From: an uncultured Candidatus Saccharibacteria bacterium
GTDB taxonomy: Bacteria; Patescibacteriota; Doudnabacteria; UBA920; 2-01-FULL-46-14
Length of the DNA: 63,639 bases
NCBI GenBank assembly: GCA_964396685.1
Contig: CAYNFS010000004.1
Coordinates: 1-63,639, forward strand
Direction: 5' to 3'
Shown one piece after another: positions 1-63,639 of the stretch. Below the pieces are notes generated by a model. That model was not told the DNA's origin, did not search any database, and worked only from the letters and a program-made list of their open reading frames with translations. Positions within the stretch are counted from its first letter, which is position 1. The number at the start of each line of letters is the position of its first letter. The position numbers and the translations under genes were made by a program.

Positions 1-9
1 GCAATAATC

Positions 10-300
10 TTATCCGAAGTGAAAATCAATTTTATTGATCTCGGATAACAGCTTTAGAGTTTCCTTTACTGATATGTTTTCAGTATTCAAAAAGATTACT
101 CTGTTTTTCGTGTTTCTGACCAAATTTACCAAAACCTCGTCTCCCCAGGACGGGGAAAAAGTGTTGACACCGCTAAAATCTATCATAACGTCCTCACCTT
201 CCCTTAAGTCCTTAAGCAATGGTTCAATAACTTTGAAGGCTTCCCGTCCGCTGTCTCTGGAGGTCAAAGTTGTGCCAAATTTTTTTAGTTCGATTTTCAT
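10..300 (-). CDS. STAS-like domain protein (DUF4325 family)
   Basis: 96 aa; 'SRDSGRE...V.IDFSGV...SPSWGDE' pattern typical of DUF4325; directly downstream of HTH-HATPase gene. Confidence 0.75.
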   Translation of the reverse strand: MKIELKKFGTTLTSRDSGREAFKVIEPLLKDLREGEDVMIDFSGVNTFSPSWGDEVLVNLVRNTKNRVIFLNTENISVKETLKLLSEINKIDFHFG

Positions 301-304
301 ATAT

Positions 305-1045
305 TTATAAATTTTTATAATCCAATATTGCGAAACAACCCCTTAAATTCTGCTTTACATCTGCAACAGAAAGCCTTTTATCTATTATAGCAACATCTTT
401 ACCTGACTGAAACCATAATTTCATCGAGTATTCGGTAACAATTCTCTTTACATATTTCAGGCCGTTACCTCTGGTCTCGGTAGGTCTGCCAGATATTATT
501 TCTGTGAAGGCCAGTATCAAAGCGTCTTTGTCGTTGGATAAATTTTTTCTAACTTTCTTCAATGTCGTCAAAACGCCCTGACCTCTGTCTGCCAATATTA
601 TCATTTTTTCCGGCAAATTGATACCAAAAAATATTCCCGGAATGTCCGGCCAATTTCCGATATTGTGGTCAAAAGAATTATTGCCGATTTCTCCGGCCAC
701 TGACGTTACAAGGGAGAACATCTCTTTCAGCTTCGGATCGTCCTGCAACAATTTTTCCAGCTTGCTTAAACGGGCGCGGAATATTGAAGAGTCTGCACAG
801 TAAAATCTTTGGGGAATACTCTTAATCTCATCTTCTTTGGAAAACGACCATTTAACCGCAACCTTATGGAGATACTTATAATTCTTCGTGAGAAAATCTT
901 CAATATCATCCTCAAAATAATACCTATGAGACGCGGAGCTTTGACGTTTAGCCTGAAGCGTCCCGTCAGCGTCCCATCTGCGCAGAGTAGTCGTGGTTAC
1001 GCCCAACATCTCGGCCACCTGTTTTATATCCAGTTTATTGTTCAA
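305..1045 (-). CDS. MerR-type HTH fused to histidine-kinase-like ATPase (RsbW-like)
   Basis: N-terminal 'IKQVAEMLGVTTTTLRRWD...HRYY' MerR HTH; GHKL motifs 'EIGNNSFDH', 'DRGQG', 'RGNGL'. Confidence 0.75.
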   Translation of the reverse strand: MNNKLDIKQVAEMLGVTTTTLRRWDADGTLQAKRQSSASHRYYFEDDIEDFLTKNYKYLHKVAVKWSFSKEDEIKSIPQRFYCADSSIFRARLSKLEKLLQDDPKLKEMFSLVTSVAGEIGNNSFDHNIGNWPDIPGIFFGINLPEKMIILADRGQGVLTTLKKVRKNLSNDKDALILAFTEIISGRPTETRGNGLKYVKRIVTEYSMKLWFQSGKDVAIIDKRLSVADVKQNLRGCFAILDYKNL

Positions 1046-1245
1046 GTAGTTTCAGCTTACTTGTTAAATCAACCCTATGCTAAATTATACATAATCACAT
1101 AATTTTCTGTCAAGCTAAACTATACATTTTTTTAACGTAAAACGTCTATTTTAGGCATTTTTATACAGTAAATTATACATTTTATATGAGCTAAAAATAG
1201 TTAATAATTATACAAAAACGATTTGAAATCAAAGCCCACGCCGTT

Positions 1246-1605
1246 TTAGTGTTGTTTTTGCTTGTCTGCCAAGCAGCTGTAGTCGAGCTTGGTCAGGTCA
1301 ACGTCGCCTTCGGGCTTGTCTTTCTTGACCTTCCAGCCCTGCGGAACAAGGCCGGTGTCTTTGGCGGCGATGGGCGTAACGATGCCCAGCAACTTTTTTG
1401 CATAGCTGTGGACGAAGGCTGTGAAGCTGGCTGCGAGGTCGTGCTTATAAGGCGCGGCATTGGCGTGGACGACCTGCAGCTCGTCGTGGGAGAAGCCCTC
1501 GTTGTTATCGAGGACTTTCTCGATTGCCTCCATGCTCAGGGCCCGAACCCGTCGGGCTTGATCTTTGGAAGCTGGCTTTTTGGATGTGAGCGATGATGTA
1601 GACAT
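1246..1605 (-). CDS. hypothetical protein, possibly 3'-truncated
   Basis: 119 aa ORF in a GC-rich patch that ends abruptly at an AT-rich junction near 1250. Confidence 0.45.
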   Translation of the reverse strand: MSTSSLTSKKPASKDQARRVRALSMEAIEKVLDNNEGFSHDELQVVHANAAPYKHDLAASFTAFVHSYAKKLLGIVTPIAAKDTGLVPQGWKVKKDKPEGDVDLTKLDYSCLADKQKQH

Positions 1606-1680
1606 ATCGTCAGCATCCTCCTTTTTTTCAGTTTGGAATTACTCAATCTCGGAATTGAGACGAGCAATTTAACTATCAAC

Positions 1681-1695
1681 TCCGCCAGAGGCGGA
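1681..1695. repeat. CCGCCAGAGGCGG-type palindromic element inside a longer imperfect inverted repeat (~1656-1735)
   Basis: TCCGCCAGAGGCGGA identical to half of the element at 45179; flanked by GCAATTTAA...TTAAATTGC. Confidence 0.65.
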
Positions 1696-1783
1696 CAGGC
1701 AAAACGCTTTGATGATTAAATTGCCAATCTCAATACAATAACGATATAATAGGTTAGCATATTTTAATGTTTATGGCAACCCA

Positions 1784-2872
1784 ATGTCTTTCTCTGTCGG
1801 CATAGTTGGACTTCCGAATGTTGGCAAATCAACCCTATTTAACGCCCTCACCAATCTGCGGGCCCTCGCGGCCAATTATCCTTTCGCCACGATTGACCCG
1901 AATGTGGGCGTGGTGGCCGTGCCTGATGAGCGCCTCGCGGCTCTGGCAAAACTGGAAAACTCCGCCAAGGTAATCCCGACTACCATCGAATTCAAAGACA
2001 TCGCCGGCCTGGTCAAAGAAGCTCACAAGGGCGCGGGGCTTGGCAATCAGTTTTTGTCGCACATCCGGGAGGTGGACGCGATTGTTGAAGTCGTGCGGTT
2101 TTTTGAGGACAAAAACGTGATCCATGTGGAAGGGACCGTGGATCCCAAGAGAGACATGGAGACAATCGAAACGGAACTGATTCTTGCCGACCTCCAGCTG
2201 ATTGAAAAAAAACTCGAAAATTTGAAATCCGCGGCCAAAAGCGGAAAAAAAGAAGACATACTCAAAGCCGACCTCGCGCAAAAGTATTTTGAAGCTTTGG
2301 GAGCGGGCAAACCGTCAAGCGAAGTAAATCCCGCCCCGGAAGAAAAACAATATTTGCACGAGTTTCCCCTGCTGACCAGAAAACCGACACTCTTTGTTGC
2401 AAATACAAAGCAAGGTGTCGCCCCCGCGCAGGCGGGGGCCCATTCCCTGGATCCCCGCTTTCGCGGGGATGACAATCTCGTTATACTCGACTGCCAGCTC
2501 GAGTCCGAAATCTCCGAACTGCCCGAAGAAGAAAGGAAAAACTATCTCAAAGAGCTGGGACTCACAGAATCTGGTCTAAATAAACTCATCAAGGCATCTT
2601 ACAAAATCTTAAATCTTGTCACTTTCTTTACGCGGCAATCGGGAATCGTCCAAGCTTGGACCTGCGAGCTCGGCACCAAAGCGCCCGCCGCTGCCGGAAT
2701 CATTCACACGGATTTTGAAAAAGGCTTCATCAAAGCCGAAGTCATAAATTGGGAAAAACTCGCCAAGGCTGGCTCCTGGCAGCAAGCTCACGAGCTGGGT
2801 CAAATCCAAACCGCAGGCAAAGGCTATGAGATCGCCGACGGCGATGTGGTGCATTTTAGGTTCAACGCATAA
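1784..2872 (+). CDS. ychF: redox-regulated ATPase YchF
   Basis: [32 protein letters not shown]; C-terminal TGS domain. Confidence 0.97.
2417..2473. repeat. REP-like double hairpin (GTC...GAC family) in frame within ychF
   Basis: GTCGCCCCCGCGCAGGCGGGGGC...GGATCCCCGCTTTCGCGGGGATGAC; encodes [19 protein letters not shown]; homologous to 6132-6201. Confidence 0.85.
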
Positions 2873-2914
2873 ATGTTATACTAATCCTGCTCTGGCAAAT
2901 CTTCCGCGAGTTCA

Positions 2915-3337
2915 ATGGGCTCGCAACAGACAACCTTGGGTTTTTGGCTCATGCTTAGTACGCAAATGTCTCAAGAGGTGAAACGCTCGGCCTTAAGGGA
3001 GGGAAGGAAACCAAGCAACCAAATCCGGTTCTTGCTGGAGCTCATGCTTGAAATCTCTCAGCTAGAACCGCGATTTCACATCATCCCACAGACATTTGAG
3101 ACTTTGTCTGGGCTCTCGGTGAACTTTCGGGTGACCCTAGAGAGGAGATACGCCGAGTATCTCCAAGAATTAGCTGTCCGGTCTGAATTGCCTATGGCCG
3201 GGTTAGCCAGGCGGTTAGTACAAGCAGGGATCGAGCTGATAAATCAATGCTCGGTCCCGCAAAAGGTATTAAGAAAGGAGGAATTAAAAAAGCGGTTCTG
3301 GATGGAGCTAATGTGGCGCTGGTCTAGAATCAACTAA
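2915..3337 (+). CDS. hypothetical protein, possible tandem ribbon-helix-helix
   Basis: 140 aa with two strand-helix-helix-like segments; own downstream terminator. Confidence 0.5.
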   Translation: MGSQQTTLGFWLMLSTQMSQEVKRSALREGRKPSNQIRFLLELMLEISQLEPRFHIIPQTFETLSGLSVNFRVTLERRYAEYLQELAVRSELPMAGLARRLVQAGIELINQCSVPQKVLRKEELKKRFWMELMWRWSRIN

Positions 3338-3363
3338 GGCGGTCCTTGGGAGCAACCGCCTTT
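3336..3363 (+). terminator. intrinsic terminator
   Basis: AAGGCGGT...ACCGCCTT stem followed by T-rich tract. Confidence 0.6.
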
Positions 3364-3421
3364 CTGCTTTCCTTAGATGCTTGACTGCGGGCATTTGGCC
3401 TTGATATACTTTGGAAACAGC

Positions 3422-3871
3422 ATGCCAAAATATGAATTAATGTATATTATCGGCAGTCAAATTTCTGACAATGATATTCCGGAAGTGACTGGAGAAGTGA
3501 AAAAATATATTGAGGGCAAGGGCGGAATTATCGAGAAAGAGGAAGAATTGGGGAAAAAGAAATTGGCTTATCCGATAAAGCATCAAAAAATCGGCCATTA
3601 TGTGGCAGTGAACTTTGATGCACCGTCAGATGCGCTGGCCGAGATCGAGCACCGGATCCGCACCAATCAAGGCATCATCCGGCACCTCATAATAAACCTG
3701 GAAGAAGCCCTTGTCCGCATGGAAAAGGACCGCAAAGCCCAAGCCAAATTAAAACTGGTAAGGCCCAAAATAGAAGAAGTAAGAGCCGCACCGGCCAGAG
3801 CCGGGAGAAAAATTGAGATTGATCTGGATGCCGAAATCGAAAAAGCCTTGGAATCAGAAGACCTTAAATAA
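3422..3871 (+). CDS. rpsF: 30S ribosomal protein S6
   Basis: MPKYELMYII...GKKKLAYPI; start moved to ATG 3422. Confidence 0.95.
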   Translation: MPKYELMYIIGSQISDNDIPEVTGEVKKYIEGKGGIIEKEEELGKKKLAYPIKHQKIGHYVAVNFDAPSDALAEIEHRIRTNQGIIRHLIINLEEALVRMEKDRKAQAKLKLVRPKIEEVRAAPARAGRKIEIDLDAEIEKALESEDLK

Positions 3872-3872
3872 T

Positions 3873-3962
3873 TAAAATTCTAAATCTTAAATACTAAATC
3901 CTAAACAATTTCTAAATCACAAATTCTAAACTTTTAGAATTTAGAGATTCGAATTTAGGATT
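3873..3962. repeat. degenerate heptamer tandem repeat (CTAAATx) arranged as an inverted repeat
   Basis: AAATTCTAAATCTTAAATACTAAATCCTAAA...TTTTAGAATTTAGAGATTCGAATTTAGGATTT. Confidence 0.7.
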
Positions 3963-3971
3963 TACAAATAC

Positions 3972-4436
3972 ATGGACCTAAATCGTGCAACCATTGTCGG
4001 CCGTTTAACCCGGGACCCCGAAGCCCGCACCACGCCTTCGGGTATTAACGTAACTTCTTTCGGGGTCGCCACAAATTTCGTCTGGACCGATCCTTCTGGC
4101 GTGAAAAAAGAATCAGTGGAATACCACAATGTGGTCGCCTGGCGCAAGCTTGGGGAAATCGTCGCCCAGTATTTGCGCAAAGGTTCTCGCATTTTGGTGG
4201 AAGGAAGGCTGCAGACTAGAACCTGGGACGGGCAGGACGGCACAAAGAAGAACCGGACGGAAATTGTGGCGGACAACCTCATCATGCTGGACAGCAAGGG
4301 TGCCGCGTCCACCGCCCCCCCCGCAAACCGCGAAGAAGCGGTGATTGAAGAGCCTGCTCCGGCCGCCGAACCGCAAACTGCCCCAAAACCCCCTGCTGGC
4401 GAGGAAGAAATAACCGTTGAGGATATCCCCTTTTGA
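3972..4436 (+). CDS. ssb: single-stranded DNA-binding protein
   Basis: MDLNRATIVGRLTRDPE...; acidic C-terminal 'EDIPF'. Confidence 0.97.
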   Translation: MDLNRATIVGRLTRDPEARTTPSGINVTSFGVATNFVWTDPSGVKKESVEYHNVVAWRKLGEIVAQYLRKGSRILVEGRLQTRTWDGQDGTKKNRTEIVADNLIMLDSKGAASTAPPANREEAVIEEPAPAAEPQTAPKPPAGEEEITVEDIPF

Positions 4437-4439
4437 TCT

Positions 4440-4658
4440 ATGAACAATAATTTGGAAAAACCCTGTTATTTTTGCCAAAACAAAATATCGCATATAGACT
4501 ACAAGGACATCCAGTTTTTGCGCCGGTTTATGTCACCACACGCCAAAATTTTGGGCCGCAAACGCACCGGCTCCTGCCAAACGCATCAGAAACTTGTCAC
4601 CAAAGCACTCAAACGCGCGCGCCACATGGCCCTTCTTCCGTTTGTGCCAACAACCTAA
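4440..4658 (+). CDS. rpsR: 30S ribosomal protein S18
   Basis: CYFC...IDYKD...RRFMS...RTGSC..HQ...ALKRARHMALLPF. Confidence 0.96.
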   Translation: MNNNLEKPCYFCQNKISHIDYKDIQFLRRFMSPHAKILGRKRTGSCQTHQKLVTKALKRARHMALLPFVPTT

Positions 4659-4685
4659 AATGGCAACCCTCGGTTTTTCTGATCC

Positions 4686-4736
4686 ACCCCCCTCTTCATC
4701 TCCCCCTTATCAGGGGGGGAGAAACAAAGGGGGGGT
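4686..4736. repeat. C-rich/G-rich hairpin repeat (DUF559-flank family), intergenic
   Basis: CCCCCCTCTTCATCTCCCCCTTATCAGGGGGGGAGAAACAAAGGGGGGG; closely similar to 42181-42225. Confidence 0.8.
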
Positions 4737-4747
4737 TCTAAAAAATT

Positions 4748-5311
4748 ATGCAATTAGAATTTTCAGAATTAAAAAAAGGAACCGTCATCCTCTACAACCG
4801 GGAACCGCATGAAATCATGTGGTCAAATTTTATGCGCATGCAGCAGCGCAAACCGGTCATGCAGATGAAACTCCGCAATCTGATCACCGGCAAAGTCGTG
4901 GAGTATTCGGTAAAATCCGGAGAACGGGTGGAGGTCGCGGAAATCACCAAACAAAAAGCGCAATATCTTTACGCTGACCCCCAGGGAGCGCATTTCATGG
5001 ACAGCAAAACTTTTGAGAGCTTCGTCATTCCCAAAGACGTAGCCCAGGATAAGGTCGGCTATCTTAAGGAAGGCGAAGAGATTGCGATTGAATTTTTTGA
5101 CGACAAACCGATCAGCATCGAACTGCCGGTCAAAGTGGATTTGAAAGTCGTAAACACGCCTCCGGGAATCAAAGGCGATACCGCAACCGGCGGCAGCAAG
5201 CCGGCCACACTGGAAACGGGGATTACTGTTGACGTGCCTTTATTTGTCAAAGAAGGCGATAATGTCAGAATCAACACGGAAACGGGAGAATATGTTGAGA
5301 GAGCAAATTAG
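4748..5311 (+). CDS. efp: elongation factor P
   Basis: LKKGTVI...; 'PGIKGDTATGGSKPATLETG..V.VPLFV..GD...INTETGEYVERA'. Confidence 0.95.
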   Translation: MQLEFSELKKGTVILYNREPHEIMWSNFMRMQQRKPVMQMKLRNLITGKVVEYSVKSGERVEVAEITKQKAQYLYADPQGAHFMDSKTFESFVIPKDVAQDKVGYLKEGEEIAIEFFDDKPISIELPVKVDLKVVNTPPGIKGDTATGGSKPATLETGITVDVPLFVKEGDNVRINTETGEYVERAN

Positions 5312-5420
5312 GCGACTAACGCAAAACCAGGCTGTAAAACAGATACACGATAAAAACGATAATCAAAACTATAAAGATGTAAAGCCCGAGAGGATGTTTT
5401 TGATTCTGGTCTGGCATTTA

Positions 5421-6065
5421 TTAAAACCGCGCTTCTAAAAATTCAATTATTTTGCCCATGAGATCGGGGTGGCTTTGAAAAAGATTAGTGCCGTGCCCCC
5501 CGCGCTCGTAGCAAATCTTTGGCGGATTTCCCAAAGCTTTTGAAAGCTCCTCGCAACTTCCGCCCATCGTACCGCTGTCATCTTCTGCGCCGACAAATAA
5601 TATCTTATTTTTTTCTGCGATTTTTTCTGCCAGAGGCTGAATTTCAATTCCCCGATAATCAATGCCCGGCGAGAGCAGGATTGCGACTTTGGTTTCTGGC
5701 TTTTCTGCCAGGTATTGCAAAGACAAATTCGCGCCGATGCTGGCGCCGGCAAACCCGATTTGGGTAATCTTCTTTTCTATAAAAAAATCGGCCGCCGCTT
5801 CCAAATCCAAAATTGAAGCCTGGTGTTCTTTGTCGGAAAAATTCCTATAATCTCCCCCGCCTGAATCCCCATGCCCGCGCAAATCGATTGCCAAGACGTG
5901 ATGGTCTGCCGCTTGAAGCTTGCTTGCAAACTCTGCCCACGATTTTCTGGTCGCCGGCATCATGTGAACTAACACCACCCCCTTACTGCTCGCCTTTTCA
6001 GGCTCGTAGTGGTCCCCGACTATATCCACACCATCTTTGGATTTAAATTCGATTCGTACCGCCAT
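5421..6065 (-). CDS. alpha/beta hydrolase
   Basis: DLRGHGDS, GASIGAN nucleophile elbow, C-terminal GHG. Confidence 0.85.
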   Translation of the reverse strand: MAVRIEFKSKDGVDIVGDHYEPEKASSKGVVLVHMMPATRKSWAEFASKLQAADHHVLAIDLRGHGDSGGGDYRNFSDKEHQASILDLEAAADFFIEKKITQIGFAGASIGANLSLQYLAEKPETKVAILLSPGIDYRGIEIQPLAEKIAEKNKILFVGAEDDSGTMGGSCEELSKALGNPPKICYERGGHGTNLFQSHPDLMGKIIEFLEARF

Positions 6066-6131
6066 ATCTGTAAATTTCTAATTAACCTAATTGACCTGAA
6101 CTCATCTCAAAATGATTTTTCCCCGCTTTCC

Positions 6132-6201
6132 GTCATTCCCGCGAAAGCGGGAATCCAGTAAATAAGCCAAAATCTGGATTCCGGATCAAGCCCGGAATGA
6201 C
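6132..6201. repeat. REP-like double hairpin (GTCATT...AATGAC family)
   Basis: GTCATTCCCGCGAAAGCGGGAATCCAG...CTGGATTCCGGATCAAGCCCGGAATGAC. Confidence 0.85.
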
Positions 6202-6254
6202 AGAAAACTAATTTTGAGATAGGCTCTAGTCAATTAGACATTAGAATAATTAGG

Positions 6255-7184
6255 TTAATTTTCATCTTGCTCCACGAGCCACCTCTCTGCGTCCATTGCC
6301 GCTTTGCAGCCGGCTCCGGCGGCGGTGATAGCTTGACGATAAATGTGATCATGAACGTCGCCCGCGACAAATACTCCTTCGATATTGGTCCGGCTGCCGT
6401 CATAAATTTTAATATAGCCTTTCTGGTCCATGTCCAGGCCGGAGCCGGCCAAAAACTTGGTGTTCGGCTCGTGCCCGACGGCCACAAACATGCCATCCAC
6501 CTGTAAGTCCTGTTCCTGGCCGGTTTTGAGGTTTTTAATTTTTACCCCTTCCACTTTCTCTTGACCCAAAACCTCAACTATTTGCGTGTCCCAAATAAAC
6601 TTGATTTTGGGATTGTCAAAAGCCCTGCGCTGCATAATTTTGCTGGCGCGCAACGTATCCCGGCGGTGAATCACGGTAACTTCTGACGCAAACTTGGTCA
6701 AAACCAAAGCTTCTTCCATAGCGCTGTCCCCGCCGCCCACCACTATGACTTTTTTGTTTCTAAAAAAGAAAGCATCGCATGGAGCACAACTGGAAACCCC
6801 GCGGCCGATCAATCTTTTCTCCGAGGGAAGTCCGAGCCATCTGGCATTGGCGCCGGCGGCGATTATCACCGACTTGGCATGATACTCCCCGTCACTCGTT
6901 AAGACCCGAAACGGCCCCCTCGAAAAATCCACTCTTGTCGCATCTTCAAATTTGATTTTCGCGCCAAACCGCTTGGCCTGCTCGAGCATTTGGTTTATGA
7001 GCTCCGGGCCTAAGATGTCTTTGGCAAACCCGGGATAATTCCCCACGTCAGTCGTCAGCATCAGCTGGCCGCCGTAAATGGAGCCTGCCAGAAGCAGGGG
7101 TTTCAGCTCGGCGCGAGCAGTATAAATTGCGGCCGTAAGTCCTGCCGGGCCTGACCCGATTATTATGACTTTATACGAGCTCAT
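6255..7184 (-). CDS. trxB: thioredoxin-disulfide reductase
   Basis: GSGPAGLTAA, CAPCD active site, GGGDSAMEEA, AGDV..HIYRQA. Confidence 0.96.
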   Translation of the reverse strand: MSSYKVIIIGSGPAGLTAAIYTARAELKPLLLAGSIYGGQLMLTTDVGNYPGFAKDILGPELINQMLEQAKRFGAKIKFEDATRVDFSRGPFRVLTSDGEYHAKSVIIAAGANARWLGLPSEKRLIGRGVSSCAPCDAFFFRNKKVIVVGGGDSAMEEALVLTKFASEVTVIHRRDTLRASKIMQRRAFDNPKIKFIWDTQIVEVLGQEKVEGVKIKNLKTGQEQDLQVDGMFVAVGHEPNTKFLAGSGLDMDQKGYIKIYDGSRTNIEGVFVAGDVHDHIYRQAITAAGAGCKAAMDAERWLVEQDEN

Positions 7185-7785
7185 ATCGTCTTAATTCCTT
7201 TTGGAACTGACGGGCGTTTCGGTAAAGAATCGCATTCATGCCGGCTTTTTCGGCGCCTTTGATATTTACCAAACGATCATCAACCATCACAGCTTCTTTA
7301 GGCTTAATTTTTAATTTTTCCAGCACAAAACTATAAGCCGCAACATCCGGTTTGACAAGATGCATCTGTGTAGAAAGAAAAACTTTTCGGAAAAGCTTTT
7401 TGGTGGGGATTTTTTTGATGCGCATCACTTCCAAAGCCATACTGCCTATGGAATTGGTAAACATCGCCACCCGCTTTCTTCCCAGCTTTTTAATAACCTT
7501 CAGAAGCGCCTCATCCCTTTTCGCCCGCTCCACAATAACCTTGTGCATTTGCTGGGGGGTTAGATGCACGCCGAAAACATTGCGCAGCGTCTGGTAAAAC
7601 TCCCGCTCGCTGATATGGCCGAGGTTTACCTGCCGCTCCAGCTCCAAAATTTTCCGCTGTCCCACTGCAGTCAAACAAGCCATGCAATAATGGTTGATGA
7701 ACTCCAGGTAACTGCCGTGCACCACGACTCCGCCGAGGTCAAAAATTATAACTTTGATTTTGGGTTTTCTTTTCGGCTGCGCCAT
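7171..7785 (-). CDS. HAD-family phosphatase
   Basis: IIFDLGGV motif I, KPD, VDD; start moved to MAQPK (7785). Confidence 0.85.
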   Translation of the reverse strand: MAQPKRKPKIKVIIFDLGGVVVHGSYLEFINHYCMACLTAVGQRKILELERQVNLGHISEREFYQTLRNVFGVHLTPQQMHKVIVERAKRDEALLKVIKKLGRKRVAMFTNSIGSMALEVMRIKKIPTKKLFRKVFLSTQMHLVKPDVAAYSFVLEKLKIKPKEAVMVDDRLVNIKGAEKAGMNAILYRNARQFQKELRRYELV

Positions 7786-7802
7786 TCTTAGATTATACCA
7801 CA

Positions 7803-8036
7803 CTAGCCCTTGAGGACGGATTCAATCGCTTCTTTTTGGAATCCGACAATGATTTTGCCGCCGATATCAATCACCGGCACGGCCAACTGCCCTGATTTTT
7901 GGATCATTTCCTCCTGAAGCTTGGGGTCGTGCGTCACGTCTTTCTCCTCGTACTCAACGGCTTTTTCTTTGAAATATGCCTTGGCCATTTTGCAGAAAGG
8001 ACAGGTAATCGTAGTGTAGATAATTGGTTTGAGCAT
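7803..8036 (-). CDS. glutaredoxin-like protein (NrdH/YruB type)
   Basis: CPFC; SGQLAVPVI...IVGF. Confidence 0.9.
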   Translation of the reverse strand: MLKPIIYTTITCPFCKMAKAYFKEKAVEYEEKDVTHDPKLQEEMIQKSGQLAVPVIDIGGKIIVGFQKEAIESVLKG

Positions 8037-8055
8037 GATTTTAATTGCTGATCAG

Positions 8056-8814
8056 TTATAAATAATCCAAGAGCCGGTCATAATCAATAAAATTAAAAAG
8101 CCGATAAGCGTAAGCAAGCCAAAAGCCAAATTTGTCGGTAACGAGCAAAATCCCCAGGAAAAGAAGAAACAAACCGCCTATTACATTGAGGTAGGGGCTT
8201 GCTTTCGCAAGCCAAATACCAACCGACCCGATTCCTGCGGCAATCAGCAGGAAGGGTGTGGCGAGCCCCAGGGAAAACACCGCCAGCAGCAAAGCCCCGG
8301 TTGCCGCCGTGGCCGAGGCGGAAGCCAGAAGCAAAATTGATCCCAGCACCGGCCCCACGCACGGGGTCCAGCCAAAAGCAAAAGCCGAACCAAACAGGAA
8401 TGAACTCGCCGGTCTGCGGGGTTTAAGCCAAGAGCTTACCAAGCTTTTTTCAGTCTGCAAAAAATTCAAAAAGCGAAACTTGAGGACTCCCAGCATGTAA
8501 AGGCCGAAAAATACCACAAAAGCTCCGCCGACTCGAGACAGCCAAAAGCGATATTTGACCAAAGCCGTTCCGCCTAAACCAAAAAGACTGCCCAATAGGA
8601 TAAAAACCGCGCTGAAGCCGATGACATACAGCAGGCCGTTGTAGAAAACTTTGCGGCGGGCTGTTTTAGCCTTCGCCGGATCCTGGAAATCAGCAATTGA
8701 AACGCCGCTGATGAAACTCAAATATCCCGGCACGAGAGGAAGGGTGCAGGGGGCCAAAAATGTCAGGACTCCGGCGATAAATGCGGGAATTATTAAACTT
8801 GTCGGATCAATCAT
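8056..8814 (-). CDS. ccdA: cytochrome c biogenesis protein CcdA (DsbD membrane domain)
   Basis: LAPCTLPLVPGY and WTPCVGPVLG motifs; ~6 TM helices. Confidence 0.9.
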   Translation of the reverse strand: MIDPTSLIIPAFIAGVLTFLAPCTLPLVPGYLSFISGVSIADFQDPAKAKTARRKVFYNGLLYVIGFSAVFILLGSLFGLGGTALVKYRFWLSRVGGAFVVFFGLYMLGVLKFRFLNFLQTEKSLVSSWLKPRRPASSFLFGSAFAFGWTPCVGPVLGSILLLASASATAATGALLLAVFSLGLATPFLLIAAGIGSVGIWLAKASPYLNVIGGLFLLFLGILLVTDKFGFWLAYAYRLFNFIDYDRLLDYL

Positions 8815-9014
8815 ATTTTATTCTCCAGAGCATGTTTGGTTATTTCAAGGCTGCAGCCATTGTGAGCGCGGCAAAAATTTTCGCACTTTTCCGCAAGTTC
8901 CTTATTATCATAATGAAACCCGCAGACCGGACACTGGAAACTATCCGCAAATGATTTTTTTGAGTTTTCTTGTGAAGTCATTATTTTTGAGAGCATAGCA
9001 AATGTTTTGTCCAA
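8811..9014 (-). CDS. small Cys/His-rich putative metal-binding protein
   Basis: CPVCGFHY...CENFC..H..CS; start uncertain. Confidence 0.6.
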   Translation of the reverse strand: MDKTFAMLSKIMTSQENSKKSFADSFQCPVCGFHYDNKELAEKCENFCRAHNGCSLEITKHALENKI

Positions 9015-9246
9015 GCCGCCTTGTTTCCACTAGCCCGTTGTCCTTGAGAGCCTGTAGCTGGTGAGAAACGGCCGAAACCGACATATCAAGACTTGAGGCG
9101 ACGTCGCTCACGCAGGCCTCCGGGTACTGAAACAAAACGCAGAAAATCCGAATCCTCGTCGGATCCCCGGCCAAAGCCAAGAGTCTGGCTTTTCCCTCCA
9201 AATCAGGTGATAATTGAAACTTTTTCAAGGTTTGCAGCTGATACAT
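8941..9246 (-). CDS. ArsR/SmtB family transcriptional regulator
   Basis: GDPTRIRI...CVSDVA...SVSAVSHQLQAL...LVETRR.GQ; start MYQLQ. Confidence 0.9.
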   Translation of the reverse strand: MYQLQTLKKFQLSPDLEGKARLLALAGDPTRIRIFCVLFQYPEACVSDVASSLDMSVSAVSHQLQALKDNGLVETRRLGQNICYALKNNDFTRKLKKIICG

Positions 9247-9316
9247 TTTTCTATATTTGAATAATTGAGCAACTATTTGAATACTAGCTGAAAGTAAAAA
9301 TTTGTCAAGCCGAGAC

Positions 9317-9347
9317 AAAACTGCCCCCCTTGAAGAGGGGCAGTTTT
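9317..9347. terminator. bidirectional intrinsic terminator
   Basis: AAAACTGCCCC...GGGGCAGTTTT. Confidence 0.65.
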
Positions 9348-9369
9348 CAATCTTTCTTTGCGCAAGAGC

Positions 9370-10878
9370 CTAGTCTATCGGCGCGCCGCGGACATAATGG
9401 AATCTGCCGCAATCAAGTTCGGCAATATTATCCCAGGAATGGCCGCGGGACAAAAATGCTTCAGCGCTTCGGAAGGGAAACCGCGTGCTGCCAATGACTT
9501 GGAAAACCAAAGGCGAACCGCCGCATTTGAAGAGTGCCCCGCTTGGATGATCCTCGCCATCTTCTACGGGAGGACCGATGGGGATCACTGCCAAATCCTC
9601 ATCAGAAATCTGCTTGACCTGGCCGAAGCGGAAGCCCAAAGCGTGAAACTTTTCAGCCGTGCGGAAGCCGCGCCGCTTCCCCTCATCAGTTATAAACCAG
9701 ACGGTCTTGTCTTTGCCTTTGATCAATGTCCCCGAGGCCGGCAAGACCGGCTTGTCGCTAATCGTAAAGCCTTCCAGAGAATCAAGTACGATGATATTTT
9801 GGAATTTGAGGCCGCGCGCGTGAAATACCGCAGCGCCCCGGAAAGGCTTGAGCCGGCAAGCAGCCGCCAGATAAACTGTTTGATTTTCATTGCCATTAAG
9901 CTTATAAAGCCGGCCGTTGATGAGGCCGTTTCCGCAGTTGGTGGAAGAAGCCCCTTCATCCTCGCCAGGGGAGCTGAAACTTCCGGTGATTGTTTTAGAA
10001 CCGGAAGCTAAATTGCCGGCCAGATCGGTAAGAGTAGAGCCGGAAATCGTTACCGTATCACCCACTGCTACAGATGGAAGCGTATTGGTCGCGGTCGTGG
10101 AAGCGCTCAAAGTAATCGTGAGGATTGTTCCGGCCGTGTTCCAGGAAGCTCCCCCCAAATTGCCGTCCGCGTCCAGAAAGGAATGGCTGTTATTTAGGAC
10201 AAACAGGCTATTCACGTTTCCGGCATTGACCGTTGGTTTGTTTGTCGCCTCCGAAAAGGTCAAATCAATGCTGTCGCCGGCTTCTTTGGCCGCAGAGCCG
10301 CCCGTGTTTTTGGCTACTGCGCTCAAAAGCGTCGGCGCGGTGGTATCGGCGATAAGACTATTCGTGGTGACAGCGGTTGTGGTCGGCGAATTGGCAGAGG
10401 CCGTGATACCATCAGCGGGGAAAGTCACATTAACTTTATCAGGAACAGCACCGCTCCAAGTGGCCGAGGTTGCCAGGCTTACGAAAAACTTGCCGCCTGT
10501 GATGGTATTGTTGACCAAAGTCGCAATAGTGGTGGTTGAGCCCACATTCACCGTGGCTTGCGTGCCGGCCAAGAGATCAGATGTTGAATTAAAACCCCCG
10601 TCGCCCTCATCTTTATAAACCGAGACTGACGCAAAATCCGTTCCTGTCGCCGTGCTGGTTGCGACGTTATTGATTATTACTTTAATTGACGACAAAGTCT
10701 CGCCCGCGTCCTGGCTTAAGGTCAAAGAAAAAAGCCCAACTTGAGGACTAGAAGCTTTGACCAAGACCGGGTCGGGAACCAGCGAAGTTGGGCCGGCATT
10801 GACCGTTACAGTCGCTTGGACCGGCAAAAAAGAAAGAAAAATGCCAAGTATGGAAATTATGGCAATTTGTTGTTTCAT
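9370..10878 (-). CDS. secreted Ser/Thr-rich Ig-like surface protein with C-terminal repeats
   Basis: signal peptide; beta-rich T/S/A-rich body; three 'G.L.K......V..I.....R.F.....F...G' repeats. Confidence 0.75.
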   Translation of the reverse strand: MKQQIAIISILGIFLSFLPVQATVTVNAGPTSLVPDPVLVKASSPQVGLFSLTLSQDAGETLSSIKVIINNVATSTATGTDFASVSVYKDEGDGGFNSTSDLLAGTQATVNVGSTTTIATLVNNTITGGKFFVSLATSATWSGAVPDKVNVTFPADGITASANSPTTTAVTTNSLIADTTAPTLLSAVAKNTGGSAAKEAGDSIDLTFSEATNKPTVNAGNVNSLFVLNNSHSFLDADGNLGGASWNTAGTILTITLSASTTATNTLPSVAVGDTVTISGSTLTDLAGNLASGSKTITGSFSSPGEDEGASSTNCGNGLINGRLYKLNGNENQTVYLAAACRLKPFRGAAVFHARGLKFQNIIVLDSLEGFTISDKPVLPASGTLIKGKDKTVWFITDEGKRRGFRTAEKFHALGFRFGQVKQISDEDLAVIPIGPPVEDGEDHPSGALFKCGGSPLVFQVIGSTRFPFRSAEAFLSRGHSWDNIAELDCGRFHYVRGAPID

Positions 10879-11007
10879 AAGCTTATTTTATGAAATTAAG
10901 AATAAATGGAGGCTTTTTGGCCTCTTTAATTATATTGACTTAAATATACACAAAAAATTACAGCTTCGCAATTGGACAGCAAATATATCATCTGTTAACC
11001 TAATTTC

Positions 11008-13782
11008 ATGCCCACCTCCCGTCTAAAACTCTTGCTGGCCACTCTAATAATTCTGGGCGGTTTTTTGTTTATCGCCGTGGGAGAAGCTAAGGCTGATACC
11101 AGAATCAACGGCCTGCTTTACACTGATGAGACCTGGACACTTCCCGGCAGCCCCTATATCATCGAATACTCCCAATCTGCCGTGGGGCTGGTCTGCGGTG
11201 TGACTTTGATCATTGAGCCTGGGGTGGTTGTCAAGTTTGAAGACAATGCCCAGTTTGGCGGCTGCGGGAAAATCATTGCTTCCGGTACCGCCCAAGAGCC
11301 AATCATTTTTACGGCCATATCTGATGATACCGCAGGCGGGGACACTAACGAGGACGGAAATGACACGGTGCCAACTAGGGGTTCTTGGTACCGCCTTGAT
11401 CTTTCAAGCAGTGAGAGCCGCCTTGACTTTGTGGAAACCCGCTACGGCAATAGATGTGTGAGCGCCTCTGGCTCCCAATCCATCACCAACAGCAAAATCA
11501 GCCATTGCGCCTACGGAATCAGCACCGGTGTCAATTACAGCGGGGTTATTGAGAACAACCAGATCAGCGAAAATGACATCGGATTGGATATTTTGGCTTC
11601 AAACAATGCCAGCTACCAGGGCAATCAAATCTTTGCCAACACCTCCTACGGGATTCACATGGTCGCCAATCCCGGCTACCTCATCACCCTCAAAAACAAC
11701 GACATCCACGACAATCCTTATGGTGTTGTTTTAGACAGCTATCCGGATGCCCTCTTTGAGCAAAACAACATCCATAACAATCTCTACTATGGCGTGCTCA
11801 ACGAGCGTCCCTCAACGCCCTTTTACGCCCCACACAACTGGTGGGGACACTCTTCAGGCCCCACTCATTCGTCCAATCCCAATGGCCAGGGCGACCGGAT
11901 AAGCGACGGGGTCAGCTTTTATCCCTGGCTCGGGGAGAGGGTCGGGGAGGATAAGCATGATCCGGTGATAATAACTCATGGAATCCTCGGCTCACAACTC
12001 AAAAATGGGGAATACGTTATTGACCCGGTATTTCATGTTTATGACGATTTAATAGATACGTTTAAGGCCAATGGCTACCAAGAAGGGAAAAATCTTTTTG
12101 TTTTTGCCTATAACTGGCGGCAATCTAACGAGATAAGCGCTGTTCAACTCAAAATAAAAATCAGAGAGGTTCTCAATATCTGTGAATGCTCCAAAGTTGA
12201 TTTAGTGGCACATTCGATGGGGGGCCTTGTAGCAAGATCATACATCCAATCTCCAGGGTACGAAAACAACATAGATCAGATGATATTTTTAGGCACGCCA
12301 CATTTAGGGGCACCAAATGCATATCTAGGCTGGGAAGGCGGCGAAGTAGCACCAAGCATATTCGATTTTGCAGTAAAATATGTATTGAATAGGGAAGCTA
12401 GGAAACAAGGTTTTGACAATATATTCGACTATGTAAGGAATAAACCAATAAGCTCAGTACGGGAGCTATTACCCATCTATAATTATTTGAAAGAGGACAG
12501 TGCTGGAGTTGTGCGGATATATCCTGAGAATTATCCTACAAATGAATTTTTGGAGGATCTGAATAGTAGTCTATCTCGGTTATTACATTCTGGCGTGACC
12601 ATCACAAATATTGTTAGTGATTTAGGACCATCAAGTACAAGCCGTTACTTGCGGGTAGTTGATTCAACTAATCTTCCTCTCTGGGAACATGGTTACCCAG
12701 AGGGATTCTATGAAAAGCTTGGCGACAGAGGCCTAGAAAAAGGGGAGGGGGACGGTACAGTACCTTTTGGCAGTGCCAGCATTATAATTGAGGATTTAAA
12801 TGTCTTAAATGGGATAGAACATAGTGCATTACCGACAAAAGCTTCGGGTTTAATTTTTGAAAAACTGACCGGAAGAATATTAAGTGATGATGAGATTATT
12901 GATAGATTCAGATTTCCAAACATCATGCTAATTATTAAAATGTTATCTCCCGCAGATATGCTCATTATTGCCCCCGACGGCAAAAGAATCGGAAAGGATT
13001 TCCAAACAGGCGAAGAATACGACGAAATCGAAGGCGCCTTTTACTCTGGCTATCTCACCGATGACGAATTTATCACCATCCCCGATCCTCTTAATGGCGA
13101 ATACCAGATCATCACCCAAGGCACAGACAACGGCGGCGAATACACGGTTTCAGTCGGCTACATTACCGAAGACACCCTCATAGAAGAGGATTTTGTCGCT
13201 CAAACCTTGCCCGGTCTAACCGCCGAGATCAATCTGTCTGTTGATAATTCTAATCCTGATCCACTTGAATTGGCCCCAGAGGACACATCTCCTCCGGAAA
13301 TCACAATCAATTCCCCCCAATCCCAGGATTATCTGCGCTCTCAAAGTTTGCCCATTAATGTAAGTATCCAAGATACCGAAACCGGAGTTTACTCATCAGA
13401 AATGAAATTTGATGATACAATGGTAGAGAACAATGAGCTAATTGATTTGTTCTTTGAGAAACTCGGCAATCATAAGCTAAAAGTCTCTGCTTCTGACTTT
13501 GTGGGAAATTCCAGCAGTAAGGAACAAATCTTCAGAATCATCGCCACCATAGACAGCACCATTTCTGATGTCCAAAGAGCCTATGCTCTTGGCTGGATTA
13601 CGAATTCAGACGTAAAAGACAGCCTCATTGCCAAGCTACAGGTAGCCAAGCAGAAAGGCAAGCTTGATAAAACTCTTGCCAAATCATTTCTTAGCCTACT
13701 AGACGCCCAGCGCAACAAAAGTATCAATGAACAAGCTTATCAATTATTGAAAGAAGATGTTAATTGGCTATTGAATAATTAA
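11008..13782 (+). CDS. secreted multidomain protein: parallel beta-helix + lipase-like alpha/beta hydrolase + Ig-like domains
   Basis: signal peptide; Asn-rich 'I.NN.I..N..GI' repeats; HGILG oxyanion motif, AHSMGG nucleophile, GDGTVP and late H. Confidence 0.8.
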   Translation: MPTSRLKLLLATLIILGGFLFIAVGEAKADTRINGLLYTDETWTLPGSPYIIEYSQSAVGLVCGVTLIIEPGVVVKFEDNAQFGGCGKIIASGTAQEPIIFTAISDDTAGGDTNEDGNDTVPTRGSWYRLDLSSSESRLDFVETRYGNRCVSASGSQSITNSKISHCAYGISTGVNYSGVIENNQISENDIGLDILASNNASYQGNQIFANTSYGIHMVANPGYLITLKNNDIHDNPYGVVLDSYPDALFEQNNIHNNLYYGVLNERPSTPFYAPHNWWGHSSGPTHSSNPNGQGDRISDGVSFYPWLGERVGEDKHDPVIITHGILGSQLKNGEYVIDPVFHVYDDLIDTFKANGYQEGKNLFVFAYNWRQSNEISAVQLKIKIREVLNICECSKVDLVAHSMGGLVARSYIQSPGYENNIDQMIFLGTPHLGAPNAYLGWEGGEVAPSIFDFAVKYVLNREARKQGFDNIFDYVRNKPISSVRELLPIYNYLKEDSAGVVRIYPENYPTNEFLEDLNSSLSRLLHSGVTITNIVSDLGPSSTSRYLRVVDSTNLPLWEHGYPEGFYEKLGDRGLEKGEGDGTVPFGSASIIIEDLNVLNGIEHSALPTKASGLIFEKLTGRILSDDEIIDRFRFPNIMLIIKMLSPADMLIIAPDGKRIGKDFQTGEEYDEIEGAFYSGYLTDDEFITIPDPLNGEYQIITQGTDNGGEYTVSVGYITEDTLIEEDFVAQTLPGLTAEINLSVDNSNPDPLELAPEDTSPPEITINSPQSQDYLRSQSLPINVSIQDTETGVYSSEMKFDDTMVENNELIDLFFEKLGNHKLKVSASDFVGNSSSKEQIFRIIATIDSTISDVQRAYALGWITNSDVKDSLIAKLQVAKQKGKLDKTLAKSFLSLLDAQRNKSINEQAYQLLKEDVNWLLNN

Positions 13783-13797
13783 GACAAATACGAAAAT

Positions 13798-14187
13798 ATG
13801 AAATTTTTTAGAAATATTTTTATACTAATCATTATACTAATATTGTCGTACTTCTTCTCCTCCTATTTCGGTGTATTATTTGATAAATTCTATAAAATCA
13901 CAGAGGAGGGCTTTTTCTCAGTTCCTAGAGAAACAAGCATGTTGCTTATAGGATTCATTTTATCGTATATATTTTTTTCCATTCTGCTTTTCACACTTTT
14001 CGGCGGAGCAAAAAAATACTGGTGGATAGGAATTCTTTTGATCCCAGCCGCGGCTTTTGAATTATCCCTTGACGCCAAGCATATCTATTTCCCCCTCGTC
14101 CTCGCTCTCCTCGGCTGGCTGATTGGCCTCGCCATTCTAAAAATCTACCAGTTTGCCAAAAAGCGTTCATTCGTCCGAAGCCCCTGA
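13798..14187 (+). CDS. small integral membrane protein (~4 TM)
   Basis: 129 aa hydrophobic ORF 15 bp after the lipase-like gene. Confidence 0.7.
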   Translation: MKFFRNIFILIIILILSYFFSSYFGVLFDKFYKITEEGFFSVPRETSMLLIGFILSYIFFSILLFTLFGGAKKYWWIGILLIPAAAFELSLDAKHIYFPLVLALLGWLIGLAILKIYQFAKKRSFVRSP

Positions 14188-14283
14188 CTCTCCTAGCCAA
14201 AGCATTGGAGAATCCTCAATATCTTGATTCCCGTGGGGAGCCGCGGAATATCAACGCGGAGGAGAAGAAACCCAAACAAAATA
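14156..14283. repeat. 128-bp direct repeat, copy 1 (upstream of R-M cassette 1)
   Basis: matches 16323-16450 with 4 substitutions. Confidence 0.95.
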
Positions 14284-14363
14284 ATCTTTGCTCCCATTCA
14301 TGGAAGTGCTAGAATTAAGGTACACTGAGGAATATAGTTCCCCCAAGCTTACTAAAAATATAC

Positions 14364-15104
14364 ATGCTAGACAGTCTCATCTTAAATAAAAAATCAATAG
14401 AGAGTATCTATAAAACTATCCGTGAATTTCACGAAAAGTACCTTAAACGATATGGAGTAAAGTTGCCGAAACTTTATACCCCAAAAGGAAAATTCACAAA
14501 AGATGCACTCGTACTTGTATACCTTGCATACGACTACCCGAAAACAAGAAAAGTTTCTAAAGAGGAGTTAACAAAATTTGTAAGGAGTTATTATCCTGAC
14601 ACAAATGATGTTCAACAGGCCAGACATTTAGGAGCACAAGCAGGGTGGTGGATAGTTGCTGGTGGCAGAGACAACATTGTTTTAGGCATAAAACGGGGCT
14701 CATACCAACTTTACACCCTCGAGCAGCCCTATCCGGGATTCAAAAAAGGACACAGGATAACAGAGACCAAAAACTGGGAAGAAATAAAGGAAAAATATAA
14801 CTTTCGCTGTGCAACTTGTGGCTCACAAGAAGAGAGGCCGCATTTACATTGGCCAGCCACAAAAACTATTTTACAGAAAGCTCACATGGATCCAAATAAG
14901 CCATTGGTTGCTGGCAACATAATTCCTCAATGCCAAAAGTGCAACAGAGGCGATAGGAATCGATGGATTTATGATGACAAGGGCAGGGTAGTCAGACTCG
15001 CCGACCCACTGGTGATCAAAACCTGTAGCAGAGAAATAAGAAAAAGAGTTTACAGAATTTTATTCGATGAATTTGGAGGAAAGAATCCAAATTCCATAAA
15101 ATGA
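14364..15104 (+). CDS. HNH (His-Me finger) restriction endonuclease
   Basis: CATC...QKAHMDP...NIIPQCQKCNR; adjacent to a DNA methyltransferase. Confidence 0.7.
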   Translation: MLDSLILNKKSIESIYKTIREFHEKYLKRYGVKLPKLYTPKGKFTKDALVLVYLAYDYPKTRKVSKEELTKFVRSYYPDTNDVQQARHLGAQAGWWIVAGGRDNIVLGIKRGSYQLYTLEQPYPGFKKGHRITETKNWEEIKEKYNFRCATCGSQEERPHLHWPATKTILQKAHMDPNKPLVAGNIIPQCQKCNRGDRNRWIYDDKGRVVRLADPLVIKTCSREIRKRVYRILFDEFGGKNPNSIK

Positions 15105-15107
15105 TAT

Positions 15108-16091
15108 ATGAAGAATAATGAGTTTATAAATAAAATTATTTGTGACGACAGTCTTAAATTTCTTCCCAGACTGGAAGACAATTCAATTGACGTTGTCTTA
15201 ACGGATCCTCCTTATTTTTTGGATAAGCTTGATAATAACTGGGATTATGAAGAAGTTTCCAGTGATAGCAATCAGTACACAATAAAGTCTCTCCCGGCCG
15301 GAATGAAATTCGATAGAGAACAAGGAAAAAGATTTTACGATTGGTATTTTGATATTTCCAAAGAAATGTTTAGGACACTAAAGCCCGGAGGATTCTTCTT
15401 TTCTTTTTCTAGTCCCCGACTATATCACCGAATGGCTTCTGCCATAGATGACGCTGGTTTTGAAATTAGAGATGCCTTCATATGGCTCTATACCCAAAAC
15501 CAAGCCAAAGCAATGGGCATAGACCACTTTATCAGAAAAATGGAGGCAGATGAAGAAATGAAAAAGAAAATCAAGGCAAAACTTAACGGCTGGAAAACTC
15601 CACAAATTAAATCCTGTTTTGAACCGATAGCAATGGCGCAAAAACCAGCCGACAAAACTTATCTCAATAATATGTTGAAATACGGAGTTGGATTGATGAA
15701 CACAAATGTAAAAATCGGAAATAATATGTATCCGGCTAATGTGTTTACTGTAGATAACATCAATAAACTTATTGACAAAACTTTTTTATTGCCGAAACCG
15801 ACCAAAAGAGAAAAAGGAGAATACAATGACCACAAAACAGTAAAGCCATTAGCTGTTTGCGAATACTTGATCAAGTTATCTGCTTTCTCGAAAAATGCCG
15901 TTATACTTGATCCTTTTGTGGGGAGTGGAACAACGGCAGTGGCCGCAAAAAAGTTAGGAAAAAATTATATTGGAATTGATTCAAACGAAAAATACGTAAA
16001 AATTGCCGAAAGGCGACTCCAAGAATTAGAGGCAAAACCTAAATTATTTGGGGAAAAGAAAAGTGCACAATTGGAGCTGCAGGTAGTGTAG
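15108..16091 (+). CDS. beta-class N4/N6 DNA methyltransferase
   Basis: DPPY before H.T.KP and DPFVGSGTT. Confidence 0.92.
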   Translation: MKNNEFINKIICDDSLKFLPRLEDNSIDVVLTDPPYFLDKLDNNWDYEEVSSDSNQYTIKSLPAGMKFDREQGKRFYDWYFDISKEMFRTLKPGGFFFSFSSPRLYHRMASAIDDAGFEIRDAFIWLYTQNQAKAMGIDHFIRKMEADEEMKKKIKAKLNGWKTPQIKSCFEPIAMAQKPADKTYLNNMLKYGVGLMNTNVKIGNNMYPANVFTVDNINKLIDKTFLLPKPTKREKGEYNDHKTVKPLAVCEYLIKLSAFSKNAVILDPFVGSGTTAVAAKKLGKNYIGIDSNEKYVKIAERRLQELEAKPKLFGEKKSAQLELQVV

Positions 16092-16169
16092 AAACAACTT
16101 ACGACCAAAAAAATCATTATAGTCTCGCATGATCTTCCAGCACACGGCATAATAGACTATGGTTAACTA

Positions 16170-16367
16170 ATGACAATTTACCTCATTACCCACACGGAAA
16201 CCTATTACAATCGCAATCCTCGCTCTTCTCGGCTGGCTGATTGGCTGGGGGATTTTAAAGATCTACCACCCCGCCAAAAAATGAACCACCTCACAGTGAG
16301 CCGACGAAGCATCGGAGGCTTTCCAAAAAGCGTTCATTCGTCCGAAGCCCCCGACTCTCCTAGCTAA
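16170..16367 (+). pseudogene. chimeric remnant: 5' end of a histidine phosphatase gene fused to the 3' end of a membrane-protein paralog
   Basis: 16170-16214 encodes MTIYLITHTETYYNR as at 18676; from 16218 onward resembles 14100 onward. Confidence 0.85.
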
Positions 16368-16450
16368 AGCATTGGAGAATCCTCAATATCTTGATTCCCG
16401 TGGGGAGCCGCGGAATATCAATGCGGAGGAGAAGAAACCCAAACGAAATA
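16323..16450. repeat. 128-bp direct repeat, copy 2 (upstream of R-M cassette 2)
   Basis: matches 14156-14283. Confidence 0.95.
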
Positions 16451-16520
16451 GTTTGGCGGGGCGGCAATGTGGATAATCAAGATTGACAATGGGTGAACAA
16501 GCGTTTACCATAAAAGTAAT

Positions 16521-17708
16521 ATGCGAGACATGCAACTCTTGGGAATAAAAGAAAAAAAACAACAATTTGGCCAGTTTTTCACCACTAATTCTGATTATAT
16601 CCTTCAAGGCTTGGAGAAGTATGTAAGGAATAAAGATATTACTGATCCATTCGTCGGTGGGGGCGACCTTTTGGATTGGGCAAAAAGAAATGGGGCCGCG
16701 ACAATAAAGGGATATGATATTGACAGTAAATGCGTAGACAATAAAACAATTTTTTGGAACGACAGTTTGCTAAATCCAAAAAGTTATGATTTTGTTTTAA
16801 CCAACCCTCCTTATCTGAATGTTAACAAGGGTAAGGATGAAATTAAGAAAAAATATTTTCGAAAAACTGGTTTAGAAGATTTATACCAAATTTCTCTGCG
16901 GGCGATAAAAGGTAGCGAAGAAGGAATAGCAATAGTTCCGATCAATTTCCTATCGGCGCAAAATTCCGAAAAGATCAGGAGAGAATTTTTCGCAAAATTT
17001 GAGATAATCGAGATGAATTATTTCAAACAGCGGGTATTTTCCGATACGACCTACAACGTAATTGCGTTTTATTACCGAAAAAGAAAAGATCTCTTAAAAC
17101 CAGAATCTGTTTTTGTTATCAAAACCAATATTTTCCCAGACAATAAAAAAATTGATATTGAGCTTTCACAGCGTTTAGGCTGGCTTATTGGTGGGGACTT
17201 TGTATCTAAAATAGACGAACAAGACAACAGATTAAAAATCCGCAGGCTTACAGAGGAGGATATGATTGAAAACCGCGGAAATATAGAGATAGAGGCTGCC
17301 TACAATCATACTGATACAAAGAGAAGTTGGAAAATCTCAGAAGAATTTTGTGAAAAGATTAACTCTAACATTATTTTGCTCAAAGCCATAGACAGCGGTT
17401 CTGAAAGCGGAAAAATAGCACTAGAGGACATTCGTGATTATGGTGTCGGATGCCTGGTGAGTAAATCTACTTCCAGACATATGATCTATTTGATTTTTGA
17501 AAATAATATATCGGTATTTGCGCAAAAGAAGTTAATCAGACTTTTTAATGAACGAATGGAATATTTGCGTCATAAATATATGTCCTTATTTCTGACGAAT
17601 TACCGAGATAAAGACAGAAAAAGGATTTCTTTCGATTTTGCGTATAAGTTGCTTAATCACCTTTATTTTACTGAAATATCTAAAAATAAAAGCAATACTC
17701 TTTTTTGA
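16521..17708 (+). CDS. gamma-class N6-adenine DNA methyltransferase
   Basis: GQFFT, DPFVGGG (motif I), NPPY (motif IV). Confidence 0.88.
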   Translation: MRDMQLLGIKEKKQQFGQFFTTNSDYILQGLEKYVRNKDITDPFVGGGDLLDWAKRNGAATIKGYDIDSKCVDNKTIFWNDSLLNPKSYDFVLTNPPYLNVNKGKDEIKKKYFRKTGLEDLYQISLRAIKGSEEGIAIVPINFLSAQNSEKIRREFFAKFEIIEMNYFKQRVFSDTTYNVIAFYYRKRKDLLKPESVFVIKTNIFPDNKKIDIELSQRLGWLIGGDFVSKIDEQDNRLKIRRLTEEDMIENRGNIEIEAAYNHTDTKRSWKISEEFCEKINSNIILLKAIDSGSESGKIALEDIRDYGVGCLVSKSTSRHMIYLIFENNISVFAQKKLIRLFNERMEYLRHKYMSLFLTNYRDKDRKRISFDFAYKLLNHLYFTEISKNKSNTLF

Positions 17709-17713
17709 GATAA

Positions 17714-18649
17714 ATGACAAATTTAGAGTTGCTGGAATTTTGCAAAAAACACCCGGAGCCGGTTCTAGACAGGCACTATATGTTTATCGAGAAAGATAAG
17801 AACCTTAGCAAATATGTAAGTCAGACTAAGGAAATAAAAAATACCTTAATTTCCATAAAGAAAATCACTGGTAAGAGAAATGCGGGCAGAGTTTTAAATG
17901 ACCTATATGGCGATTTAGCCAGCTTACTGAACAAATATTCGATTTTTTCGGAGTTTGGCTGTTTCGTTAACGCCGCTGATTCCAGCTTAAAATATGTAAG
18001 AAGTGATCTCGAACTTTTGAAAGAAGTAACTCTTTTATATTTGTCAAAAAGAGAACTGAACGAAATCGTACCCGCAGAGTGGGTACAGGCACTGATTGAC
18101 AAAAATTCCTCTAGAAAGAAAGGTCAAGCAGGGGAAGAAAAGCTCCTTAGGGCTCTGAGCTCGTTGAAATACAAGTATACGGAAAATTATAACGAATTTA
18201 TGAGAAATAGGAGAAGTGTTTCCCGATTCAAAAGAGATTTTACTTTGAAAAAGATCGAGCAGAATTTAAAAATCTCAATCGGTAAACAAACACAAGAGAA
18301 GAAGCTTGATCTCTGTATAAAAAAAGATAAAAATATTTATTTCCTGGAAGCCAAGCATATCAGTAATAGCGGCGGCGCTCAAAACAAGCAGATGCTTGAA
18401 CTAATCGAAATTATAAGAGAGAATCCCAAATACAAGCGCTATCATTTTGTTTCTTTTTTGGACGGCGTCTATTTTAATATCCTTTGGAAACCAGAGAAAG
18501 CGAAACTGCTAGAAAAGGCTGATGAGAGATCCGTAAAGAAAACATTAAATAAAATTGAGAGCCAAACAAGGGATATTGTCCAAGCATTGAAAAATAATCC
18601 AGGCAATTATTTTATAAACACAGCCGGTTTTTCCAAGCTGTTTTCATGA
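17714..18649 (+). CDS. type II restriction endonuclease-like protein (PD-(D/E)xK)
   Basis: KKLD...LEAK...GG.QNKQ; follows a methyltransferase. Confidence 0.7.
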   Translation: MTNLELLEFCKKHPEPVLDRHYMFIEKDKNLSKYVSQTKEIKNTLISIKKITGKRNAGRVLNDLYGDLASLLNKYSIFSEFGCFVNAADSSLKYVRSDLELLKEVTLLYLSKRELNEIVPAEWVQALIDKNSSRKKGQAGEEKLLRALSSLKYKYTENYNEFMRNRRSVSRFKRDFTLKKIEQNLKISIGKQTQEKKLDLCIKKDKNIYFLEAKHISNSGGAQNKQMLELIEIIRENPKYKRYHFVSFLDGVYFNILWKPEKAKLLEKADERSVKKTLNKIESQTRDIVQALKNNPGNYFINTAGFSKLFS

Positions 18650-18675
18650 TATCTGATGAAGACAAAAATCAGGTA

Positions 18676-19230
18676 ATGACCATCTACTTAATCACCCATA
18701 CAGAAACCTATTACAATCGCCGGCGGATTTTTTGCGGGCAACGCGACTCCCGCCTCACCCCTCTAGGACATCGGCAGGCCGAAGCCATCGGCCGCAAGCT
18801 TAAAAATGAAAAAATTGATGCGGTTTTCACTTCTCCTCTTGGCCGCTGTCTTGAGACTCTAAAACATATCAAAAAGTACCATCCAGACATCAAAGTCATC
18901 AAAGACCCGAGGCTTATTGAACGCGATTATGGCAGACTCACCGGCAAAAGTAAGGTTAAATACCGCCAGCAACATCCCAAGCTTTACCAAATTTACCACC
19001 GCTCTTATGAAACTGCTCCGCCCGGCGGGGAAAGCATGATAAAAGTCTCAAAGCGGGTTTTGAGTTTTCTCAAAGACGCCCTGCGTTACCTCAAAAAAAA
19101 GAAGGCCGATGCGCTTATCATCGGCCACAACAATTCTGTCCGCCCCATCCGCCGCTACTTTGAGAAACTCTCCGTAAAACAGATGATGCAGGATGACAAC
19201 CATTTGCGGATTTTCATCTACCGCATCTAG
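18676..19230 (+). CDS. histidine phosphatase family protein
   Basis: THTET variant of RHG motif, D..LT..G..QA, SPL.R..ET, ER.YG, H.N. Confidence 0.85.
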   Translation: MTIYLITHTETYYNRRRIFCGQRDSRLTPLGHRQAEAIGRKLKNEKIDAVFTSPLGRCLETLKHIKKYHPDIKVIKDPRLIERDYGRLTGKSKVKYRQQHPKLYQIYHRSYETAPPGGESMIKVSKRVLSFLKDALRYLKKKKADALIIGHNNSVRPIRRYFEKLSVKQMMQDDNHLRIFIYRI

Positions 19231-19511
19231 TCATTTCCCGTTTTTACGATCTGAATTTCCTTGCCAAAAACAATGGCGGCGGAAACTTTTTTGTAAGCTT
19301 GCGACAAGATCCGCTGAAAAGTGCTTTGCGAGATTTTCATCTTTTCCGCCGCCTCGGTTTGGTCCAAACCTTTGATGTTTTTTAGCCGCAAAGCCTCAAG
19401 CTCGGCTTGGGTGAGTTTTACGCAATCCTGGCCGCACAAAACCCCTTCAGGCAAAAAATGCCTGTACTTCGGACAAAACGCGATTTTGTAGCGGCAACGC
19501 GGACGAACCAT
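19227..19511 (-). CDS. DUF134 family HTH protein
   Basis: MVRPR..., E.EALRL.....LDQTEAAEKM.ISQSTFQRIL. Confidence 0.85.
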   Translation of the reverse strand: MVRPRCRYKIAFCPKYRHFLPEGVLCGQDCVKLTQAELEALRLKNIKGLDQTEAAEKMKISQSTFQRILSQAYKKVSAAIVFGKEIQIVKTGND

Positions 19512-19748
19512 TTATTTCTCCTCGTCCTTTGAGGATTTGACAGATTCTTTCATGTGGCGGATCGTGGCAAGCTTGGCCTCCAGGATTTTTTCCTGTTCTT
19601 CCAAAAAAGCAATCTCGTCTTTTTTGGAAATCCCCGTTCCCCAAGGCCCGCAGTATCCGTCGCAATATCCGTGACGAAACATATTTTTATGGCCTTTTTG
19701 AATTAATTTCTTAGTTTTCGACCCATTCTGTTTTGAATATATACCCAA
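19512..19748 (-). CDS. small DUF5320-like protein
   Basis: G/C-rich N-terminus plus 'E...LEEQ...LE..L..I' coiled coil; start probably MFRHG. Confidence 0.55.
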   Translation of the reverse strand: MGIYSKQNGSKTKKLIQKGHKNMFRHGYCDGYCGPWGTGISKKDEIAFLEEQEKILEAKLATIRHMKESVKSSKDEEK

Positions 19749-19789
19749 AACACCCTCATGTCAAGAGGCCAAAAATTGGCCGTTAAACT

Positions 19790-20647
19790 TTACACCCCGC
19801 AGCTGCTGCCGGAACCGCCTGACGGAGGCGTTACTTCGCGCAAAATCCGCACATAACCCTGGCCGCTGGAGTATTCGGCTCCCAGAAGCTCTTTGGAATC
19901 GGCCGTACGAAAATCCAAGCCTTTTGTTTCAAGGTATTTGGCGATGGTGAGATAAGTATCCGGAAACCAGTAAGAATTGACCTTCAGGGCATACTTGTAC
20001 ATTTCTTTTTCAGACACGCCTTGCGCCGCCATCAGCTGCAGGAGCCCCAGCATAGCCATTCCATGATTGCAGTCGGGAAAATAAGTGGAATTGCCGCAAC
20101 AGGGCCGGTAAATATTTTTGGATACTCTTTCCACCAAGGCCTGCTGGTCAGAAGTTAATTTGACAAATTCATATTTTGAATAATGCTCCATGGCGCTGCC
20201 CTTTGCCAAAGTCCATCCGCCGGTTGAGGCGAAATTTCCCGCTCCGCCATAGCGGGCATCCTGCATCGGGCCTTTCTCCAAAATCTCATTCTTGTTGCCC
20301 AGGCCAAAAGCCCAGAGCAGATTCAAAAGTTCTCCCGCATTCTCCGACGTAATCTTGAGCTTCTCCTTGTCACTTTCGCTCAAAAGCTTTTTAAGTTCTG
20401 CCGGCATTCCGCCGCGGGAAGCATACAAAGACTCAAATTTTTCAAGGTCAATCACCCCGCTCTCAACCAGCCTTTTCCCCAAATCTCCCCAAATCACTGG
20501 AAGCACTACGCCATTTGCAGGCAGAACTTCTGCCTCAAAACTTTTTTGCGTTTTGGCTGATTCAAGCGGAACAAACGAATTCAAAATTATTAATATTGCA
20601 AAAAGCAGAATAACCGCATAAAGTTTATTTGTTTCCATACTTGTCAT
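19790..20647 (-). CDS. membrane-anchored protein with RPCC...CNHGM motif
   Basis: N-terminal TM helix; 'YRPCCGNSTYFPDCNHGMAM'; ATGA overlap with the upstream gene. Confidence 0.65.
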   Translation of the reverse strand: MTSMETNKLYAVILLFAILIILNSFVPLESAKTQKSFEAEVLPANGVVLPVIWGDLGKRLVESGVIDLEKFESLYASRGGMPAELKKLLSESDKEKLKITSENAGELLNLLWAFGLGNKNEILEKGPMQDARYGGAGNFASTGGWTLAKGSAMEHYSKYEFVKLTSDQQALVERVSKNIYRPCCGNSTYFPDCNHGMAMLGLLQLMAAQGVSEKEMYKYALKVNSYWFPDTYLTIAKYLETKGLDFRTADSKELLGAEYSSGQGYVRILREVTPPSGGSGSSCGV

Positions 20648-20925
20648 TTCCCCTGAATTTTTTTGATAAGCCAAATGATCAACAATATCCCGACGATTAG
20701 CCAAACTATGCTGGTCGCCCAGGCAAGCACTCCCCACGAGTAATTAAGGCCGCCGAGATCCCCCCATGGCATCATCCCCCAATTGCCGCTTACCCCCATC
20801 ATTCTATTCATCATGCCGTAAGGTGTCGTGCTTGAGGTCTCAAACCCCATCATGCCGTGAGCGGTAGCGATGTAAGGAAAGACTGCCAGAGCCAATATTG
20901 GCAAAATTATAAAAAATTTCTTCAT
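20644..20925 (-). CDS. small Met/Gly-rich membrane protein
   Basis: signal peptide, HGMMG...GMM, C-terminal TM helix. Confidence 0.65.
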   Translation of the reverse strand: MKKFFIILPILALAVFPYIATAHGMMGFETSSTTPYGMMNRMMGVSGNWGMMPWGDLGGLNYSWGVLAWATSIVWLIVGILLIIWLIKKIQGK

Positions 20926-20954
20926 CTTGCTTTTCCTTTCTCCATCAGAGATGG

Positions 20955-23129
20955 TTAACTTAAGTTTTTCTTTCTTAATAGTATAGCATTAAAAGCAACT
21001 ATTATGGTACTTAAAGACATAAAAAGCGCTGCCAGCGCCGGCTGCAGCAGAATTCCTTTGAAAGCAAGCACTCCGGCCGCCAAGGGCAACGCAACTACGT
21101 TGTACCCGGTTGCCCAGAACAGATTCTGAATCATCTTTGAATACGTCATCTCGGATAGCTTGATTATCTTCACGATGTCTCTAGGATCATTGCGCACAAG
21201 AATGATCCCGGCTGATTCAATGGCTACATTCGTCCCTGCGCCAATGGCAATGCCCAAATCTGCCTGGGTTAAAGCTGGCGCATCGTTTACCCCATCTCCC
21301 ACCATGGCCACTTTGAGTCCCCGGTTTTGCAATACTTTTACTTTGTCAGCTTTTTGCTCTGGCAATACCCTCGCAAAATATTCGTCAATCCCAAGTTCGG
21401 AAGCCACCCAAGCGGCTACCTCTTCCGAATCGCCGGTTATCATAGCAACTTCTAGGCCCATTTTTTTCAAACTGTTTATCGCCTCCCGCGACTCTTCGCG
21501 GATGATATCGGCAAGCGCAATTGCTCCGAGCAATTCTCCCTCGGCTATGACGTAGATTATAGTTTTTCCCCCTCTTAAGGTAAGAGGGGGCGAGGAGGCG
21601 TTATGTTGCGCGGCTTCTAATATCGCTTCTCCCCCAACCAAAATCTCTAAACCTTCCACGACGCCTCTTACCCCTTTCCCAGGAACCCTTTGAAAATCTT
21701 TAACTTCCAAAAGTGAGAGCCCTTGTTTTTTTGTTTCTTCAACCAATGCTTTGGCCACAAAATGTTCCGAAGGCGCATCCACCGATGCCGCCAATTGCAA
21801 AACTCTATCGTTTGTAATTTGTAATTTGGATTTCGGATTTAACATCACCTCGTCCACGCCATACTCTCCTTTAGTGAGCGTCCCTGTTTTGTCAAATAAA
21901 ACCACGCCAATCGTCCGGGCCGCTTCCAGGGCTAATCTTTGTTTGACCAGAAGTCCGTTTCGCGCCGCCATAGTCGTAGAAATAGAAGCAACCAGAGGAA
22001 CTGCCAGCCCCAAAGCGTGCGGACAGGCAATTACGAGAACTGCCACTAATCTTTCGGTGGCAAAGATTACGCCGGCCTTGGCCAAAAGCCAGGCGACAAA
22101 CGTGATGCTGCCAGTACCAAGGGCAACTAACGTCAGATAGAAAGCCGCCCGATCGGAAAGAATCTGCAGCTTTGACTTTGAAGCCTGCGCTTCCGCGACC
22201 AGCCTCATCACACCAGCCAAAAAAGTTTTCTCGCCAATTTTGGTTACTTGAATCTTGAGACTGCCGTCGCCGTTAATCGTGCCCGCTATTACTTCATTGC
22301 CGATTTGTTTTTTCACTGGCTTTGATTCTCCGGTAACCAAAGATTCATTAACTTCTGATTGGCCATCCACCACTTTCCCATCGGCCGCAATTTTCCCGCC
22401 AGGACGAACCAAAATCATGTCTCCGGTTTTAAGCTCGGCCAGCGGGACATTTCTTGTCTTCACTCCCTCTCCTTGTGAGGGGAGGGTTGGGGAAGGGTTA
22501 ATAATCAATTCCGCCGTATCCGGCAGCAATTTCGCAAGTTCTTTCAACGCTCCCTGCGCCCCTTGGACCGCCCGCATCTCCAGATAATGCCCCAAAAGCA
22601 TGATGGTAATTAACGTAGTCAATTCCCAAAACAGAGTATGGGGACTGCCACGCAAAGTTTCAAAAACGCTAAAAAGATATGCGGCGGTGATAGCAATCCC
22701 GATCAAAGTCATCATCCCCGGAAGGCGAGCTCGCAGTTCCCGCCATGCACCGGCCAAAAAAACCCATCCGCCATAGAAAAAAACAATTGAGCCAAAAATA
22801 AAAGATAAATATGGGGAACCAGAAAACACCGGTGCCTTCCAATCAAATAATTTTTGAGGCAGTTCCGAATAAAGCACCACCGGGATAGTCAAAACCAGAC
22901 TCACCCAGAATTTCCTAGCAAACATCGCCAGACTATGCCCCTCATGCTTGTCATGTCCCACTCCCTCCCTCTCCCCTTTGGGGAGAGGGGAGGGTGAGGG
23001 GATCAGGTTCATCCCGCACTCCGGGCACCGCCCCGGCTTATCCTGCTTGATTTCCGGATGCATCGGGCAGGAATAAATTGATCCTTTTTGTACTGGTGGA
23101 TGATTAAGCGTACTTTCGTTATGATTCAT
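20955..23129 (-). CDS. copB: copper-exporting P1B-type ATPase (CPH motif, CopB-like)
   Basis: YSCPMHP metal-binding domain, TGES, CPHALG, DKTGT, GDGVND. Confidence 0.9.
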   Translation of the reverse strand: MNHNESTLNHPPVQKGSIYSCPMHPEIKQDKPGRCPECGMNLIPSPSPLPKGEREGVGHDKHEGHSLAMFARKFWVSLVLTIPVVLYSELPQKLFDWKAPVFSGSPYLSFIFGSIVFFYGGWVFLAGAWRELRARLPGMMTLIGIAITAAYLFSVFETLRGSPHTLFWELTTLITIMLLGHYLEMRAVQGAQGALKELAKLLPDTAELIINPSPTLPSQGEGVKTRNVPLAELKTGDMILVRPGGKIAADGKVVDGQSEVNESLVTGESKPVKKQIGNEVIAGTINGDGSLKIQVTKIGEKTFLAGVMRLVAEAQASKSKLQILSDRAAFYLTLVALGTGSITFVAWLLAKAGVIFATERLVAVLVIACPHALGLAVPLVASISTTMAARNGLLVKQRLALEAARTIGVVLFDKTGTLTKGEYGVDEVMLNPKSKLQITNDRVLQLAASVDAPSEHFVAKALVEETKKQGLSLLEVKDFQRVPGKGVRGVVEGLEILVGGEAILEAAQHNASSPPLTLRGGKTIIYVIAEGELLGAIALADIIREESREAINSLKKMGLEVAMITGDSEEVAAWVASELGIDEYFARVLPEQKADKVKVLQNRGLKVAMVGDGVNDAPALTQADLGIAIGAGTNVAIESAGIILVRNDPRDIVKIIKLSEMTYSKMIQNLFWATGYNVVALPLAAGVLAFKGILLQPALAALFMSLSTIIVAFNAILLRKKNLS
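21568..21590. repeat. C/G-rich hairpin in frame in the Cu-ATPase
   Basis: CCCCCTCTTA-AGG-TAAGAGGGGG; encodes PPLTLRGG. Confidence 0.7.
22462..22499. repeat. C/G-rich hairpin in frame in the Cu-ATPase
   Basis: encodes NPSPTLPSQGEGV. Confidence 0.8.
22960..23001. repeat. C/G-rich hairpin in frame in the Cu-ATPase
   Basis: encodes PSPSPLPKGEREGV. Confidence 0.8.
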
Positions 23130-23294
23130 AGACGTAGTTTTTAAGGATTCGCCGCAAGACGCCAGTAACCAGTCAGCCGGCGACAACATGCACGGCGGAA
23201 GCCCTGATAATTATTAGAATCCGGCAATTTCATTCATCAAATTAAGTTTTGGCAGTTACCAAAGCGCCTATTATTGCATTTCTGACTGACTTCA

Positions 23295-23567
23295 TTATTG
23301 GGCTTTTTTGATCAAAGAATTGTAAATTGCCGCAAATATATAATCGGCAACCCACGCAACAATCACGATGCTGACGAGGCCAAACAGGAATGAACCGAAT
23401 GTCACATCAATACTTTTAATTTTGGCAAGATCAATCGCGTGAAACCAGGAATTTCCGAGTGAGATCAAAAAATTGGGCGCAACGATCGTAAGCCCCACGC
23501 AAATTACGTAAAATATACCGACAATCAAGGCCGAGGCATTGGCAAAAGCTTTCGCATCAAGTTTCAT
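23295..23567 (-). CDS. DUF5676-like 2-TM membrane protein
   Basis: 'Y.IC..L......SW.H.ID...I......GSFL.GL' pattern; lies in a Cu cluster. Confidence 0.7.
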   Translation of the reverse strand: MKLDAKAFANASALIVGIFYVICVGLTIVAPNFLISLGNSWFHAIDLAKIKSIDVTFGSFLFGLVSIVIVAWVADYIFAAIYNSLIKKAQ

Positions 23568-23590
23568 TATTTAGCTTCACCCCCTTTCCA

Positions 23591-23863
23591 TTACTTGGCA
23601 GATAATGCGTATATCTCAATAAGTTCCCTTATCGCTCTTTCCTCCTGGTCTTTTTGGCGCATCTGGTGCTTGACGTGAACCTTGAGATGGTTTTCCAAAA
23701 GCAGGCGATCCAGGCTTTTCAAAGAGTTTCGAATAGATAAAGAATGATTCAGCAAATCAATGCAGTATTTCTCTTCCTCTATGGCCTTAGTCAGCCCTTT
23801 TATCTGCCCTTGGAGAATCTTTACCCTATGCAACGCCCGTTTTTTCAAATTTTTCTCCATCAT
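23591..23863 (-). CDS. csoR: CsoR/RcnR family metal-sensing repressor
   Basis: R...L.GQI.GL...IEEEKYC...L...LLENHL..HV. Confidence 0.88.
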   Translation of the reverse strand: MMEKNLKKRALHRVKILQGQIKGLTKAIEEEKYCIDLLNHSLSIRNSLKSLDRLLLENHLKVHVKHQMRQKDQEERAIRELIEIYALSAK

Positions 23864-23939
23864 AGGTTTGGAATAGATTATACCCCTATACCCTATTATA
23901 ATTGTTTAATAATTTTTGTCAAATCTTGTCTGATTTGCC

Positions 23940-25004
23940 ATGATGAGAATGATGAAACTAATTATCTTAATCGTCCTCATAAGTTTGCTGGGCTGGTATG
24001 TTTTGTTGCCGGCACTGGTTGTTTTAAGTCTCATCCCTCAATTCTCCACTCCCCCAATCACTTACGTAACGCGTGATCCCAAAGTCTCCACTAGCCCAGA
24101 ATTAGATATTTACAACCCCAAATCCAAACCACGTGCAGTTTTGATAATTTTTCCGGCCGCAAATGAGCAGGGCAAGGATGATACTCGTCTCAGGAGAGTG
24201 GCGGAAATTTTTGCCAGGGCAGGGCTTAAAGTTTACGCGCCAACCCTCAAAAACCTCAACCGCCAAACTTTTCATCCGGAAGTGATGCAAGAAATGAAGC
24301 AGGTCATAAATTATGCCGCAAACAATGACCCGGAAATGCCGCTTGCCGTCTTGAGTTTTAGCATTGGGGTAGGGCCTCTGATGATCACAGCCGCTGACCC
24401 GGAAATCAAAGATAAAATTAATTTATTAGTCGGTTTCGGCGGATATTATGATTTGGCCAATGTTATCGCCTACCATACGACTGGTGAAGCCCCGGATCCC
24501 TTTGGCGCATGGCTTTTTGCCCGCTACTATGCGCAATTTTTACCGAAACCCGATGCCGAGGTTCTTTATCAGATAGCCGACCGGAAATGGCAAGACTTGG
24601 AAGCTCCGGTTGCTGATTTGGAAAAACAATTAGGACCAGACGGCCGGGTTGTCATGACGCTTTTAAACAACCGTGACCCGGAAAAAGTCCAAAGCCTGCT
24701 TGAGGCTCTGCCTCAAGAGCTCAAAAACTTTGGAGCGGCATTTGATTTGAGACCCAATCTTGAAAACTTGCAAACATCGGTTCTTTTGCTGCATAGTAAA
24801 AAAGACAGAATCATCCCGTTTGGGGAGAGTGTAAAATTAACCGAAAGCTTAAAGCAAAGCGACAAACAAGTTGCGTTTCTGCCCTTGGAAGTTTTTGACC
24901 ACGTCAATTTGATCCTGCCCCCGTTGACTGCCGAAAATTTAATCAAAATTTACCTTCCCGACCTCTGGCATCTCTACAAAGCCGCTTATAAAATAATTTA
25001 CTAA
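23940..25004 (+). CDS. membrane-anchored alpha/beta hydrolase
   Basis: N-terminal TM helix, SFSIG elbow, HS..D..IP, late H. Confidence 0.75.
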   Translation: MMRMMKLIILIVLISLLGWYVLLPALVVLSLIPQFSTPPITYVTRDPKVSTSPELDIYNPKSKPRAVLIIFPAANEQGKDDTRLRRVAEIFARAGLKVYAPTLKNLNRQTFHPEVMQEMKQVINYAANNDPEMPLAVLSFSIGVGPLMITAADPEIKDKINLLVGFGGYYDLANVIAYHTTGEAPDPFGAWLFARYYAQFLPKPDAEVLYQIADRKWQDLEAPVADLEKQLGPDGRVVMTLLNNRDPEKVQSLLEALPQELKNFGAAFDLRPNLENLQTSVLLLHSKKDRIIPFGESVKLTESLKQSDKQVAFLPLEVFDHVNLILPPLTAENLIKIYLPDLWHLYKAAYKIIY

Positions 25005-25013
25005 GCTTATCTT

Positions 25014-25076
25014 GTCATTGCGAGCGCAAGCGAAGCAATCTCACAGGACGAGCCGAATCGCACAGACAATAATGAC
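25014..25076. repeat. REP-like element (GTCATTGCGAG...GCAATC...AATGAC family)
   Basis: GTCATTGCGAGCGCAAGCGAAGCAATCTC...AATGAC; related to 53755-53840; its end supplies the ATG of the next gene. Confidence 0.7.
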
Positions 25077-25452
25077 AATCAGGCTAGCAACTAAAAAAGA
25101 TTTTTCGTCAATCAAAAAGCTCATCAGCCGCTATCCGAAACAGCTTTTTCAGAAAAATCTCCCCAAACCTTCGGAATTTTTTGTCGCGGAAGAAGCGGGC
25201 CAAATTATCGGCTGCTGTGCCCTGCAAGTTTACTCCAAAAGATTTGCGGAGATTCGAAGCCTGGCCGTGGCCAAACAATATCAAGGCCGGGGGATTGCGA
25301 CTAAACTTATCAAAGCTTGTCTCAAACTCGCCAAAAAGAAAAAAATCTACGAGGTCTTGAGTATCACAAACGCCTTGCGGCTTTTTGAGCGGTTCGGCTT
25401 CAAAACTTTCCACAAGCAAAAATACGCTTTGCTAAAAATAGTCAACCCTTGA
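25072..25452 (+). CDS. GNAT acetyltransferase (ArgA-like)
   Basis: IIGCCAL...AEIRSLAV...QGRGIA..L; start MTIRLA. Confidence 0.85.
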   Translation: MTIRLATKKDFSSIKKLISRYPKQLFQKNLPKPSEFFVAEEAGQIIGCCALQVYSKRFAEIRSLAVAKQYQGRGIATKLIKACLKLAKKKKIYEVLSITNALRLFERFGFKTFHKQKYALLKIVNP

Positions 25453-26839
25453 CGACGGCCACGGGCTTAAGCGATACAACTTTTTTGGCGATTCCGGCGC
25501 GATCCACGACATCTACCACCTCGTGGACGTCTTTGTAAGCTTGGGGCGCTTCTTCGGCAAGCCCCTTGACAGAGCCGGCTTCTATAAAAGTTCCGGATTT
25601 TTCCAGTTCGATTTTTAACTGCCTGCCGTTTATTTCCCGAATTGCGCGAGACCTAGACATCTGACGGCCTGCGCCGTGACAAGTTGAGCCGAAAGACTTC
25701 TGCATTGCGCCTTCGCTCCCGACCAAAACATAAGATGCCGTGCCCATACTGCCGGGAATAAGCACCGGCTGGCCGGGGAAAGCGCGGGTTGCGCCCTTGC
25801 GGTGAATAACCAGTTTTTTTTGAATTCCACCAATCGCATAAGTTTCTATCTTGGCAATATTGTGGGAAACATCATAAAGAATTTTTAAGCCCGCCCCAAA
25901 AACTTTTTGCCAAACCCCTCTGACCTGATGCGTAATCAACTGCCGGTTAGTCCAAGCAAAATTGGCCGCTGCACTCATCGCCGCAAAATAGGCCTGCCCC
26001 TCGGGCGAGGTAAAAGGCACACAGGAAAGCTCGCGGTCGGGAAGCACAATCTTGTAGTCGCTTAATTTATTAAGCATCTGCCTAATATAATCCGTTGCGA
26101 CCTGGTGGCCCAGGCCGCGCGAGCCGCAGTGTATTAAAATAGTAATTTGCCCCACAGAAAGACCGAATTTTTTGGCCAGCTCTTCATCAAAAATCTGCTC
26201 TACCCGCCCGACCTCCACGAAATGATTGCCTGCCCCCATGGTACCAAGCTGATCCCTCCCGCGATTTTTGGCGTGCTCGGAAACTGCCGCAGGATCGGCT
26301 TCCGCAAGTCCGCCTTGCGATTCAATTTGGGACAAATCTTCGCTCTTGGCATATCCTTTTTCCAAAGCCCATTTAACCCCGGTCTTTAGGACCCGGTCAA
26401 GTTCGGCATTGGTCAGTTTGAGCTGCCCTCCCCGTCCCACCCCCGAAGGCACTGCTTTGTATAATTCTTTGGCCAGCCTGGGCAAGGCCTCTTTGATATC
26501 ATCAAAATTAAGGTCTGAAACCAGAAGTCTGACGCCGCAGTTAATATCGTACCCGATTCCTCCGGGAGAAATCACCCCGTCCTCCACCCGCATGGCCGCC
26601 ACCCCGCCAATCGGGAAACCGTAACCCTCATGCGCATCAGGCATGGCGAGGGCGTAACCCTCAATCCCGGGCAGGCTCGCAACATTTACCAATTGCTCCA
26701 AAGACTTATCTTCCAGAAGCTTGGGTAGCATTTGCGACGTCGCATACACGCGCGCCGGCACCCGCATATCAGAGCGAAAGCTCTTTGGAATCTCCCAGAG
26801 ATAATCATTAATTTTTTTTAAATTACCCCGTGGTCTCAT
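25442..26839 (-). CDS. rtcB: RNA ligase RtcB (archaeal-type)
   Basis: MPDAHEGYGFPIGG, GYDINCG, GNHF, HCGSRG, HNIAK, HRKGA, HGAGR, EEAP.AYK. Confidence 0.96.
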   Translation of the reverse strand: MRPRGNLKKINDYLWEIPKSFRSDMRVPARVYATSQMLPKLLEDKSLEQLVNVASLPGIEGYALAMPDAHEGYGFPIGGVAAMRVEDGVISPGGIGYDINCGVRLLVSDLNFDDIKEALPRLAKELYKAVPSGVGRGGQLKLTNAELDRVLKTGVKWALEKGYAKSEDLSQIESQGGLAEADPAAVSEHAKNRGRDQLGTMGAGNHFVEVGRVEQIFDEELAKKFGLSVGQITILIHCGSRGLGHQVATDYIRQMLNKLSDYKIVLPDRELSCVPFTSPEGQAYFAAMSAAANFAWTNRQLITHQVRGVWQKVFGAGLKILYDVSHNIAKIETYAIGGIQKKLVIHRKGATRAFPGQPVLIPGSMGTASYVLVGSEGAMQKSFGSTCHGAGRQMSRSRAIREINGRQLKIELEKSGTFIEAGSVKGLAEEAPQAYKDVHEVVDVVDRAGIAKKVVSLKPVAVVKG

Positions 26840-26850
26840 ACTCTTTATTT

Positions 26851-26911
26851 GTCATTCCGGCCTCCGAGCCGGAATCCAGGATTATAGATGCTGAATCAAG
26901 TTCAGCATGAC
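26851..26911. repeat. REP-like double hairpin (GTCATT...ATGAC family)
   Basis: GTCATTCCGGCCTCCGAGCCGGAATCCAG...ATGCTGAATCAAGTTCAGCATGAC. Confidence 0.8.
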
Positions 26912-26916
26912 AATTC

Positions 26917-27339
26917 TTAAATGTCGAAGACAATCACAGTCTCATAGTTTCCTTGCTCGTTTTTGACGATGTTTGCTTCATGATATGTCACCGACTTGAT
27001 ATCCTCCTCAAATCCCTCTTCGCCCACGCTTTTGCCGAAAATCTTAGCAGTAAGCTCCTGCTCCTCGAGTTTTTCAAATTCTGCTTTGCAAAATAAAGCC
27101 CGCCGCTCATGCGTAAGAGTCAAAACCTCGGAAAGAAAATCTATCAAAAGGGCGGTTGCATCAGGCGAGGAAATTTTAATTTCGGCTTGTTCGGTCAATC
27201 CTTCGATGCTCCGGCAAAATCCCGGCTTCAAAATCTCGTTCATGCCAAAAAGCGCAGAGGTAAAAAGCTCGGCCAAACTTCCGCCATTTGCTTTCAATCT
27301 AACATCTGCCGTATGCGGCACAATCTCAAATCCATTCAT
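26917..27339 (-). CDS. archease
   Basis: FEIVPHTADV ... IKSVTYH ... VFDI. Confidence 0.93.
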   Translation of the reverse strand: MNGFEIVPHTADVRLKANGGSLAELFTSALFGMNEILKPGFCRSIEGLTEQAEIKISSPDATALLIDFLSEVLTLTHERRALFCKAEFEKLEEQELTAKIFGKSVGEEGFEEDIKSVTYHEANIVKNEQGNYETVIVFDI

Positions 27340-27419
27340 CCTAAAATTATTCTACCAGATTTAGGGCAAACTTGTCTTACTCACAAGTAAGAAACCTTCG
27401 ACTGGGATCATGGCATCGT

Positions 27420-27447
27420 GTTGAACAATTCGCGCGAATTGTTCAAC
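27420..27447. promoter_or_regulatory. perfect 28-bp palindrome, putative operator
   Basis: GTTGAACAATTCGCGCGAATTGTTCAAC upstream of archease-rtcB. Confidence 0.65.
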
Positions 27448-27465
27448 AAATTTGGGAAAAAAAAA

Positions 27466-27729
27466 CTATAAAAAAAGACTAATGGTTTCTCTTAAGTCCC
27501 TGGGCATTTTTTGGTTGAAGCTGTAATAAACATGCCCGTCCTTGCCGACATTCTCCAGTATGTCCAGATTGTGAAGCAAAATTAGATGTTTAGAAGTCCC
27601 TTTGAAAGAAATGTCAATTTCCGCGGCGATATCGGCCACCGTCATAGGAGACCGCACGGCTAAAAGTTTGACAATCTTCAATCGATTAATATTGGCCAAA
27701 GCCTTAAAGATTTGTGTCCAGCGCTTCAT
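27466..27729 (-). CDS. ArsR family transcriptional regulator
   Basis: FKALANINRLKI...TVADIA...KGTSKHL..L; start MKRW. Confidence 0.88.
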   Translation of the reverse strand: MKRWTQIFKALANINRLKIVKLLAVRSPMTVADIAAEIDISFKGTSKHLILLHNLDILENVGKDGHVYYSFNQKMPRDLRETISLFL

Positions 27730-27757
27730 ATTCCCATCATAGCATATTCCCCACGCC

Positions 27758-27783
27758 TTGTACAATTCGCGCGAATTGTACAA
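27758..27783. promoter_or_regulatory. perfect 26-bp palindrome, putative operator
   Basis: TTGTACAATTCGCGCGAATTGTACAA just upstream of a TATGAT -10 box of the ArsR gene. Confidence 0.65.
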
Positions 27784-27903
27784 CACGGTAATAGGGGCTT
27801 CTGGGGCTCAAAAAACTGGACAGCCTCCTGCGGACACATTGCGAAGGCAACCAGAAACAAGCTTAGTTAGATTCAAATCTGATATTCTTTAACGATGTTA
27901 CCC

Positions 27904-27960
27904 TTATAGCACGAGCTTTCAGGAAGTCACGTTCCAAAATAGTCCTTCGGCTATTTGACA
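27904..27960. repeat. intergenic block A (copy 1)
   Basis: similar to 29908-29965; ends in TATTTGACA. Confidence 0.85.
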
Positions 27961-28015
27961 GGCATTAATTTATTTGTTAGCATCAAGTCATACTTAGTAA
28001 TATCTATATTCCGCC

Positions 28016-28312
28016 ATGAGAACTACCCAAACCATGACTATTTCCCTCCCTCCGGGGATGGTAAAAGAATTTGAGAAAATCCGCAGAGCAGAAAATCGAA
28101 CCCGCTCCGAGCTGGTGCGGGAAGCTTTGCGCTATTATATCGAAAGACGCTACCCAATTGTGGAGCCTACCAAAGCGGAACTCAAGGCCATTCGTCGAGG
28201 ACGGGCCGAAATACAACGGGGCAATTATGTAACCCTTGAAAAACTCATAAATGACTTGGCGGCTTCAGGTCGCAAAGCGAGCGCAAAAAGCTCTCGCAAA
28301 GCTCCCCGTTAA
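28016..28312 (+). CDS. ribbon-helix-helix (CopG) antitoxin
   Basis: TMTISLP......FEKI...ENRTRSELVREALR; overlaps the toxin gene. Confidence 0.85.
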   Translation: MRTTQTMTISLPPGMVKEFEKIRRAENRTRSELVREALRYYIERRYPIVEPTKAELKAIRRGRAEIQRGNYVTLEKLINDLAASGRKASAKSSRKAPR

Positions 28313-28508
28313 AGATCGGCAAAGAATCCTCTTGGCGGTTGCCGAGATGCGCAGTAATCCTTTCTCGGGAGATATTGCTCGTCTAAAGTTCGAGCGCACC
28401 GCTTGGCGTCGCAGAGTTGGCAGCTATCGTATCTTTTTTGATGTTTACCCAGATCGCTTTATTGTTGACATTGTAGAGATCACTCGCCGCACCTCTTCAA
28501 CTTACTAA
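28251..28508 (+). CDS. RelE/ParE family toxin
   Basis: W.L....RAQK.L.KL...; WRRRVGSYRIFF. Confidence 0.88.
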   Translation: MTWRLQVAKRAQKALAKLPVKDRQRILLAVAEMRSNPFSGDIARLKFERTAWRRRVGSYRIFFDVYPDRFIVDIVEITRRTSSTY

Positions 28509-28531
28509 CTAAATCCTTCTTAAAACAGCAG

Positions 28532-28553
28532 CTGCCAAATCGGCAGTTTTTTT
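28532..28553 (+). terminator. intrinsic terminator after TA module
   Basis: CTGCC-AAATC-GGCAG followed by T7. Confidence 0.65.
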
Positions 28554-28565
28554 GCTTAACGAACA

Positions 28566-28659
28566 TATTTGACAATTTTGCCGAAATCTGCAATAATCGG
28601 GCGCTGCAACTTGATTTCAAACCCAAAATTCTGCGCCGAAATTTTGGGCTCACAAATTT
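28566..28659. repeat. intergenic block B (copy 1)
   Basis: similar to 29957-30049; starts TATTTGACAATTTTGCCGAAATCTGCAATAATCGGGCG. Confidence 0.9.
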
Positions 28660-29900
28660 ACAAACAATACATCGTAAAAGGGAATAAATTCGACCCTCGT
28701 GCCATTCAAATTTTCCCGCTTTCTTTCCCCTAAATAAACAATATAGGCTCTTGCCGGGTGATATTTAGAGATAAAATTCCGCATGGAGCGAGGAATTCCG
28801 GCTCCCCCGCGGGACTGGAATTTGACCTCAAGGGGAGTAATTTCCTTTCCTGTCTCAATCACGAAATCCACCTCCGCCCGATCTTTTGTGCGCCAGAAAT
28901 GCAAATCCGTCGCGGTATTGGCAATTTTTTGGAAAAGTACAAGAAATACGAAATTTTGAAAGAGAAACCCGGCTCGGCTGCCGGTAAGCTCCCGGCCAAA
29001 ATTGCCGGCAACATAATTGCAAAGTCCCAAATCATCAAAATAGTAAATTGGGGCGCGGGTCAATTCCTTGCGTACATTTCTGAAAAAAGGTGTTAATTTT
29101 TTCAAAATAAATGTTTTTTCCAAATACCAAAGATAATGCTTAACCGTTTTGACGCTAAGTCCTAAAGTCGCGGAAATTTCTGAAAGAGTCACCAGGTTTC
29201 CGATCTGGTCAGCCAGAATCTTCACTAAATGCGTGAAAGCTTCGGTTTTTTCTATCTTCAGTAAATACGCGATATCCTTCTCAAGATAACTTTGGTAAAT
29301 CTCGCTCATGATGTTCTGTTTTTCCCCGACCGAGTCAGCCGTGACCACCGCCGGATAGCCGCCAAATTGCAAGTACTCATCCAGTAGTTTTTTGGCTTTT
29401 GGCTCTTCTATCTGGAAAAAGCGGGGGAGGATGTTTTCGTAACGATAATTGGTTTTATAATTCACAAATTCCTGGAAAGTCAAAGTTGTGAGTTCAAAAA
29501 TTCTTTTGCGCCCGGCCAAGGACTCATGGATTTGTTCCTTGAGTTCCAAACTGCCCGAACCGGAAACAATGAACTTATACGGCAAATCAAGATCGTAGAG
29601 GCCTTTCAAAAAAATTCCGGCGTTTGGCACCCGTTGGATTTCGTCAATGAATACAAAGCCCTTGCTCCGGCCTATCTCTAATTCAATTTTCTGCAATAAA
29701 GTTTCTTGGGAAGCAAAAAACGGCAAATGGGACTGGATGTCCAGATTGAGAAAAAGAGTTTTTTTGCCCTCCTGCCGAAGCTGGTTTTCCAGCAATTTCA
29801 TCAAAGTAGTCTTGCCGGCCTGCCTGGGCCCGGTAATCAAGGTGATTTCTTTGCGGGAAAGATGGGACTGAAGCGGTTTAAACAAATGCCTTTTGATCAT
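28650..29900 (-). CDS. AAA+ ATPase (AAA_14 + DUF4143)
   Basis: GPRQAGKTT, FIDEIQ, SGS, GGYP, C-terminal EVDF...EVK. Confidence 0.9.
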   Translation of the reverse strand: MIKRHLFKPLQSHLSRKEITLITGPRQAGKTTLMKLLENQLRQEGKKTLFLNLDIQSHLPFFASQETLLQKIELEIGRSKGFVFIDEIQRVPNAGIFLKGLYDLDLPYKFIVSGSGSLELKEQIHESLAGRKRIFELTTLTFQEFVNYKTNYRYENILPRFFQIEEPKAKKLLDEYLQFGGYPAVVTADSVGEKQNIMSEIYQSYLEKDIAYLLKIEKTEAFTHLVKILADQIGNLVTLSEISATLGLSVKTVKHYLWYLEKTFILKKLTPFFRNVRKELTRAPIYYFDDLGLCNYVAGNFGRELTGSRAGFLFQNFVFLVLFQKIANTATDLHFWRTKDRAEVDFVIETGKEITPLEVKFQSRGGAGIPRSMRNFISKYHPARAYIVYLGERKRENLNGTRVEFIPFYDVLFVNL

Positions 29901-29907
29901 ATTGCCA

Positions 29908-30049
29908 TTATAGCACGAGTTTTCAGGGAGTCAAGTCCCAAAATGGTCCATTCGGCTATTTGACAATTTTGCCGAAATCTGCAATAATCGGGCGTTGCAA
30001 CTTGATTTCAAACTCAGATTTTTGCGCCGATTTTTCGGCTCAAAAATTT
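29908..30049. repeat. intact A+B intergenic block (copy 2)
   Basis: contiguous version of the blocks at 27904-27960 and 28566-28659. Confidence 0.9.
29960..29988 (+). promoter_or_regulatory. sigma70-like promoter
   Basis: TTGACA-N17-AATAAT upstream of the 30191 operon. Confidence 0.6.
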
Positions 30050-30190
30050 GGGCTGTGAGTATCTCGCAGTTCCAACGCTCTTTGGCAGTATCAAAGAGGA
30101 ATTTCAATTTCAACTAGGATCACTTGCTCCTCTTTTTGCATTGGTCACAAAAACCAGTGGAAGGAGTGGGTGGAAAGGAAAAGGTAGAAT

Positions 30191-31552
30191 ATGGCACATG
30201 AAATTAGCCTCATAGTTGACCCGCCGCAATTAGTAGCTGGCGGAAAATTCTGTGAGGTACGGCTGAAGGCAACTGTGGTGAAGAAGACCAAAAGCGGCGC
30301 AGGAGAAAAAACTGTCGCCGCCAAAGGCACTCTTCAATTCCGCAAAGACGACCAACCAATAATGGAGGGGCCAGTCGATGATAACGGAGTTTTCACTCAT
30401 CGCCTGGAAATCCCTCTCCAAAACGACCAGCAGTCAGTGCGCTTTGATGCAACTTTCCGGTCCCAAGCCGGCGAAGTTGCACACGCACCCTACCAACGCA
30501 TCACCATTCCACCCACCCATCGCGATCGCAGGGACAAAGATCGCAGGCAGGATTGGGAGAGAGTGAGCTACAAGCTCGAACTCAGACACTCTCTCAATCC
30601 GAACGGCGCTGACGAGTACACACTCACCGCAGACGTAACGCTCACTGCGCACGAGCGACGCGGCGAGAAAGACACTCGCGATGTCGCCGTCCCTGGCGCA
30701 ACCATCAAAATTTCCCTCAACGGCAAGGTAGCCAGCACCGGTATCACAGACGGCGCTGGAAAAACCCTTTTCCACTCGGTGCTCAGGGCCAGGGAGGTAG
30801 AGGAAACCTTCTTCATGGTCGCAACGGCCGAAATTGATGGTAAAACCGTTACCGCATCAAGCACCGAAACCGTGAAGGTACCGGCGAAAAGGAGAACGAA
30901 CCAAGAACACAGCTACCATAAGCTCTCCCTCCATGTAATGCGTCAACAGGCCGGCGAGAATCAGTATCGCTACCTGCTCAAAGCCACCTTCCTCAAAGTG
31001 GAGCGGAGAGGCGATGAGACGAAAGAGCATCCTGTTAGGGACACCCCTGTTGTCTTCACGGTCAACTCGCAGGAGCTCTCTTACGGCGACAAGTTGCCAA
31101 CAACCGATGCGACCGGCGAAGCTTTTCTGCAGACCGGAGTCTACGACTCGCTCGACCAGGAACAAGCGATGTATTTTCTGGCCAAGACGGTCGTGGTTGA
31201 CAAGCCGGTGGTATCGCAGACTTTTATTGACAAGCTGCCGGCCCTAGCAAAACCAGTGCCTGCAGTCGCTGCCAATCTCTGGCTCGTCTGCCGCGGCAAC
31301 GCAGCCGAAGTAACCCTCTTTGACAAAGACGGGAAACCCTGCGCCGCGCCGCTCACCATCATCCCGCACGTGACCAATGTAGCAATTCATGACAATTCTG
31401 GGAAAGAAATCACCGCCTGGCCCGTGAATGTTCCGGCCAGCGTTTCGGTGTTTTTCTTCTTCCACGAGGAGGCCAAGAGATTCTCCGCCACTTTCGCCAG
31501 CGGCGGAGCCTCAAAGACCGGGATTATCTACCCGGAGAAAAGGAGCAAGTAA
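30191..31552 (+). CDS. hypothetical protein with 3-4 tandem Ig-like beta domains
   Basis: ~110-aa beta-rich repeats each with a (T/V)D..G motif, charged linkers, no signal peptide; AAGG-type RBS. Confidence 0.7.
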   Translation: MAHEISLIVDPPQLVAGGKFCEVRLKATVVKKTKSGAGEKTVAAKGTLQFRKDDQPIMEGPVDDNGVFTHRLEIPLQNDQQSVRFDATFRSQAGEVAHAPYQRITIPPTHRDRRDKDRRQDWERVSYKLELRHSLNPNGADEYTLTADVTLTAHERRGEKDTRDVAVPGATIKISLNGKVASTGITDGAGKTLFHSVLRAREVEETFFMVATAEIDGKTVTASSTETVKVPAKRRTNQEHSYHKLSLHVMRQQAGENQYRYLLKATFLKVERRGDETKEHPVRDTPVVFTVNSQELSYGDKLPTTDATGEAFLQTGVYDSLDQEQAMYFLAKTVVVDKPVVSQTFIDKLPALAKPVPAVAANLWLVCRGNAAEVTLFDKDGKPCAAPLTIIPHVTNVAIHDNSGKEITAWPVNVPASVSVFFFFHEEAKRFSATFASGGASKTGIIYPEKRSK

Positions 31553-31553
31553 C

Positions 31554-34196
31554 ATGGCGAACGCACAAACCTCCTGGTTCCGGGAGATCCTTTCGGTGAT
31601 CCTGGGCCATCCCATTGGCCAGTTTTTGAGCAATGCGCTCAAGGATCTATTTCAAAAAGCCGGGGAACATGTGACCGAGAAGGAGATCAAGGTCATCATG
31701 ACCAAGATCTTCGGGCCGGGTACGGAGGATGAACGCCGGTTCACCCTGGCTATGAGTTTTCTTGATCCCAACGAACAAAAACGGATCTGGGAGATGCTCG
31801 GCCAGCTTGAATCGCACCAAAGTGATTACTTCCGGATCACTGTAATGCAAGAAAAACCGGAAGACATCGCCAAAGTACTGCGTGAAGTTTACGCAGTCAT
31901 GGACGATAAGGCCTGGCAAAACGCGATCCAAGTCATGAATTACGACTTGGAGCACATTCAGGACAAATGGACGAGAGTTCAGAACTGGATCGGCGCCAAC
32001 TGGCGCACTCACGTTTGGCCAGCCCTTCGCGCCTTTGGCTGGTGGCGGGCAATCGGCCTTGTCGCTCTGGTGTGGTTTCTTGACCGTACGACCCCATCGC
32101 AAATCGGCCAAGCGATTGCCACAACAGCCAAAGCGATCTGGACCCAAGTCACGGCTAGTGGTGGTGGCCTCGGCAAAGGACTGGGTTGGCTCGGAACTAA
32201 ATTCGGCGCAGGACTCAAAGCCACATTCTCCGGTCTCGGAAAGGGAATTTCGGCAACCGCCAAGGGAACAGCAGAAGCAAGCGGCTGGCTCGCTAGCATA
32301 GTGGCGTGGCTTGTCAGAAACATCCTGGCTGTGACACTGGGCCTTCTGGGTCTTGTCGCCGCTCTCGGTGTGCTTTTTCTGGCATCCCCCACATTCCGCC
32401 AGCAGGTATTCACGCTTGGCCCGTCGGTACTGGTGTGTGGTGTTATACTCACGGCAATAACCATTGCTTGGGTGACCCATCATCATTACCATGCGGGCTG
32501 GGTTGTCACCCTGCTCGGCATGTACTGGCTGATCCTACTCGGCACCCTGTGGCCCGGGTTCTTAGCGAATCTGGCCACGATCGGCTTACCCCTCTTCGCG
32601 CTCCTGGCGGCTGTTCTCCTAATCCTTTCCGGATGGATGACGACAGTTCGCTGGTGGCGCCGCATTGCCTACGCTTTGACGACTATCTTGCTCGGCGTCT
32701 TGCTCCTCCCGCCTGTTTACCGGTGGGTGGCGGGGACGAGCTTCGGGCAAATCAGCGGCCGGTATTTCAACGCCGTTGGCGGCCAGAAGTTCACCCAGTG
32801 GGTACGCGCCATCGTCCCTCGGGAGATTGATCGCGGTCTTACATTGGGTGAAGTCACCGAGGACGCCAGCCTGTACGTGCAGGAGGCCGGCAAGCTCAAG
32901 CCCAAGGTGCTTGTCGAAACTCTCGAGGTCAAAACGAAAGAGCCGATTATAATCCTTTGGGGAGTAAAGATCGGCGAAATTGAGAAGGTTGAAGAGAAGA
33001 CCATAGAGAAACGGCAGGTACTCAAGGCCGGGACGAAGGTCAAGGTCTGGCAGGCACGGCCGAACCTGGTGTTTGACGACGGCGAGAACGACGAGCCGGT
33101 CCTGAAGGTGAAAATCGCTGACGAAAGCGGCGAATTCATCACCAGCAAGGAAGAGCTCTATGTTGTCGCCCGCAAGGTTCGCCTCACAAGCCCGCTTCCT
33201 GCCAAGGCCGACATGCGGCCCACCCCGTGGTACCACCACCTCATCTATCTCTTGGCCATGATCGTCGGAATGTGGATGATCATGAACTTGCCGCCAAAGG
33301 AGAAGCTGGGACGGAGGATCACTTGGGTGGCAATGACGGTCGTCATGCTGCCAATGGCGGTCTATATGTTAATCAACATGATAGACGCCAAGGCAGCACC
33401 AATTCCAACCCGCACGACTACGGTCACCACGACCCGCATCGGCCAGCCAGTAAGCGGCGTCATCGGGCCGCCGGAGTATGTGGCTCTGGTGGACAAGTAT
33501 CTCGCCCAGTACCCGACCGTGCCGCGGAATCTGGCGCTGGCGATGATTCAGGTTGAATCTAGCTGGGATCCGCGCGCGGTCTCGCCGCGAGGGGCGCAGG
33601 GCCTCATGCAGTTGATGCCGGATACGGCTAGGCTGCTTGGGGTCAGCGACCCCTTCGACCCAGACCAGAACATCCGCGGAGGGATCCAGTACCTCGCGCA
33701 GCAGCTTGCTGATTTCTCCTCTACGGAGCTGGCGCTGGTAGCCTATCACTGGGGACCAGAGAACGTCCGGAAACACCCGGGCAAGACCTGGGAGCAAATT
33801 CTGGCAAGCTCGGACGAACCCAGACCTGGACCACTCACGATCGACTACGTCCGGGATGTAATTGCGTTGGCTCGCGGTCAAGCTCCCGGCCAACCCGGTG
33901 TGCAGATGGCCGTAACCCCCCCACCTCCTCCGCCACCCAAGGAGTTTGAGATATCCTTCGGGCTTGCGGAAGGTACCACCTACGAGACTGTGGTCGTAAC
34001 CTGCACCACGGACTCAAAGGTGGAAACGGCCGAAATGACAAAAAAACGGCCGTACTGGGGATTCAAAATCACCCCGGCCACGCGCTGTGTGGCGCAGGAT
34101 GAAGCCGGAAGGGAAATCAAGTTGGTTGACTCAAAAGGTCAATTACTTCCAACCGGATTTCAACCCAAACCCAACCTCGTGGCCTGGGTGCAATAA
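31554..34196 (+). CDS. polytopic membrane protein with C-terminal lytic transglycosylase (SLT) domain
   Basis: start MANAQ after AAGGAG; many TM helices; 'MIQVESS...AVSPRGAQGLMQLMP.TA...DP..NI.GG..YL...LALVAYHWG'. Confidence 0.85.
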   Translation: MANAQTSWFREILSVILGHPIGQFLSNALKDLFQKAGEHVTEKEIKVIMTKIFGPGTEDERRFTLAMSFLDPNEQKRIWEMLGQLESHQSDYFRITVMQEKPEDIAKVLREVYAVMDDKAWQNAIQVMNYDLEHIQDKWTRVQNWIGANWRTHVWPALRAFGWWRAIGLVALVWFLDRTTPSQIGQAIATTAKAIWTQVTASGGGLGKGLGWLGTKFGAGLKATFSGLGKGISATAKGTAEASGWLASIVAWLVRNILAVTLGLLGLVAALGVLFLASPTFRQQVFTLGPSVLVCGVILTAITIAWVTHHHYHAGWVVTLLGMYWLILLGTLWPGFLANLATIGLPLFALLAAVLLILSGWMTTVRWWRRIAYALTTILLGVLLLPPVYRWVAGTSFGQISGRYFNAVGGQKFTQWVRAIVPREIDRGLTLGEVTEDASLYVQEAGKLKPKVLVETLEVKTKEPIIILWGVKIGEIEKVEEKTIEKRQVLKAGTKVKVWQARPNLVFDDGENDEPVLKVKIADESGEFITSKEELYVVARKVRLTSPLPAKADMRPTPWYHHLIYLLAMIVGMWMIMNLPPKEKLGRRITWVAMTVVMLPMAVYMLINMIDAKAAPIPTRTTTVTTTRIGQPVSGVIGPPEYVALVDKYLAQYPTVPRNLALAMIQVESSWDPRAVSPRGAQGLMQLMPDTARLLGVSDPFDPDQNIRGGIQYLAQQLADFSSTELALVAYHWGPENVRKHPGKTWEQILASSDEPRPGPLTIDYVRDVIALARGQAPGQPGVQMAVTPPPPPPPKEFEISFGLAEGTTYETVVVTCTTDSKVETAEMTKKRPYWGFKITPATRCVAQDEAGREIKLVDSKGQLLPTGFQPKPNLVAWVQ

Positions 34197-34282
34197 AGGA
34201 GGAACGCTATTTGGCCTCAACCCGTCAAAAAACGGGTCTGGGGCAAGGCAGGGCGTCTGCCTAAAGACCCAATAAAGACGCC

Positions 34283-34314
34283 AAAAGGCTCGGATTCTTC
34301 CGAGCCTTTTTTTT
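34283..34314 (+). terminator. intrinsic terminator
   Basis: AAAAGGCTCGGA-TTCT-TCCGAGCCTTTT followed by T-run. Confidence 0.8.
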
Positions 34315-34325
34315 GCAAAAAAATT

Positions 34326-34718
34326 TTATTCCTCCTCTTTGCTTAAAGAGGAGGAGGGGAGGAGTTCCTCGATTGAGTTAACAATAGCTTTATAAACACC
34401 TTCAGAATTATATAGTACATCATTATTCCAAAAACGCAAAACTTTGATGCCAAACGAGTTTAGGTACTTTGTTCTAAGGGCGTCAGATCTTTCAACTTCG
34501 TCATCACTATGATGTCCGCCATCTATTTCTATGGCAAATTTTAGCTTAGGACAATAAAAATCTAAGATAAAATTGCCGACCCCGGATTGTCTAAGGAATT
34601 TCAGATTCCCGATCTGCCTGTTTCGAACGAGATTCCAAACAATTCTTTCCGCCTTGGTTGAGTCTCTACGAAGTTGTCGCTTGAGAGGTTTCAGCTTTAA
34701 TTTATTATAGATTCTCAC
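34326..34718 (-). CDS. DUF559 (Vsr-like) endonuclease
   Basis: LRRDST.AE...W...R......KF.RQ.......DFYC......IEIDG..H...D..RT..L...G..VLRFWN. Confidence 0.9.
   Translation of the reverse strand: MRIYNKLKLKPLKRQLRRDSTKAERIVWNLVRNRQIGNLKFLRQSGVGNFILDFYCPKLKFAIEIDGGHHSDDEVERSDALRTKYLNSFGIKVLRFWNNDVLYNSEGVYKAIVNSIEELLPSSSLSKEEE
34328..34366. repeat. C/G-rich hairpin at the 3' end of DUF559
   Basis: TTCCTCCTCTTTGCTTAAAGAGGAGGAGGGGGAGGAG; encodes LLPSSSLSKEEE. Confidence 0.75.
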
Positions 34719-34730
34719 TTTTTATTCGAA

Positions 34731-34803
34731 CTCACCCTTCCCTCTCTTTGGAAAAGAGAGGGGATTCCTCTTCTTTTTCCAAAGATGAGGTGGGGAGGAG
34801 TTC
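34731..34803. repeat. C/G-rich hairpins upstream of DUF559
   Basis: CCCTCTCTTTGGAAAAGAGAGGG...TCTTCTTTTTCCAAAGATGAGGTGGGGAGGAG. Confidence 0.7.
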
Positions 34804-34820
34804 TCCAAGATAGGGAAAAA

Positions 34821-35261
34821 TCAAGCCCCAAACGAGCCGAAAATCAAAGCATTGGTAATCACCCTGACAATCACAAAAGACAGCACGACAATCACCACCC
34901 CGATAATCGCGTGGGTCAAAGTTTTTTTGGCGGCTTCGGCTTGTTCCTCATTGCCGTGAGCCGTGACATAGCGATATCCGCCGACAATCACAAACAAAAC
35001 AGCAAGAAGCCCGACAATCCAGAGGGCGATTTGGATAAGCCCAATGATGAGACTGGTGGCCGTGCTGGCCCCGGCCGGCGCGCAAGGCCCGATCACAATC
35101 CCAAGCAAAGTGATACATGCTCCAAACTGGATGTTGCGCGGCACCGGCACCGGCTCTGTGGGATTGATTCCAATTTGCGCTAAAGCATTAAAAAAAGGCA
35201 AAATCGAAAGAGAAAGCACTAGTATCCAAAAAGCAATTTTTTTAAATCTTTTTCGAAACAT
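34821..35261 (-). CDS. TrbC/VirB2-like (T4SS_pilin) pilin 7
   Basis: GGYRYVTAHGNEEQAEAAKKTLTHAIIG flanked by TM helices. Confidence 0.85.
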   Translation of the reverse strand: MFRKRFKKIAFWILVLSLSILPFFNALAQIGINPTEPVPVPRNIQFGACITLLGIVIGPCAPAGASTATSLIIGLIQIALWIVGLLAVLFVIVGGYRYVTAHGNEEQAEAAKKTLTHAIIGVVIVVLSFVIVRVITNALIFGSFGA

Positions 35262-35270
35262 ACATAAAAA

Positions 35271-35702
35271 TCAGAAAGGCGATCCAAAAATTAAGATATT
35301 GGTGATAATCCTGATCATGGTAAAAGCCAGCACGACGACGATCAAACCGACGATGGCATTTGTGAGGGTCTTCTTGGCGGCCTCGGTTGCTTCCTCGTTG
35401 CCGCGGGCGGTGAGATACCGCAGTCCTCCCCACATCAGGAAAAGCACGGCCAGGGACCCCACTACCATAAGCGCAACATCCAAAATTATGACAATCGTAT
35501 CGCCAAAAGTTCCCCTGCTCGCAATGCCCTCATCTGCAGTATCAAACAGACAAGGAACCTTTACCAGTCCTTGCCCGCCAATTCTGCAAAAATTCTGCCC
35601 AAACGCAGCAACTGGCGCAAAAACCAAAAACAAACACAAAATGCTTAATCCCAGACTTTTTAATTTTTCGCTTTTCGCTTTTCGCTTTTCGCTTTGCGTC
35701 AT
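35271..35702 (-). CDS. TrbC/VirB2-like pilin 6
   Basis: GGLRYLTARGNEEATEAAKKTLTNAIVG. Confidence 0.85.
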   Translation of the reverse strand: MTQSEKRKAKSEKLKSLGLSILCLFLVFAPVAAFGQNFCRIGGQGLVKVPCLFDTADEGIASRGTFGDTIVIILDVALMVVGSLAVLFLMWGGLRYLTARGNEEATEAAKKTLTNAIVGLIVVVLAFTMIRIITNILIFGSPF

Positions 35703-36106
35703 ATCCCCGTTCCCGGCACTCCCTTAAGAAGCACCGCCGCAATAATGGTCACAATCGCATAAGCCATTACGATAATCACCAGCCCCCAGATGGAGCTGGT
35801 GATGGTTTTTTTGGCGGCTTCGGTCGCTTCTTCATTGCCTCTTGCGATTACATATTTGTAGCCGCCCCACATCAGGAAAATCACGGCAACGCTCGCGGCC
35901 ACAATCAGCAAGATCTGAATAATGACGGTAATGAGCTTCCCCAGATCTGTTGCTTGGGTAGGCGAATTAGGATCGCCACCAAAAATTCCCTTAAGATCTT
36001 GAAAAAGCTTGCTGTCAATCCCCGCCCCATAAGTTAATATGGGAACGAGCAGGAAAACTAGCCCGCCCAAAACCAAAAAAAACCAAAATTTTCCTTTTTG
36101 TCTCAT
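35699..36106 (-). CDS. TrbC/VirB2-like pilin 5
   Basis: GGYKYVIARGNEEATEAAKKTITSSIWG. Confidence 0.85.
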   Translation of the reverse strand: MRQKGKFWFFLVLGGLVFLLVPILTYGAGIDSKLFQDLKGIFGGDPNSPTQATDLGKLITVIIQILLIVAASVAVIFLMWGGYKYVIARGNEEATEAAKKTITSSIWGLVIIVMAYAIVTIIAAVLLKGVPGTGI

Positions 36107-36127
36107 TATTAGCCTGACTGCTCTGTC

Positions 36128-36502
36128 TTAAACGTTCTGGGAGATCAAAGCGTTGGCAATGACCCGGACTATGACAAAGGCCAAGATGATGATGACGATA
36201 CCGATAATCGCGTTGGTAATAGTCTTTTTGGCCGATTCTGCAGTTTCTTCATTGCCTCCGGCCGTAATATAGCGAAACCCGCCGACAATAAGGAATATAA
36301 CAGCAACAAGGCCGGCAATAGCCAGCAGAATTTCAACAATGCGGATAATGATTTCGGTCGCGGTATTTACACTTCCTACCGGATCCGAAGGATCGCTCGG
36401 GTTGCGAAACTGCGCTCCCGCCACAAGCGGCAGTACCAGCACCGCAAGAAGCAAAAAGATCGATACAATATTGGCTGTTTTAATGGGATTTATGTTTCTC
36501 AT
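36128..36502 (-). CDS. TrbC/VirB2-like pilin 4
   Basis: GGFRYITAGGNEETAESAKKTITNAIIG. Confidence 0.88.
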   Translation of the reverse strand: MRNINPIKTANIVSIFLLLAVLVLPLVAGAQFRNPSDPSDPVGSVNTATEIIIRIVEILLAIAGLVAVIFLIVGGFRYITAGGNEETAESAKKTITNAIIGIVIIILAFVIVRVIANALISQNV

Positions 36503-36685
36503 TTGTAATTATGCGATCCGAATGATACTAATTTTCATCCGAATGTTCCGAATATATTAGGATAATTCAGATGTCATTCGTATATTAGAATCGCTGTTTT
36601 TTAAGGAATAACTCTCGACCTCGAGTTATTTTTAATTATCAACAATACTTGCATATTATAGCATATTCCAAAAAATAATGCCAGC

Positions 36686-37306
36686 TTACGGCCCCGTGCG
36701 GACACAATCACCCACGGTAAGCCCGCCAGGGTTCTGACAAGCGCAGCCCCCCGTCCGAGTCCGCCTGCATAAAAGCCCGGTATTGCATTCCGAATCGCCG
36801 GTACAAGTGGAGCCTGCGACTCCGCCGCCACCACCTCCTCCCGAAGGATTGCTCGAACCCCCACTCCCTCCTCCTGTGGCGGGGGCGGGGGCAGTTGTCA
36901 AAATGGTATTCACAATCGCCACGATGGCAAAAGCCAAAACAATCACCACAATGCCGACTACCGCGTAAGTGATGGTTTTTTTGGCCTTTTCCGTGGCCTC
37001 TTCATTGCCTCTTGAGGCCACATACTGAAAGCCTCCGACAATCAAAAAGAGCACCGCAATCCCGCCGGCGGCGTATAAAAGCCACGTAATGAAATGCCTA
37101 AGAAGCGCTCCAAAATCCGTGAAGTTAACCAATTGGCCGGGGGCGGGGTTTCCTAATACACATTTGTTTGGCGAAATCTCACATTGACCAGCAGGGCAGC
37201 TCCCTTGGATGCACGGCCTTTCCTCTTGAGCATTTACTAGCAAAGGAGGACTAAACAAGATCAAGAAACCTAAAACCAAAAGTATTTTATAATTTTGTTT
37301 CTTCAT
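36686..37306 (-). CDS. TrbC/VirB2-like pilin 3 with Cys-rich N- and C-terminal extensions
   Basis: start MKKQNY; GGFQYVASRGNEEATEKAKKTITYAVVG; Gly/Ser linker, then a 6-Cys domain. Confidence 0.85.
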   Translation of the reverse strand: MKKQNYKILLVLGFLILFSPPLLVNAQEERPCIQGSCPAGQCEISPNKCVLGNPAPGQLVNFTDFGALLRHFITWLLYAAGGIAVLFLIVGGFQYVASRGNEEATEKAKKTITYAVVGIVVIVLAFAIVAIVNTILTTAPAPATGGGSGGSSNPSGGGGGGGVAGSTCTGDSECNTGLLCRRTRTGGCACQNPGGLTVGDCVRTGP

Positions 37307-37308
37307 TT

Positions 37309-37902
37309 TTAGGACGGCGGAGGAGAAAGTAAGATAGTGCGAATCAAATTGATTATAGTAAAAGCCAGAATTGTTACAATGAATCCGGCAATCGCCCATT
37401 TCAGCCCCTTTTTGGCGCTTTCCACCGCTTCTTCATTCCCGGCTGATGTAATGTACTTATAACCATAATATATTATCATCAAAATTGCGGCAAATCCCAA
37501 TATCCCCAGAAAATTCCGCATGACAAAATACATCACACTTACAAAACTGCCGGGTTCAGTCGGGCCGGTAATCGGATTTTGAATTTTATCAGCGCCCGGA
37601 GGGCTGGGGGTGAAGCCCAAAAACTTGGCTGTGGCCGCAATTAAAGTAAAAGACAAAAGCGAAACTATAAATCCGCCCACGGCCCAAGTCAGACTCTTCC
37701 TGGCGCTTTCTATGGCCTCTTCATTCGTGGCCAAAATCATTTTGACTCCCGAAAAAACCGTAAATGCAATGGCGATAGCCGCAATGATCGCCGCAAATCC
37801 CTGAAAAGCTCTGACCACGAGCTCCCCCGGCGTGCTCACCCCCAGCCAAGCTAAGGGATTAAATAATTCCACTGTTTGCGCTAAAAAAATAAATTTAATC
37901 AT
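37309..37902 (-). CDS. double-domain TrbC/VirB2-like pilin 2
   Basis: two motifs: ATNEEAIESARKSLTWAVGG and TSAGNEEAVESAKKGLKWAIAG. Confidence 0.85.
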   Translation of the reverse strand: MIKFIFLAQTVELFNPLAWLGVSTPGELVVRAFQGFAAIIAAIAIAFTVFSGVKMILATNEEAIESARKSLTWAVGGFIVSLLSFTLIAATAKFLGFTPSPPGADKIQNPITGPTEPGSFVSVMYFVMRNFLGILGFAAILMIIYYGYKYITSAGNEEAVESAKKGLKWAIAGFIVTILAFTIINLIRTILLSPPPS

Positions 37903-38351
37903 TGATTTATCGGATTTGAAGGATTAAAGGGGCAATCGGTTGCGCCCGGATTGTAAATGCATTGAATATCGTACCACTTACGTTCCATTTTCTCGCCTTT
38001 GCCAAAAATACCGTTGACCAGCAAATTTACGAAAACAAAAGCCAGAACGATTATGCCGAAGCCGACAATGGCGTTGGAGAGGCCCTTCCTGGCTTTTTCG
38101 ATTTTTTCGGCATTGCCGACTGAAGTAATCAGGTTAAAACCGGCCAGCAGAATGTAGTACATCGCCACAATCGCCGCGACCGTGATAAGATAATTGATGA
38201 CGCGGGTGATAAGAATAATCAAGTGCTTGAGTTGGCACGGTTCAGGGTATTCGGAAGAGCCGCACGGGACTAGGCTGAAAGCGTGGACTGAGAGAGGAGC
38301 AAATGTAACCGCCAAAGTTATGAGCGATAATATTATAATTTTTTTCTGCAC
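37899..38351 (-). CDS. TrbC/VirB2-like pilin 1
   Basis: LVPCG...PC...; AGFNLITSVGNAEKIEKARKGLSNAIVG. Confidence 0.85.
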   Translation of the reverse strand: MQKKIIILSLITLAVTFAPLSVHAFSLVPCGSSEYPEPCQLKHLIILITRVINYLITVAAIVAMYYILLAGFNLITSVGNAEKIEKARKGLSNAIVGFGIIVLAFVFVNLLVNGIFGKGEKMERKWYDIQCIYNPGATDCPFNPSNPINQ

Positions 38352-38460
38352 AACTTTTGAATTTCTAATTGCTCTAATTTCTAATTCCTAAACGATGTCT
38401 AATGACCAACTGGTCATTTGGAATTGGGACTTGATTAAGTTATTAGGTCAATTAGGTTAA

Positions 38461-39753
38461 TTAGAAATTTCTTAATAAGAGATTCATCTTCTGGCTCGCG
38501 GCGGAGACGGCTTCTTCGGGGGCAATGTTTCGCAGGATAACGTCGTCAATCATCTGCACAAAAATCGCGTCCACCGCGTTGCTGTCCGGCTTATAAACGC
38601 TTTTGGCCGAGAGCGCCGCTTCGGCAAACACGCCGATGTCGGGATCAGAAAGCTGTTGTTCTATGATGTCAATTCTCGGGGAAGCCTGCTTCTGCGTTTC
38701 GTAATACTTGGGAAGGGTTTCTTTGCTGCTGATGAATTTCAAAAACTGCCAGGCCGCCTCCTGATTTAAGCTTTGTTTGGAGACCCCCTCTGCCCAATAA
38801 TTGGCAAAATTAACCCGGTTGCCTAAAGGATCAATTTGCGGCGCCGGGGCAATCCCGTAATTTAAGAAAGGCGCTTTGTCGGCAAGGGTGGGGCGCAGAT
38901 AAGAATAGGAAAAAATCATGGCGACCTGGCCGGCGGTAAAGGCTTCTATGGAGTTGTTGGAACGGGCGTTCCAGGTGTAGGTGACCTTGGCGGGATTGGC
39001 GAATTGGGTATAAAACTCAAGAGCGGTGGAAGCGGGATTGAAAGGGACACCCTGCTCGTCCCGCAGGGTTTGGCCCAAAAGCGAGACTCGGGAGTCGGGA
39101 GAATAAAAAGTCGTCCCGTTCTGCAGCATCAAAAGTTCCAAAATATCCGGCGCGCGATTGACATTGTTAGAAGTGCCCATGGCCACGCTGCTTCTTTGGA
39201 AATTTCCAAGATTGTCTTGTCTGGTGATTTTGCGCGTTTGCGAGACCAGCTCCTCCCAAGCGGCGGGCGGGCGGGGGATGCCGCTTGAGGCCAAAATATC
39301 GCGATTGTAATAGAGGGCCAAAACGTCCACTGCCAAAGGCACGGCATAGACCAGCTCGTCCGCCACCAAATCAGAGCTTGCCACCTGTATAAAATTATCC
39401 TTGAATTCCCGCAAGCTCATAACATTGGCCGGGGCCGGAGCTAATTTGCTTTTGTGTTTGGGAAGCCAATCGTTGTGAATTGAGAAAATGTCAGGGCCGC
39501 TGCCAGAGGCCAAAGCGTCAAGAAGCTCATCCTCGTAAGTCTCGATATTTTTCTTGACGTAAGTGATGCGGATATTCGGAAACTTTTTTTGAAATTCCGC
39601 AATCAAAGGCTGGACAACTGCCAGCTCGTCAAACGGCTTCCACCATTTAAGCTCGATCTGGGGACCGCGCTGGCGCCCGCCGCCCAAGATATTGCAGGAC
39701 TGGGCCGTGAAGATTATCGCAAGGAGAAGAATTAGGAATCTTTTTTGTTTCAT
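38461..39753 (-). CDS. ABC transporter sugar-binding-like lipoprotein
   Basis: lipobox AQSC; GPDIFSIHNDW, VPLAVDVLALYYNRD, F..G.VAM. Confidence 0.85.
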   Translation of the reverse strand: MKQKRFLILLLAIIFTAQSCNILGGGRQRGPQIELKWWKPFDELAVVQPLIAEFQKKFPNIRITYVKKNIETYEDELLDALASGSGPDIFSIHNDWLPKHKSKLAPAPANVMSLREFKDNFIQVASSDLVADELVYAVPLAVDVLALYYNRDILASSGIPRPPAAWEELVSQTRKITRQDNLGNFQRSSVAMGTSNNVNRAPDILELLMLQNGTTFYSPDSRVSLLGQTLRDEQGVPFNPASTALEFYTQFANPAKVTYTWNARSNNSIEAFTAGQVAMIFSYSYLRPTLADKAPFLNYGIAPAPQIDPLGNRVNFANYWAEGVSKQSLNQEAAWQFLKFISSKETLPKYYETQKQASPRIDIIEQQLSDPDIGVFAEAALSAKSVYKPDSNAVDAIFVQMIDDVILRNIAPEEAVSAASQKMNLLLRNF

Positions 39754-39765
39754 TCTTGATACGTG

Positions 39766-40620
39766 CTAGGCAACGAAAATGTCTTTGACCTGATCTTTAT
39801 ATTCACTTCGGGAAAGAGCAAATGCCCGGACTGCCCGAAGATAAGAAACCGGGTCACCTGTAGTATACCATTCGCCTTCTTTTATTTTAACATAGAAGGC
39901 TCTTGAGCCCTTTTTGAGAAGATATTCAATCCCATCGGCAATCCAGAGCTCGCTACCCTTGCCGAGGGGAATATTTTCCAGGGCTTGAAAAATTTCCGAA
40001 GTCAAAATATAGCGCCCGAAAACCGCCAGCCTTGAAGGGGTGGATTCCGGATCAGGTTTCTCAATGATGGAGTGAATTTCATTGCTGTTTTTGTTTATCG
40101 TTTCCACAATGCCGTATTTGCTTACTTCAGCCTCGGCCACTTCTTTGACACCGACATACATCGCCGGCGCCTTTTCATATGCCTCAATCATCGTTTTGGC
40201 AAAAGGGGTTCTGGACAAAATCAGATCGTCGCTGAAGGCGTATATAAAAGGCTCGTCTCCAATCAAATGCCGGACATTGAGCACCGGCGTGCCGTTGCCG
40301 TAAGGCCCTTTTTGTCGAACATATATAAAATTGGCCAGCTCGGCAATTTTGCGAATCTGGGAAAGAGCCTGTTCTTTTTTGTTCTCTTTAAGCCAATCTT
40401 CAAGCTCGGGATGGTAATCAAAGTGGTCCTCCACTGCTCGCTTGTTTTGCCCGGTAACAAAAATAATGTCGGTGATGCCCGAAGCGACTAACTCTTCGAC
40501 CACATACTGCACCACGGGCTTGTCAACGATAGGCAGCATCTCTTTCGGCAAGGCTTTGGTCACAGGCAGAAACCTCGTGCCAAAACCCGCTACGGGAACA
40601 ACGGCCTTGGTTATTTTCAT
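39766..40620 (-). CDS. galU: UTP-glucose-1-phosphate uridylyltransferase
   Basis: KAVVPVAGFGTRFLPVTKALPKEMLPIVDKP. Confidence 0.93.
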   Translation of the reverse strand: MKITKAVVPVAGFGTRFLPVTKALPKEMLPIVDKPVVQYVVEELVASGITDIIFVTGQNKRAVEDHFDYHPELEDWLKENKKEQALSQIRKIAELANFIYVRQKGPYGNGTPVLNVRHLIGDEPFIYAFSDDLILSRTPFAKTMIEAYEKAPAMYVGVKEVAEAEVSKYGIVETINKNSNEIHSIIEKPDPESTPSRLAVFGRYILTSEIFQALENIPLGKGSELWIADGIEYLLKKGSRAFYVKIKEGEWYTTGDPVSYLRAVRAFALSRSEYKDQVKDIFVA

Positions 40621-40647
40621 AACAACTCAATTATACCACATTTGTCC

Positions 40648-42156
40648 CTAGAGCTCGGTTTTCGGCCGAAACATCAGCGCTTCGGCGATGTGATTCTGAC
40701 GAATCTGCTCGGAATCCGCCAAATCCGCGATGGTGCGGGCGAGCTTTAAGACCCTATGATATGCTCTGGCAGATAAATGCTGGGTGGCAACCGCGTTTCG
40801 CAAAAGGGTAAGCCCCGCTTCTTCGGGACGGCAATACTGCTTGATGTCGGCGATTCCCATTTCCGAATTGGTTAGGCCTGCGCGGGCGAGCTGCAGCTGG
40901 CGGGCTTTGGAAACTCTTGCTCTCACAGCCGCCGAATCTTCCTGCTCGCGAACTTCTTCAATTTTTTCAAATGACAGCCGGGGCACTTCCACATGCAAAT
41001 CAATCCTGTCCAAAAGGGGACCGGAAACTTTCTTTTGATAGCGCAAAAGCTGGGTCGGGGAGCAAACGCAAACTTTTTCAGGATCGGAAGCATAGCCGCA
41101 AGGACAGGGGTTTTGCGCCGCCACCAGCATAAACTTTGCAGGAAAAGCGACACTTCTGCTGGCTCGCGCGACATTAATAATCCCATCCTCCAGAGGCTGG
41201 CGCAGAGCCTCCAGGACATCCCGATGAAACTCCGGAAATTCGTCCAGAAACAAAACTCCGCGGTGCGCAAGCGTTATCTCGCCGGGCTTGGGATCAGAAC
41301 CCCCTCCCACGAGCGCGATGCTGGAAGCCGTATGGTGGGGAGAGCGAAACGGCCGTTCTTGGACAAGCCCGAGCTTGGAAGGAAGCAGGCCGGAAACACT
41401 GTAAATCTTTGTGGCCTCCAAGGACTCTTCGTAATTAAGTTCCGGCATAATTGTGGCAAGAGCGCGGGCCAGCAGAGTTTTACCCGAGCCGGGAGGCCCG
41501 CTCATCAGGATATTATGCCCTCCGCTTGCCGCAATTTCCAAAGCGCGCTTGGCCAGCTCCTGCCCGCGGATTAGCCTTAGGTCCCACGGCGAATCCGTAA
41601 GTTTGATTTGAGCGAATCCTTGCGGTCTTTCAAAATAAACGATCGGCGCAAACCCTGCCAGCATGCGCAAAAGCTGCTGCAAGTCACGAACCGCCACAAT
41701 TTTTACGCCTTCGATAAGAGACGCTTCCAGAGCATTTTCCTCGGGGACAAAAATGGTTTTGAAACCCCGATTTTTAGCCGCTTCCGCGATTACCAGAATC
41801 CCGGGTACCGGCCGCAAAGCTCCATCCAAGGCCAACTCCCCCACGAATAATTTCTGCTGCGGCTCAAAATCAAGCTGTTTGCTGTTGAGCAAAATGGAAA
41901 CGGCGATCGGTAAATCATAATGCGTCCCGATTTTTGGCAGGTCCGCGGGCGCTAAATTTACCGCCACCCGTGACTTGGGAAAAATGGTTCCGGCGTGTTT
42001 GACGGCAGATTTGACCCTCTCTCTTGACTCTCTGATGGCCGCGTCCGGAAGTCCCACAATAATAGTAGCCGGAAGACCGGAAGAAATATCGGTTTCTACC
42101 TCGACCAATTCGGCCTCAAGCCCGATCACTGCGGCAGAATAAATTTTTTGAAGCAT
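40648..42156 (-). CDS. comM: YifB/ComM Mg-chelatase-like AAA+ helicase
   Basis: VGLPDAAIRESRERV; GPPGSGKT; PGEITLAHRGVLFLDEF; SARAYHR. Confidence 0.95.
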   Translation of the reverse strand: MLQKIYSAAVIGLEAELVEVETDISSGLPATIIVGLPDAAIRESRERVKSAVKHAGTIFPKSRVAVNLAPADLPKIGTHYDLPIAVSILLNSKQLDFEPQQKLFVGELALDGALRPVPGILVIAEAAKNRGFKTIFVPEENALEASLIEGVKIVAVRDLQQLLRMLAGFAPIVYFERPQGFAQIKLTDSPWDLRLIRGQELAKRALEIAASGGHNILMSGPPGSGKTLLARALATIMPELNYEESLEATKIYSVSGLLPSKLGLVQERPFRSPHHTASSIALVGGGSDPKPGEITLAHRGVLFLDEFPEFHRDVLEALRQPLEDGIINVARASRSVAFPAKFMLVAAQNPCPCGYASDPEKVCVCSPTQLLRYQKKVSGPLLDRIDLHVEVPRLSFEKIEEVREQEDSAAVRARVSKARQLQLARAGLTNSEMGIADIKQYCRPEEAGLTLLRNAVATQHLSARAYHRVLKLARTIADLADSEQIRQNHIAEALMFRPKTEL

Positions 42157-42180
42157 ATTTTTACGAATTCCGAATTCCTA

Positions 42181-42225
42181 CCCCCTCTTCGTCTCCCCCT
42201 TAGCAAGGGGGAGAATAAGTGGGGG
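42181..42225. repeat. C/G-rich hairpin repeat, intergenic
   Basis: CCCCCTCTTCGTCTCCCCCTTAGCAAGGGGGAGAATAAGTGGGGG. Confidence 0.8.
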
Positions 42226-42639
42226 TTATTTTGCATTTTGATTTTTGAATTTTGCATTTAGCGCCAGCGCTGCTATTCCTGCCATTATCCCGATATCCGC
42301 CAAATTTACCGTGCTAATCCCGATATCAATGAAGTCTACCACCTTGCCGTCCCAAAGTCTATCAAAAATGTTTGCCGCAGCGCCCCCGATAATTAGGCCC
42401 AAAGCGGCTGGGGAATAATCCAGAGAAAAATACTTAAAATAAAAAAATAAAAACGCGACAGACAAAACTACTGCCACGGCCGAATTAAAAAATCCCGGCA
42501 GGTTGATTCCAAACGGGAGACCGGGATTTTGAACGATGGAATTTGTAAAAAAATCAATGCGGAGCGCCAGAAGCTTTGTCAGGAGGTCGGCTAAAAAAAT
42601 AAAAATTACTACCAGCCAAAACTTATTTACTTTCGTCAT
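42226..42639 (-). CDS. lspA: lipoprotein signal peptidase
   Basis: D..TK, N.G..FG, GGAAANIFDR...V.DF, N.AD. Confidence 0.88.
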   Translation of the reverse strand: MTKVNKFWLVVIFIFLADLLTKLLALRIDFFTNSIVQNPGLPFGINLPGFFNSAVAVVLSVAFLFFYFKYFSLDYSPAALGLIIGGAAANIFDRLWDGKVVDFIDIGISTVNLADIGIMAGIAALALNAKFKNQNAK

Positions 42640-42982
42640 GCTCTACGCAGTTTTCGGCTTCGGGGGCTACCTCCAAACGTTTAAGCGGCATTTCCTCGCC
42701 GCCTTTTGCGCAAATCCCGTAAGTTCCCTTTTCAATCCGTTTAAGCGCCTTTTCAACTTTTGTCAGTTTTTGTTCCAAATCCCATTCTTCGGCAAGGTTT
42801 GCTTCATACGCGGTAACCTCGGCCGCGTTCTCGTCTTCCTTGCTGCCAAATTCCGGATACTCCGCGCGAAAATCCCCCGCTACCTTGTCGCGTTTAGCGA
42901 TGCGCGAAAGCAAACCCAAGAGTCGGGCTTTTTCAGCAAGCAGACGCTTCTTATTTTTCTCAATCAGTTTCTGGTCTATCAT
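42623..42982 (-). CDS. TraR/DksA family protein
   Basis: coiled coil + 'AL.RIE.GTYGIC..GGE......RL...PEA..C..H'. Confidence 0.85.
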   Translation of the reverse strand: MIDQKLIEKNKKRLLAEKARLLGLLSRIAKRDKVAGDFRAEYPEFGSKEDENAAEVTAYEANLAEEWDLEQKLTKVEKALKRIEKGTYGICAKGGEEMPLKRLEVAPEAENCVEHDESK

Positions 42983-43050
42983 GCCATCATTGTACCAAAA
43001 AAATGAGCAAACTAAAAGGACCGCGTATGATAGCCTCTAAAAAATTATTG

Positions 43051-43465
43051 AGTAGGCCGAACGCGGCCCCTGCCCTTTGACAGGGTGCCTGGCCGTCCGT
43101 ATCTGAATCCTATAAACTAGGACCCAAATATGGACGGTCCGACACACTACGTCGTCAAAGAACGATTCTTGTATTATCCAACCAATTTACAAGGTACAAC
43201 TCCTGTACTGCCCTTACGGTCGGCTCTAAGGCTGACCTCAAACATTTTGGTTTATTTTGGTTTTTGTAGAAAAAAACCTAACTGCTTCCGGCTAATTTTG
43301 GCCGGAGGCGACTCATTTTTGTTTTTGTTTTTCGAAAAGGCGGGTTGGATCGCCTACGACGGACAGTAAGTCAGGAGGGAGGACCTCCTAAACCCGCTCC
43401 CCTGACTTATTTAAGGAGTCGCATGACGCAAATAAAAATCCGCTAATTTAAGCCGCGGATTATTT
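43051..43465 (+). ncRNA. candidate structured non-coding RNA of unknown class
   Basis: about ten hairpins, one long-range helix and a possible pseudoknot in an intergenic gap; G-U pairs favour the + strand. Confidence 0.4.
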
Positions 43466-43524
43466 GAAAAGAGCATACAATAAAAGTTCAACTAAAACCA
43501 ATATAGCAAAAAAAATAGAGGCTG

Positions 43525-45906
43525 TCAATCAAGCTCGCCTGTGGATAACACAAAATCAGGAACCTCTTGCAGGTATTTTATAAAAACTTGGTCATACTCG
43601 GTCAAGACGCGGGGATCCAAAATATAAATACTCTTGGACTCAACGCTTCCGGCTAAAAATCTGGCAAGCAAAGTATGGAAGATATGCACGGTACGGGGTA
43701 GGACGTAGTCAATAAATGAGGTCTTAACCCCCGGGGCCTCAAAAGGCAAACGCCAAATGACAAGGTTTCGGGCTTCAGGATAATGTTTGAAATGCCGCAA
43801 CGTCTCGTTTGTCGAAAGCAAAAGCGTGAAATCGCTGTCGACATTCTTTAACCTGCGGCTAGTGATAATTCTGTTGTTTGGCGAAGGATTCCTCCGCAAG
43901 ATGTCAGAAACCTCTGAAAGCTTTGCTTTCGATGGTAAAATCACGATTGTGCTGCCTGGCAGTGTAGACAAAAGCTTTTGAAATCCCTCTGTGGTAAAAT
44001 TTTTACTGAAAATTTTCACGGCAATTTTTTGGAACGGAACTCCAACGTTGACCTGCTCAAATCGAAAACTGGAAATTCCCAAAATCTTGTCAAAGTAACT
44101 TATTGAGGACTGAGGCAGTTGGGTATCAATGATTGTCGTGCTCGCAAATTTCTTTATAAACTCCTGCCAAACTTTTTCCAGCTTTTTTGGCATGGCGTTC
44201 AACGCCACAAACTTGGAACCAAACCGCAGCCAGTAATATTTATCGGGCTGGCCTTCCAAAAAAATCTCGTAAATTAAATTTTTGAGCGAAACAATCTTGT
44301 GGCGCAGGGCCCCTTCTTCCAGTGCTGACTCTGCGTTCAAAAAATCTTCCTGCCCTAGCAGATATTCCGCGAATGTCTCAAGCTTGCTTATTAATTTTTG
44401 CGCCGGATGAAATAATTTCTGGAAACGCTCCTGTTCTTTTTCTGTATCATCAACTACCAAACTTTCGGCAAATTCTCCTTGGCTTTTCAAATACACAAGA
44501 TGCAAAATTCCAAAAAACAAGTCAAGCTCATTGGCAACTCTTTCCGCTTCCTGCGGAAAACGCGCGTAAACGATTTCTATGGCGTTTCTGATTTTTCGCA
44601 AATCCCAACTTTCAGTCAAAGTCTCTGCCAGGCCGTCCTCAATTTTGGCGAGATCAAAAAGCAGTACCGGAAATTCAGAAAAACCAACTTGCCAATCGGA
44701 AACAAGCGTAAACAAAGATGACAATGTTAAAAAATAGGTCTGTTTTTTGTTAAATTCCAAAGACTGGAAATAAATGCAATGGTGACGGGAACAAATTTGA
44801 GGATCGACTCGTAGTAAATGCAAAAAAGCCCTTTCTTCATAAGCCCATTTGATTTGCGATAAATCCGTTGATCCTGGCTCAAATTCCCGAAGAATCGCCA
44901 GTTTTATAAGGATTTTCCAAATCTCATCCTGCTGTTTCTCTGCTCCTTTGATCCTCTCATAACGGACTGCGCAGAGGGCGTTCTTTGGATCAACAACTTG
45001 CTGATTTTGGGGAACAAGATCAAGGTCAGTCGGATGAGATACTCCCACAATTTTCGGACCGTTCTGCAAGGCCAAAAACGCCAGCAACTCCTGGTGTTTG
45101 CTGAAAGACAAAGGCAAGGTCATTATCGTTTTGTCCGGCCAAATGTTTGATAAAGAGTTGAACAACTCCTCCCCTCTTTCCGCCAGAGGCGGATCCGCCT
45201 TCGGCGGAAAGGTAAGAGAGGGTGGGGGTGAGTAATGAACATCCCCTCTCTTTCTCCCCCGGACTCCGGAGGAGATTGAAGCGGGGGCGGACAAATCCAA
45301 AATCAAATCCCTAAACTTCAAATTTGATTTCACAAGATACTCTCTAATCTCCTTCTGCAATTCTAAATCGAAACTCAAAAACTCATTTAGAATCCCGGCC
45401 AGCACTAAACCGGAATTTTTGGCATCAGTCAACGCGCGGTGCGATAGGCCTTCTTCTATCCCGAATTCTTCCGCCAAATACTCCAATGAATGAGCCGGCA
45501 GAAGAGGCAAAAAAGTCAGAGCCAGCTCCAGGGTGTCGACGTGTTGATTTTTTAAAACTAGCCCTTGATTTTTAAGATATTCGAGATCAAACAAAATATT
45601 TTGACCGAGTATGCTCTCGTTTCCGAAAAACTTCTGCAAATCTGTTTTGACATCTTTCCAAACAGGCGCAGTCTTTAATTCCTCCAGAGCAATCCCCGTC
45701 AGACTTAAAGCCGAAGCTGACGGCTCAATTTCGGGATTGACAAGCGAACTGAAAGACTTGCCAAAATGGACTTTGATCTTTTTTTCTTTCTGATCAAAAC
45801 TTAATTCAGCTTCAACTGCCCCCGCTTCCATAATCCGCCCCTCTTTCATATCAAGATGCGTGGTTTCAAGATCAAGGGCGATGAATTTTTTGGAATAACT
45901 CGACAT
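43525..45906 (-). CDS. DEDDh 3'-5' exonuclease fused to a degenerate DinG-like domain
   Basis: LDLETT, GQNILFDL, HRALTDA; C-terminal 'RLPF...LD.R'; no intact Walker A seen. Confidence 0.8.
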   Translation of the reverse strand: MSSYSKKFIALDLETTHLDMKEGRIMEAGAVEAELSFDQKEKKIKVHFGKSFSSLVNPEIEPSASALSLTGIALEELKTAPVWKDVKTDLQKFFGNESILGQNILFDLEYLKNQGLVLKNQHVDTLELALTFLPLLPAHSLEYLAEEFGIEEGLSHRALTDAKNSGLVLAGILNEFLSFDLELQKEIREYLVKSNLKFRDLILDLSAPASISSGVRGRKRGDVHYSPPPSLTFPPKADPPLAERGEELFNSLSNIWPDKTIMTLPLSFSKHQELLAFLALQNGPKIVGVSHPTDLDLVPQNQQVVDPKNALCAVRYERIKGAEKQQDEIWKILIKLAILREFEPGSTDLSQIKWAYEERAFLHLLRVDPQICSRHHCIYFQSLEFNKKQTYFLTLSSLFTLVSDWQVGFSEFPVLLFDLAKIEDGLAETLTESWDLRKIRNAIEIVYARFPQEAERVANELDLFFGILHLVYLKSQGEFAESLVVDDTEKEQERFQKLFHPAQKLISKLETFAEYLLGQEDFLNAESALEEGALRHKIVSLKNLIYEIFLEGQPDKYYWLRFGSKFVALNAMPKKLEKVWQEFIKKFASTTIIDTQLPQSSISYFDKILGISSFRFEQVNVGVPFQKIAVKIFSKNFTTEGFQKLLSTLPGSTIVILPSKAKLSEVSDILRRNPSPNNRIITSRRLKNVDSDFTLLLSTNETLRHFKHYPEARNLVIWRLPFEAPGVKTSFIDYVLPRTVHIFHTLLARFLAGSVESKSIYILDPRVLTEYDQVFIKYLQEVPDFVLSTGELD
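45165..45274. repeat. nested palindromic elements in frame in the exonuclease-DinG gene
   Basis: TCCGCCAGAGGCGGATCCGCCTTCGGCGGA (45179-45208) sits in the loop of a C/G-rich hairpin. Confidence 0.85.
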
Positions 45907-45976
45907 AATGCGTATAACGGAAGGCTCCGGCCTTCCGTTACATTCTAAAATCTGAAATCATCAATCTTAATTATAC

Positions 45977-47011
45977 TTACTCCGCCTTCTTCTCCTTCGC
46001 GGCCTTTCTTATCGCCGCGTCGATGTCTTTTGCTATTTTCGGATTTTCCCGCAAAAATTGTTTGGCGTTTTCCCGCCCCACCCCCAAACGCTCCCCGCCG
46101 AAAGTATAGCTGTTTCCGCTTTTCGCGATCACGGTATATTCCACTCCCGCGTCCAGCAGGTCCCCGGCGTAACTGATCCCTTCGTTCCACATAATGTCAA
46201 ATTCGGCGGTCCTAAAAGGCGGAGCGACTTTGTTTTTGACCACTTTGGCTTTGACCCGGTTTCCGACAATCTGCTCGCCCTGCTTGATTTGCGCGGATCT
46301 TCTGACCTCGATTCGCACGGAAGAATAAAATTTTAAAGCCTGCCCTCCGGTCGTGGTTTCGGGATTGCCAAACATTACCCCAATTTTCATCCGGATCTGA
46401 TTGATAAAAATCACGGTTGAGCGCGACTTGCTGATGATGCCGGTAAGCTTGCGCAAAGCCTGGCTCATGAGCCTCGCGTGCAGCCCCATGTGCGAATCGC
46501 CCATCTCGCCTTCTATCTCGGCTCTCGGGGTAAGCGCCGCCACCGAATCAACCACGATAATATCCACGGCATTGCTTCGCACCAAGGTTTCGACAATATC
46601 CAAGGCTTGCTCTCCGGTATCCGGCTGGGAAATCAAAACGTCATCAAGTTTTACCCCGATCTTTTCGGCATAGTCGGGATCCATGGCGTGTTCAGCGTCC
46701 ACGAACGCTGCTGTCCCGCCCCTCTTTTGCACTTCGGCGATCATATGCATCGCCAAAGTGGTTTTTCCGGAAGACTCGGGTCCAAAAATTTCTATAACCC
46801 TGCCTTTGGGGATTCCCCCAACGCCCAAGGCTAAATCCAGAGAAATTGAGCCAGTGGGCCAAGATTCGACATTAAGGGTTCGGGCATCCTTGAGCTTCAT
46901 AATGGAGCCTTCGCCGAATTTCTGACGAATCTGCTCCACCGCCCCCTCCAGAGCGTGTTTTTTATCGGAGGTTTCAGTCTTTGTTTCTTCGACTATGATA
47001 CTTTTAGGCAT
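45977..47011 (-). CDS. recA: recombinase A
   Basis: [30 protein letters not shown]. Confidence 0.98.
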
Positions 47012-47067
47012 AAATCAAGTATAACAATAGCTTAATACGGAGTAAACCCCCACACCAAAACCCTGGT

Positions 47068-48024
47068 TTATGGTGTAGGGGTAAATTCTATGTCCTTCAC
47101 CACCTCTCCCTCTTTTCCCAAAGTTCCCAAATCTTTGCCATCCAGAATCACCCGGGTATTGCCGGCATTCCCAGTGGTAAGCACAATTTTGTCTGACGCT
47201 TTGATTGTCTGCCGGGAATTCGGCAGCATGGTCCCGGAATACTTCTCGATTCCGTCTGCTTCCAAATAAATCCAGGTTGCTTGCTCGCCAATCACCACCT
47301 CTAGATTCAACCCTGCGGCAAGAGGTGACCCGACAGTAGAGCTCCCGGCAATTTCTTTTTCGTTTAGCACAATGGAACGGCTAACTGCAGATTCTTGCCC
47401 AAATTTATTGATGGCTTTAATCACTAACTGATTTGGACCGGGAGCCAAGCTTAAATTTTCCCGAAACTCTCCGTTAGCGTCCGCCACAATCGGCTGATTA
47501 TTCAAAAACACGGACGACCCGGGTTCCGTTTCGCCCTTCACCAAAAGCAGGCTTGAATTCACGGCCACGTCTCTTTCCGGCGAAAAAACTTCAAGCTTGG
47601 GCGGACGATTCAAAGAACTTATCTGAAAATACAAATAGCCCAAACTCAAAAAACCCAAAAGCGCCACAGCCGCAATCGTCAAAGTTTTGGGATTTAGCAC
47701 AAAGCGTGGAATGGTGATGGGTAATTTCGGCACAGGCTTCTTTAAGGTTTCTACATTGTGAGCGATTTCGTGCTCGGCCGCGAACTGATTAAGCAGAATG
47801 TTGACATCTATTCTATAAACGGCAGCCAAGCTTTTCAAAAAACCTTTGATATAAACAGCCGCTGGCAAATCCTGAAAACGGCCTTCTTCGAGAGCTTGTA
47901 AATATCTTGGCTGGACCTGTGAAACTTTAGAAATTTCGGAAACCGGCAAACCGGTTCGCTTCCTTAATACCTGCAGATACTCGCCTAGGCTTTCGGTTTT
48001 GACTTTTTTGGTGATAAAACTCAT
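47068..48024 (-). CDS. RodZ-like protein (HTH + TM + Ig + DUF4115)
   Basis: LGEYL...R...YLQALEEG.F..LP..VY.KGF; C-terminal 'GNAG......G..LG.LG..GEV'. Confidence 0.85.
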   Translation of the reverse strand: MSFITKKVKTESLGEYLQVLRKRTGLPVSEISKVSQVQPRYLQALEEGRFQDLPAAVYIKGFLKSLAAVYRIDVNILLNQFAAEHEIAHNVETLKKPVPKLPITIPRFVLNPKTLTIAAVALLGFLSLGYLYFQISSLNRPPKLEVFSPERDVAVNSSLLLVKGETEPGSSVFLNNQPIVADANGEFRENLSLAPGPNQLVIKAINKFGQESAVSRSIVLNEKEIAGSSTVGSPLAAGLNLEVVIGEQATWIYLEADGIEKYSGTMLPNSRQTIKASDKIVLTTGNAGNTRVILDGKDLGTLGKEGEVVKDIEFTPTP

Positions 48025-50222
48025 ATAATTTCATCATTTGTGTATCCGTGGTCAATAAAAACATCCCTCGGCTTGGCCCCGTCTGCCGGCCCGATAATCC
48101 CTTTTTCTTCCATCAGATCAAGGAGTCGCGCGGCCCGCGCGTACCCAATCCGCAATCTGCGTTGCAAAAGCGAGGCCGATGCTTTGCCAGCCTGCCGCAC
48201 CACCTCAACCGCTTGAGAAAGCATATCATCATCAACATCCTCTTCCTCAAATCCTGGCAAGACTGGCCCGACTTTTTGTTTTTCCAAAATTTCTTCCGAA
48301 TATTCAACATCTCCGGCCTGCTTGTTCACAAAATCAACTGCCACTCTCACTTCTCTTTCAGAGATATATGTGCCCTGAATGCGCTTAGGTTTGCCAAGCT
48401 CGGCTGTGACATAAAGCATGTCGCCCGCTCCCAAAAGTTTTTCCGCGCCTGCCACATCCAGGATTGTCCGGGAATCAACTTGCGAAGCCACGGCAAAAGC
48501 GATCCGCGCCGTGATGTTGGCTTTGATCAGCCCGGTGATGATGTCGACTGACGGCCGCTGGGTCGCGAGTATCAAATGCACGCCCACGGCTCTGGCCATC
48601 TGCGCCAGCCGCACCACGGCGGCTTCCACGTCTGCTTGGGCAACCGCCATGAGATCCGCCAATTCGTCGACGATAATCACGATATAGGGGAGCCTTTCGG
48701 CCGCCGCCGCGTTGTATTCGATGATATTGCGCTTTGAGGTTTGAGCCAAAAGACTATAGCGCCTGTCCATTTCTTTGACTGCCCACTTCAAAGCATTAAC
48801 CGCCTTTTCATAATCAGTTACCACGGGTGTGAGCAGGTGCGGGATGCCGTTATAGAGATTCAGTTCCACTCGTTTGGGATCTATGATAATCAAACGCAAC
48901 TCCTCCGGCGAATTTCGGTACATAAAACTTATCAAAATGGAATTTATGCAAACGCTTTTGCCCGTGCCAGTGGCGCCGGCGATCAACAGATGCGGCATCT
49001 TGGCCAGATCCGCGACTATCGCAGATCCTGAAACATCGCGCCCTAGGCCAAAGGCCAAATTGGATTTGTGATTGATAAATTCCGCGGTTGAAACAATGTC
49101 CTTAAGCCTCACGATCGCGGTGGCTTTGTTGGGGATTTCAATCCCCACGAGCGAGCGGCCCGGAATTGGGGCTTCAATGCGGATGGATGGCGCAGCCAAA
49201 GCCAAGGCCAAGTCATTTTGCAAAGTAACGATCTGGGAAAGCTTAATGCCTTGGGCCGGCCGCAGGGTGTATTGCGTGACCGTGGGGCCGACATTGACCT
49301 CGCCCATTTCCACTTCTATGCCAAAGTCAGACAAAGTTTTTTGAATAATGGCGATATTAGCCTCGATATTGCCGCTGTCCACCGTATTGTGCGAATCCTC
49401 GAGCAAATTTATCGGCGGCAGCTGCCAGGTGTCCTTGCGGTATCTGGACGAAACTTCGTAAGCCCTCCGGGGCTTGATACTTTCTTCCGCAATGCTCAAT
49501 GTTTCATCCTCTGCCATCTCTTCTTTTTCTCCACCTCCCTCGCTCTTAATTTCTCCACCAGACTGGGAGACCTTGAGAATCGAAAACTGTGTGGAGGGCA
49601 TCTGGTTGATTTTGACGTCAGAACTCAAAGGTTTTTCTTTGATACTTGGCAGAAACTCTTTGGATCGCCTGAACAGGGAAGCTAAATTCAAATTAAAAGT
49701 TACGACCAAAGAGACAAGCACAAGGCCGACAAAAATAACAAGCGCCGCCCAAAAATCCAAAAGGCTGTATAAAGGAAAAGAGGCCAGCGCCCCCAAATAG
49801 CCTCCGCCCTCGCCAGCCTTGACCAGTTCAAAAGTCAGTTCCGGTTGCCCACGGATAACAATCAGGTGAAATAAGCCGGTCAGAGAAAAAACAAACAAAA
49901 TACTGCCCAGATAAACCCGAAGATTGGAGACAGGAGGAGGCTCCTCCTGCACTTTGCGCCGACCAGCTAAAAGCAAAGCAATCGCCATCCCCAAAAAAAT
50001 CAAGGGCGAAACAATCGCGGCCCAGCCGAAAAGAAGACGCAATATCTTGGCAATGATATTTCCCAAAGCCCCCGCCGCATCAAACATCGCAAGAAAAGCC
50101 AGAATCGCCAAAAGCAAAAACCCCACGACCAAAACCCCGCGCTTGGTCTGGGGCGAAAGCTCAAGTTTGGGCAATTCCTCGGCTCCGCGATTGCAATTTT
50201 TATTTCTTCGCCTGCGGCTCAT
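48021..50222 (-). CDS. ftsK: DNA translocase FtsK/SpoIIIE
   Basis: 4TM N-terminus; AGATGTGKS, DPKRVEL, ATQRPS; gamma domain 'SASLLQRRLRIGYARAARL'. Confidence 0.96.
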   Translation of the reverse strand: MSRRRRNKNCNRGAEELPKLELSPQTKRGVLVVGFLLLAILAFLAMFDAAGALGNIIAKILRLLFGWAAIVSPLIFLGMAIALLLAGRRKVQEEPPPVSNLRVYLGSILFVFSLTGLFHLIVIRGQPELTFELVKAGEGGGYLGALASFPLYSLLDFWAALVIFVGLVLVSLVVTFNLNLASLFRRSKEFLPSIKEKPLSSDVKINQMPSTQFSILKVSQSGGEIKSEGGGEKEEMAEDETLSIAEESIKPRRAYEVSSRYRKDTWQLPPINLLEDSHNTVDSGNIEANIAIIQKTLSDFGIEVEMGEVNVGPTVTQYTLRPAQGIKLSQIVTLQNDLALALAAPSIRIEAPIPGRSLVGIEIPNKATAIVRLKDIVSTAEFINHKSNLAFGLGRDVSGSAIVADLAKMPHLLIAGATGTGKSVCINSILISFMYRNSPEELRLIIIDPKRVELNLYNGIPHLLTPVVTDYEKAVNALKWAVKEMDRRYSLLAQTSKRNIIEYNAAAAERLPYIVIIVDELADLMAVAQADVEAAVVRLAQMARAVGVHLILATQRPSVDIITGLIKANITARIAFAVASQVDSRTILDVAGAEKLLGAGDMLYVTAELGKPKRIQGTYISEREVRVAVDFVNKQAGDVEYSEEILEKQKVGPVLPGFEEEDVDDDMLSQAVEVVRQAGKASASLLQRRLRIGYARAARLLDLMEEKGIIGPADGAKPRDVFIDHGYTNDEII

Positions 50223-50507
50223 ACCTCATTATTTTAGCACCAACCCAGGACAATTCATAGGCTTGAGTGCAAAAGAATTACGATTAAAGGGTTAATCCTA
50301 TGCCGGAAACTCTAGCGACTTCATCGATGGCCCTTCTAGAATCAAATAGCTTGCAAGGATGCGTCTTCGCACTTTCGCACCCTTGCCGTTTTTTTTGAGT
50401 TCAAAAACCATCCTCAAATCAGCGCGACCGCCTTAATTTAAGGATAAGAAAAAATGCCTTTATGGCGGCACTCTTAATCCTATTTTCTAGATTCTAAATT
50501 CTATATT

Positions 50508-50930
50508 CTATTCTTCCCCTCTGACCTTGACTTTCTTGGTGCGCGATCTCGAAGCTTTTGGCAAAGTCAGAGTCAAAATCCCCTCTTTGATGTCGGCTTC
50601 GGCCTTGTCCACGTCTATTTCCACCGGCAACGTGAAAGACCGCGAAAAAGCGCCCCAGTAGCATTCCTGATAAATATAGTCTTTCTCTTTGACTTCTTCT
50701 TCCTCTTTTCTCTCCCCGTTAATTGTAACTTCGCTGCCGCTCAAAGTAATATCCAAATCTTCGGGTTTGACACCCGCGATAGTTGATTTGACATAGACAT
50801 TGTCTTTATCCTGGAAGACGTCAACCGCGAGCTGGCCTTCTTCTTCGGAAGTTTCCTGCAAACCCATATCAGCATCGGTTTCTGCGATTTCGTCTCCGCC
50901 TCTGTTAAAGACATTTTTGAGCCACGCCAT
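50508..50930 (-). CDS. Hsp20/alpha-crystallin protein
   Basis: VDVFQ...IAGVKPEDLDI...GER...GAFSRSF.LP...GILTL.LPK. Confidence 0.92.
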   Translation of the reverse strand: MAWLKNVFNRGGDEIAETDADMGLQETSEEEGQLAVDVFQDKDNVYVKSTIAGVKPEDLDITLSGSEVTINGERKEEEEVKEKDYIYQECYWGAFSRSFTLPVEIDVDKAEADIKEGILTLTLPKASRSRTKKVKVRGEE

Positions 50931-50951
50931 ATTTGTATATTAGTATCGCTC

Positions 50952-52058
50952 TTACAACATGTCAATTATGGCGCTTGCCGCTCTCTCTGCAGCATCCGGG
51001 ACGTTGATTCTTTTGAGGTTTTGCTTCAACATCTGGTAGAATTTTTTGTCCAAAAGCAGGCGCTGCATCCACATCCTGATCTCCCTGGGACTCTTGGCCG
51101 CAACCGCCACACCGGCTTTCAAAAGATAATCCTGGTTTAGCTCCTCCATGGCCGGCAAGGGATGCGCCAGAATCATGGGCAAATTTTCGGCAATCGCTTG
51201 GGAAACCGTTAGCCCTCCCGGTTTGGTGATCAAAATTCTGGCGACAGAAAAAAGCTTTGCGATATTTTCATTGGACCAGTCGCTAAAAACCTTCAAATGC
51301 TTTTCTGCCAGACTTTCCAGTTTTTTGGCCAAAACCTTGTCAGTGCCAGTCACGACCACAAGCTCCGTCTCAAGCTCGGATTTAAGAAGCTCCAAAACAT
51401 CTTCTATTCTTATCCCCCAGCCGTGGCTGCCGCCCATCATTAAAATAATCGGCCTGGTGTGAGAAAGCTTAAAGCCTCTCATAATCTCGCTTTCTTCATA
51501 ATCTTTGCGAAATTCTTCACTAACCGGCATGCCTGTTACCACAATCCGTTTCGAACTAAAGCCGTATTTCATGACTTCTTCCTTTTGAGCTTCTGTCATT
51601 ACCAGATACCGATCAACCAGAGAATAAACCCAATAAGGCTGGAAATGATAATCGCTGAATGTTGTTATCAAAAGCCCTCCAAACAAGCCTTCCTTTTTAA
51701 AGTAACTCACAAAAGCCGTCGGGGTGGGATGAGTGGTGACAATCAAATCCGGTTTTTCTTGCGAAATCTTTTGCCATAATTTCTTGGCCCTGATTCCGGC
51801 AAAAGGAACACGCAAAGGCAATGTCAACTCCAAAAAAACTCTATTGGTGTAAAAAAAACGCCATAGCGCAGGCATTTGCTTGATAATCCAAGTGTAAATT
51901 TTGGCAGAGGTCTCGGTCAAAGGCCCTTTGTACATTTCCAGAACATCCAACATCGACAGCTCGATGTCAGGATATTTCGAGAGGGCCTGGGCAATGTTTT
52001 CCGCAATCACCTTGTGTCCCAAGCCCACCGAACCAAACATAATAAGGATTTTTTTCAT
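50952..52058 (-). CDS. MGDG synthase / GT28 glycosyltransferase
   Basis: GLGH, PDLIV.THP, TGMPV, GGS.G, TKPGGLT, EE.N. Confidence 0.88.
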   Translation of the reverse strand: MKKILIMFGSVGLGHKVIAENIAQALSKYPDIELSMLDVLEMYKGPLTETSAKIYTWIIKQMPALWRFFYTNRVFLELTLPLRVPFAGIRAKKLWQKISQEKPDLIVTTHPTPTAFVSYFKKEGLFGGLLITTFSDYHFQPYWVYSLVDRYLVMTEAQKEEVMKYGFSSKRIVVTGMPVSEEFRKDYEESEIMRGFKLSHTRPIILMMGGSHGWGIRIEDVLELLKSELETELVVVTGTDKVLAKKLESLAEKHLKVFSDWSNENIAKLFSVARILITKPGGLTVSQAIAENLPMILAHPLPAMEELNQDYLLKAGVAVAAKSPREIRMWMQRLLLDKKFYQMLKQNLKRINVPDAAERAASAIIDML

Positions 52059-52065
52059 AGGTCAC

Positions 52066-53226
52066 TTAGCTTACAACTGGTTCTCGAGGTCTAAATATGA
52101 GAAACATGGTTCCCAATGCCAAACCCAAGCCTCCCAAAATCATAAATAAATTCGAAAGTCCTAGCCGATCCGTTAAAAACCCGAACAAGAAAAGGGTCAG
52201 TGCCGCCGAAACTGTCGCAACCATGCCTTGGACGGAAATGATTGTCGCGCGATGCGAGGATTCGATGTGGCGGTTGGAATAAATGCTGACCAGCAGGCGC
52301 AACATGCCCAAAAGAAAAGCGTAAAACAGTAATGGTGCAAAACTTATTTTGCCCGTCAAAATCCCGGCAACCCCGACGGATAAGCCGAAAAGCAAAAGGC
52401 CGAGATTGAAAATTCTTTGTTCGCCGACATCCTGCATCAATTTAGGAGCAAAAATCCCGCCCAAAGCTTCTCCCAAAAACAAAGCGGGCAGGATAAAGCT
52501 GAACTGCCGGATGACAAATCCTCTTTCCATCAAAAACGGCTGGTAGGAATTGGTTAAATTGTACCAGATGGCAAAAGTCAAAGCCATGACCCCAATTGAC
52601 CACACGATGTATCGATTTGACCTGACTTGTTTGAAACCAGTAGTAATTTGATTTAGGTGTTCTTTGATGGTAAAAGCCCTTTTGGGCTGGGAAGCCTCGT
52701 TGAAAAAAAGAACGCTCATACCCCCCAGCAAAAAAGGCAAGGATGAAAAAAGATAAGGATAGCGGAAATGGATTGCAAAAAGCATGGGTCCGACCACACC
52801 TGCCAGGGCCGTTCCGACTAGAAACAAAAGCCGTCCCCGGCTCAAAGTTTTGGTATAGAGTTTCTCGTCCTGAAGTCTGTCGTAAAGCATGGCTTCATCC
52901 GCGCCGGAGATAAAAGAAAAACCCAGGGCCCACAGAAAAAAGCTCAAAAACAACTGCAGGAAATTTTGGCTAAGCCCGGAAGCGACGGCTCCCAAAGTCA
53001 GCACAAAACAGCCAATGGCTACTGATTTTTTCCGCCCCACCAAATCAGCAAAAGCCCCGCTTGGCACTTCAAAAAGGATAAACATTAACATATAAACAGC
53101 ACCCAGGATAAAAACTTGAGAGTAGGAAAATCCCAAAACTCGCTCAAAAAGCACGGTTGTGCCGTTGGCTAAATAAAAACCGACAAAGAAACAAAACAAA
53201 TAGTAAATGATAATATCGCGCCTCAT
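52066..53226 (-). CDS. MFS transporter
   Basis: EVPSGAFAD..GRK, SGA.EA.LYD; ~12 TM helices. Confidence 0.9.
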   Translation of the reverse strand: MRRDIIIYYLFCFFVGFYLANGTTVLFERVLGFSYSQVFILGAVYMLMFILFEVPSGAFADLVGRKKSVAIGCFVLTLGAVASGLSQNFLQLFLSFFLWALGFSFISGADEAMLYDRLQDEKLYTKTLSRGRLLFLVGTALAGVVGPMLFAIHFRYPYLFSSLPFLLGGMSVLFFNEASQPKRAFTIKEHLNQITTGFKQVRSNRYIVWSIGVMALTFAIWYNLTNSYQPFLMERGFVIRQFSFILPALFLGEALGGIFAPKLMQDVGEQRIFNLGLLLFGLSVGVAGILTGKISFAPLLFYAFLLGMLRLLVSIYSNRHIESSHRATIISVQGMVATVSAALTLFLFGFLTDRLGLSNLFMILGGLGLALGTMFLIFRPREPVVS

Positions 53227-53298
53227 CCAAAAATCATCTCAAATATCTCACCAGCGCCCAAAGAAGCAGAATAATCACAATCCCCAAAATAATTTTTT

Positions 53299-53745
53299 TC
53301 ATAGATTCATATCCCTTTCTTTTATGAACATTTTGATTGTCTCACCTCCGTCTCGCAATAACTCCATCTGTAATGCCGCCTCTGGCGTGGCCCAACGGAA
53401 TTCCTTATGCTCTTCGGGGTTGATCCTGACTTCCGGTTTTGTCTCTAAAGGATAATAAAACTTGTGCGAAATGAAATCGTATTCCGGAAACCTGACATAA
53501 ACCGTCTTCAAGGCCCGAAGTTTGGGTAAACTGATGTCAATGGCGGTTTCCTCTTTGACCTCTCGGACAATTGCCTCAATCATAGTTTCGCCTTCGTGCA
53601 CTGTCCCTCCTGGGACACTCCATTTGTTGCCGTATGTTTCCTTGTCTTGCCTGAAAAGCAGTAATATCTCCCCGTGATACTCGCAAAAACAAATCACTAA
53701 ATCAAACTGCGGCTGAAAATCTGGCGGCGGATTTTTATAAATCAT
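53299..53745 (-). CDS. NUDIX hydrolase
   Basis: PGG.V..GE...EA..REVKEET; start MIYKN. Confidence 0.88.
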   Translation of the reverse strand: MIYKNPPPDFQPQFDLVICFCEYHGEILLLFRQDKETYGNKWSVPGGTVHEGETMIEAIVREVKEETAIDISLPKLRALKTVYVRFPEYDFISHKFYYPLETKPEVRINPEEHKEFRWATPEAALQMELLRDGGETIKMFIKERDMNL

Positions 53746-53754
53746 ATATCTCTT

Positions 53755-53840
53755 GCCATTGCAAGGAGCGAAGCGACGCGGCAATCTCTGCCGGGATTGC
53801 TTCTCCGCCTCTCGACCAGCTCGAGACGGATCGCAAGGGC
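53755..53840. repeat. REP-like element (GxCATTGC...GCAATC...GATTGC family)
   Basis: GCCATTGCAAGGAGCGAAGCGACGCGGCAATCTC...GATTGCTTC...CGCAAGGGC. Confidence 0.75.
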
Positions 53841-53845
53841 ACTTA

Positions 53846-54391
53846 CTAAATGAATAGTTTTTTCCTGAATTTCCCCAATTCCCCTTTTAATCGCATCCGC
53901 AAAATATCGCTCACAAACTCTCCGCCCCAGTATGCACTGGAAGTTATTTCTATAAATTCTTCAAAACTTACATCAAGGACTTCTATACGCTCTCCGCTCT
54001 CAAGTCGGGGCTCAGCCATCTTGCTACAATTTCTAGCAATGTAAAAATAAACTCGCCACTGCATCTTGATAACTGGTTCATAGATCTTCAACATCTCCCA
54101 ATCGCGAGAGACGAGTCCGGCTTCCTCCAAAAGTTCACGCTTAGCGCAAGCCAACGGGCCCTCTCCTTCATCTACACGACCACCCAAAAGGCCGTATTCT
54201 CTCTTATGGCCTGGCTGTTCCTCTCGAGTCATCAAAATCCTCCCGTCTCTAGTAGCAATGACCTGTATCGTGTCCGGCCGTTGAATCCTTTCAAAAGTCT
54301 TATAGCTTCCGTCAAACATCTTCTGCCGCCACTGCCAGACCTCAAAAATCTCTCCTTTGAAAACTCGCTTGGCTTTTTTGGGAATTTTCAT
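53846..54391 (-). CDS. NUDIX hydrolase (ADP-ribose pyrophosphatase-like)
   Basis: GGRVDEGE.PL..AKRELLEEAG. Confidence 0.88.
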   Translation of the reverse strand: MKIPKKAKRVFKGEIFEVWQWRQKMFDGSYKTFERIQRPDTIQVIATRDGRILMTREEQPGHKREYGLLGGRVDEGEGPLACAKRELLEEAGLVSRDWEMLKIYEPVIKMQWRVYFYIARNCSKMAEPRLESGERIEVLDVSFEEFIEITSSAYWGGEFVSDILRMRLKGELGKFRKKLFI

Positions 54392-54563
54392 AATTTTACA
54401 TTAACATAAACAAAAAGCAAAAACAATTACTTCCTCGCCCAACCTAATGAGTCCAAGCAATCAGAACAGCAGGCGATAGAGTGTATCATCGTATTAGCAT
54501 GGTAATATGCTAATACAAGAATAAAACATCCCTCCGTTATCCCCAGCTCATAAATTTACCGTT

Positions 54564-55220
54564 TCACAAAAGTTTATTTAGTTTGTCCAAAACCGCCCGC
54601 CAGTACCGGCGCATCTTCTCGCGCTTGTGGGCTGATGATAATTTCTCCTGATGAAACCGGATCATGGTTTTGTTGGGCGTATTACGGTGGCGAAAAAGAT
54701 AGATTTGAACTGTGGAGGGATTCTTAAACGATTTCGGCTACCAAGCCAGCCGCAGTTTTTCGCCAAGTTTGAATGTTCTGATCTCTCCCGTCGTTCCTTC
54801 TTTAGTTTTATACTTACGGCCTTTTTGAAAATCCATTTTCCCTATATTCTCCAGCCACAGCTTGCGGCCAGCCGGACTTGTGATCATCTGCCATGCCCGT
54901 TTTTGGGAAACGGGAAAAACTTTCTGCACGCCGATTTTAAACCCGGCTTTTTTGGTTTGTCCAACAGCCCTTCTGCCTTTCGCGTATTCATAACCCACCG
55001 TCACCGTCTGGCACCACCAGCCTTCGCTCTTCGAGCTACGGCTGGCAGGCCAGCCGTTTTTGATATGGCCTTGGTCATAAAGCAGGCGGGCAATGTCTTT
55101 GTGGAGCATTTTTGCCGCGCCTTGCACGTTCAAAAACCTGATCCACTGCTCCCAAGTCCTGCCCGTGGCTTTTTTCACCGCCCGGCTTGAAATTTTATTG
55201 ATCTTTTCGTACTTGCCCAT
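54564..55220 (-). pseudogene. SRPBCC/AHSA1-like protein interrupted by an in-frame TAG
   Basis: MGKYE...GEKLRLAW*PKSFKNPSTVQI...FHQEKL...YWRAVLDKLNKLL; frame continues to TGA at 54564. Confidence 0.75.
55017..55055. repeat. 33-nt palindromic insertion with 6-bp direct repeat (CCAGCC)
   Basis: CCAGCC-TTCGCTCTTCGAGCTACGGCTGGCAGG-CCAGCC; adds PASRSSKSEGW. Confidence 0.8.
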
Positions 55221-55290
55221 ATGCCTATGGTAATTTTGCAAAATTTTATATGCGGGGAATATCACGCGGCCGCATGCTTTTCCCCATATC

Positions 55291-55821
55291 TCATTTTAGA
55301 CCAAATATCTTTCGCAAAAAATCCTCTTCGTCTATTTCCGAAACAGTCAAATAACGAAAATATTTGCGTAAATTCCATTCTTTCAAGAGCTGGTCAAGTT
55401 CGCCGGTAACGGGATACGGTGTTATGTAGACACTTTCTTGCAAGGGGAAAAAACCCAAATTTTTTAGCTCCCGCCGCAGATATTCCCGCCATTTTTTAAG
55501 CGTTTCGGGCAAATCAAAAATTATCACCCGCCACTGCTTATCCCATTTTTTAAGTTTTAATCTCTCTAACTGCAAATATTTCAAGATGCTAAGCTTCCCT
55601 TTAGGCGCTAAATGGAAGAAGGACTGGTTATTTTTCTGCCGTTTGATTACGTATCCCCCTCTTGCCAAGTCTCGCAACTTCAAAAATACACTGCGGTAAT
55701 CCCAGGGCATTTGATCTTTCCAAGCTATTTCGAGAAATTCGCGGGATGTCAGGGCCTTGGAATCCAATAGCAATCGCAGAATCCTCGTACTGTCCTCGTT
55801 GAGTCTCCTTCCTCTTCGCAT
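55291..55821 (-). CDS. PaaX-family transcriptional regulator (wHTH + Cas2-like domain)
   Basis: wHTH...L..KG; WDKQWR.IIFD.PE....R..LR..L...GF..LQESVYI. Confidence 0.85.
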   Translation of the reverse strand: MRRGRRLNEDSTRILRLLLDSKALTSREFLEIAWKDQMPWDYRSVFLKLRDLARGGYVIKRQKNNQSFFHLAPKGKLSILKYLQLERLKLKKWDKQWRVIIFDLPETLKKWREYLRRELKNLGFFPLQESVYITPYPVTGELDQLLKEWNLRKYFRYLTVSEIDEEDFLRKIFGLK

Positions 55822-56010
55822 TTTTTGTGGTCTGGAATTTTTAAATTTCCATGTTTCCCCCCTCTAATCCCATTCTAGGCTTTTTGTGGAAAAAATCAAG
55901 CGGCCGCGCGAATTTTCCCTCTTTCCGAGCTGGAATACTGAAAAATTCAGTACGACAAGTACGACAAATATGGATAATAACTACCTTTCATGAAACATTC
56001 TCCCCAATTA

Positions 56011-56568
56011 TCAATTTATCCCATAGATCCATACCGGTGGAAAATTTCTCAAAACAAAAGAGATTTTTCGTATTGGCAAGTCTTTGTAAATTTGTTTCAT
56101 TATTGGAGGCATGTAAGTGAAAAACCTAAAAATGGCGCCGCGATTCGTATGTTGTTTAATAGAGTTGAAAAGTTCATCTTTCATCTCTTTGGGCAAGAAC
56201 GGTAAACCTGAAATAATCAAATCAGCCTTATTCATTCCATGTTTCTTCAAGATGTCGCCCAACAAATGCGCGCTTTTGTTTTCTACAATTACCCGATCGC
56301 CGTATCTGTTTTGCAAAGTTTTTGCATATGATTTTTCAATTTCGATCAGAAGGATCTTTGTGTTTGGCCGGCATCTTTTTAATATCTCTTCAGTTAATAC
56401 TCCTGTGCCAGGGCCGAGTTCTACAATCGTGTCAATATGAGAAAAATCTACGCCGTGGAGAATAGCTCGGCTGGCAAATTGCGAGCTCGGCATAATCGAG
56501 GCGTTTCTTAACGGATTCTTTAAAAAATTTAATCCGAACGAGAAAAAAGTTTTTATTTTGCTTTCCAT
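56011..56568 (-). CDS. phospholipid N-methyltransferase-like SAM methyltransferase (PmtA-like)
   Basis: SIMPSS, VELGPGTG, IISGLPF, F.Y, V.RNFPP; start MESK. Confidence 0.8.
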   Translation of the reverse strand: MESKIKTFFSFGLNFLKNPLRNASIMPSSQFASRAILHGVDFSHIDTIVELGPGTGVLTEEILKRCRPNTKILLIEIEKSYAKTLQNRYGDRVIVENKSAHLLGDILKKHGMNKADLIISGLPFLPKEMKDELFNSIKQHTNRGAIFRFFTYMPPIMKQIYKDLPIRKISFVLRNFPPVWIYGIN

Positions 56569-56669
56569 ATCCTCATCCCAATCATTTGTAGAAAAAACTA
56601 GCAGACGCGCGAATTGTCTTATAATCGTATTGTCCACGCGCTGATTCATTTTACCCGAAAAAACCGACA

Positions 56670-56699
56670 AGAGCCAGCGAATATTCGCTGGCTCTCTTT
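56670..56699. terminator. hairpin terminator downstream of glnA
   Basis: perfect palindrome AGAGCCAGCGAATATTCGCTGGCTCT. Confidence 0.6.
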
Positions 56700-56727
56700 T
56701 CAAACTTATTATACCCGGAGAGAGATG

Positions 56728-58203
56728 CTACGCGTCAAAGTACATATAGAACTCGTAAGGATGGGGGCGCAAGCGAATCTCATCCACTTCTTTCTTGCGC
56801 TTGTGAGAAATCCATATGTCAAGAAGATCCCGGGTAAATACATCCCCTTTGAGCAAGAATTCCTGATCCTTCTCAAGCGCGTCTAGGGCTTCCGCAAGGG
56901 AGCCTGGAACAGACCTGATTTTTCCCGCTTTCTCTGGCAAAAGCTCGTAGGTGTTTTCTTCCAAAGGCTCGCCCGGATCAATCCGGTTTTGGACCCCGTC
57001 CAAACCTGCCATGAGCATTGCCGCAAAAGCCAGGTAAGGATTCGCCGTGCAGTCGGGAGAACGAAACTCGATGCGCCTGGCTTTGGGATTGTCCGTGTAC
57101 ATGGGGATTCGGATGGCGGCGGAACGATTACGCGCTGAATAGACAATATTCACCGGAGCTTCGTAGCCTGGCACTAATCGCTTGTAGGAATTAGTGGTCG
57201 GCGCGCAGAAAGCCATGAGCGCGGCCGCGTGCTTGAGAATCCCGCCGATGTAGTATTTGGCAGTCTCGCTCAACAAGGCGTAGCCGCTGCGGTCGTAGAA
57301 AAGATTACTGCCGTTTTTCCAGAGAGACTGGTGTGTGTGCATGCCGGAACCATTGTCGCCAAACAGAGGCTTTGGCATAAAGGTCGCCACCAGATTATTT
57401 TTCTGGGCGATGTTTTTCACAATGTACTTGTAGGTCAAGCACTGATCGCCCATCTTCGTAAGCGGCGCGTAGCGCATGTCTATTTCGCATTGCCCGGCGC
57501 TGGCCACCTCGTGGTGATGCACTTCCACCGCCACACCCGCCTCGATCATGGCCAGAATAATCTCGCTTCTTACGTCCTGCAGTGAATCATGAGGAGGTAC
57601 GGGGAAATAGCCTTCTTTGTGCCGCAATTTGTAACCCAGGTTCGGCCCTCCGTCCCGGCCGGAATTCCAGATCCCCTCTTGGGAATCTACCGCATAGAAG
57701 CCGGCATTGGCGGATTGCCCAAACCGCACGTCATTGAAAAGGAAAAATTCCATCTCCGGCCCCCAATAACTGACGTCCGCAATGCCCGTCTTAACAAGAT
57801 AGTCTTCCGCCTTCTGGGCCACATAACGCGGGTCCCGTGAATAAGGCAGACGGGTCAGAGGATCGTAGATGTTGCAGATAATACTTAGAGTCGGCACTGT
57901 GGGCACCGGATCGACCACGGCAGTGGCGGGATCAAGCACAAGAAGCATGTCTGACTCCTGAATCTCCTGAAAGCCGCGGATGGAGGAACCGTCAAAGCCG
58001 ATTCCTTCCCGCCAGATTGTTGCGCCCGCTTCCAAAAGTTCAGCGGCCGGAATAGAAAAATGCTGCCACAGCCCGGGCAAATCGGCAAATTTTAAATCGA
58101 CGATTTTGATGTTGTGTTTTTTGACCAGAGCCGTCACCTGCTCAATTTCCGCTTTATTGCTCTCAAACAGTTCAACTTTTTTTAGGGTACTTATCAATTC
58201 CAT
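56728..58203 (-). CDS. glnA: glutamine synthetase type I
   Basis: FDGSSI, GPEMEFFLF, HHEVA, FMPKP..GDNGSGMH.H, RNRSA.IRIP, RIEFRSPD; start MELIS, 1 nt after the amtB stop. Confidence 0.97.
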   Translation of the reverse strand: MELISTLKKVELFESNKAEIEQVTALVKKHNIKIVDLKFADLPGLWQHFSIPAAELLEAGATIWREGIGFDGSSIRGFQEIQESDMLLVLDPATAVVDPVPTVPTLSIICNIYDPLTRLPYSRDPRYVAQKAEDYLVKTGIADVSYWGPEMEFFLFNDVRFGQSANAGFYAVDSQEGIWNSGRDGGPNLGYKLRHKEGYFPVPPHDSLQDVRSEIILAMIEAGVAVEVHHHEVASAGQCEIDMRYAPLTKMGDQCLTYKYIVKNIAQKNNLVATFMPKPLFGDNGSGMHTHQSLWKNGSNLFYDRSGYALLSETAKYYIGGILKHAAALMAFCAPTTNSYKRLVPGYEAPVNIVYSARNRSAAIRIPMYTDNPKARRIEFRSPDCTANPYLAFAAMLMAGLDGVQNRIDPGEPLEENTYELLPEKAGKIRSVPGSLAEALDALEKDQEFLLKGDVFTRDLLDIWISHKRKKEVDEIRLRPHPYEFYMYFDA

Positions 58204-58204
58204 G

Positions 58205-59449
58205 TTAGTTTTCTCCCACGGGAATTTCGCTGTAAGCTTTTTCGCCGTGCTGACTAATATCAAGACCGGCTTCTTCTTCCTCGCGGCTCACTCGCAAATC
58301 CATAAACAAACTCACGAGTTTCAGAAGAATATAAGAGCCGAAGAAAGCAAAAGCCGCCACAGCCACAACCGCAACCAGCTGGACAACCAACTGGCCGGGA
58401 TTGCCGTAGAAAAGACCGTTTGCCCCGGCAGGATTAATAGCGGTGCTGGCGAACAAGCCTGTGGCCAATGCGCCCCAGACACCACTTACTCCATGACAGG
58501 CAAACACGTCAAGCGAATCATCTAGACTGGTCCTCGCGCGCCAATTCGCCGCAAGATTGGAAATCACTCCAGCCACCAAACCGATGGCAATTGAAGCCGG
58601 AATACCGACATAGCCTGATGCCGGCGTAATCGCCACCAAGCCGCACACTGCGCCAATCGAAAACCCGACGGCCGAGGGTTTGCCTTTCTTGATCCAATCT
58701 ACAATCATCCAGCTGGTGGCCGCCGCGGCCGCGGCAAGATTAGTTACGACCAGAGCGCTAACCGCCAGAGCATTGGCAGCCAAACTGCTTCCGGCATTGA
58801 ATCCAAACCAGCCAAACCACAAAAGCGCCGCACCTAAAATCACAAAAGGCACGTTGTTGGGCTTAAACTCGGCGACCGGCTCTTTGCCGTTCCGGCGGCC
58901 AATTACCAAAGCCGCCGCTACTGCCGAAAGTCCGGCCGAAATGTGCACCACAGTCCCTCCGGCAAAATCCAGCGCTCCCAACTGCCGCAGCCAACCTCCC
59001 GGATTCCAGACCCAGTGGGCAATCGGCGCGTAAATCAGAGTTGCCCAAAGCACAATAAACATCAGAAGCGAACGAAACTTAATCCGCTCGGCGAAAGCGC
59101 CGATAATCAAGGCCGGAGTGATAGCCGCAAACTTCAGCTGAAAAAAGAAAAAGAGAAGCTCGGGGATAGTGCCGGCATAATCCGCGTTTGGCTCTGCCCC
59201 AACATTTTTGAGGACCACGGCAGACAGATTGCCGAAAAAGCCCTTGATGCTCGGCCCAAAGGCTATACTGTAGCTCCACAGCGCCCAAACCAGGCTGACC
59301 ACGGCAAAGATGGCAAAGCATTGGACAAGGGTCGAGATCAAATTCTTTTTGCGCACGAGTCCGGCGTAAAAAAACCCCAAAGCCGGGGTCATGAGCATCA
59401 CCAGCGCGGAAGCTGCCGAAACCCAGGCAATGTCTCCTGAATCTAGCAT
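58205..59449 (-). CDS. amtB: ammonium transporter
   Basis: FQLKFAAITPALIIGA.AER, DFAGG.VVH, WFGW.GFN.GS, DD.LDVF..HG; start MLDSG. Confidence 0.96.
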   Translation of the reverse strand: MLDSGDIAWVSAASALVMLMTPALGFFYAGLVRKKNLISTLVQCFAIFAVVSLVWALWSYSIAFGPSIKGFFGNLSAVVLKNVGAEPNADYAGTIPELLFFFFQLKFAAITPALIIGAFAERIKFRSLLMFIVLWATLIYAPIAHWVWNPGGWLRQLGALDFAGGTVVHISAGLSAVAAALVIGRRNGKEPVAEFKPNNVPFVILGAALLWFGWFGFNAGSSLAANALAVSALVVTNLAAAAAATSWMIVDWIKKGKPSAVGFSIGAVCGLVAITPASGYVGIPASIAIGLVAGVISNLAANWRARTSLDDSLDVFACHGVSGVWGALATGLFASTAINPAGANGLFYGNPGQLVVQLVAVVAVAAFAFFGSYILLKLVSLFMDLRVSREEEEAGLDISQHGEKAYSEIPVGEN

Positions 59450-59476
59450 AAATCGTGTCTCCCAAAATTTAATAAT

Positions 59477-59541
59477 AAAAAACTTCCTAACCGTCATTGG
59501 CTAAGAAGACCTCTTTGTCTTGTTTCGGCACTTCCTTGTGC
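59477..59541 (-). promoter_or_regulatory. ANTAR-binding dual-hairpin motif overlapping an intrinsic terminator
   Basis: mRNA: GCAC-AAGGAA-GUGC, 6-nt linker, AAGAC-AAAGAG-GUCUU, overlapping terminator CUUCUUAGCC-AAUGAC-GGUUAGGAAG-UUUUUU. Confidence 0.85.
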
Positions 59542-59588
59542 TTAATTTTATTTTACTAGCTTGATATGGCCCGTCAACTGGGGATAAG

Positions 59589-60311
59589 CTAGCGCGCAAT
59601 TTCCTCTGACAAAATAACCGCCTCGGCTACTTCCCGCAAAGATTTGCGGTTATCCATGCTCTTTTTATGAAGCAGTTTCTGGGCCTCGGCTTCACTTAAC
59701 CCCTGCCGTTTCATGATAATCCCCTTGGCTTTCTCCACAATTTTGCGGGTTTCCAGAGTTTGTTTCAGTACTCCGGTTTCCGTAATAAGCCTCGCGTTTT
59801 CAATGGCGCCTCCAACCTGCCGCGCAATAATTTCCAGAAATCTCACTTTTTCCCTGACAAACTTCCTCTTGCGCCGGTATTGGATATTGATTACGCCAAC
59901 CACTTTGTCTTTAAACACGATGGGCAGGGAAAGGAAAGCTTCAAATCTGTCCTCGGGCAAGGCATTAAAAAATTTGAACCTTTCATCTTCGTAGGCCTGG
60001 GACTCCAAAGCAACGGTGCGCTTATGTTCGGCTACCCAGCCGGTAATACCCTCGCCCCTTCTCAAGGTGATTTTTCCCAACATCTCCCGGTGCGGATTTT
60101 GCGAAGCCGCAAGGACTACGTGGTCGTCTTCGACCAAATAAATAAAACAGGAATCAGATTTGCTGTACCCCTGGACAACGCCGATAATGGAGGAAAGCAC
60201 TTTTTGCAAATCCCAATTATAGCTGATTGTCTCGGCGATCTCCCGCAGAATCTCAAGCTCGGTTTCTTTATTCTTAAGCTTGGCCTTGTAGTAACCAATA
60301 TCTTTTCTCAT
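59589..60311 (-). CDS. GAF-ANTAR RNA-binding antiterminator
   Basis: GAF 'GEGITGWVA...LSLPI...VVGVINIQ'; ANTAR 'LETRKIVEKAKGIIM...SE.EA...L...SMD.R.SLREVAE'; start MRKDI. Confidence 0.92.
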   Translation of the reverse strand: MRKDIGYYKAKLKNKETELEILREIAETISYNWDLQKVLSSIIGVVQGYSKSDSCFIYLVEDDHVVLAASQNPHREMLGKITLRRGEGITGWVAEHKRTVALESQAYEDERFKFFNALPEDRFEAFLSLPIVFKDKVVGVINIQYRRKRKFVREKVRFLEIIARQVGGAIENARLITETGVLKQTLETRKIVEKAKGIIMKRQGLSEAEAQKLLHKKSMDNRKSLREVAEAVILSEEIAR

Positions 60312-60318
60312 ATCAATA

Positions 60319-60405
60319 CGGTGGGGGTGGGATTTGAACCCACGGTACTCTTGCGAGCACACCTGATTTCGAGTCAGGCCGATTAAACCACTCTCGCACC
60401 CCACC
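60319..60405 (-). tRNA. tRNA-Ser(CGA)
   Basis: cloverleaf with long variable arm; anticodon arm CCTGA-CT CGA AA-TCAGG; CCA not encoded. Confidence 0.95.
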
Positions 60406-61051
60406 TCTCATTCATTATATCTTTTACTGTTTGATAAGTCATCCGGTGGATTTCGCAAGGGCCGTATCGCAATAAATTTTTTCTGTGAAAATCCGTATCA
60501 TAACCTTTGTGTTTTTCAAATCCATATGCAGGAAATTTCTGCGCATAATTTTTCATCAAATCATCGCGGTATACTTTAGCCAAAATTGAAGCTGCCGCGA
60601 TTGAAAGCACCAGAGCGTCCCCGTCAACAATTGTCACTTGCCTGATCTTAAATCTCAAATCATAAATCTTAAATCTCCCATCTATCAAAGCAACCTCTGG
60701 GATTATTTTCATATTCTCCACGGCTCGCCGCATCGCGAGCAAAGTCGCCTCGCGGATATTCAGCTCATCAATTTCTTTATGGCTAGCAAGCCCAATCCCG
60801 TAATCATCCGCATTTTGCTTTATGAAATCAATCATGGATTCCCGCTTTCGCGCGGACAAGATTTTGGAATCTCTTACCCCATACCACCACTTGGTCTTGC
60901 TCCTGTAGCGGCCAATTTTTTCTGGATTTAAAATCACCGCCGCCGAGACCACAGGACCAGCCAGGGGTGCCACTCCCACTTCGTCAATTCCGGCAATCAG
61001 GCGGTAGTTTGGCAAAAGTTTGGTTTCAAACGTGTAGGTTGGGGTGATCAT
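60383..61051 (-). CDS. rnhB: ribonuclease HII
   Basis: GIDEVG..PLAGPV, DSK, DG, SIAAASILAKV.RD, KGY, HR.TY. Confidence 0.95.
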   Translation of the reverse strand: MITPTYTFETKLLPNYRLIAGIDEVGVAPLAGPVVSAAVILNPEKIGRYRSKTKWWYGVRDSKILSARKRESMIDFIKQNADDYGIGLASHKEIDELNIREATLLAMRRAVENMKIIPEVALIDGRFKIYDLRFKIRQVTIVDGDALVLSIAAASILAKVYRDDLMKNYAQKFPAYGFEKHKGYDTDFHRKNLLRYGPCEIHRMTYQTVKDIMNERWGARVV

Positions 61052-61184
61052 GGCTACTTAATTATACGCTTTGCCACCTTTTGACGGAAACTAGAGCTCT
61101 TGACTGATTTATAGCACCATGTAGAATAATGTGTGCTTAGCAAGTTTGGTGGGAAGAAACAAACAAAGCCTAAAGGAGGGGCTT

Positions 61185-61448
61185 ATGGCAACTATGTTGA
61201 TACCTAAGCAGGGGGTCGGGGCCCTCACTCTGGAAGAAAGAATCCAGCAGTTTCGAAGAGATGTTGGACAGGGTCTGACCCCTGAACAAAAAATCCCTCA
61301 AGCAGAAGAACTGCTTCACGATCTGCGTGCCGATTACAAAGGCTTACGAACTATCTCTGCTCAAAGGAGCCGAGACCACAGGAAATACATCAAGTTCGTT
61401 CTGGCCAGGGCTCGTGAGGCCCAAAACATCCGCTCTAGCAGACGGTAA
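61185..61448 (+). CDS. hypothetical helical protein
   Basis: AAGGAGG RBS before ATG 61185. Confidence 0.55.
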   Translation: MATMLIPKQGVGALTLEERIQQFRRDVGQGLTPEQKIPQAEELLHDLRADYKGLRTISAQRSRDHRKYIKFVLARAREAQNIRSSRR

Positions 61449-61573
61449 TCACACAAAGGTCAAGTGGGAACGCATTTATACGTATAATCGTTCATTCATA
61501 TTTTCATCTCTCACTTGGCCTTTTCATTTTGCTCAAAAAATATTATATTATTGAAGCAGCAAGTATTGGCTGC

Positions 61574-61647
<74 letters not shown>

Positions 61648-61653
61648 TTTTAT

Positions 61654-61725
61654 GCCCCCGTAGTTCAATGGACAGAACAAGAGACTCCTAAGCTCTGGAT
61701 GGCCGTTCGATTCGGCCCGGGGGTA
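61654..61725 (+). tRNA. tRNA-Arg(CCT)
   Basis: acceptor GCCCCCG/CGGGGGT; loop CT CCT AA; TTCGATT T-loop. Confidence 0.9.
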
Positions 61726-61728
61726 AAA

Positions 61729-61766
61729 CGGGGATTGGCGCGCGGTAGCGCGTTTATCCTGCCCCG
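61729..61766 (+). pseudogene. internally deleted tRNA-Pro-like remnant
   Basis: CGGGG...GGCGC..GGTAGCGCG...ATCCTG-CCCCG; anticodon arm and T-loop missing. Confidence 0.55.
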
Positions 61767-61819
61767 TTAGATATTATTGCGCTGGAATGTTGCTATTATA
61801 TAGTGTCTTTCGTTTTAGT

Positions 61820-61865
61820 CGGGGTATTGTAGTATACCGGCAGTACGCGCGTTCATCCCGCACGA
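61820..61865 (+). pseudogene. internally deleted tRNA-Pro-like remnant
   Basis: shares TAGTATACCGG.AGTACGC.CG with the tRNA-Pro at 61894. Confidence 0.6.
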
Positions 61866-61893
61866 ATTTCAAAATGATTCATACCATGCTTCC

Positions 61894-61964
61894 CGGGGCA
61901 TAGTATACCGGAAGTACGCACGCTTCGGGTGCGTGAAGACTGGGTTCAATTCCCAGTGCCCCGA
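61894..61964 (+). tRNA. tRNA-Pro(CGG)
   Basis: anticodon arm CACGC-TT CGG GT-GCGTG; acceptor CGGGGCA/TGCCCCG. Confidence 0.92.
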
Positions 61965-62001
61965 TTGACAATCAAATAGAACATTGCTAAAAGAAAATAA
62001 T

Positions 62002-62078
62002 GCCGCGGTAGCTCAGTGGTTTAGAGCGCTGCCCTGAAGAGGCAGGCGTCGGGTGTTCGATTCACCCCCGCGGCACCA
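62002..62078 (+). tRNA. tRNA-Phe(GAA)
   Basis: anticodon arm CTGCC-CT GAA GA-GGCAG; CCA encoded. Confidence 0.95.
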
Positions 62079-62079
62079 T

Positions 62080-62151
62080 GCGGGTGTCGTATAACGGCTA
62101 TTATGCAACCTTGCCAAGGTTGAGAAGGGGGTTCGACTCCCCTCACCCGCT
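62080..62151 (+). tRNA. tRNA-Gly(GCC)
   Basis: anticodon arm CAACC-TT GCC AA-GGTTG; U discriminator. Confidence 0.95.
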
Positions 62152-62240
62152 TTCTTGGGAAACGGAAGACGGGTGAACAACGCCCACACAACATAGAGGG
62201 CGAGTGGCGGAACTAGGGATATTTACCCCGCATAGTTGAT

Positions 62241-62327
62241 GCCCGGGTGGCGGAATCGGTATACGCAACGGACTTAAAATCCGTGACCCGAAAGGGTTTG
62301 TGGGTTCGAGTCCCACCCCGGGCACCA
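62241..62327 (+). tRNA. tRNA-Leu(TAA)
   Basis: anticodon arm ACGGA-CT TAA AA-TCCGT; long variable arm; CCA encoded. Confidence 0.95.
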
Positions 62328-63639
62328 CGTAGGAAAAGTCAATGCCTCGCGGCGCGTTCCGCGCCGCTCGGCGACCAAATTGTACGGAGTTTTCAGGGCA
62401 AAAAGAAATTCCCGATTCCGTAAAATATGGTTCGAGCCGATGTTTTTCAGAAATGTTGGCAATTCAGAAAGATTATCTGTCTGTATGAGATTTGCGGCTT
62501 GATTAAGGGATAAAACGAACTCGCGAGCCGGTTCGAGCCAAGACAACCCTTTTGTCTCGAAGTCGGTGATTTTCTCATTCAACGACATTTTTTGAGACAA
62601 CAAACTCTGTTTTTTGGCGGCGTATTCCTCTGTGGATAAAGCGTCTGCTAAATAGACATCGAGTAGTTTTGATAACTTTGTTTCCACGCTCGCTAATTGC
62701 TCTTTGAAATTTACCACCTCACTTTGCGCTTGTTGTTTTGCTTGCGTTTCTTCCGTATCCAACGCCGCCAAAACCTTCTCGGTGTCTTGGCTCGATAAAG
62801 AAACTTTTTGAAGAAAACTTTTTATTTGCTCTGCTAATGCTTCTTCTCTTAAATAGTGCTTTTCTTGGCATAAACCTTTTTTCTTGGTGCAACGATAATA
62901 GTTATGTCCTTTTTGTTGTTCTCCGGTAATGGAGCAACCACATGAGGCACATTTAAGTAAGCCAAGAAAAGCAAAATAATGTTTTCTTACTTCCTGAACT
63001 TTGCCGCGTTTCACCATAACCTCTTGGCATTTATCAAAAAGTTTCTTTGAGATTAACGGCTCGTGCCGTCCATCAAAAATTTCCCCCTTCCATTTCATCA
63101 GACCCAAGTAGAAAATATTTTGTAGATTTTTTTGTATGTTGGCGATAACCAATGGCTTACCGAGATTGCCGACCAAACCATTTTCCTTACACCAATTTGC
63201 GAGAGAATGAAGCGTATATGCTCCGGTGGCATACATTTCAAACATTTTGCGAACTTTCGGTGCTTTCTCGCTATCAACATCAATCCCGCGTGTCTTGGCG
63301 TTATTTAGATAGCCAACTGGAGCCCAGCCGGGCCAAGTGCCGTTGCGTATTTTTTGGCGTAGTCCACGCTTCACATTCTCACGTAAATTATCTACAAAAT
63401 ATTTGCTCTGCCCGAAAGCAATGTTCAGCATAAACAAACCTTGCGGTGTCGCTTCAAACCAAAAGGTGGGAAATTTAAGGGACTTAATCAAGCCACGATC
63501 AACAAAATAGATAATCTTTCCGCCGTCTACAGAGTTTCTAGCCAATCTATCGGGGTGCCATGAGATTATTCCATCTGCCTTTCCCGATTCGAGAATTGCC
63601 AACATTTCTGCGAATTTAATTCGGCCAGGTTCTTTGGCA
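62274..63639 (-). mobile_element. large serine recombinase (5' end outside the window), boundary of an element integrated at tRNA-Leu
   Basis: 'W..DRLARN' resolvase motif, recombinase domain, C..CG...YY.C zinc ribbon, coiled coil; C-terminus reads antisense into the tRNA. Confidence 0.88.

Follow-up and report, generated by a model that had tools for sequence, protein, structure and literature searches.

A predicted membrane-integral protein with a tethered lytic transglycosylase domain, encoded beside VirB2-like pilin arrays in probable Patescibacteria

VirB1 is a small, soluble enzyme that is exported by Sec to the periplasm and encoded within a virB operon. Lytic transglycosylases of this type (A. 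tumefaciens VirB1, plasmid R1 P19 and TrbN) are presumed to open the peptidoglycan locally so that a pilus or channel can be assembled, and they are encoded beside genes for VirB2-like pili. Gram-positive-type T4SSs employ membrane-tethered peptidoglycan hydrolases such as PrgK (pCF10), TraG (pIP501), TcpG and CwlT, which carry one anchor or lipobox at the N-terminus and in most cases combine an SLT or lysozyme domain with a second hydrolase domain (CHAP, NlpC/P60 or LytM). Borrelia BB0259 is a membrane-anchored lytic transglycosylase dedicated to one envelope-spanning machine. Extended VirB6 proteins have at least five TM helices and large central and C-terminal hydrophilic domains, and none is known to carry an SLT domain.

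The Patescibacteria (CPR) represent a large share of bacterial diversity. Their T4SSs are related to the MPF-FATA class, that of the Gram-positive-type systems named above (PMC12102498), and include essential VirB2-like pilin arrays (PMC12102498; PMC10633639). Such arrays were reported in 383 assemblies (PMC12102498), and S. epibionticum, the only species in which this was tested, cannot grow epibiotically without the T4SS and its VirB2-like array (PMC10633639). In most cases no VirB1 homologue was found close to virB4, and its role may fall to other glycosidases; according to the same survey from 2025, most VirB2-bearing genomes are without VirB1, and VirB6 is scarce or absent in some array-rich classes (PMC12102498).

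Here we describe a protein of 880 aa that is encoded beside such an array in a stretch of 63,639 nucleotides, the whole of which we refer to as the window. It shares the family-1 SLT fold and the catalytic glutamate with the VirB1-type enzymes and is likewise encoded beside VirB2-like pilus genes. Unlike in VirB1, the SLT domain is the predicted extracytoplasmic part of a polytopic protein encoded in a separate convergent unit; virB4 was not found in the surrounding 63 kb, and no VirB1-specific model was among the NCBIfam matches. Membrane tethering is a feature shared with the PrgK-type hydrolases, but the window protein has seven to nine TM segments, a single hydrolase domain and, in addition, beta domains. 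It resembles extended VirB6 proteins in its TM helices, its large hydrophilic domains and its T4SS-related neighbourhood, yet neither Pfam, run on nine family members (no TrbL/VirB6 match at E≤0.1), nor profile comparison with the PDB detected any relation in sequence to VirB6, TrbL or PrgH.

The two-gene unit and its linkage to a pilin array

The gene of the 880-aa protein is the second of two on the forward strand, and the locus is organized as follows.

29960..29988, + strand: putative sigma-70-like promoter (TTGACA, 17 nt, TG-AATAAT; 11/12 matches)
30191..31552, + strand: upstream partner gene, 453 aa, beta-rich, with three repeated Ig-like modules (by eye) and a C-terminal part
31540..31545, + strand: Shine-Dalgarno sequence AAGGAG, 8 nt 5' of the ATG at 31554; the stop codon of the preceding gene is at 31550-31552
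31554..34196, + strand: 880-aa polytopic membrane protein with tethered SLT domain
34283..34316, + strand: intrinsic terminator with a 12-bp stem and UUCU loop, followed by a U-run (z = -4.9 for the 3' region)
34821..38351, - strand: seven VirB2/TrbC-like T4SS pilin genes (PF18895), convergent with the SLT gene

The open reading frame that encloses the second gene spans 31428-34196. We consider the ATG at 31554 the credible start because it is preceded by AAGGAG at a distance of 8 nt, the stop codon of the upstream gene is only 1 nt away, and the N-terminus of the product aligns residue for residue with that of its homologue L005_195. The two genes form a tight unit with a promoter-like site and a strong terminator, as the first-pass annotation had noted. 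The promoter-like site is located within a repeated intergenic element. The operon was matched by contigs of four groundwater metagenome runs, two of which contain it completely, with zero differences across the covered parts. Together with the PF18895 arrays and the literature, the groundwater source suggests a Patescibacteria origin. Loose contig ends at position 29957 do not mark a deletion variant without the ATPase gene; a shared 38-nt repeat in the unitig graph explains them. Rfam returned tRNAs only, and the locus was found in no RNA-seq run.

No signal peptide or TM segment was predicted in the 453-aa partner, and searches of Pfam, PHROG, NCBIfam and the PDB gave no match to it. Kinship with the 'gene A' family located upstream in relatives was not detectable (E 0.2). 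Its internal repeats were seen by eye and obtained no confirmation by BLAST.

The neighbouring array had been noted before as a pilin array; it is present, and its genes are of the T4SS VirB2 type rather than type IV pilins. In all seven loci with enough downstream DNA (the window, L002, L004, L005, L087/L088, L089 and L090), the SLT family gene converges on a PF18895 array. This orientation implies that the SLT gene and the pilin genes are not co-transcribed. The upstream flank varies by locus and carries FtsH, AbiEii, or AAA_14 with a TA pair. The wider context is that of a housekeeping chromosome, with RecA, FtsK and RodZ in the window and FtsH, SMC and RNase III in relatives. VirB4, VirB6 and VirD4 were not found by Pfam in the fetched loci or in the 63.6-kb window, where the scan covered ORFs of at least 150 aa and the smaller genes around the locus. 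The homologue comparison confirmed linkage to pilins in 7/7 informative loci and gave none to VirB4 or VirB6 within the window. Among related lineages, the conserved adjacency may in part be inherited synteny.

Domain anatomy and predicted topology

The 880-aa protein was divided into the following parts.

31554..32003, + strand: helical 'B' domain, aa 1-150, predicted to be cytoplasmic; relatives encode it in a separate upstream gene
32154..32282, + strand: Gly/Lys-rich amphipathic stretch, aa 201-243 (13 Gly and 5 Lys in 43 aa)
32322..32720, + strand: core of five TM helices, aa 257-389 (hydropathy; AF2 helices)
32841..33188, + strand: predicted extracytoplasmic beta domain, aa 430-545, with family motif W-x-A-R-P (AF2 strands, pLDDT 60-82)
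33240..33374, + strand: TM hairpin, aa 563-607, with K/R-rich loop PPKEKLGRR, predicted to bring the chain back outside
33384..33464, + strand: Thr/Pro-rich flexible tether, aa 611-637 (pLDDT < 50; TRTTTVTTTR at 618-627)
33465..33881, + strand: SLT domain (family-1 lytic transglycosylase) including family-specific flanks, aa 638-776
33882..33941, + strand: Pro-rich linker, aa 777-796 (PPPPPPP at 789-795)
33942..34193, + strand: small C-terminal beta domain, aa 797-880 (strands predicted by AF2)

Apart from the TM helices, all parts that the first-pass annotation had named are present, namely the helical N-terminal domain, the Gly-rich stretch, the beta domain, the Thr-rich linker, the intact SLT domain, the poly-Pro segment and the C-terminal domain. 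Its count of roughly ten TM helices was too high. Hydropathy gave seven strong segments (aa 257-275, 286-304, 314-332, 340-358, 371-389, 563-581 and 589-607), and weaker hydrophobic stretches at aa 160-177 and 244-256 raise the number to nine at most. The stretch at aa 201-243 has a moderate helical moment, and comparable Gly/Lys-rich stretches were seen by eye in P0012, L091_347 and L090_142. The beta domain at aa ~430-545 aligns with P0004 and P0007. A TM hairpin similar to that of the window protein is present in P0006.

From the single sequence, AF2 reached a pLDDT of 44. With nine sequences the SLT domain was resolved and the beta domains partly so, and the TM region remained at a pLDDT of ~45-58. 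When the TM and beta region was searched as a profile against PDB chains, the matches were to unrelated proteins and no better than E 0.7.

Topology was derived from crude hydropathy and a charge count. Summed over the whole protein, K/R counts gave an ambiguous result in several members, and only the local signal was used. In most members a short K/R-rich loop precedes the last TM segment before the soluble part; this check by eye covered the window protein, P0002, P0003, P0006, P0007, P0012 and P0013, and the loop is weaker in P0005. Because the TM insertion between the beta domain and the SLT domain is even-numbered (a hairpin), both are expected on the same side. The local positive-inside signals place the SLT domain outside the membrane, in agreement with the topology that the earlier reading called for; this assignment is a prediction from charge bias.

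The SLT domain is the sole Pfam match of the protein (PF01464, aa 651-742, E 4e-24, 84.9 bits against a cut-off of 21.3), and 9/9 family members match this model. The putative catalytic residue E668 (codon 33555-33557) lies in the motif QVE668S669, followed by G683-L-M-Q686 and A730-Y-H-W-G734. The nine aligned homologues all share residues E668, S669, G683, Q686, A730, Y731 and G734, and Slt70 has identical ES and GLMQ motifs at the aligned positions. The modelled domain (pLDDT 84-95) has the all-alpha, lysozyme-like fold, with a Foldseek probability of 1.0 to MltF, Slt70 and MltE; the best 50 listed matches were SLT-type lytic transglycosylases only. Judged by its motifs, the domain is catalytically intact, and it is probably an active enzyme.

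MltF, MltC, Slt70 and BB0259 have the same catalytic domain and motifs and differ in their accessory domains. The best NCBIfam matches were the flagellar lytic transglycosylase model (65 vs a 234-bit cut-off; BB0259) and MltF (52 vs 354), both well short of the equivalog cut-offs. Slt, MltC and similar models were also listed, whereas models for VirB1 or TrbN were not among the NCBIfam matches of the domain. A homology search with an SLT-only profile returned generic short SLT proteins and one fragment of the family. The window protein and eight relatives were also searched for a second hydrolase domain (CHAP, NlpC/P60 or LytM), and only SLT-type (lysozyme-like) families were found.

A family of fused and split genes

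The family is small, with ~10 clusters in 1.84 billion representatives, and its proteins are 30-41% identical overall. By sequence comparison, the window protein is a fusion whose parts are encoded by two or three adjacent genes in relatives. It corresponds to L091_347 plus P0004, to L005_195 plus P0012, and to L090_195 plus L090_142 plus P0003. The architecture, which had been described as unrecognised, is partly explained by this fusion. The 'B' domain (aa 1-150) matched L005_195 (E 6e-10) and L091_347 (E 8e-16) in blastp searches, which were complemented by an HMM. Its relation to the upstream proteins of L004/L088 and L002/L003 is a hint only (hhalign E 0.06-0.16). The occurrence of both fused and split forms suggests that the parts work together (Rosetta-stone evidence), and it points to partner proteins for interaction studies. 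With ~10 clusters compared with pilin arrays in 383 assemblies, the family cannot be a general requirement for arrays.

Candidate role at the pilin array

We propose that the protein is a membrane-integral, VirB1-like lytic transglycosylase module serving the VirB2-like pilin array of a Patescibacteria-type T4SS, and we give this reading a probability of about 0.5. The N-terminal helical domain, a separate protein in relatives, would stay in the cytoplasm, and the five-TM core together with the TM hairpin would serve as the membrane anchor. Three parts would lie outside: the beta domain, the small C-terminal beta domain and, carried by a flexible tether of ~25-30 residues, the SLT domain. There the SLT domain would locally break MurNAc-GlcNAc bonds in the peptidoglycan of its own cell, and the resulting gap would allow assembly of a VirB2-type pilus or T4SS structure, as with VirB1-type enzymes elsewhere. 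An intact SLT domain, its predicted position outside the membrane, a locus that is not a prophage and the linkage to pilins in 7/7 loci make a VirB1-like wall-opening role reasonable. The shortness of the tether favours action in cis, on the wall of the producing cell, and the linkage suggests that the module may be functionally coupled to the pilus. The module would then be a concrete candidate for the wall-opening step, and possibly also the membrane platform, of a Gram-negative-type pilus that passes a monoderm wall, in at least one group of groundwater lineages.

An unlikely alternative is a housekeeping enzyme that remodels the wall for growth or division of a small cell, the position beside the array being inherited gene order. 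At profile level the SLT domain is nearest to MltF, Slt70, MltC and the flagellar enzyme, the gene has neighbours such as RecA, FtsK and RodZ in the window and FtsH, SMC and RNase III in relatives, and convergence with the pilin genes makes it a separate transcription unit. However, adjacency to the array was retained in 7/7 loci despite only 30-41% identity and several rearrangements of the opposite flank. Moreover, such rarity would be unexpected for a core wall enzyme, and the elaborate cytoplasmic and polytopic part with its partner genes suggests a dedicated complex. We regard it as distinctly less plausible that the exposed SLT and C-terminal beta domains bind and cut host peptidoglycan for attachment, feeding or T4SS delivery. 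Damage to host envelopes by lytic transglycosylases of Patescibacteria has been proposed (PMC11665869), S. epibionticum requires its T4SS and pilin array to grow as an epibiont (PMC10633639), and the C-terminal beta domain, at whose place P0012 and P0011 have a weak VHL-beta match, could be a binding module. Yet with two TM anchors, linkers of ~25-30 aa and no cleavage or secretion signal, a reach past the cell's own wall is doubtful, and nothing in the sequence points to a host. The earlier suggestion of a wall-piercing or host-contact device is thus retained in its first part, as a VirB1-like opening of the wall for a pilus; of host contact there was no sign.

Resemblance to phage tail proteins is confined to the SLT domain. 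Its best PDB sequence match is the tape-measure protein 9b45 gp41 (E 3e-12), its PHROG matches are lytic tail proteins and endolysins, and 77 IMG/VR contigs match its C-terminal flank. The C-terminal SLT domains in the 68 IMG/VR reading frames examined (most of 630-1270 aa, some cut by contig ends) are 35-58% identical to it. Like the window protein, these phage tape-measure and tail lytic proteins are large multidomain carriers that bring a muralytic domain to the wall, and in the window the two genes are the GC-richest and are flanked by selfish genes. That the protein serves a phage tail as tape measure or in ejection, or is the remnant of such a protein in a prophage, is nevertheless highly improbable. 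Only residues ~640-775 match phage proteins (PHROG matches are confined to aa 640-771, with one TMP family match at E 0.095), and a tblastn search of 50,697 phage genomes with the first 630 aa gave no match at E≤1; the plasmid collection likewise gave none for this part at E≤1. The phage carriers are long helical proteins with 0-1 TM segments, encoded in a tail gene context, that lack the beta and C-terminal domains and share nothing outside the SLT domain. The family-specific motif of the SLT N-flank is absent from IMG/VR. Structural, packaging or integrase genes were not found nearby in any locus, and the locus is syntenic between genomes. The concern that homologues might be tape-measure proteins of prophages was therefore not borne out; all loci have a chromosomal housekeeping and pilin context.

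An extension of the wall-opening proposal, which we consider rather doubtful, is that a three-part module (the beta-rich partner, the helical, cytoplasmic 'B' domain, and a polytopic TM core with beta domain, SLT domain and C-terminal domain) forms the membrane platform of a stand-alone VirB2 pilus, combining a VirB6-like subunit for pilin handling and anchoring with the wall-opener. Such a platform would be a previously unrecognised T4SS component, encoded with the array and away from virB4, and shuffled by fusion and fission into one, two or three genes. It would concern Patescibacteria lineages in which VirB6 and VirB1 are not detectable by homology.

The two genes had also been described as visibly GC-richer than their flanks. 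With 57.3% and 55.1% GC they rank first and second among 48 genes (mean 46.6%, sd 5.1), as they do in GC3 (68% and 63%; mean 51%, sd 7). Because homologous modules have 53-61% GC at every locus, this is at most a hint that the two-gene unit was replaced from a GC-richer relative.

Domain structure and topology of the transglycosylase protein

The single long frame at this locus spans 31428-34196 (+) in the ORF table. The ATG at 31554 is the credible start of the 880-aa product, since an AAGGAG box lies 8 nt 5' of it, it follows the stop codon of the upstream gene (30191-31552, +) after a one-base gap, and the N-terminus aligns residue 8 to residue 8 with a separate homologous protein, L005_195, on metagenome contig L005. 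The first-pass annotation had described a two-gene operon with its own promoter and terminator, and the sequence agrees with this both in the short gap and in two signals:

29960-29988, near-consensus promoter-like site (TTGACA, 17 nt, TG-AATAAT)
34283-34316, terminator-type hairpin of 12 bp, then a U-run

Over the parts covered, the operon was identical in contigs of four groundwater metagenome runs, two of which contained it whole; the locus turned up in no RNA run.

SLT (PF01464; aa 651-742, E 4e-24) is the sole Pfam domain in the protein, and PHROGs, NCBIfam and PDB sequence matches were confined to residues about 640-775. The catalytic E668-S669, GLMQ (683-686) and Y731/G734 are invariant in nine homologues; ES and GLMQ align identically with E. 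coli Slt70. Modelled with AlphaFold from a nine-sequence alignment, the domain reached pLDDT 84-95, and Foldseek matched it to MltF, Slt70, MltC and MltE. Judged by motifs and modelled fold, the enzyme part looks intact, as first proposed. The other parts are arranged as follows:

aa 1-150, helical domain
aa 201-243, Gly/Lys-rich stretch (13 Gly, 5 Lys, moderate helical moment)
after the Gly/Lys-rich stretch and before the beta domain, five-TM core
about aa 430-545, beta domain (pLDDT 60-82)
between the beta domain and the tether, TM hairpin
between the hairpin and the SLT domain, Thr/Pro-rich tether (TRTTTVTTTR)
between the SLT and C-terminal beta domains, Pro-rich linker (PPPPPPP)
aa 797-880, C-terminal beta domain

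Hydropathy gave seven strong TM segments (257-275, 286-304, 314-332, 340-358, 371-389, 563-581 and 589-607) and two weaker hydrophobic stretches (160-177 and 244-256), hence 7-9 helices rather than the roughly ten counted initially. Most members examined (the window protein and its homologues P0002, P0003, P0006, P0007, P0012 and P0013) have a short K/R-rich loop ahead of the final TM that leads into the soluble part, and the signal is weaker in P0005; in the window protein such loops are TTVRWWRR before TM 371-389 and PPKEKLGRR within the hairpin. Based on this local charge signal, and because the N-terminus lacks a signal peptide, the most parsimonious model would place it inside and the beta, SLT and C-terminal domains outside. 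The additional TMs of the window protein and P0006 amount to one pair each, so that the beta domain and SLT would be kept on the same side.

Relatives, gene fusion and linkage to VirB2 arrays

Searched exhaustively, 1.84 billion representatives yielded 42,270 SLT proteins, and among the best 150 of these matches at least about ten clusters resemble the window protein beyond the SLT domain. The family relatives (P0002-P0007 and P0011-P0013; 468-672 aa) have in common a polytopic N-terminal part, a beta domain bearing a W-x-A-R-P motif, family-specific flanks around the SLT (PPEYVALVDKYL and PGKSWAQIA...ET..YV..VIALA) and a small C-terminal beta domain, which matches VHL-beta weakly in P0012 and P0011.

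The window protein is the counterpart of separate adjacent genes in relatives. On contig L091, aa 10-230 find their counterpart in a 347-aa gene (E 8e-16) that then extends into TM helices, and aa 431-823 in P0004, the gene that follows (E 5e-57). L090 carries three genes, where the helical domain corresponds to L090_195, the Gly-rich and TM part to L090_142 (aa 215-281, E 7e-4) and aa 326-859 to P0003 (E 2e-61), and a 195-aa gene just before P0012 in L005 matches aa 8-129. These split genes explain much of an architecture that the first-pass annotation did not recognise; it is largely a fusion of genes that are separate and adjacent on these three contigs. As adjacent genes elsewhere form one protein here, the arrangement argues that the parts would act together.

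Further upstream, a 'gene A' family is conserved in six relatives (L004 1310-1900, L088 134-751, L091 2-523, L005 2789-3514, L090 184-912 and L089 3-527). It combines an N-terminal cold-shock-like OB domain (PF00313 in L004, E 5e-12) with an Ig-like part, placing a nucleic-acid-binding domain inside a pilus-linked operon; neither signal peptide nor TM was found in these proteins. The 453-aa partner in the window (30191-31552) occupies the same position, with no detected relationship to 'gene A' (E 0.2). It is beta-rich, with three Ig-like module repeats discernible by eye; it matched no family in the libraries searched, and no signal peptide was found in it.

Downstream of the operon lies the pilin array:

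34821-38351 (-), seven pilin genes, convergent with the SLT gene

All seven match T4SS_pilin (PF18895) and several also TrbC/VirB2, so the array noted earlier stands, with pilins of the T4SS VirB2 type and not type IV. Among loci with enough downstream DNA, leaving out three further contigs that end too early, the family gene was convergent with a PF18895 array in 7/7 (window, L002, L004, L005, L087/L088, L089 and L090), several of which share a single set of source runs and are perhaps not fully independent. Of the linkages that the first-pass annotation had suggested checking, that to pilins was found; VirB4 and VirB6, and likewise VirD4, were not found among the genes of the 63.6-kb window scanned with Pfam (ORFs of at least 150 aa, and smaller ones around the locus). 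In L090 a TA pair has been inserted ahead of the array, and a pilin signature closes the truncated last gene. This linkage of an SLT module to stand-alone VirB2 arrays is conserved and previously undescribed, and makes the module a useful, testable candidate.

Synteny between L088 and the window continues past the array, with a solute-binding protein, a GalU-like NTP-transferase and a ComM/Mg-chelatase-like ATPase in the same order (window 38461-42156; L088 7281-11137); RecA, RodZ and FtsK come next in the window. The upstream flank varies, with FtsH in L005 and L087, AbiEii in L002 and a TA pair and ATPase in the window.

The operon genes rank first and second among the 48 window genes in both GC (57.3% and 55.1%; mean 46.6%, sd 5.1) and GC3 (68% and 63%; mean 51%, sd 7), in line with the GC-rich operon first perceived by eye. 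Homologous modules elsewhere have 53-61% GC within contigs of 49-58%, and P0002 and P0003, the closest relatives, come from the GC-richest contigs. These values would fit either a module-typical composition or replacement of the module from a GC-richer relative. The immediate flanks look especially AT-rich because small selfish genes lie there (DUF559, 38%; AAA_14/DUF4143 ATPase, 43%).

Candidate function and alternatives

The PF18895 arrays, the groundwater source and the literature point to a CPR/Patescibacteria origin of the locus. The T4SS of Patescibacteria is a relative of monoderm conjugation systems that has gained VirB2-like pilins, and 441 pilin arrays are reported across 383 assemblies (PMC12102498). 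In S. epibionticum, pilin array and T4SS are essential (PMC10633639). We give a probability of about one half to the window protein being a membrane-integral module that opens the wall in VirB1-like fashion and specifically serves a VirB2 pilus or T4SS structure. Its target would be the peptidoglycan of its own cell, at a site set by the membrane part; SLT topology, activity and pilus link are what we infer. Such a protein would be of the same kind as the specialised lytic transglycosylases attached to secretion or pilus systems, but of new architecture. A membrane-embedded wall-piercing or host-contact device had been proposed at first; the underlying observation is confirmed and its interpretation supported in part. 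Attractive as it is, a VirB6-like role of the TM core is not supported, as no profile similarity of the family to VirB6 was found and the AlphaFold model of the core is too uncertain for fold comparison.

A housekeeping wall enzyme would owe its place beside the array to inherited synteny. The remaining window genes are those of an ordinary chromosome (YchF, S6, EF-P, RtcB, P-type ATPase, ComM, RecA, RodZ, FtsK, GlnA, Amt and tRNAs), which speaks for this reading; against it, the array lies beside the family gene at every informative locus. We consider it unlikely. That the SLT cuts the host wall at a contact zone seems less probable still. A phage remnant is highly improbable. The best PDB sequence match of the SLT domain is indeed a phage tape-measure protein (9b45 gp41), and a query with the SLT C-flank hit 77 IMG/VR contigs, where the 68 enclosing frames examined, mostly 630-1270 aa long and in some cases truncated at contig ends, have a C-terminal SLT sharing 35-58% identity with that of the window. 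However, these proteins have 0-1 TM segments, and the similarity is limited to window residues about 640-775. The family-specific N-flank motif was absent from IMG/VR, the first 630 residues had no tblastn match (E<=1) in 50,697 phage genomes or 72,556 plasmids, and no phage structural genes were found in the window. Given these search negatives and the chromosomal synteny, we rejected the view that the homologues are ordinary prophage tape-measure proteins.

Insertions and other neighbours

A slot between SLT gene and array, or inside the array, carries a different small selfish gene per genome (window 34326-34718, L088 3233-3553, L090 3440-4040, L002 8634-9032; DUF559 endonuclease, GIY-YIG, DUF5615/DUF433 TA pair and PDDEXK_3) and is apparently a hot spot for insertions. 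The nested intergenic repeats upstream of the operon look as if selfish cassettes had inserted one after another into a single promoter region:

27898-27960, recurrence of the first part of the repeat (87.5% identity)
28016-28508, RHH/RelE-like TA pair splitting this second copy
28566-28659, recurrence of the second part (90%)
28650-29900 (-), AAA_14/DUF4143 ATPase gene bracketed by the two copies
29900-30050, intact repeat, containing the promoter-like site

Six tRNA genes directly adjoin a large serine recombinase gene (62274-63605, -) at the window end (61574-63605), a possible integration site. A low-GC stretch (34-41%) at 12000-19000, with three restriction-modification genes (N6_N4 methylase, Eco57I-like methylase, DpnII-like endonuclease), is likely an island. 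On L089 (3156-3917), a 253-aa array protein is a predicted pilin with an added surface module, the part C-terminal to its T4SS_pilin domain matching the He_PIG Ig-like domain. A surface lipase or phospholipase may be encoded at 11008-13782, where a 924-aa protein joins a right-handed beta-helix and a C-terminal FIMAH domain to an LCAT/lipase-type alpha/beta hydrolase.

Follow-up and report, generated by a model that had tools for sequence, protein, structure and literature searches.

A compact DUF559 nuclease cassette bounded by inverted triplex motifs that looks like a selfish element

Introduction

A stretch of 63,639 nucleotides from an uncultured Candidatus Saccharibacteria bacterium (the window) carries one copy of a widespread, compact cassette, in which a DUF559 gene lies between inverted triplex motifs and which probably spreads into motif doublets in a homing-like fashion. 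The cassette recurs over many bacterial phyla and looks like an undescribed selfish element. Each triplex motif is 30–40 nt long and consists of a hairpin with a pyrimidine arm and a purine arm, a second loop of about 3 nt and a G-rich third strand that is a mirror repeat. On the gene strand the order is hairpin–T, 0 to 16 nt, ORF, H–hairpin, where T is the third strand of the left-end motif and H the head of the right-end motif. The left motif also serves as the ribosome-binding region; the C-terminal tail of the protein, and often its stop codon, usually come from the right motif.

Repeats of the BoxC/PIT/triplex-motif type have been known since the 1990s and are present in hundreds of genomes, where they mark unstable loci. 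DUF559 is a large protein family of unknown function. The main survey of the repeats (Holder et al. 2015, PMC4666352, in which earlier work by Bergler and by Hoyne and Maher is cited) ties no enzyme or mechanism to them, and no paper linking DUF559 to triplex-motif repeats was found in the literature. The cassette brings the two together and suggests a testable role for each, DUF559 being a candidate enzyme for the repeats and these a candidate substrate for DUF559.

The nuclease gene

The window ORF encodes a predicted Vsr-like/EDxHD nuclease. It matches PF04480 (DUF559) in Pfam with E=3.6e-33, scoring 114.1 bits where the cut-off is 20.6. Residues E24, D53, E64, D66, H70 and D79 of the catalytic set are intact in the window protein and invariant in an alignment of 35 sequences; these residues are the counterparts of those described for EDxHD nucleases (PMC3239194). 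Sequence-profile comparison retrieves PDB 3HRL (E=7e-37) and the homing endonuclease I-Bth0305I, 3R3P (E=8.4e-5), and homing-endonuclease families in PHROGs also match. The AF2 model (pLDDT 87.8) predicts a Vsr-like alpha/beta fold, with Foldseek TM values of 0.82 for 3HRL, 0.81 for 3R3P and 0.47 for 1VSR. DUF559 and related restriction-endonuclease-like (PD-(D/E)XK-type) families are the only domain matches in the ORF. Its N-terminus is a helical segment of only about 40 aa, and the 130-aa protein consists of a nuclease core only. The motif-encoded C-terminal tail (residues 121–130) is disordered in the model, with pLDDT 57. Close homologues share this tail, ELLP.SSL.KEE, and homologues 62–65% identical, all with the same tail, lie in four different gene contexts.

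The family is large: at E<=0.001 the window protein finds matches in about 23,600 clusters formed at 50% identity. Within the window no further or decayed DUF559 copies were found, low-stringency tblastn returning noise only. Membership of a defence system was rejected, as the PADLOC and NCBIfam matches were weak and confined to the domain level, the targets being nuclease modules within large defence proteins. A plasmid-borne trait was likewise rejected, since a homologue occurs in just 30 of 72,556 plasmid records, mostly chromids.

Motifs at the ends of the gene

The first-pass annotation of this DNA had placed C/G-rich hairpins on both sides of the gene, one of them encoding its C-terminus. 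An intact DUF559 gene with one 3' hairpin and two upstream hairpins was indeed recovered (table 1). The 3' hairpin at 34330–34355, TCCTCCTCTTT-GCTT-AAAGAGGAGGA, is a perfect 11-bp stem followed by GGGGAGGAGTT at 34356–34366. On the gene strand this motif codes for ELLPSSSLSKEEE and the stop codon, the last 12–13 codons of the ORF, and its predicted DNA fold has −12.1 kcal/mol (z=−4.2). On the 5' side (−22.0 kcal/mol, z=−4.3), T lies 10 nt before the GTG codon, is Shine-Dalgarno-like and is a mirror repeat of the purine arm: GGGTGAGTT agrees with reversed AAAGAGAGGG at 9/9 positions, and GAGGAGTT scores 8/8 in the same test. Together with the proximal hairpin it forms, on the gene strand, a hairpin plus G-rich third strand, as the family rule for the end beside the start codon predicts. 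The outer upstream hairpin (34767–34790, 10 bp with one mismatch) is followed by GGGGAGGAGTT at 34792–34802. The outer and proximal motifs constitute a doublet; in related loci the outer hairpins are also oppositely oriented.

Table 1. Features of the DUF559 cassette and of the other triplex-motif copies in the window.
Feature	Position	Strand	Details
Solo full element, head-hairpin-tail nested palindrome	4687..4737	+	intergenic, 10 nt upstream of efp; z=-2.6
Solo motif, hairpin + tail	21568..21602	+	in frame in P-type ATPase gene, SSPPLTLRGG
Solo motif	22462..22499	+	in frame in P-type ATPase gene, NPSPTLPSQGEGV
Solo full motif	22960..23003	+	in frame in P-type ATPase gene, PSPSPLPKGEREGVG
Canonical bidirectional intrinsic terminator	34283..34314	.	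AAAA-GGCTCGGA-TTCT-TCCGAGCC-T8, between SLT gene and DUF559 stop
Predicted DUF559/EDxHD Vsr-like nuclease ORF	34326..34718	minus	130 aa, GTG start, TAA stop
Right-end triplex motif	34330..34366	minus	gene strand: head H AACTCCTCCCC + hairpin TCCTCCTCTTT/AAAGAGGAGGA
Third strand T of left-end motif	34729..34737	minus	AACTCACCC; gene strand GGGTGAGTT
Proximal left-end hairpin	34740..34762	minus	CCCTCTCTTT/AAAGAGAGGG, 10 bp, perfect
Outer upstream motif, opposite orientation	34767..34802	minus	gene strand: AACTCCTCCCC + hairpin CCTCATCTTT/AAAGAAGAGG
Solo full element, nested palindrome	42181..42227	+	intergenic, 25 nt upstream of Mg-chelatase-like (ComM-type) gene; z=-6.3
Composite motif	45165..45233	minus	in frame in RNase T-domain gene, SPPPSLTFPPKADPPLAERGEE; z=-3.5

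The motif family in the window

A hairpin was scored when its stem had 8 or more pairs and no more than one mismatch, and was termed PyPu (pyrimidine-then-purine) when pyrimidines made up 88% or more of the 5' arm. The window contains nine PyPu hairpins where 1.4 are expected (maximum 4 in 30 Markov simulations) and one hairpin of opposite polarity against 1.6 expected. All six outlying copies proposed in the first-pass annotation (4686, 21568, 22462, 22960, 42181 and 45165) exist; that at 45165 is composite, has a second GC-rich hairpin nested in its loop and falls outside the strict hairpin definition. These other window hairpins are gene-less solo or paired copies of the motif class that flanks DUF559. 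Three lie in the P-type ATPase gene (20955–23189, minus strand) and the 45165 copy in the RNase T-domain gene (43525–45906, minus strand). The first-pass annotation had suggested that DUF559 and these repeats make up a minimal selfish system generating protein insertions. Comparison of the P-type ATPase with CopA structures supports insertion for two copies: that at 22462 adds about 10 aa net and that at 22960, in a linker, about 9 aa. In-frame protein insertions are common in related loci; the 21568 copy brings no net insertion. In-gene copies are proposed to survive because the motifs are free of stop codons in two of three frames and encode flexible linkers of the P/S/L...G/E/R type.

Judged by sequence, the window hairpins belong to the BoxC/PIT/triplex-motif class. 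The arrangement of pyrimidine arm, loop and purine arm is found in the perfect 10–11-bp stems at 34330–34355 and 34740–34762 and in solo copies. As in the intrastrand triplex motif of E. coli (TMECO), these arms come with a second loop of about 3 nt, TTA or CCG, and with a mirror-repeat third strand rich in G; solo copies and inverted pairs, spread over phyla and strain polymorphism are further shared traits. The window copies do not match the TMECO consensus, CCCTCNCCC-N3-6-GGGNGAGGG-N3-GGGNGAGGG, their stems being CTCTTT/AAAGAG-rich variants, and are therefore of the same class and not of the same sequence family. They are more A/T-rich and more diverse than the E. coli consensus. Several are inside coding sequences, whereas TMECO copies are reported always to be intergenic, and here, unlike in TMECO, a motif pair brackets a nuclease gene. 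The TMECO consensus itself is matched at several proteobacterial DUF559 loci (for example L004, L014 and L032). Triplex formation by the window motifs is putative; CD and NMR have shown it for the E. coli oligonucleotides only (PMC4666352).

The hairpins might instead be cis-acting expression signals: an upstream insulator or terminator, a ribosome-binding site and an mRNA-stabilizing 3' hairpin, with the scattered copies as unrelated look-alikes. Such signals would suit the G-rich third strand 0–16 nt before the start codon in most loci, the hairpin at the 3' end, which is typical of mRNA stabilizers, and the 4687 copy placed 10 nt before efp. Little credence is given to this reading. The canonical terminator at 34283–34314, read directly from the sequence (a scan did not list it), follows the window gene, so that the motif is not needed for termination and the triplex-motif hairpins are not the host's terminators. 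The hairpins are not followed by a U-tract, solo copies have the same three-part motif, and the strong excess of PyPu over PuPy polarity is unexpected for generic RNA hairpins. The same motif also flanks DUF559 domains embedded in MetH, PriA and MetRS, where such signals would be useless. A known RNA family was rejected as the source of the hairpins: a gathering-threshold Rfam scan of the whole window returned tRNAs only, and no intron.

The cassette across genomes

The comparison set comprised 80 homologous DUF559 loci from many phyla. Hairpins are enriched 50–70-fold at both ends of the gene, at about 5–7 per kb compared with 0.10 per kb beyond 1 kb, and 244 are PyPu versus 13 PuPy. The suggested pairing of DUF559 with the hairpins is thus real and general. 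Among 65 complete loci, a hairpin is present upstream in 49, at the 3' end in 53 and at both ends in 42. A reading of the motifs as chance products of low-complexity C/T and G/A runs has a practically negligible probability; it is refuted by this positional enrichment over 80 independent loci, by the excess of PyPu hairpins in the window and by control loci nearly free of hairpins.

The ends obey an orientation rule. Upstream motifs are hairpin–T in 34 cases and H–hairpin in 6; at the 3' end, 34 are H–hairpin and 8 hairpin–T. The second loop measures 3 nt in 30 of 34. When up to one mismatch was tolerated, a third strand was recognized on the expected side of 34 out of 59 proximal hairpins upstream and, at the 3' end, of 36 out of 64 (2 of these 36 on both sides). 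The flanking copies are true inverted repeats: in 21 loci their loops are reverse complements of each other and in three they are direct, about three of each being expected by chance. This also led to the rejection of site-specific integration, in which a circular gene-plus-motif form joining a bare hairpin would leave direct repeats. Left and right ends are more alike within a locus (identity 0.77) than between loci (0.64; p<=5e-4). The ORF runs into the 3' motif in 40 of 54 loci, the start codon follows T by 0–16 nt in most, and cassettes have a uniform length of about 440 bp. In a minority of loci the topology is reversed or a motif could not be detected. Because 32 simple loci show no excess of flanking direct repeats, transposition of the classical kind, with duplication of the target, was rejected.

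Solo hairpins are also more frequent around the gene. The first-pass annotation had named a correlation of DUF559 presence with repeat number as a check, and DUF559 loci carry 50 solo hairpins in 507 kb, whereas control loci, which were not taxonomically matched, carry 2 in 191 kb; the excess is about ninefold. PuPy hairpins show no comparable excess in DUF559 loci over control loci.

In-frame embedding and the MetH site

At 24 of the 80 loci a long host reading frame includes the DUF559 domain in frame. By Pfam the domain is located between host domains of MetH, PriA, MetRS, HsdM and ThiC. No Hint or splicing domain was detected in nine embedded ORFs, in which Pfam finds host domains and DUF559 only. 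As this domain is absent and the insert sits between repeat-encoded linkers at inter-domain boundaries, it is presumably kept in the mature protein.

One linker of MetH provides the comparison of empty and filled sites that had been called for, at an orthologous site in close relatives and not at the window locus: 50 are empty, 6 hold the triplex motif only and 64 are filled, with outer boundaries shared at the DNA level. These states interleave on the host tree with at least 14 changes, and the closest filled and empty pair differs by 3.3%. Host and insert distances are discordant (r=0.34), and different DUF559 lineages occupy the same site. Motif doublets are present both here and upstream of the window gene. 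The embedded nuclease is as constrained as its host MetH (dN/dS about 0.05, dS above 1). Such strong purifying selection would be expected of an insert that benefits its host no less than of a selfish one.

DUF559 could accordingly be pictured as a domesticated guardian that nicks or resolves motif structures which would stall replication, its adjacency to them reflecting co-selection and not movement. The constraint at MetH is what such an enzyme should display, the fold descends from a mismatch- or structure-sensing nickase, and E. coli motif oligonucleotides form stable triplexes by CD and NMR and stop polymerases in vitro (PMC4666352). This explanation is nonetheless distinctly unlikely. 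It leaves unaccounted for the bracketing of the gene by inverted motifs, the interleaved filled, motif-only and empty states in near-identical hosts and the distinct DUF559 lineages at one site; many motif-bearing loci, moreover, have no DUF559 nearby.

Proposed mechanism

A homing-like cycle is the preferred account. (i) The nuclease would recognize the motif, either as sequence or as an extruded hairpin or triplex. (ii) It would then cut at or near the motif. (iii) Repair of the break would copy the cassette from a motif-flanked donor. (iv) The DUF559 gene would by this means spread into existing motif doublets. (v) Recombination between flanking motifs may drop the gene, yielding solo motifs or doublets. 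In this scheme DUF559 would be the agent of cutting or movement of the repeats. The scheme does not account for de novo insertion where a motif is absent, because the cassette has neither a target-site duplication nor a strand-transfer domain. Recognition of T:G pairs, a Vsr-type idea of a mismatch within the hairpin, was rejected, as hairpin mismatches are of mixed types with no steady pattern.

It is possible, and is put forward tentatively, that the cassette represents a new class of autonomous selfish element, whose sole protein is a Vsr-like nuclease that senses the non-B structure (hairpin or intramolecular triplex) of its own ends and drives break-induced copying into doublets. If so, the cassette would repeatedly supply essential proteins, MetH, MetRS and PriA among them, with in-frame insertions of domains and linkers.

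The E. coli motifs bear on how far one enzyme can account for the repeats. TMECO is polymorphic between E. coli strains by a mechanism stated to be unclear (PMC4666352). E. coli K-12 has 23 near-identical motifs; in ycjD, the one DUF559 gene examined in that strain, the 3' motif is degenerate and a left motif is missing. The many motifs and the decayed ycjD flanks weaken the picture in which one enzyme spreads all copies. In our own alignment the hrpB-mrcB motif pair exists as pair, single-hairpin and empty alleles; at this one E. coli pair sampled, no filled allele or gene occurs in any sampled strain. A break beside TMECO #9 in the fabI-ycjD region is due to the eef island and does not bear on DUF559. 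E. coli was set aside as a model of the cassette.

The 23 K-12 motifs and the decayed ycjD flanks are what would be expected if DUF559 were a trapped passenger with an unrelated function of its own, for example in repair or defence, and the motifs arose or spread otherwise, through recombination at non-B DNA, replication slippage or some other enzyme. In the survey by Holder et al. the motifs had neither mobility genes nearby nor an associated gene (PMC4666352), and large defence proteins such as Hhe, ProA and DpdF carry DUF559-like domains at their ends. The passenger explanation is considered unlikely. In most loci, across phyla, the ORF overlaps both motifs, through its ribosome-binding region on one side and its C-terminus or stop on the other. 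Motif orientation and the reverse complementarity of the loops are strictly kept, cassette length is uniform, and a single MetH site has been taken by different DUF559 lineages.

For the window locus, Logan contigs of four groundwater runs held the filled form only, with no empty allele. When metagenomes were scanned with the neighbouring SLT protein, the best relative was 57% identical, so that none was close. Other contigs in the Logan groundwater search share the 35-nt motif.

Relation to known mobile systems

The terminal inverted repeats are reminiscent of IS and MITE transposons; the cassette differs from these in having no target-site duplication and no match to a DDE, HUH, serine or tyrosine transposase. 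An analogy to REP/RAYT pairs had been drawn at the outset. It stands in so far as a gene lies between inverted, dispersed repeats, and fails for the parts themselves: the protein is Vsr-like/EDxHD and not HUH, and the repeats are of the BoxC/PIT/triplex-motif type and not REPs. In REP/REPIN-RAYT systems (PMC3116915, PMC2817692), likewise, a single-copy-type gene is found between inverted palindromic repeats that are dispersed as singlets and doublets, an enzyme is proposed to act on non-autonomous repeats, and vertical persistence is long-term. RAYTs are HUH Y1, IS200/IS605-like transposases, whereas the gene here encodes a predicted hydrolytic nuclease with no HUH domain match. REPs have GTAG/CGTC heads where the present repeats are triplex-type, and REPINs are extragenic where the present elements are often in frame inside genes. 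The likeness is one of function only. A Vsr-like nuclease would join the few protein types that maintain dispersed palindromic repeats, of which RAYT has been the main example.

To our knowledge, no enzyme gene is associated with the palindromic elements of Rickettsia. Ogata et al. are said to have reported in Science in 2000 that these occur in frame in protein-coding genes without destroying them. Their short palindromic repeats within coding genes resemble those described here; the sequence family is unrelated, and in the cassette a whole nuclease domain can enter with the repeats.

Inteins with homing endonucleases also place a nuclease domain in frame in essential genes (here MetH, PriA and MetRS) with recurrent presence and absence. 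The cassette differs from them in having no Hint domain and in lying between repeat-encoded linkers. It would offer an intein-like, non-splicing route for turning a nuclease domain, together with its repeat-encoded linkers, into a permanent and selected part of an essential enzyme.

The EDxHD homing endonuclease I-Bth0305I (PMC3239194) has a homologous catalytic domain with conserved E, D, H and D, and is similarly a selfish nuclease gene in or between conserved genes, one site being occupied repeatedly. I-Bth0305I resides in a group I intron and has N-terminal NUMOD/HTH modules, whereas DUF559 here has neither intron nor intein, no NUMOD/HTH, and terminal inverted repeats of its own. The MetH linker of the relatives shows such a pattern too, this conserved site being occupied in some, empty in others and repeatedly invaded.

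The nuclease gene and its flanking hairpins

The window has the look of a Patescibacteria (CPR) genome. Its DUF559 gene sits exactly between a T4SS-pilin array and the SLT gene, whose 922-aa product is a membrane protein containing a lytic transglycosylase domain of the SLT type. A scan of the window found no promoter-like site upstream of the cassette, which is therefore probably co-transcribed with the pilin genes. The first-pass annotation placed hairpins on both sides of the nuclease gene, one of them encoding its C-terminus. Sequence and folding bear this out: the flanking blocks are far stabler than their shuffles (z = -4.2 and -4.3), and the final 13 codons (ELLPSSSLSKEEE and the stop) are made by AACTCCTCCCC and an 11-bp hairpin. 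On the gene strand, the outer upstream motif consists of AACTCCTCCCC and the hairpin CCTCATCTTT/AAAGAAGAGG. The inner motif, the hairpin CCCTCTCTTT/AAAGAGAGGG followed by GGGTGAGTT, lies 10 nt before the GTG.

Features of the window
Feature	Position	Strand	Remarks
DUF559 ORF, 130 aa	34326-34718	minus	GTG start; Pfam DUF559, E=3.6e-33
SLT-domain protein	31428-34196	plus	neighbour of the DUF559 ORF, on the side away from the pilin array
T4SS-pilin (PF18895) array	34821-38351	minus	about 8 small paralogous genes
Canonical bidirectional intrinsic terminator	34283-34314		just past the DUF559 stop codon; from sequence reading
3' motif	34330-34366	minus	AACTCCTCCCC, then perfect 11-bp hairpin TCCTCCTCTTT/AAAGAGGAGGA
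Solo motif copy	4687-4737		intergenic nested palindrome; G-rich end 10 nt upstream of the efp start codon
Solo motif copy	42181-42227		intergenic nested palindrome
ychF	1784-2872	plus	contains a hairpin of the second family
Second hairpin family	2415-2473		in-frame stretch of about 20 aa of the GTPase
Second hairpin family	6132-6168		within the MITE-like unit
MITE-like unit, about 165 nt	6072-6237		35-nt terminal inverted repeats, 6087-6121 and 6203-6237
Match to MITE-like unit	38445-38470		26-nt perfect reverse complement of its left end
tRNA-Ser	60319-60405
Six-tRNA cluster	61574-62327		Ala, Arg, Pro, Phe, Gly, Leu

Six residues of the window protein are invariant in a 35-sequence alignment: E24, D53, E64, D66, H70 and D79. 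The nearest solved structures are 3HRL (E=7e-37) and 3R3P (E=8e-5), the catalytic domain of I-Bth0305I; the AF2 model (confident at pLDDT 87.8, except for the motif-encoded tail at 57) superposes on them with TM 0.82 and 0.81, respectively. I-Bth0305I is a homing endonuclease, a Vsr-like nuclease and the prototype of the EDxHD family, and works on a pseudopalindromic site as a dimer (PMC3239194).

The motif and its copies in the window

Each window copy comprises a pyrimidine arm, a purine arm complementary to it, a short loop and a G-rich segment, T. This segment is a mirror image of the purine arm in which G faces G and either A or T faces A; read on the other strand, it is a C-rich head, H. 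By this layout, the hairpins belong to the class known as BoxC, PIT or the intrastrand triplex motif, as A/T-richer variants that do not match the Escherichia coli consensus, CCCTCNCCC-N3-6-GGGNGAGGG-N3-GGGNGAGGG (Holder et al. 2015, PMC4666352). The same paper records the motif in more than 260 genomes and shows strong polymorphism between strains and, for E. coli oligonucleotides, triplexes in vitro; strain K-12 has 23 copies, five in inverted pairs (PMC4666352). Holder et al. found no mobility function and called the mechanism unclear (PMC4666352). Among open-access PMC and bioRxiv texts, 25 papers mention DUF559 and none ties it to BoxC, PIT or triplex repeats; the non-open literature may differ.

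Under a single fixed criterion, the window holds nine hairpins with a pyrimidine 5' arm (PyPu) against 1.4 expected, and one of reverse polarity (PuPy) against 1.6. All six further copies listed in the first-pass annotation are present: two intergenic, three in frame within a CopA-like P-type ATPase gene and one composite, in frame within an RNase T-domain protein. The view that such copies generate protein insertions holds for two of the ATPase copies, which add 9-10 aa net relative to CopA structures, and fails for the third, which adds nothing. The spacing between the first solo copy and efp mirrors that between DUF559 motif and start codon, a hint that a solo motif may provide a ribosome-binding site or cover one. 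A 35-nt head-plus-hairpin (34728-34762) recurs with one to three mismatches on other contigs of four groundwater metagenomes (X1-X4). One 35-nt unitig reaches a depth of 40x against 26x for the window's contig, so this motif is multi-copy in the community.

A conserved cassette across phyla

The association of DUF559 with these hairpins is general. C-terminal tails of the window protein's homologues very often read ELLPTSSLVKEEG, ITPPNLPLA, TPPDLPLPQGEE, PNPLPQAGEGV and the like. Eighty DUF559 loci (673 kb) were taken from species-representative genomes of Patescibacteria, Chloroflexota, Alpha-, Beta- and Gammaproteobacteria, Cyanobacteria/Melainabacteria, Thermodesulfovibrionales, Deinococcus, Omnitrophota and others. 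They contain 244 PyPu hairpins versus 13 PuPy. Measured relative to a conserved codon, PyPu density is about 5/kb just 5' of the start and about 7/kb at the 3' end, against 0.10/kb beyond 1 kb. Complete flanks are available for 65 loci: an upstream hairpin is present in 49 of these, a 3' hairpin in 53 and both in 42. The cross-genome correlation with repeat number implied by the first-pass proposal is also found, in crude form. Far flanks of DUF559 loci carry 50 PyPu hairpins in 507 kb, and the window is much the same, whereas 53 control loci without DUF559 (191 kb), picked via an unrelated protein, carry two, both from one duplicated locus. By our own arithmetic this is a roughly 9-fold excess (binomial p ~1e-5) over controls that are not taxonomically matched. 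PuPy hairpins show no comparable excess.

Nuclease gene and inverted triplex motifs form a conserved cassette. On the gene strand, T comes after the start-side hairpin in 34 loci and H before it in six; at the 3' end, 34 loci have H before the hairpin and eight have T after it. The second loop measures 3 nt in 30/34. Any second, outer hairpin points the other way, which makes that flank a doublet; the upstream side of the window gene is an example. The motifs that bracket the gene form a true inverted repeat. Their loops, which are asymmetric, match as reverse complements in 21 loci and in direct orientation in three (chance would give about three of each), and left and right motifs resemble each other more closely when they come from one locus (0.77) than when they come from different loci (0.64; p<=5e-4). 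The hairpins stand 385-570 bp apart, mostly near 440 bp. No target-site duplication was found around the cassette. Three loci (L010, L018, L033) have long direct repeats of 100-130 nt on both sides of the gene, each a composite of motif, spacer and motif. The downstream repeat of L018 extends into the first part of another DUF559-like ORF, an arrangement that resembles tandem cassettes.

The cassette is extremely compact, and its ends overlap its translation signals. T is Shine-Dalgarno-like, since the start codon follows it by 0-16 nt in most loci; the ORF enters or crosses the 3' motif in 40 of 54, and TAA in the second loop is its stop in eight. One main rival holds that the motifs are expression signals only. 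It fits poorly, because a canonical terminator already stands beside the window gene and DUF559 copies are embedded within host genes.

The cassette is tolerated inside genes. The closest homologues, which share 62-65% identity and the tail, occupy four unrelated contexts, packed tightly between housekeeping genes: SLT/pilin, AspRS/YbaK, ClpB/SPOUT methyltransferase, and downstream of an SH3 gene. The domain shares its frame with a long host ORF in 24 of the 80 loci, and a fair proportion of the 150 best representatives in a whole-library search are likewise long proteins with internal DUF559. Pfam analysis of nine embedded ORFs places DUF559 between domains of host proteins, always flanked by peptides that the motifs encode, and finds no Hint domain in them. 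The hosts are MetH, PriA, MetRS (twice), HsdM, ThiC and two restriction-modification (RM) enzymes (Eco57I/MmeI-like; type ISP); in the ninth (L016) DUF559 is the only family detected. Four of these loci (L004, L066, L014, L016) have in-frame DUF559 within RM proteins (Eco57I/MmeI-like, type ISP, HsdM, and the L016 host, read by eye as a type III-like helicase). One homologue is source-named 'DNA-cytosine methyltransferase'. In-frame insertions may be biased to RM genes.

Gain and loss at orthologous sites

The cassette is gained and lost at orthologous sites. Both empty and filled sites occur in the linker that joins the pterin-binding domain to the B12-cap domain in the 120 closest Anaerolineales MetH proteins: 64 contain the insert, 50 are empty and six contain motif peptides only (doublet or single motif, 23-31 aa). 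In the DNA of four alleles, outer boundaries are identical in doublet-only and filled forms. L146 is empty, L145 reads H-hairpin...hairpin-T, L020 reads H-hairpin, hairpin-T, DUF559, H-hairpin, hairpin-T, and L147 is missing the first motif. States interleave on a host-only tree, with at least 14 changes, and the closest pair of a filled and an empty member is 3.3% apart. Distances of host and insert correlate only weakly (r=0.34; examples range from insert 9% with host 17% to insert 44% with host 12%), so different DUF559 lineages entered or were exchanged at the same site. The linker is generally an unstable, permissive site, because empty alleles hold a 7-nt tandem repeat (L146 2195-2235, TCAACGT TAAACGT TCAACGT TCAAC) or unrelated expansions such as ETSEVSKTSEV.

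We infer that the nuclease acts on the motif and that break repair spreads the cassette. Spread would be homing-like, into motif doublets; solo copies and doublets would then be what remains after the flanking motifs recombine. Two further main rivals cast DUF559 either as a passenger or as a guardian that processes structures formed by the motifs. The nuclease is under selection: dN/dS is about 0.05 for the embedded domain and 0.075-0.12 for MetH (dS >1), which is strong purifying selection on the former.

Possible relics in E. coli, and other repeats

The DUF559 gene ycjD of E. coli ends in a degenerate H-hairpin (…RRSPSP and stop). Four of the five K-12 motif pairs are arranged as hairpin-T, 16 to 27 nt, H-hairpin, a layout that reads as the cassette minus its gene. 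At hrpB-mrcB, K-12 has a pair, an O111 strain a single bare hairpin and SCU-112 neither motif; no gene-bearing allele was seen there among the E. coli strains sampled. A decayed second DUF559 3' end (…METVLENIRQGLNRPSHRHERVRG…) lies between ycjD and the ninth E. coli motif copy, TMECO #9 (K-12 ycjD region L081, 11240-11430), and suggests a former tandem or replaced cassette downstream of ycjD.

The window also contains a second, distinct GC-rich hairpin family (GCCCCCGCGCAGGCGGGGGC and GGATCCCCGCTTTCGCGGGGATGAC/GTCATTCCCGCGAAAGCGGGAATCC), one copy lying within ychF and the other inside the MITE-like unit.

Follow-up and report, generated by a model that had tools for sequence, protein, structure and literature searches.

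A conserved structured RNA gene next to a dksA-like gene in Candidatus Doudnabacteria, with relatives in many lineages of the Patescibacteria

The window, i.e. the whole stretch of 63,639 nucleotides that was analysed, very probably contains a minus-strand gene for a structured RNA at about 43010-43493, in the genome of a member of Candidatus Doudnabacteria. The RNA appears to represent a family that has not been described before and that is spread over many lineages of the Patescibacteria (CPR). An independently transcribed gene with a stable, abundant and highly structured product is the best explanation of the observations; that this product acts in trans, as a structured non-coding RNA of a new family, has in our judgement a little more than an even chance. 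An earlier note, made from the letters of the DNA, had placed an unannotated structured RNA of ~410 nt at 43051-43465. Covariation among 16 homologues and the folding z-scores agree with such an RNA, and every sequence element quoted in the note was found where it had been placed. The size given there was too short, the element reaching roughly from 43010 to 43493. The region has no second copy within the window, and a repeat or mobile element was rejected on this ground. In the order of transcription, the modelled RNA comprises:

43010 to 43493, minus strand: predicted primary transcript of about 480 nt, bounded by conserved promoter and terminator
43429 to 43461, minus strand: 5' hairpin AAUCCGC(11-nt loop)GCGGAUU followed by a U-run, terminator-like and lineage-specific
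43367 to 43409, minus strand: hairpin P1, UAAGUCAGGGGAG / CUCCCUCCUGACUUA, both strands conserved
43200 to 43377, minus strand: long-range helix P2, UACUGUCC (43361-43368) with GGGCAGUA (43206-43213)
43372 to 43377 and 43200 to 43205, minus strand: outer extension of P2, CUCCUG with CAGGAG
43338 to 43355, minus strand: hairpin P3, AGGCG-AUCCAACC-CGCCU, loop at 43343-43350
43313 to 43333, minus strand: invariant single-stranded A-rich segment GAAAAACAAAAACAAAAAUGA, core AAAACAAAAACAAAA at 43317-43331
43284 to 43309, minus strand: hairpin P4, GCCUCCGGC-CAAAAUUA-GCCGGAAGC, with the conserved loop CCAAAAUUAG
43243 to 43278, minus strand: hairpin P5, GGUUUU (43273-43278) with AAAACC (43259-43264)
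43243 to 43258, minus strand: second A-rich strand AAAAUAAACCAAAAUG, after P5
43218 to 43237, minus strand: hairpin P6, GGUCAG...CCGACC
43168 to 43193, minus strand: hairpin P7, CUUGUA...UACAAG, loop GGUUGGAU (43176-43183)
43072 to 43163, minus strand: 3' domain, closed by P8, GUUCUUUGAC (43154-43163) with GUCAAAGGGC (43072-43081)
43145 to 43156, minus strand: invariant GACGACGUAGUG
43141 to 43148 and 43082 to 43089, minus strand: helix P8b
43091 to 43139, minus strand: variable apical hairpin P9

Nucleotide identity of the RNA across Doudnabacteria is 72-85 %, compared with 53-73 % for the flanking DksA-like protein. In the 16 Doudnabacteria homologues 96.8 % of the cells of the 87 modelled pairs are paired (slid controls, ~40 %), and 37 of the pairs show double (compensatory) changes, a number reached by none of 500 shuffles. 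P4, the CTTCCGGCTA/TGGCCGGAGG helix of the note, covaries strongly: five of nine pairs changed on both sides, with up to five pair types per position. This hairpin is a Doudnabacteria-specific insertion; Falkowbacteria-like members are devoid of it. The P3 stem is invariant within Doudnabacteria and covaries at 7/7 pairs across the family. The stretch between the two strands of P2 holds P3 to P6 together with the A-rich strand; pair 29/191 of P2 is CG in nine sequences and UA in seven, its pair 28/192 UA in eight, UG in four and CG in three, and the homologous helix CUUCUCUAC/GUAGAGGAG covaries family-wide. In P5, L006 shows the compensatory changes UA/UA and, like L008, AU. In P6, pairs 168/181 and 169/180 covary, and in the homologous helix 8/10 pairs do so family-wide. 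Double changes affect seven of ten pairs in P8, four of seven in P8b and five of six at the base of P9.

Several other helices proposed in the note are maintained in the homologues: CTTGTA/TACAAG is P7, the hairpin at 43091-43139 is P9, and TAAGTCAG..GGGAG/CTCCC..CTGACTTA is P1. The apical insert of P1 ranges from ~15 to ~200 nt among relatives, and in L006 its stem shows co-ordinated changes (CGGGAG/CUCCCG) with UAAGUC and GACUUA lost jointly. The helices GTACA/TGTAC and CCTTA/TAAGG were not conserved among the 16 homologues. The same applies to the long-range pairing GCGACTC/GAGTCGC, a peculiarity of the window located in variable segments.

The assignment to the minus strand follows from the G.U and A.C counts, the RNAalifold energies, the promoter and terminator, the strand of the A-rich motif and the covariance-model hit. 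Within the covariation-supported structure of the 16 Doudnabacteria sequences, 88 G.U cells were counted on the minus strand versus 20 on the plus strand; the minus strand was ahead in 16/16 sequences, with 6 versus 2 in the window itself. P8 contributes 30 G.U cells on the minus strand against a single A.C, and the G.U pairs of P1 (in L001 and L002) fall on the same strand. The RNAalifold energy was -94.5 for the minus and -68.9 for the plus strand. On the minus strand, the RNA has the same direction as its two neighbours and is not antisense to them. This reverses two statements of the earlier note, which had seen the G-U pairs in favour of the plus strand and an antisense RNA. A plus-strand ncRNA antisense to both neighbours is most improbable, even if that strand folds well too: both strands fold far better than shuffles (z = -6.9 plus, -6.4 minus), and a terminator-like hairpin is present on the plus strand at 43283-43310. 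Wobble positions that favour the plus strand were found at the third pair of P6 and, in the window, in P9 and P4. The P6 pair, U-A in eight sequences and C.A in eight, is the main exception to the minus wobble pattern; further C.A cells in which a plus-strand U.G would fit occur in P7 of L083 and L090 and in P9 of the window. Against this stand the wobble counts, with every sequence siding with the minus strand, the 30 cells of P8 that would turn into A.C mismatches on the plus strand, the promoter scan that found none on the plus strand, and the location of the A-rich motif and of all covariance-model matches on the dksA strand.

The loops of P7 and P3 (GGUUGGAU and AUCCAACC) pair with each other and form a kissing-loop pseudoknot. 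A pseudoknot had been anticipated in the earlier note, however between GCGGGTT and AACCCGC, a window-specific pairing that falls in variable segments; the conserved contact joins the loops at 43343-43350 and 43176-43183. L006 exhibits a double compensation (UCUAGCC/GGCUAGA) and L083 a U.G. As the kissing loops are insert columns in the family-wide alignment, the loops were extracted and compared directly. About 20 different loop pairs remain complementary across the family, e.g., CUGACU/AGUCAG, CCUAACU/AGUUAGG, GCCGAUC/GAUCGGC, UUCUAACC/GGUUAGAA and ACCAAC/GUUGGU. Within a sequence the mean Watson-Crick run was 4.7; shuffling of the loops reduced it to 2.8, and loops taken from different sequences gave 2.9. 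A candidate for another pseudoknot is GUC (43358-43360, after P2) with GAC in GACGACGUAGUG: 48/48 cells are paired, three as G.U, but it comprises only three pairs, shows no double changes and was not traced in other lineages. The A-rich segment between P3 and P4 is unpaired in every model and its core is invariant in 16/16 Doudnabacteria sequences. It consists of six consecutive A-A-N triplets, with up to ~4 copies in some lineages. For the 15-mer AAAAYAAAAAYAAAA, the window has one occurrence against 0.02 expected; the 15-mer is present in 94/160 loci, with all occurrences but one on the dksA strand.

Among 160 Patescibacteria loci, iterated searches recognised the family at at least 118. 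It lies on the dksA strand without exception and is present in over a hundred genomes of ultra-small (CPR) bacteria. A covariance model (R1) built only from another lineage aligned over its full length to the window at 43167-43387, and only to the minus strand, with 24.2 bits and an E-value of about 0.005. Family-wide, 95.7 % of the cells are paired and 31/36 pairs have double changes; the RNA varies in size between 300 and 530 nt. All features that define the family are found in the window element, namely a promoter of the form TTGACN-17-TGnTAnnnT, the helices P2 and P6, the kissing loops of P3 and P7, and a copy of AAAAYAAAAAYAAAA that follows P3 and is left unpaired. We give hardly any credence to the view that the region holds no functional RNA and represents an overlooked gene for a small protein, or no more than a stack of terminators or DNA-level elements. 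A plus-strand ORF of 79 aa (43130-43369) does overlap the conserved core, and both ends bear terminator-like hairpins. The protein-coding reading was rejected, as neither strand, frame nor length of the ORF is conserved, the longest ORFs vary in strand and reading frame, the indels have lengths that three does not divide, and a Pfam match was not obtained. Coding or terminators alone can explain neither the 37 compensated pairs nor the pseudoknot, and contigs assembled from RNA cover the element.

Homologues are expressed far above their flanking genes. For a Moranbacteria member (L018), 20 runs were listed for the RNA query, and contigs with 100 % identity were present in seven true metatranscriptomes from five studies. 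These contigs cover L018:2006 to about 2300 only, and the flanking genes of L018 had no contig coverage in the same seven metatranscriptomes. Only the 3' 295 nt accumulate, and the primary transcript appears to lose a part by processing. This member has neither P3 nor the 5' strand of P2, and once mature it may deviate from the fold modelled here. A UBA1362-like organism of the Moranbacteria was seen in many metatranscriptomes from sludge and biofilm. In metatranscriptome X6, contigs from a relative within the Doudnabacteria span only 43144-43364; these contigs and those of L018 are directionless. A look for RNA runs of a closer relative (L004) found none.

The signals at both ends of the gene and the start of its downstream neighbour are:

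43500 to 43528, minus strand: sigma-70-type promoter, -35 TTGACA (43523-43528), 17-bp spacer, extended -10 TGCTATATT (43500-43508); found by scan, 11/12 matches with TG
43008 to 43070, minus strand: terminator domain with P10, P11, an AU-rich loop (43039-43053) and a U-tract (43008-43017)
43062 to 43070 and 43017 to 43025, minus strand: P10, GGGGCCGCG with CGCGGUCCU, double changes at 7/9 pairs
43054 to 43058 and 43033 to 43038, minus strand: P11, GGCCU with AGAGGC, covarying by eye
42989 to 42997, minus strand: separate extended -10 element of the dksA-like gene, TGGTACAAT, ending 6 nt before the ATG (42982)

The position of the -10 element suggests a transcription start at about 43493. The -35 hexamer overlaps the stop codon of a dinG-like gene, and the alignment of Doudnabacteria shows the promoter to be conserved; upstream of the RNA the pattern TTGACN-17-TAnnnT was observed in 86 of 88 family members, in 83 with the TG extension. 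Of the 13 Doudnabacteria sequences with 5' data, 10 preserve the 5' hairpin, the ATCCGC/GCGGAT helix of the earlier note; it is absent from L003, L005 and L007. Its stem is invariant and thus carries no covariation information. The hairpin may also end the dinG transcripts. Being terminator-like and ~30 nt past the predicted start in Doudnabacteria, it counts against the favoured explanation. At the 3' end, the variants of P11 seen by eye are GAGG/CCUC, AGAG/CUCU, AGCCG/CGGCU and GGAG/CUCC. The note had proposed here a local hairpin GGCCG/CGGCC (43055-43068). It is indeed maintained, but as an alternative that competes with the better-supported P10/P11. A local hairpin CCCUG/CAGGG was discarded, since substitutions in L001, L004 and L086 disrupt it and are compensated in P10.

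The competition at the 3' end would also suit a leader or attenuator acting in cis, a role to which we assign a small chance. In this case a signal, i.e. a metabolite, a protein, a tRNA or temperature, would switch between the P10/P11 terminator and the local hairpin; the read-through controlled in this way would lead into dksA-like-lspA or, in other lineages, yraN-dksA. A leader of this kind is expected in the 5' UTR of the gene it regulates, with an expression platform that includes the terminator or ribosome-binding site and with genes of a consistent class downstream. The hairpin in the 3' domain could sequester the 5' strand of the terminator in the manner of an attenuator, which counts against a function in trans, and it is kept via different sequences in different subclades. 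The 3' strand of P1 overlaps the outer P2, so that both are either alternatives or part of a pseudoknot; as alternatives they are likewise mutually exclusive. In addition, the RNA is always upstream of the dksA-like gene on the same strand, within 0.03-2.6 kb, a co-occurrence partly built in by gathering the loci via this gene. The gene itself has its own extended -10, conserved in the alignment of Doudnabacteria as TTTGnTAnAAT immediately 5' of the start codon; it ends 6 nt before the ATG and is placed for a leaderless mRNA, and the dksA-like mRNA is therefore predicted to be leaderless. A Shine-Dalgarno sequence that would serve read-through transcripts is lacking. The adjacent downstream gene varies among lineages (dksA-like, yraN-like, a 666-aa membrane protein, or YjbQ-like after a gap), the downstream genes have no common metabolic theme, and the distance can reach 2 kb and beyond. 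Models of riboswitches and T-boxes did not match. A length of 300-530 nt and an abundance that is high compared with the downstream genes suit a stable RNA better than a leader. The constant synteny with the dksA-like gene would suit a cis role as well.

The independently transcribed, stable RNA could not be assigned to a known class, in agreement with the earlier note: searches with Rfam and ARAGORN gave no match. With Rfam 15 at gathering thresholds the whole window had no match. In permissive mode the region, 30 homologous loci (10 of Doudnabacteria, 20 others) and the L029 and L018 members gave only chance-level hits of miRNA and sRNA models, far below thresholds; up to E = 10, no known class was retrieved. 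A divergent or analogous form of a universal housekeeping RNA has a slim chance, a 6S-like polymerase regulator being the most plausible and RNase P RNA, tmRNA or SRP RNA less likely. The RNA is single-copy, abundant, driven by a strong promoter and conserved over a phylum-scale group. With RNase P RNA and tmRNA it shares a length in the range of 300-500 nt, the presence of pseudoknots and of variable hairpins at the periphery, promoters of the housekeeping type and conservation as a single copy throughout a phylum; the apparent processing of the transcript in L018 is a further point in common. The sequence and structure motifs that define these two RNAs are absent here, and Infernal and ARAGORN are blind to the RNA. 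The Rfam models of 6S, RNase P, tmRNA and SRP RNAs were silent at E <= 10 for three divergent members. A tmRNA combines a tag reading frame with a tRNA-like domain that has an acceptor stem, a T-arm and a 3' CCA context; it was ruled out, as ARAGORN found none in the window and 16 homologous loci, permuted forms included, and by eye no tRNA-like domain is present. Bacterial RNase P RNA of types A and B has a P4 pseudoknot with CR-I (GGAAAGUCC) and CR-V (ACAGAA..GGCUUA), and these were not seen by eye. A resemblance of ACUGUCCGUCGCAGG...AACCCGCC to the 3' region of M1 RNA was dropped because of the wrong order, the missing CR-I partner and the lack of model support. The mark of small and large SRP RNA is a helix 8 that carries a GNRA tetraloop besides the conserved loops, symmetric and asymmetric (GGAAGCAGC core); it was likewise absent by eye.

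A 6S-like function would be in line with the neighbouring gene, as DksA-family proteins are polymerase-binding factors, and with the AU-rich, -10-like loop of P11 (AYAUAWU), which starts UAUAAU-like in most Doudnabacteria. Both RNAs are abundant, strongly transcribed and stand-alone. 6S RNA is a largely double-stranded rod of ~180-200 nt with a large central bubble. The present RNA is two to three times larger, and its covariation-supported fold is multi-branched with kissing loops, without rod and bubble; 6S RNA was ruled out on the basis of this fold and the missing Rfam 6S signal.

Similar in kind are OLE, ROOL, GOLLD and the raiA motif RNA, which also have several hundred nt, many covarying helices and long-range and loop-loop contacts, and are lineage-restricted and highly expressed without an obvious coding or cis-regulatory role. 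The covariance models of OLE, ROOL, GOLLD, raiA and HEARO, however, matched neither the window nor the 30 homologous loci. ROOL, GOLLD and OLE are described as homo-oligomers that form through kissing loops (PMC12286853). The present RNA differs from these RNAs by its occurrence in Patescibacteria and its invariant A-rich single strand; its kissing contact may be intra- or intermolecular. A single-stranded motif between hairpins is shared with CsrB/RsmZ (GGA motifs) and with the Hfq-bound CrcZ of Pseudomonas (A-rich motifs). A sponge RNA would combine several copies of a short single-stranded protein-binding motif with a cognate RNA-binding protein. The copy number of the A-rich motif varies from 1 to ~4 by lineage, with one or two in most members, and the simple sponges have no conserved pseudoknotted fold as seen here.

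Acting in trans, the RNA would be the RNA part of a ribonucleoprotein or a sequestering RNA. A rigid pseudoknotted core would present the A-rich strand as a binding site, and the putative partner would be a protein binding A-rich single-stranded RNA, or possibly the partner would itself be a U-rich RNA. The distal face of the Hfq hexamer follows an (A-R-N)n rule, and the run of A-A-N triplets over 16-18 nt would fit this rule. We put the mechanism by a partner of the A-rich strand forward as tentative. Equally speculative is a housekeeping-grade CPR RNA, an abundant ribonucleoprotein or self-assembling RNA with a function specific to ultra-small episymbiotic bacteria.

Our searches of the literature on the motif sequence, on Hfq in CPR and on large ncRNAs in CPR found nothing relevant, and a described lineage-specific ncRNA for CPR was not found in the searchable literature. 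Large and complex RNAs of a new class are seldom found in bacteria, and the earlier finds of OLE, ROOL and GOLLD brought unexpected biology and architectures. Alignment, structure model and diagnostic motif permit an immediate genome-wide annotation, structure determination and pull-downs of partners. The Patescibacteria constitute a large part of bacterial diversity and have tiny genomes. Size, promoter, covarying pseudoknotted fold, invariant strand and abundance suggest an important function in organisms stripped of most non-essential genes. If the reading as a housekeeping-grade CPR RNA is true, it would rank with 6S, tmRNA or OLE: the invariant A-rich strand could globally control translation, RNA decay or RNA polymerase, or alternatively the kissing loops and the palindromic AU-rich loop could drive the assembly of a higher-order RNA particle.

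The window belongs to the genome of a groundwater Candidatus Doudnabacteria (Patescibacteria/CPR); its nearest loci were found in Doudnabacteria MAGs, and the DNA runs containing its sequence were groundwater metagenomes. Two minus-strand genes are separated here by 542 bp, and this gap contains an RNA that is separately transcribed, structured, conserved and abundant; no second copy of the region occurs elsewhere in the window. The locus is composed of:

43525-45906, minus: DinG-like protein, 793 aa, with an RNase T/DnaQ-like exonuclease domain
43528-43500, minus: near-consensus promoter TTGACA, 17 bp, TGCTATATT (11/12), overlapping the dinG stop codon and kept in relatives
42980-42997, minus: extended -10 of dksA, TGGTACAAT (TTTGnTAnAAT in relatives), 6-10 nt before the ATG
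42623-42982, minus: DksA/TraR-type zinc-finger protein, 119 aa, followed by lspA

Elsewhere in the window, five tandem small membrane-protein genes (35699-38351, minus) share the C-terminal motif G-G-F/Y-x-Y-(4-5 residues)-G-N-E/A-E-x(5)-A-K/R-K; judged by sequence, they resemble pilin- or VirB2-type paralogues of a kind common in CPR genomes. At 60319-62327 there is a group of seven tRNA genes (Ser, Ala, Arg, Pro, Phe, Gly, Leu); six are plus-strand genes packed into 750 bp. Stretches of 34-43 % GC and 58-60 % GC at 12001-19000 and 32001-34000, against about 46 % in the remainder, may be acquired DNA.

An earlier note had proposed an unannotated ncRNA on the plus strand at 43051-43465. The sequence elements it quoted were all present where it had placed them, and the dense structure is real (fold z of -6.9 on the plus and -6.4 on the minus strand against dinucleotide shuffles). 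Since single-sequence folding can neither pick the strand nor separate real from incidental helices, homologues were collected by a search with a DksA-like protein alignment, giving 160 loci from species-representative genomes and metagenomes. The order dinG-like gene (~800 aa), gap of 500-720 bp and dksA was kept in all Doudnabacteria-like loci, with 72-85 % nucleotide identity in the gap versus 53-73 % amino-acid identity in the flanking DksA-like protein. A protein-coding reading was dropped: the 79-aa plus-strand ORF over the core (43130-43369) had no Pfam match, and the longest ORFs of the homologues vary in strand, frame and position, with length differences that are not multiples of three.

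Seventeen distinct gap sequences were aligned and 16 core sequences realigned. The structure model, derived from the alignment and RNAalifold and tested by pair counting, comprises 13 helices (two pseudoknotted) with 87 base pairs in total. Standard pairs filled 96.8 % of cells, compared with 87.1 % after column shuffling and about 40 % when one strand was slid by 1-3 columns. In the 16 sequences, 37 of the 87 pairs had both-sided changes versus 19.9 ± 2.3 in shuffled alignments (37 reached in 0/500) and 6-15 in slid controls. Support was strongest for P4, P8, P8b, P9, P10 and P2; P5 and P6 had two such pairs each. P3 is invariant within Doudnabacteria; in the wider family, covariation was seen at each of the 7 P3 pairs. 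In P6 (43218-43237), the third pair (columns 166/183 of the Doudnabacteria alignment) is U-A in eight sequences and C.A in eight, with no intermediate; the C.A may be tolerated or a protonated A.C wobble within an otherwise well-paired helix. The pyrimidine strand CUCCUGACUUA (43367-43381) has alternative partners, upstream UAAGUCAGGAG (P1, 43397-43409) or downstream CAGGAG (outer P2, 43200-43205). Both purine partners are conserved and co-change with it in one homologue (L006); a switch or a pseudoknot would account for this.

Five lines of evidence favour the minus strand, and we are highly confident that the element is a structured RNA gene on this strand. Over the 87 pairs, 88 G.U cells were counted on the minus strand versus 20 A.C cells (G.U if read on the plus strand); P8 alone had 30 versus 1. 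The count favoured minus in 16/16 sequences, by 6 to 2 in the window itself, and RNAalifold gave -94.5 for minus versus -68.9 for plus. TTGACN-17-TAnnnT preceded the RNA in 86 of 88 wider-family members, and in 83 cases the -10 was extended by TG. At its 3' end the RNA has the P10/P11 stem, which covaries, and then a U-tract; beyond this, dksA has its own conserved extended -10. A plus-strand RNA, as the earlier note had assigned it, is contradicted by all of these and is very improbable; the P6 third pair, a C.A in P7 of two homologues (L083 and L090) and the window's own P9 and P4, which look better on plus, probably misled the first reading. Its boundaries also had to be redrawn, to the promoter at one end and the P10/P11 and U-tract terminator at the other. 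The separate -10 ends only 6-10 nt from the ATG and no Shine-Dalgarno sequence was found at the dksA-like gene, which thus appears leaderless on sequence grounds. Between promoter and P1, about 30 nt past the predicted RNA start, lies a terminator-like minus-strand hairpin (43429-43461) with the conserved loop CGCGGCUA. It could end the dinG transcript, attenuate synthesis of the RNA itself or belong to a separate ~65-nt RNA.

Profile searches seeded with Doudnabacteria gave weak collinear matches upstream of dksA in other CPR lineages. Iteration from one such locus (L029) connected the groups; by round seven the searches had matched 118 of the 160 loci, always on the dksA strand. The members are labelled Falkowbacteria, Moranbacteria, Magasanikbacteria, Komeilibacteria, Buchananbacteria and unclassified Parcubacteria. 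A covariance model built from 13 Falkowbacteria-like members only (154 positions, 36 pairs) recovered window 43167-43387, minus, over the whole model length (24.2 bits, rough E about 0.005), and 37/37 matches with E <= 0.06 were at the expected place and strand. In the model-derived alignment, which was fitted to the model and hence is biased toward structure, 95.7 % of cells pair, with double changes in 31/36 pairs (0/500 shuffles; slid controls 44-48 %). The hallmarks of the family are:

(i) the promoter
(ii) P1, a variable hairpin
(iii) the long-range helix P2, CUUCUCUAC.../...GGUAGAGGAG in most lineages; in Doudnabacteria UACUGUCC/GGRCAGUA plus CUCCUG/CAGGAG
(iv) the P3 hairpin, its loop paired to the loop of the later hairpin P7
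(v) unpaired AAAACAAAAACAAAA immediately 3' of P3
(vi) the P6 hairpin ahead of the P2 3' strand

The pseudoknot is the kissing of the P3 and P7 loops and not the GCGGGTT/AACCCGC pairing proposed earlier. Two of its pairs have both-sided changes in Doudnabacteria; the main support is the family-wide comparison, with about 20 different complementary loop pairs (e.g., UCCAACC/GGUUGGA, UCUAGCC/GGCUAGA, ACUGACU/AGUCAGU, CCUAACU/AGUUAGG, GCCGAUC/GAUCGGC, UUCUAACC/GGUUAGAA, ACCAAC/GUUGGU, UUUCUGAC/GUCAGAAA). For loops taken from the model alignment, the Watson-Crick run averaged 4.7 when both loops came from one sequence, 2.8 when they were shuffled and 2.9 when they came from unrelated members. The 63.6-kb window has a single copy of the A-rich 15-mer AAAAYAAAAAYAAAA (43317-43331, minus; 0.02 expected). 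Of the 160 loci, 94 contain it, on the dksA strand in every instance but one; some Moranbacteria-like members have two copies.

The window's own sequence was present in no RNA run. A sediment metatranscriptome (run X6) contained two contigs of a related Doudnabacteria-type RNA (<90 % identical), which aligned only to 43144-43364 and not to the flanking genes. A Moranbacteria UBA1362 member (L018) was present in 20 runs listed under the RNA query. Five studies (biofilm, anaerobic digester, activated sludge) supplied seven genuine metatranscriptomes with 100%-identical contigs over L018:2006 to about 2240-2304 and no other coverage within 1-3 kb of the element; an eighth run (X7) was rejected as evidently DNA, having a 48-kb contig. 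Readings other than RNA, contradicted by these contigs, the covariation and the non-coding pattern, have a negligible probability. Metatranscriptome contigs are strandless and their ends can reflect assembly; nearly always, those of L018 started at 2006, while the primary transcript is expected to start near 1778 (promoter 1742-1770), which suggests that the 3' ~295 nt are the accumulating species in this lineage. Position 2006 lies within an inserted hairpin of 21 bp (1951-2008), three pairs in from its base, and suggests processing or an internal start; a start there would cut P3 and the P2 5' strand off from the remainder. The inserted hairpin also holds a promoter-like TTGGGA-17-TATAAT.

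No match was obtained with Rfam 15 at gathering thresholds for the window and 30 homologous loci from three subfamilies, and up to E = 10 only chance-level matches appeared. ARAGORN found no tmRNA, and on reading the sequences the P4/CR-I/CR-V motifs of RNase P, the tRNA-like domain of tmRNA and the helix-8 motif of SRP were absent. Searches of open-access text found no published account of an RNA like this one from CPR bacteria. The element is therefore treated as a new, apparently undescribed family, as far as open-access text and Rfam reach, and the earlier view of an unannotated structured ncRNA outside the known classes holds. A 6S-like or otherwise divergent universal RNA, pointed to only by abundance, the dksA neighbourhood and a -10-like AU-rich P11 loop, is improbable: 6S RNA is a rod, whereas the element has a branched, pseudoknotted fold.

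The gene immediately downstream varies by lineage (dksA-like, yraN-like, a 666-aa membrane protein, or an ~800-bp gap and then YjbQ-like), the RNA and dksA are 31 to about 2600 bp apart, and the downstream genes have no common theme. Moranbacteria-like genomes (L034, L012, L018, L067, L074 and others) carry a YraN/UPF0102-like gene (about 2440-2940; ~130-150 aa, motif GRxLGEIDIIA) between RNA and dksA and, upstream of the RNA, a gene for a protein of ~390 aa whose N-terminus has the conserved motif (I/V)(R/H)TMxxD(L/I), e.g., IRTMQQDL. Because the RNA has its own terminator, dksA its own promoter, and the downstream genes are this diverse, we lean towards a structured ncRNA that acts in trans and represents a new family. 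Action in cis, as an attenuator of the operon downstream, is unlikely. It is suggested by the 3' domain, which can also form a local hairpin (43055-43068, GGCCG/CGGCC of the earlier note) that would sequester the P10 and P11 5' strands. This hairpin, mutually exclusive with P10/P11, is kept in all Doudnabacteria relatives (equivalents in loci L001-L094) by sequences differing between subclades: GGGC/GCCC (in which the CCC bulge separating P10 from P11 takes part), GGCUGU/ACAGCC and GAGCC/GGCUC. Possibly it acts as an antiterminator or is an intermediate of folding.

The most distinctive feature is the A-rich strand, six consecutive A-A-N triplets (16-18 nt), invariant and unpaired inside the P2-closed loop, with P3 tied to P7 by kissing. 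Some lineages have two to four A-rich copies with small hairpins between them, a layout like that of RNAs binding or sequestering a single-strand-specific partner. The distal face of Hfq follows an (A-R-N)n binding rule, which the A-A-N run would fit. Tentatively, the RNA might serve as a scaffold offering the A-rich strand to a protein or a U-rich RNA. The element belongs to an RNA family that is widespread in Patescibacteria, expressed and apparently not described before, and is considerably more interesting for that than one structured intergenic region would be.
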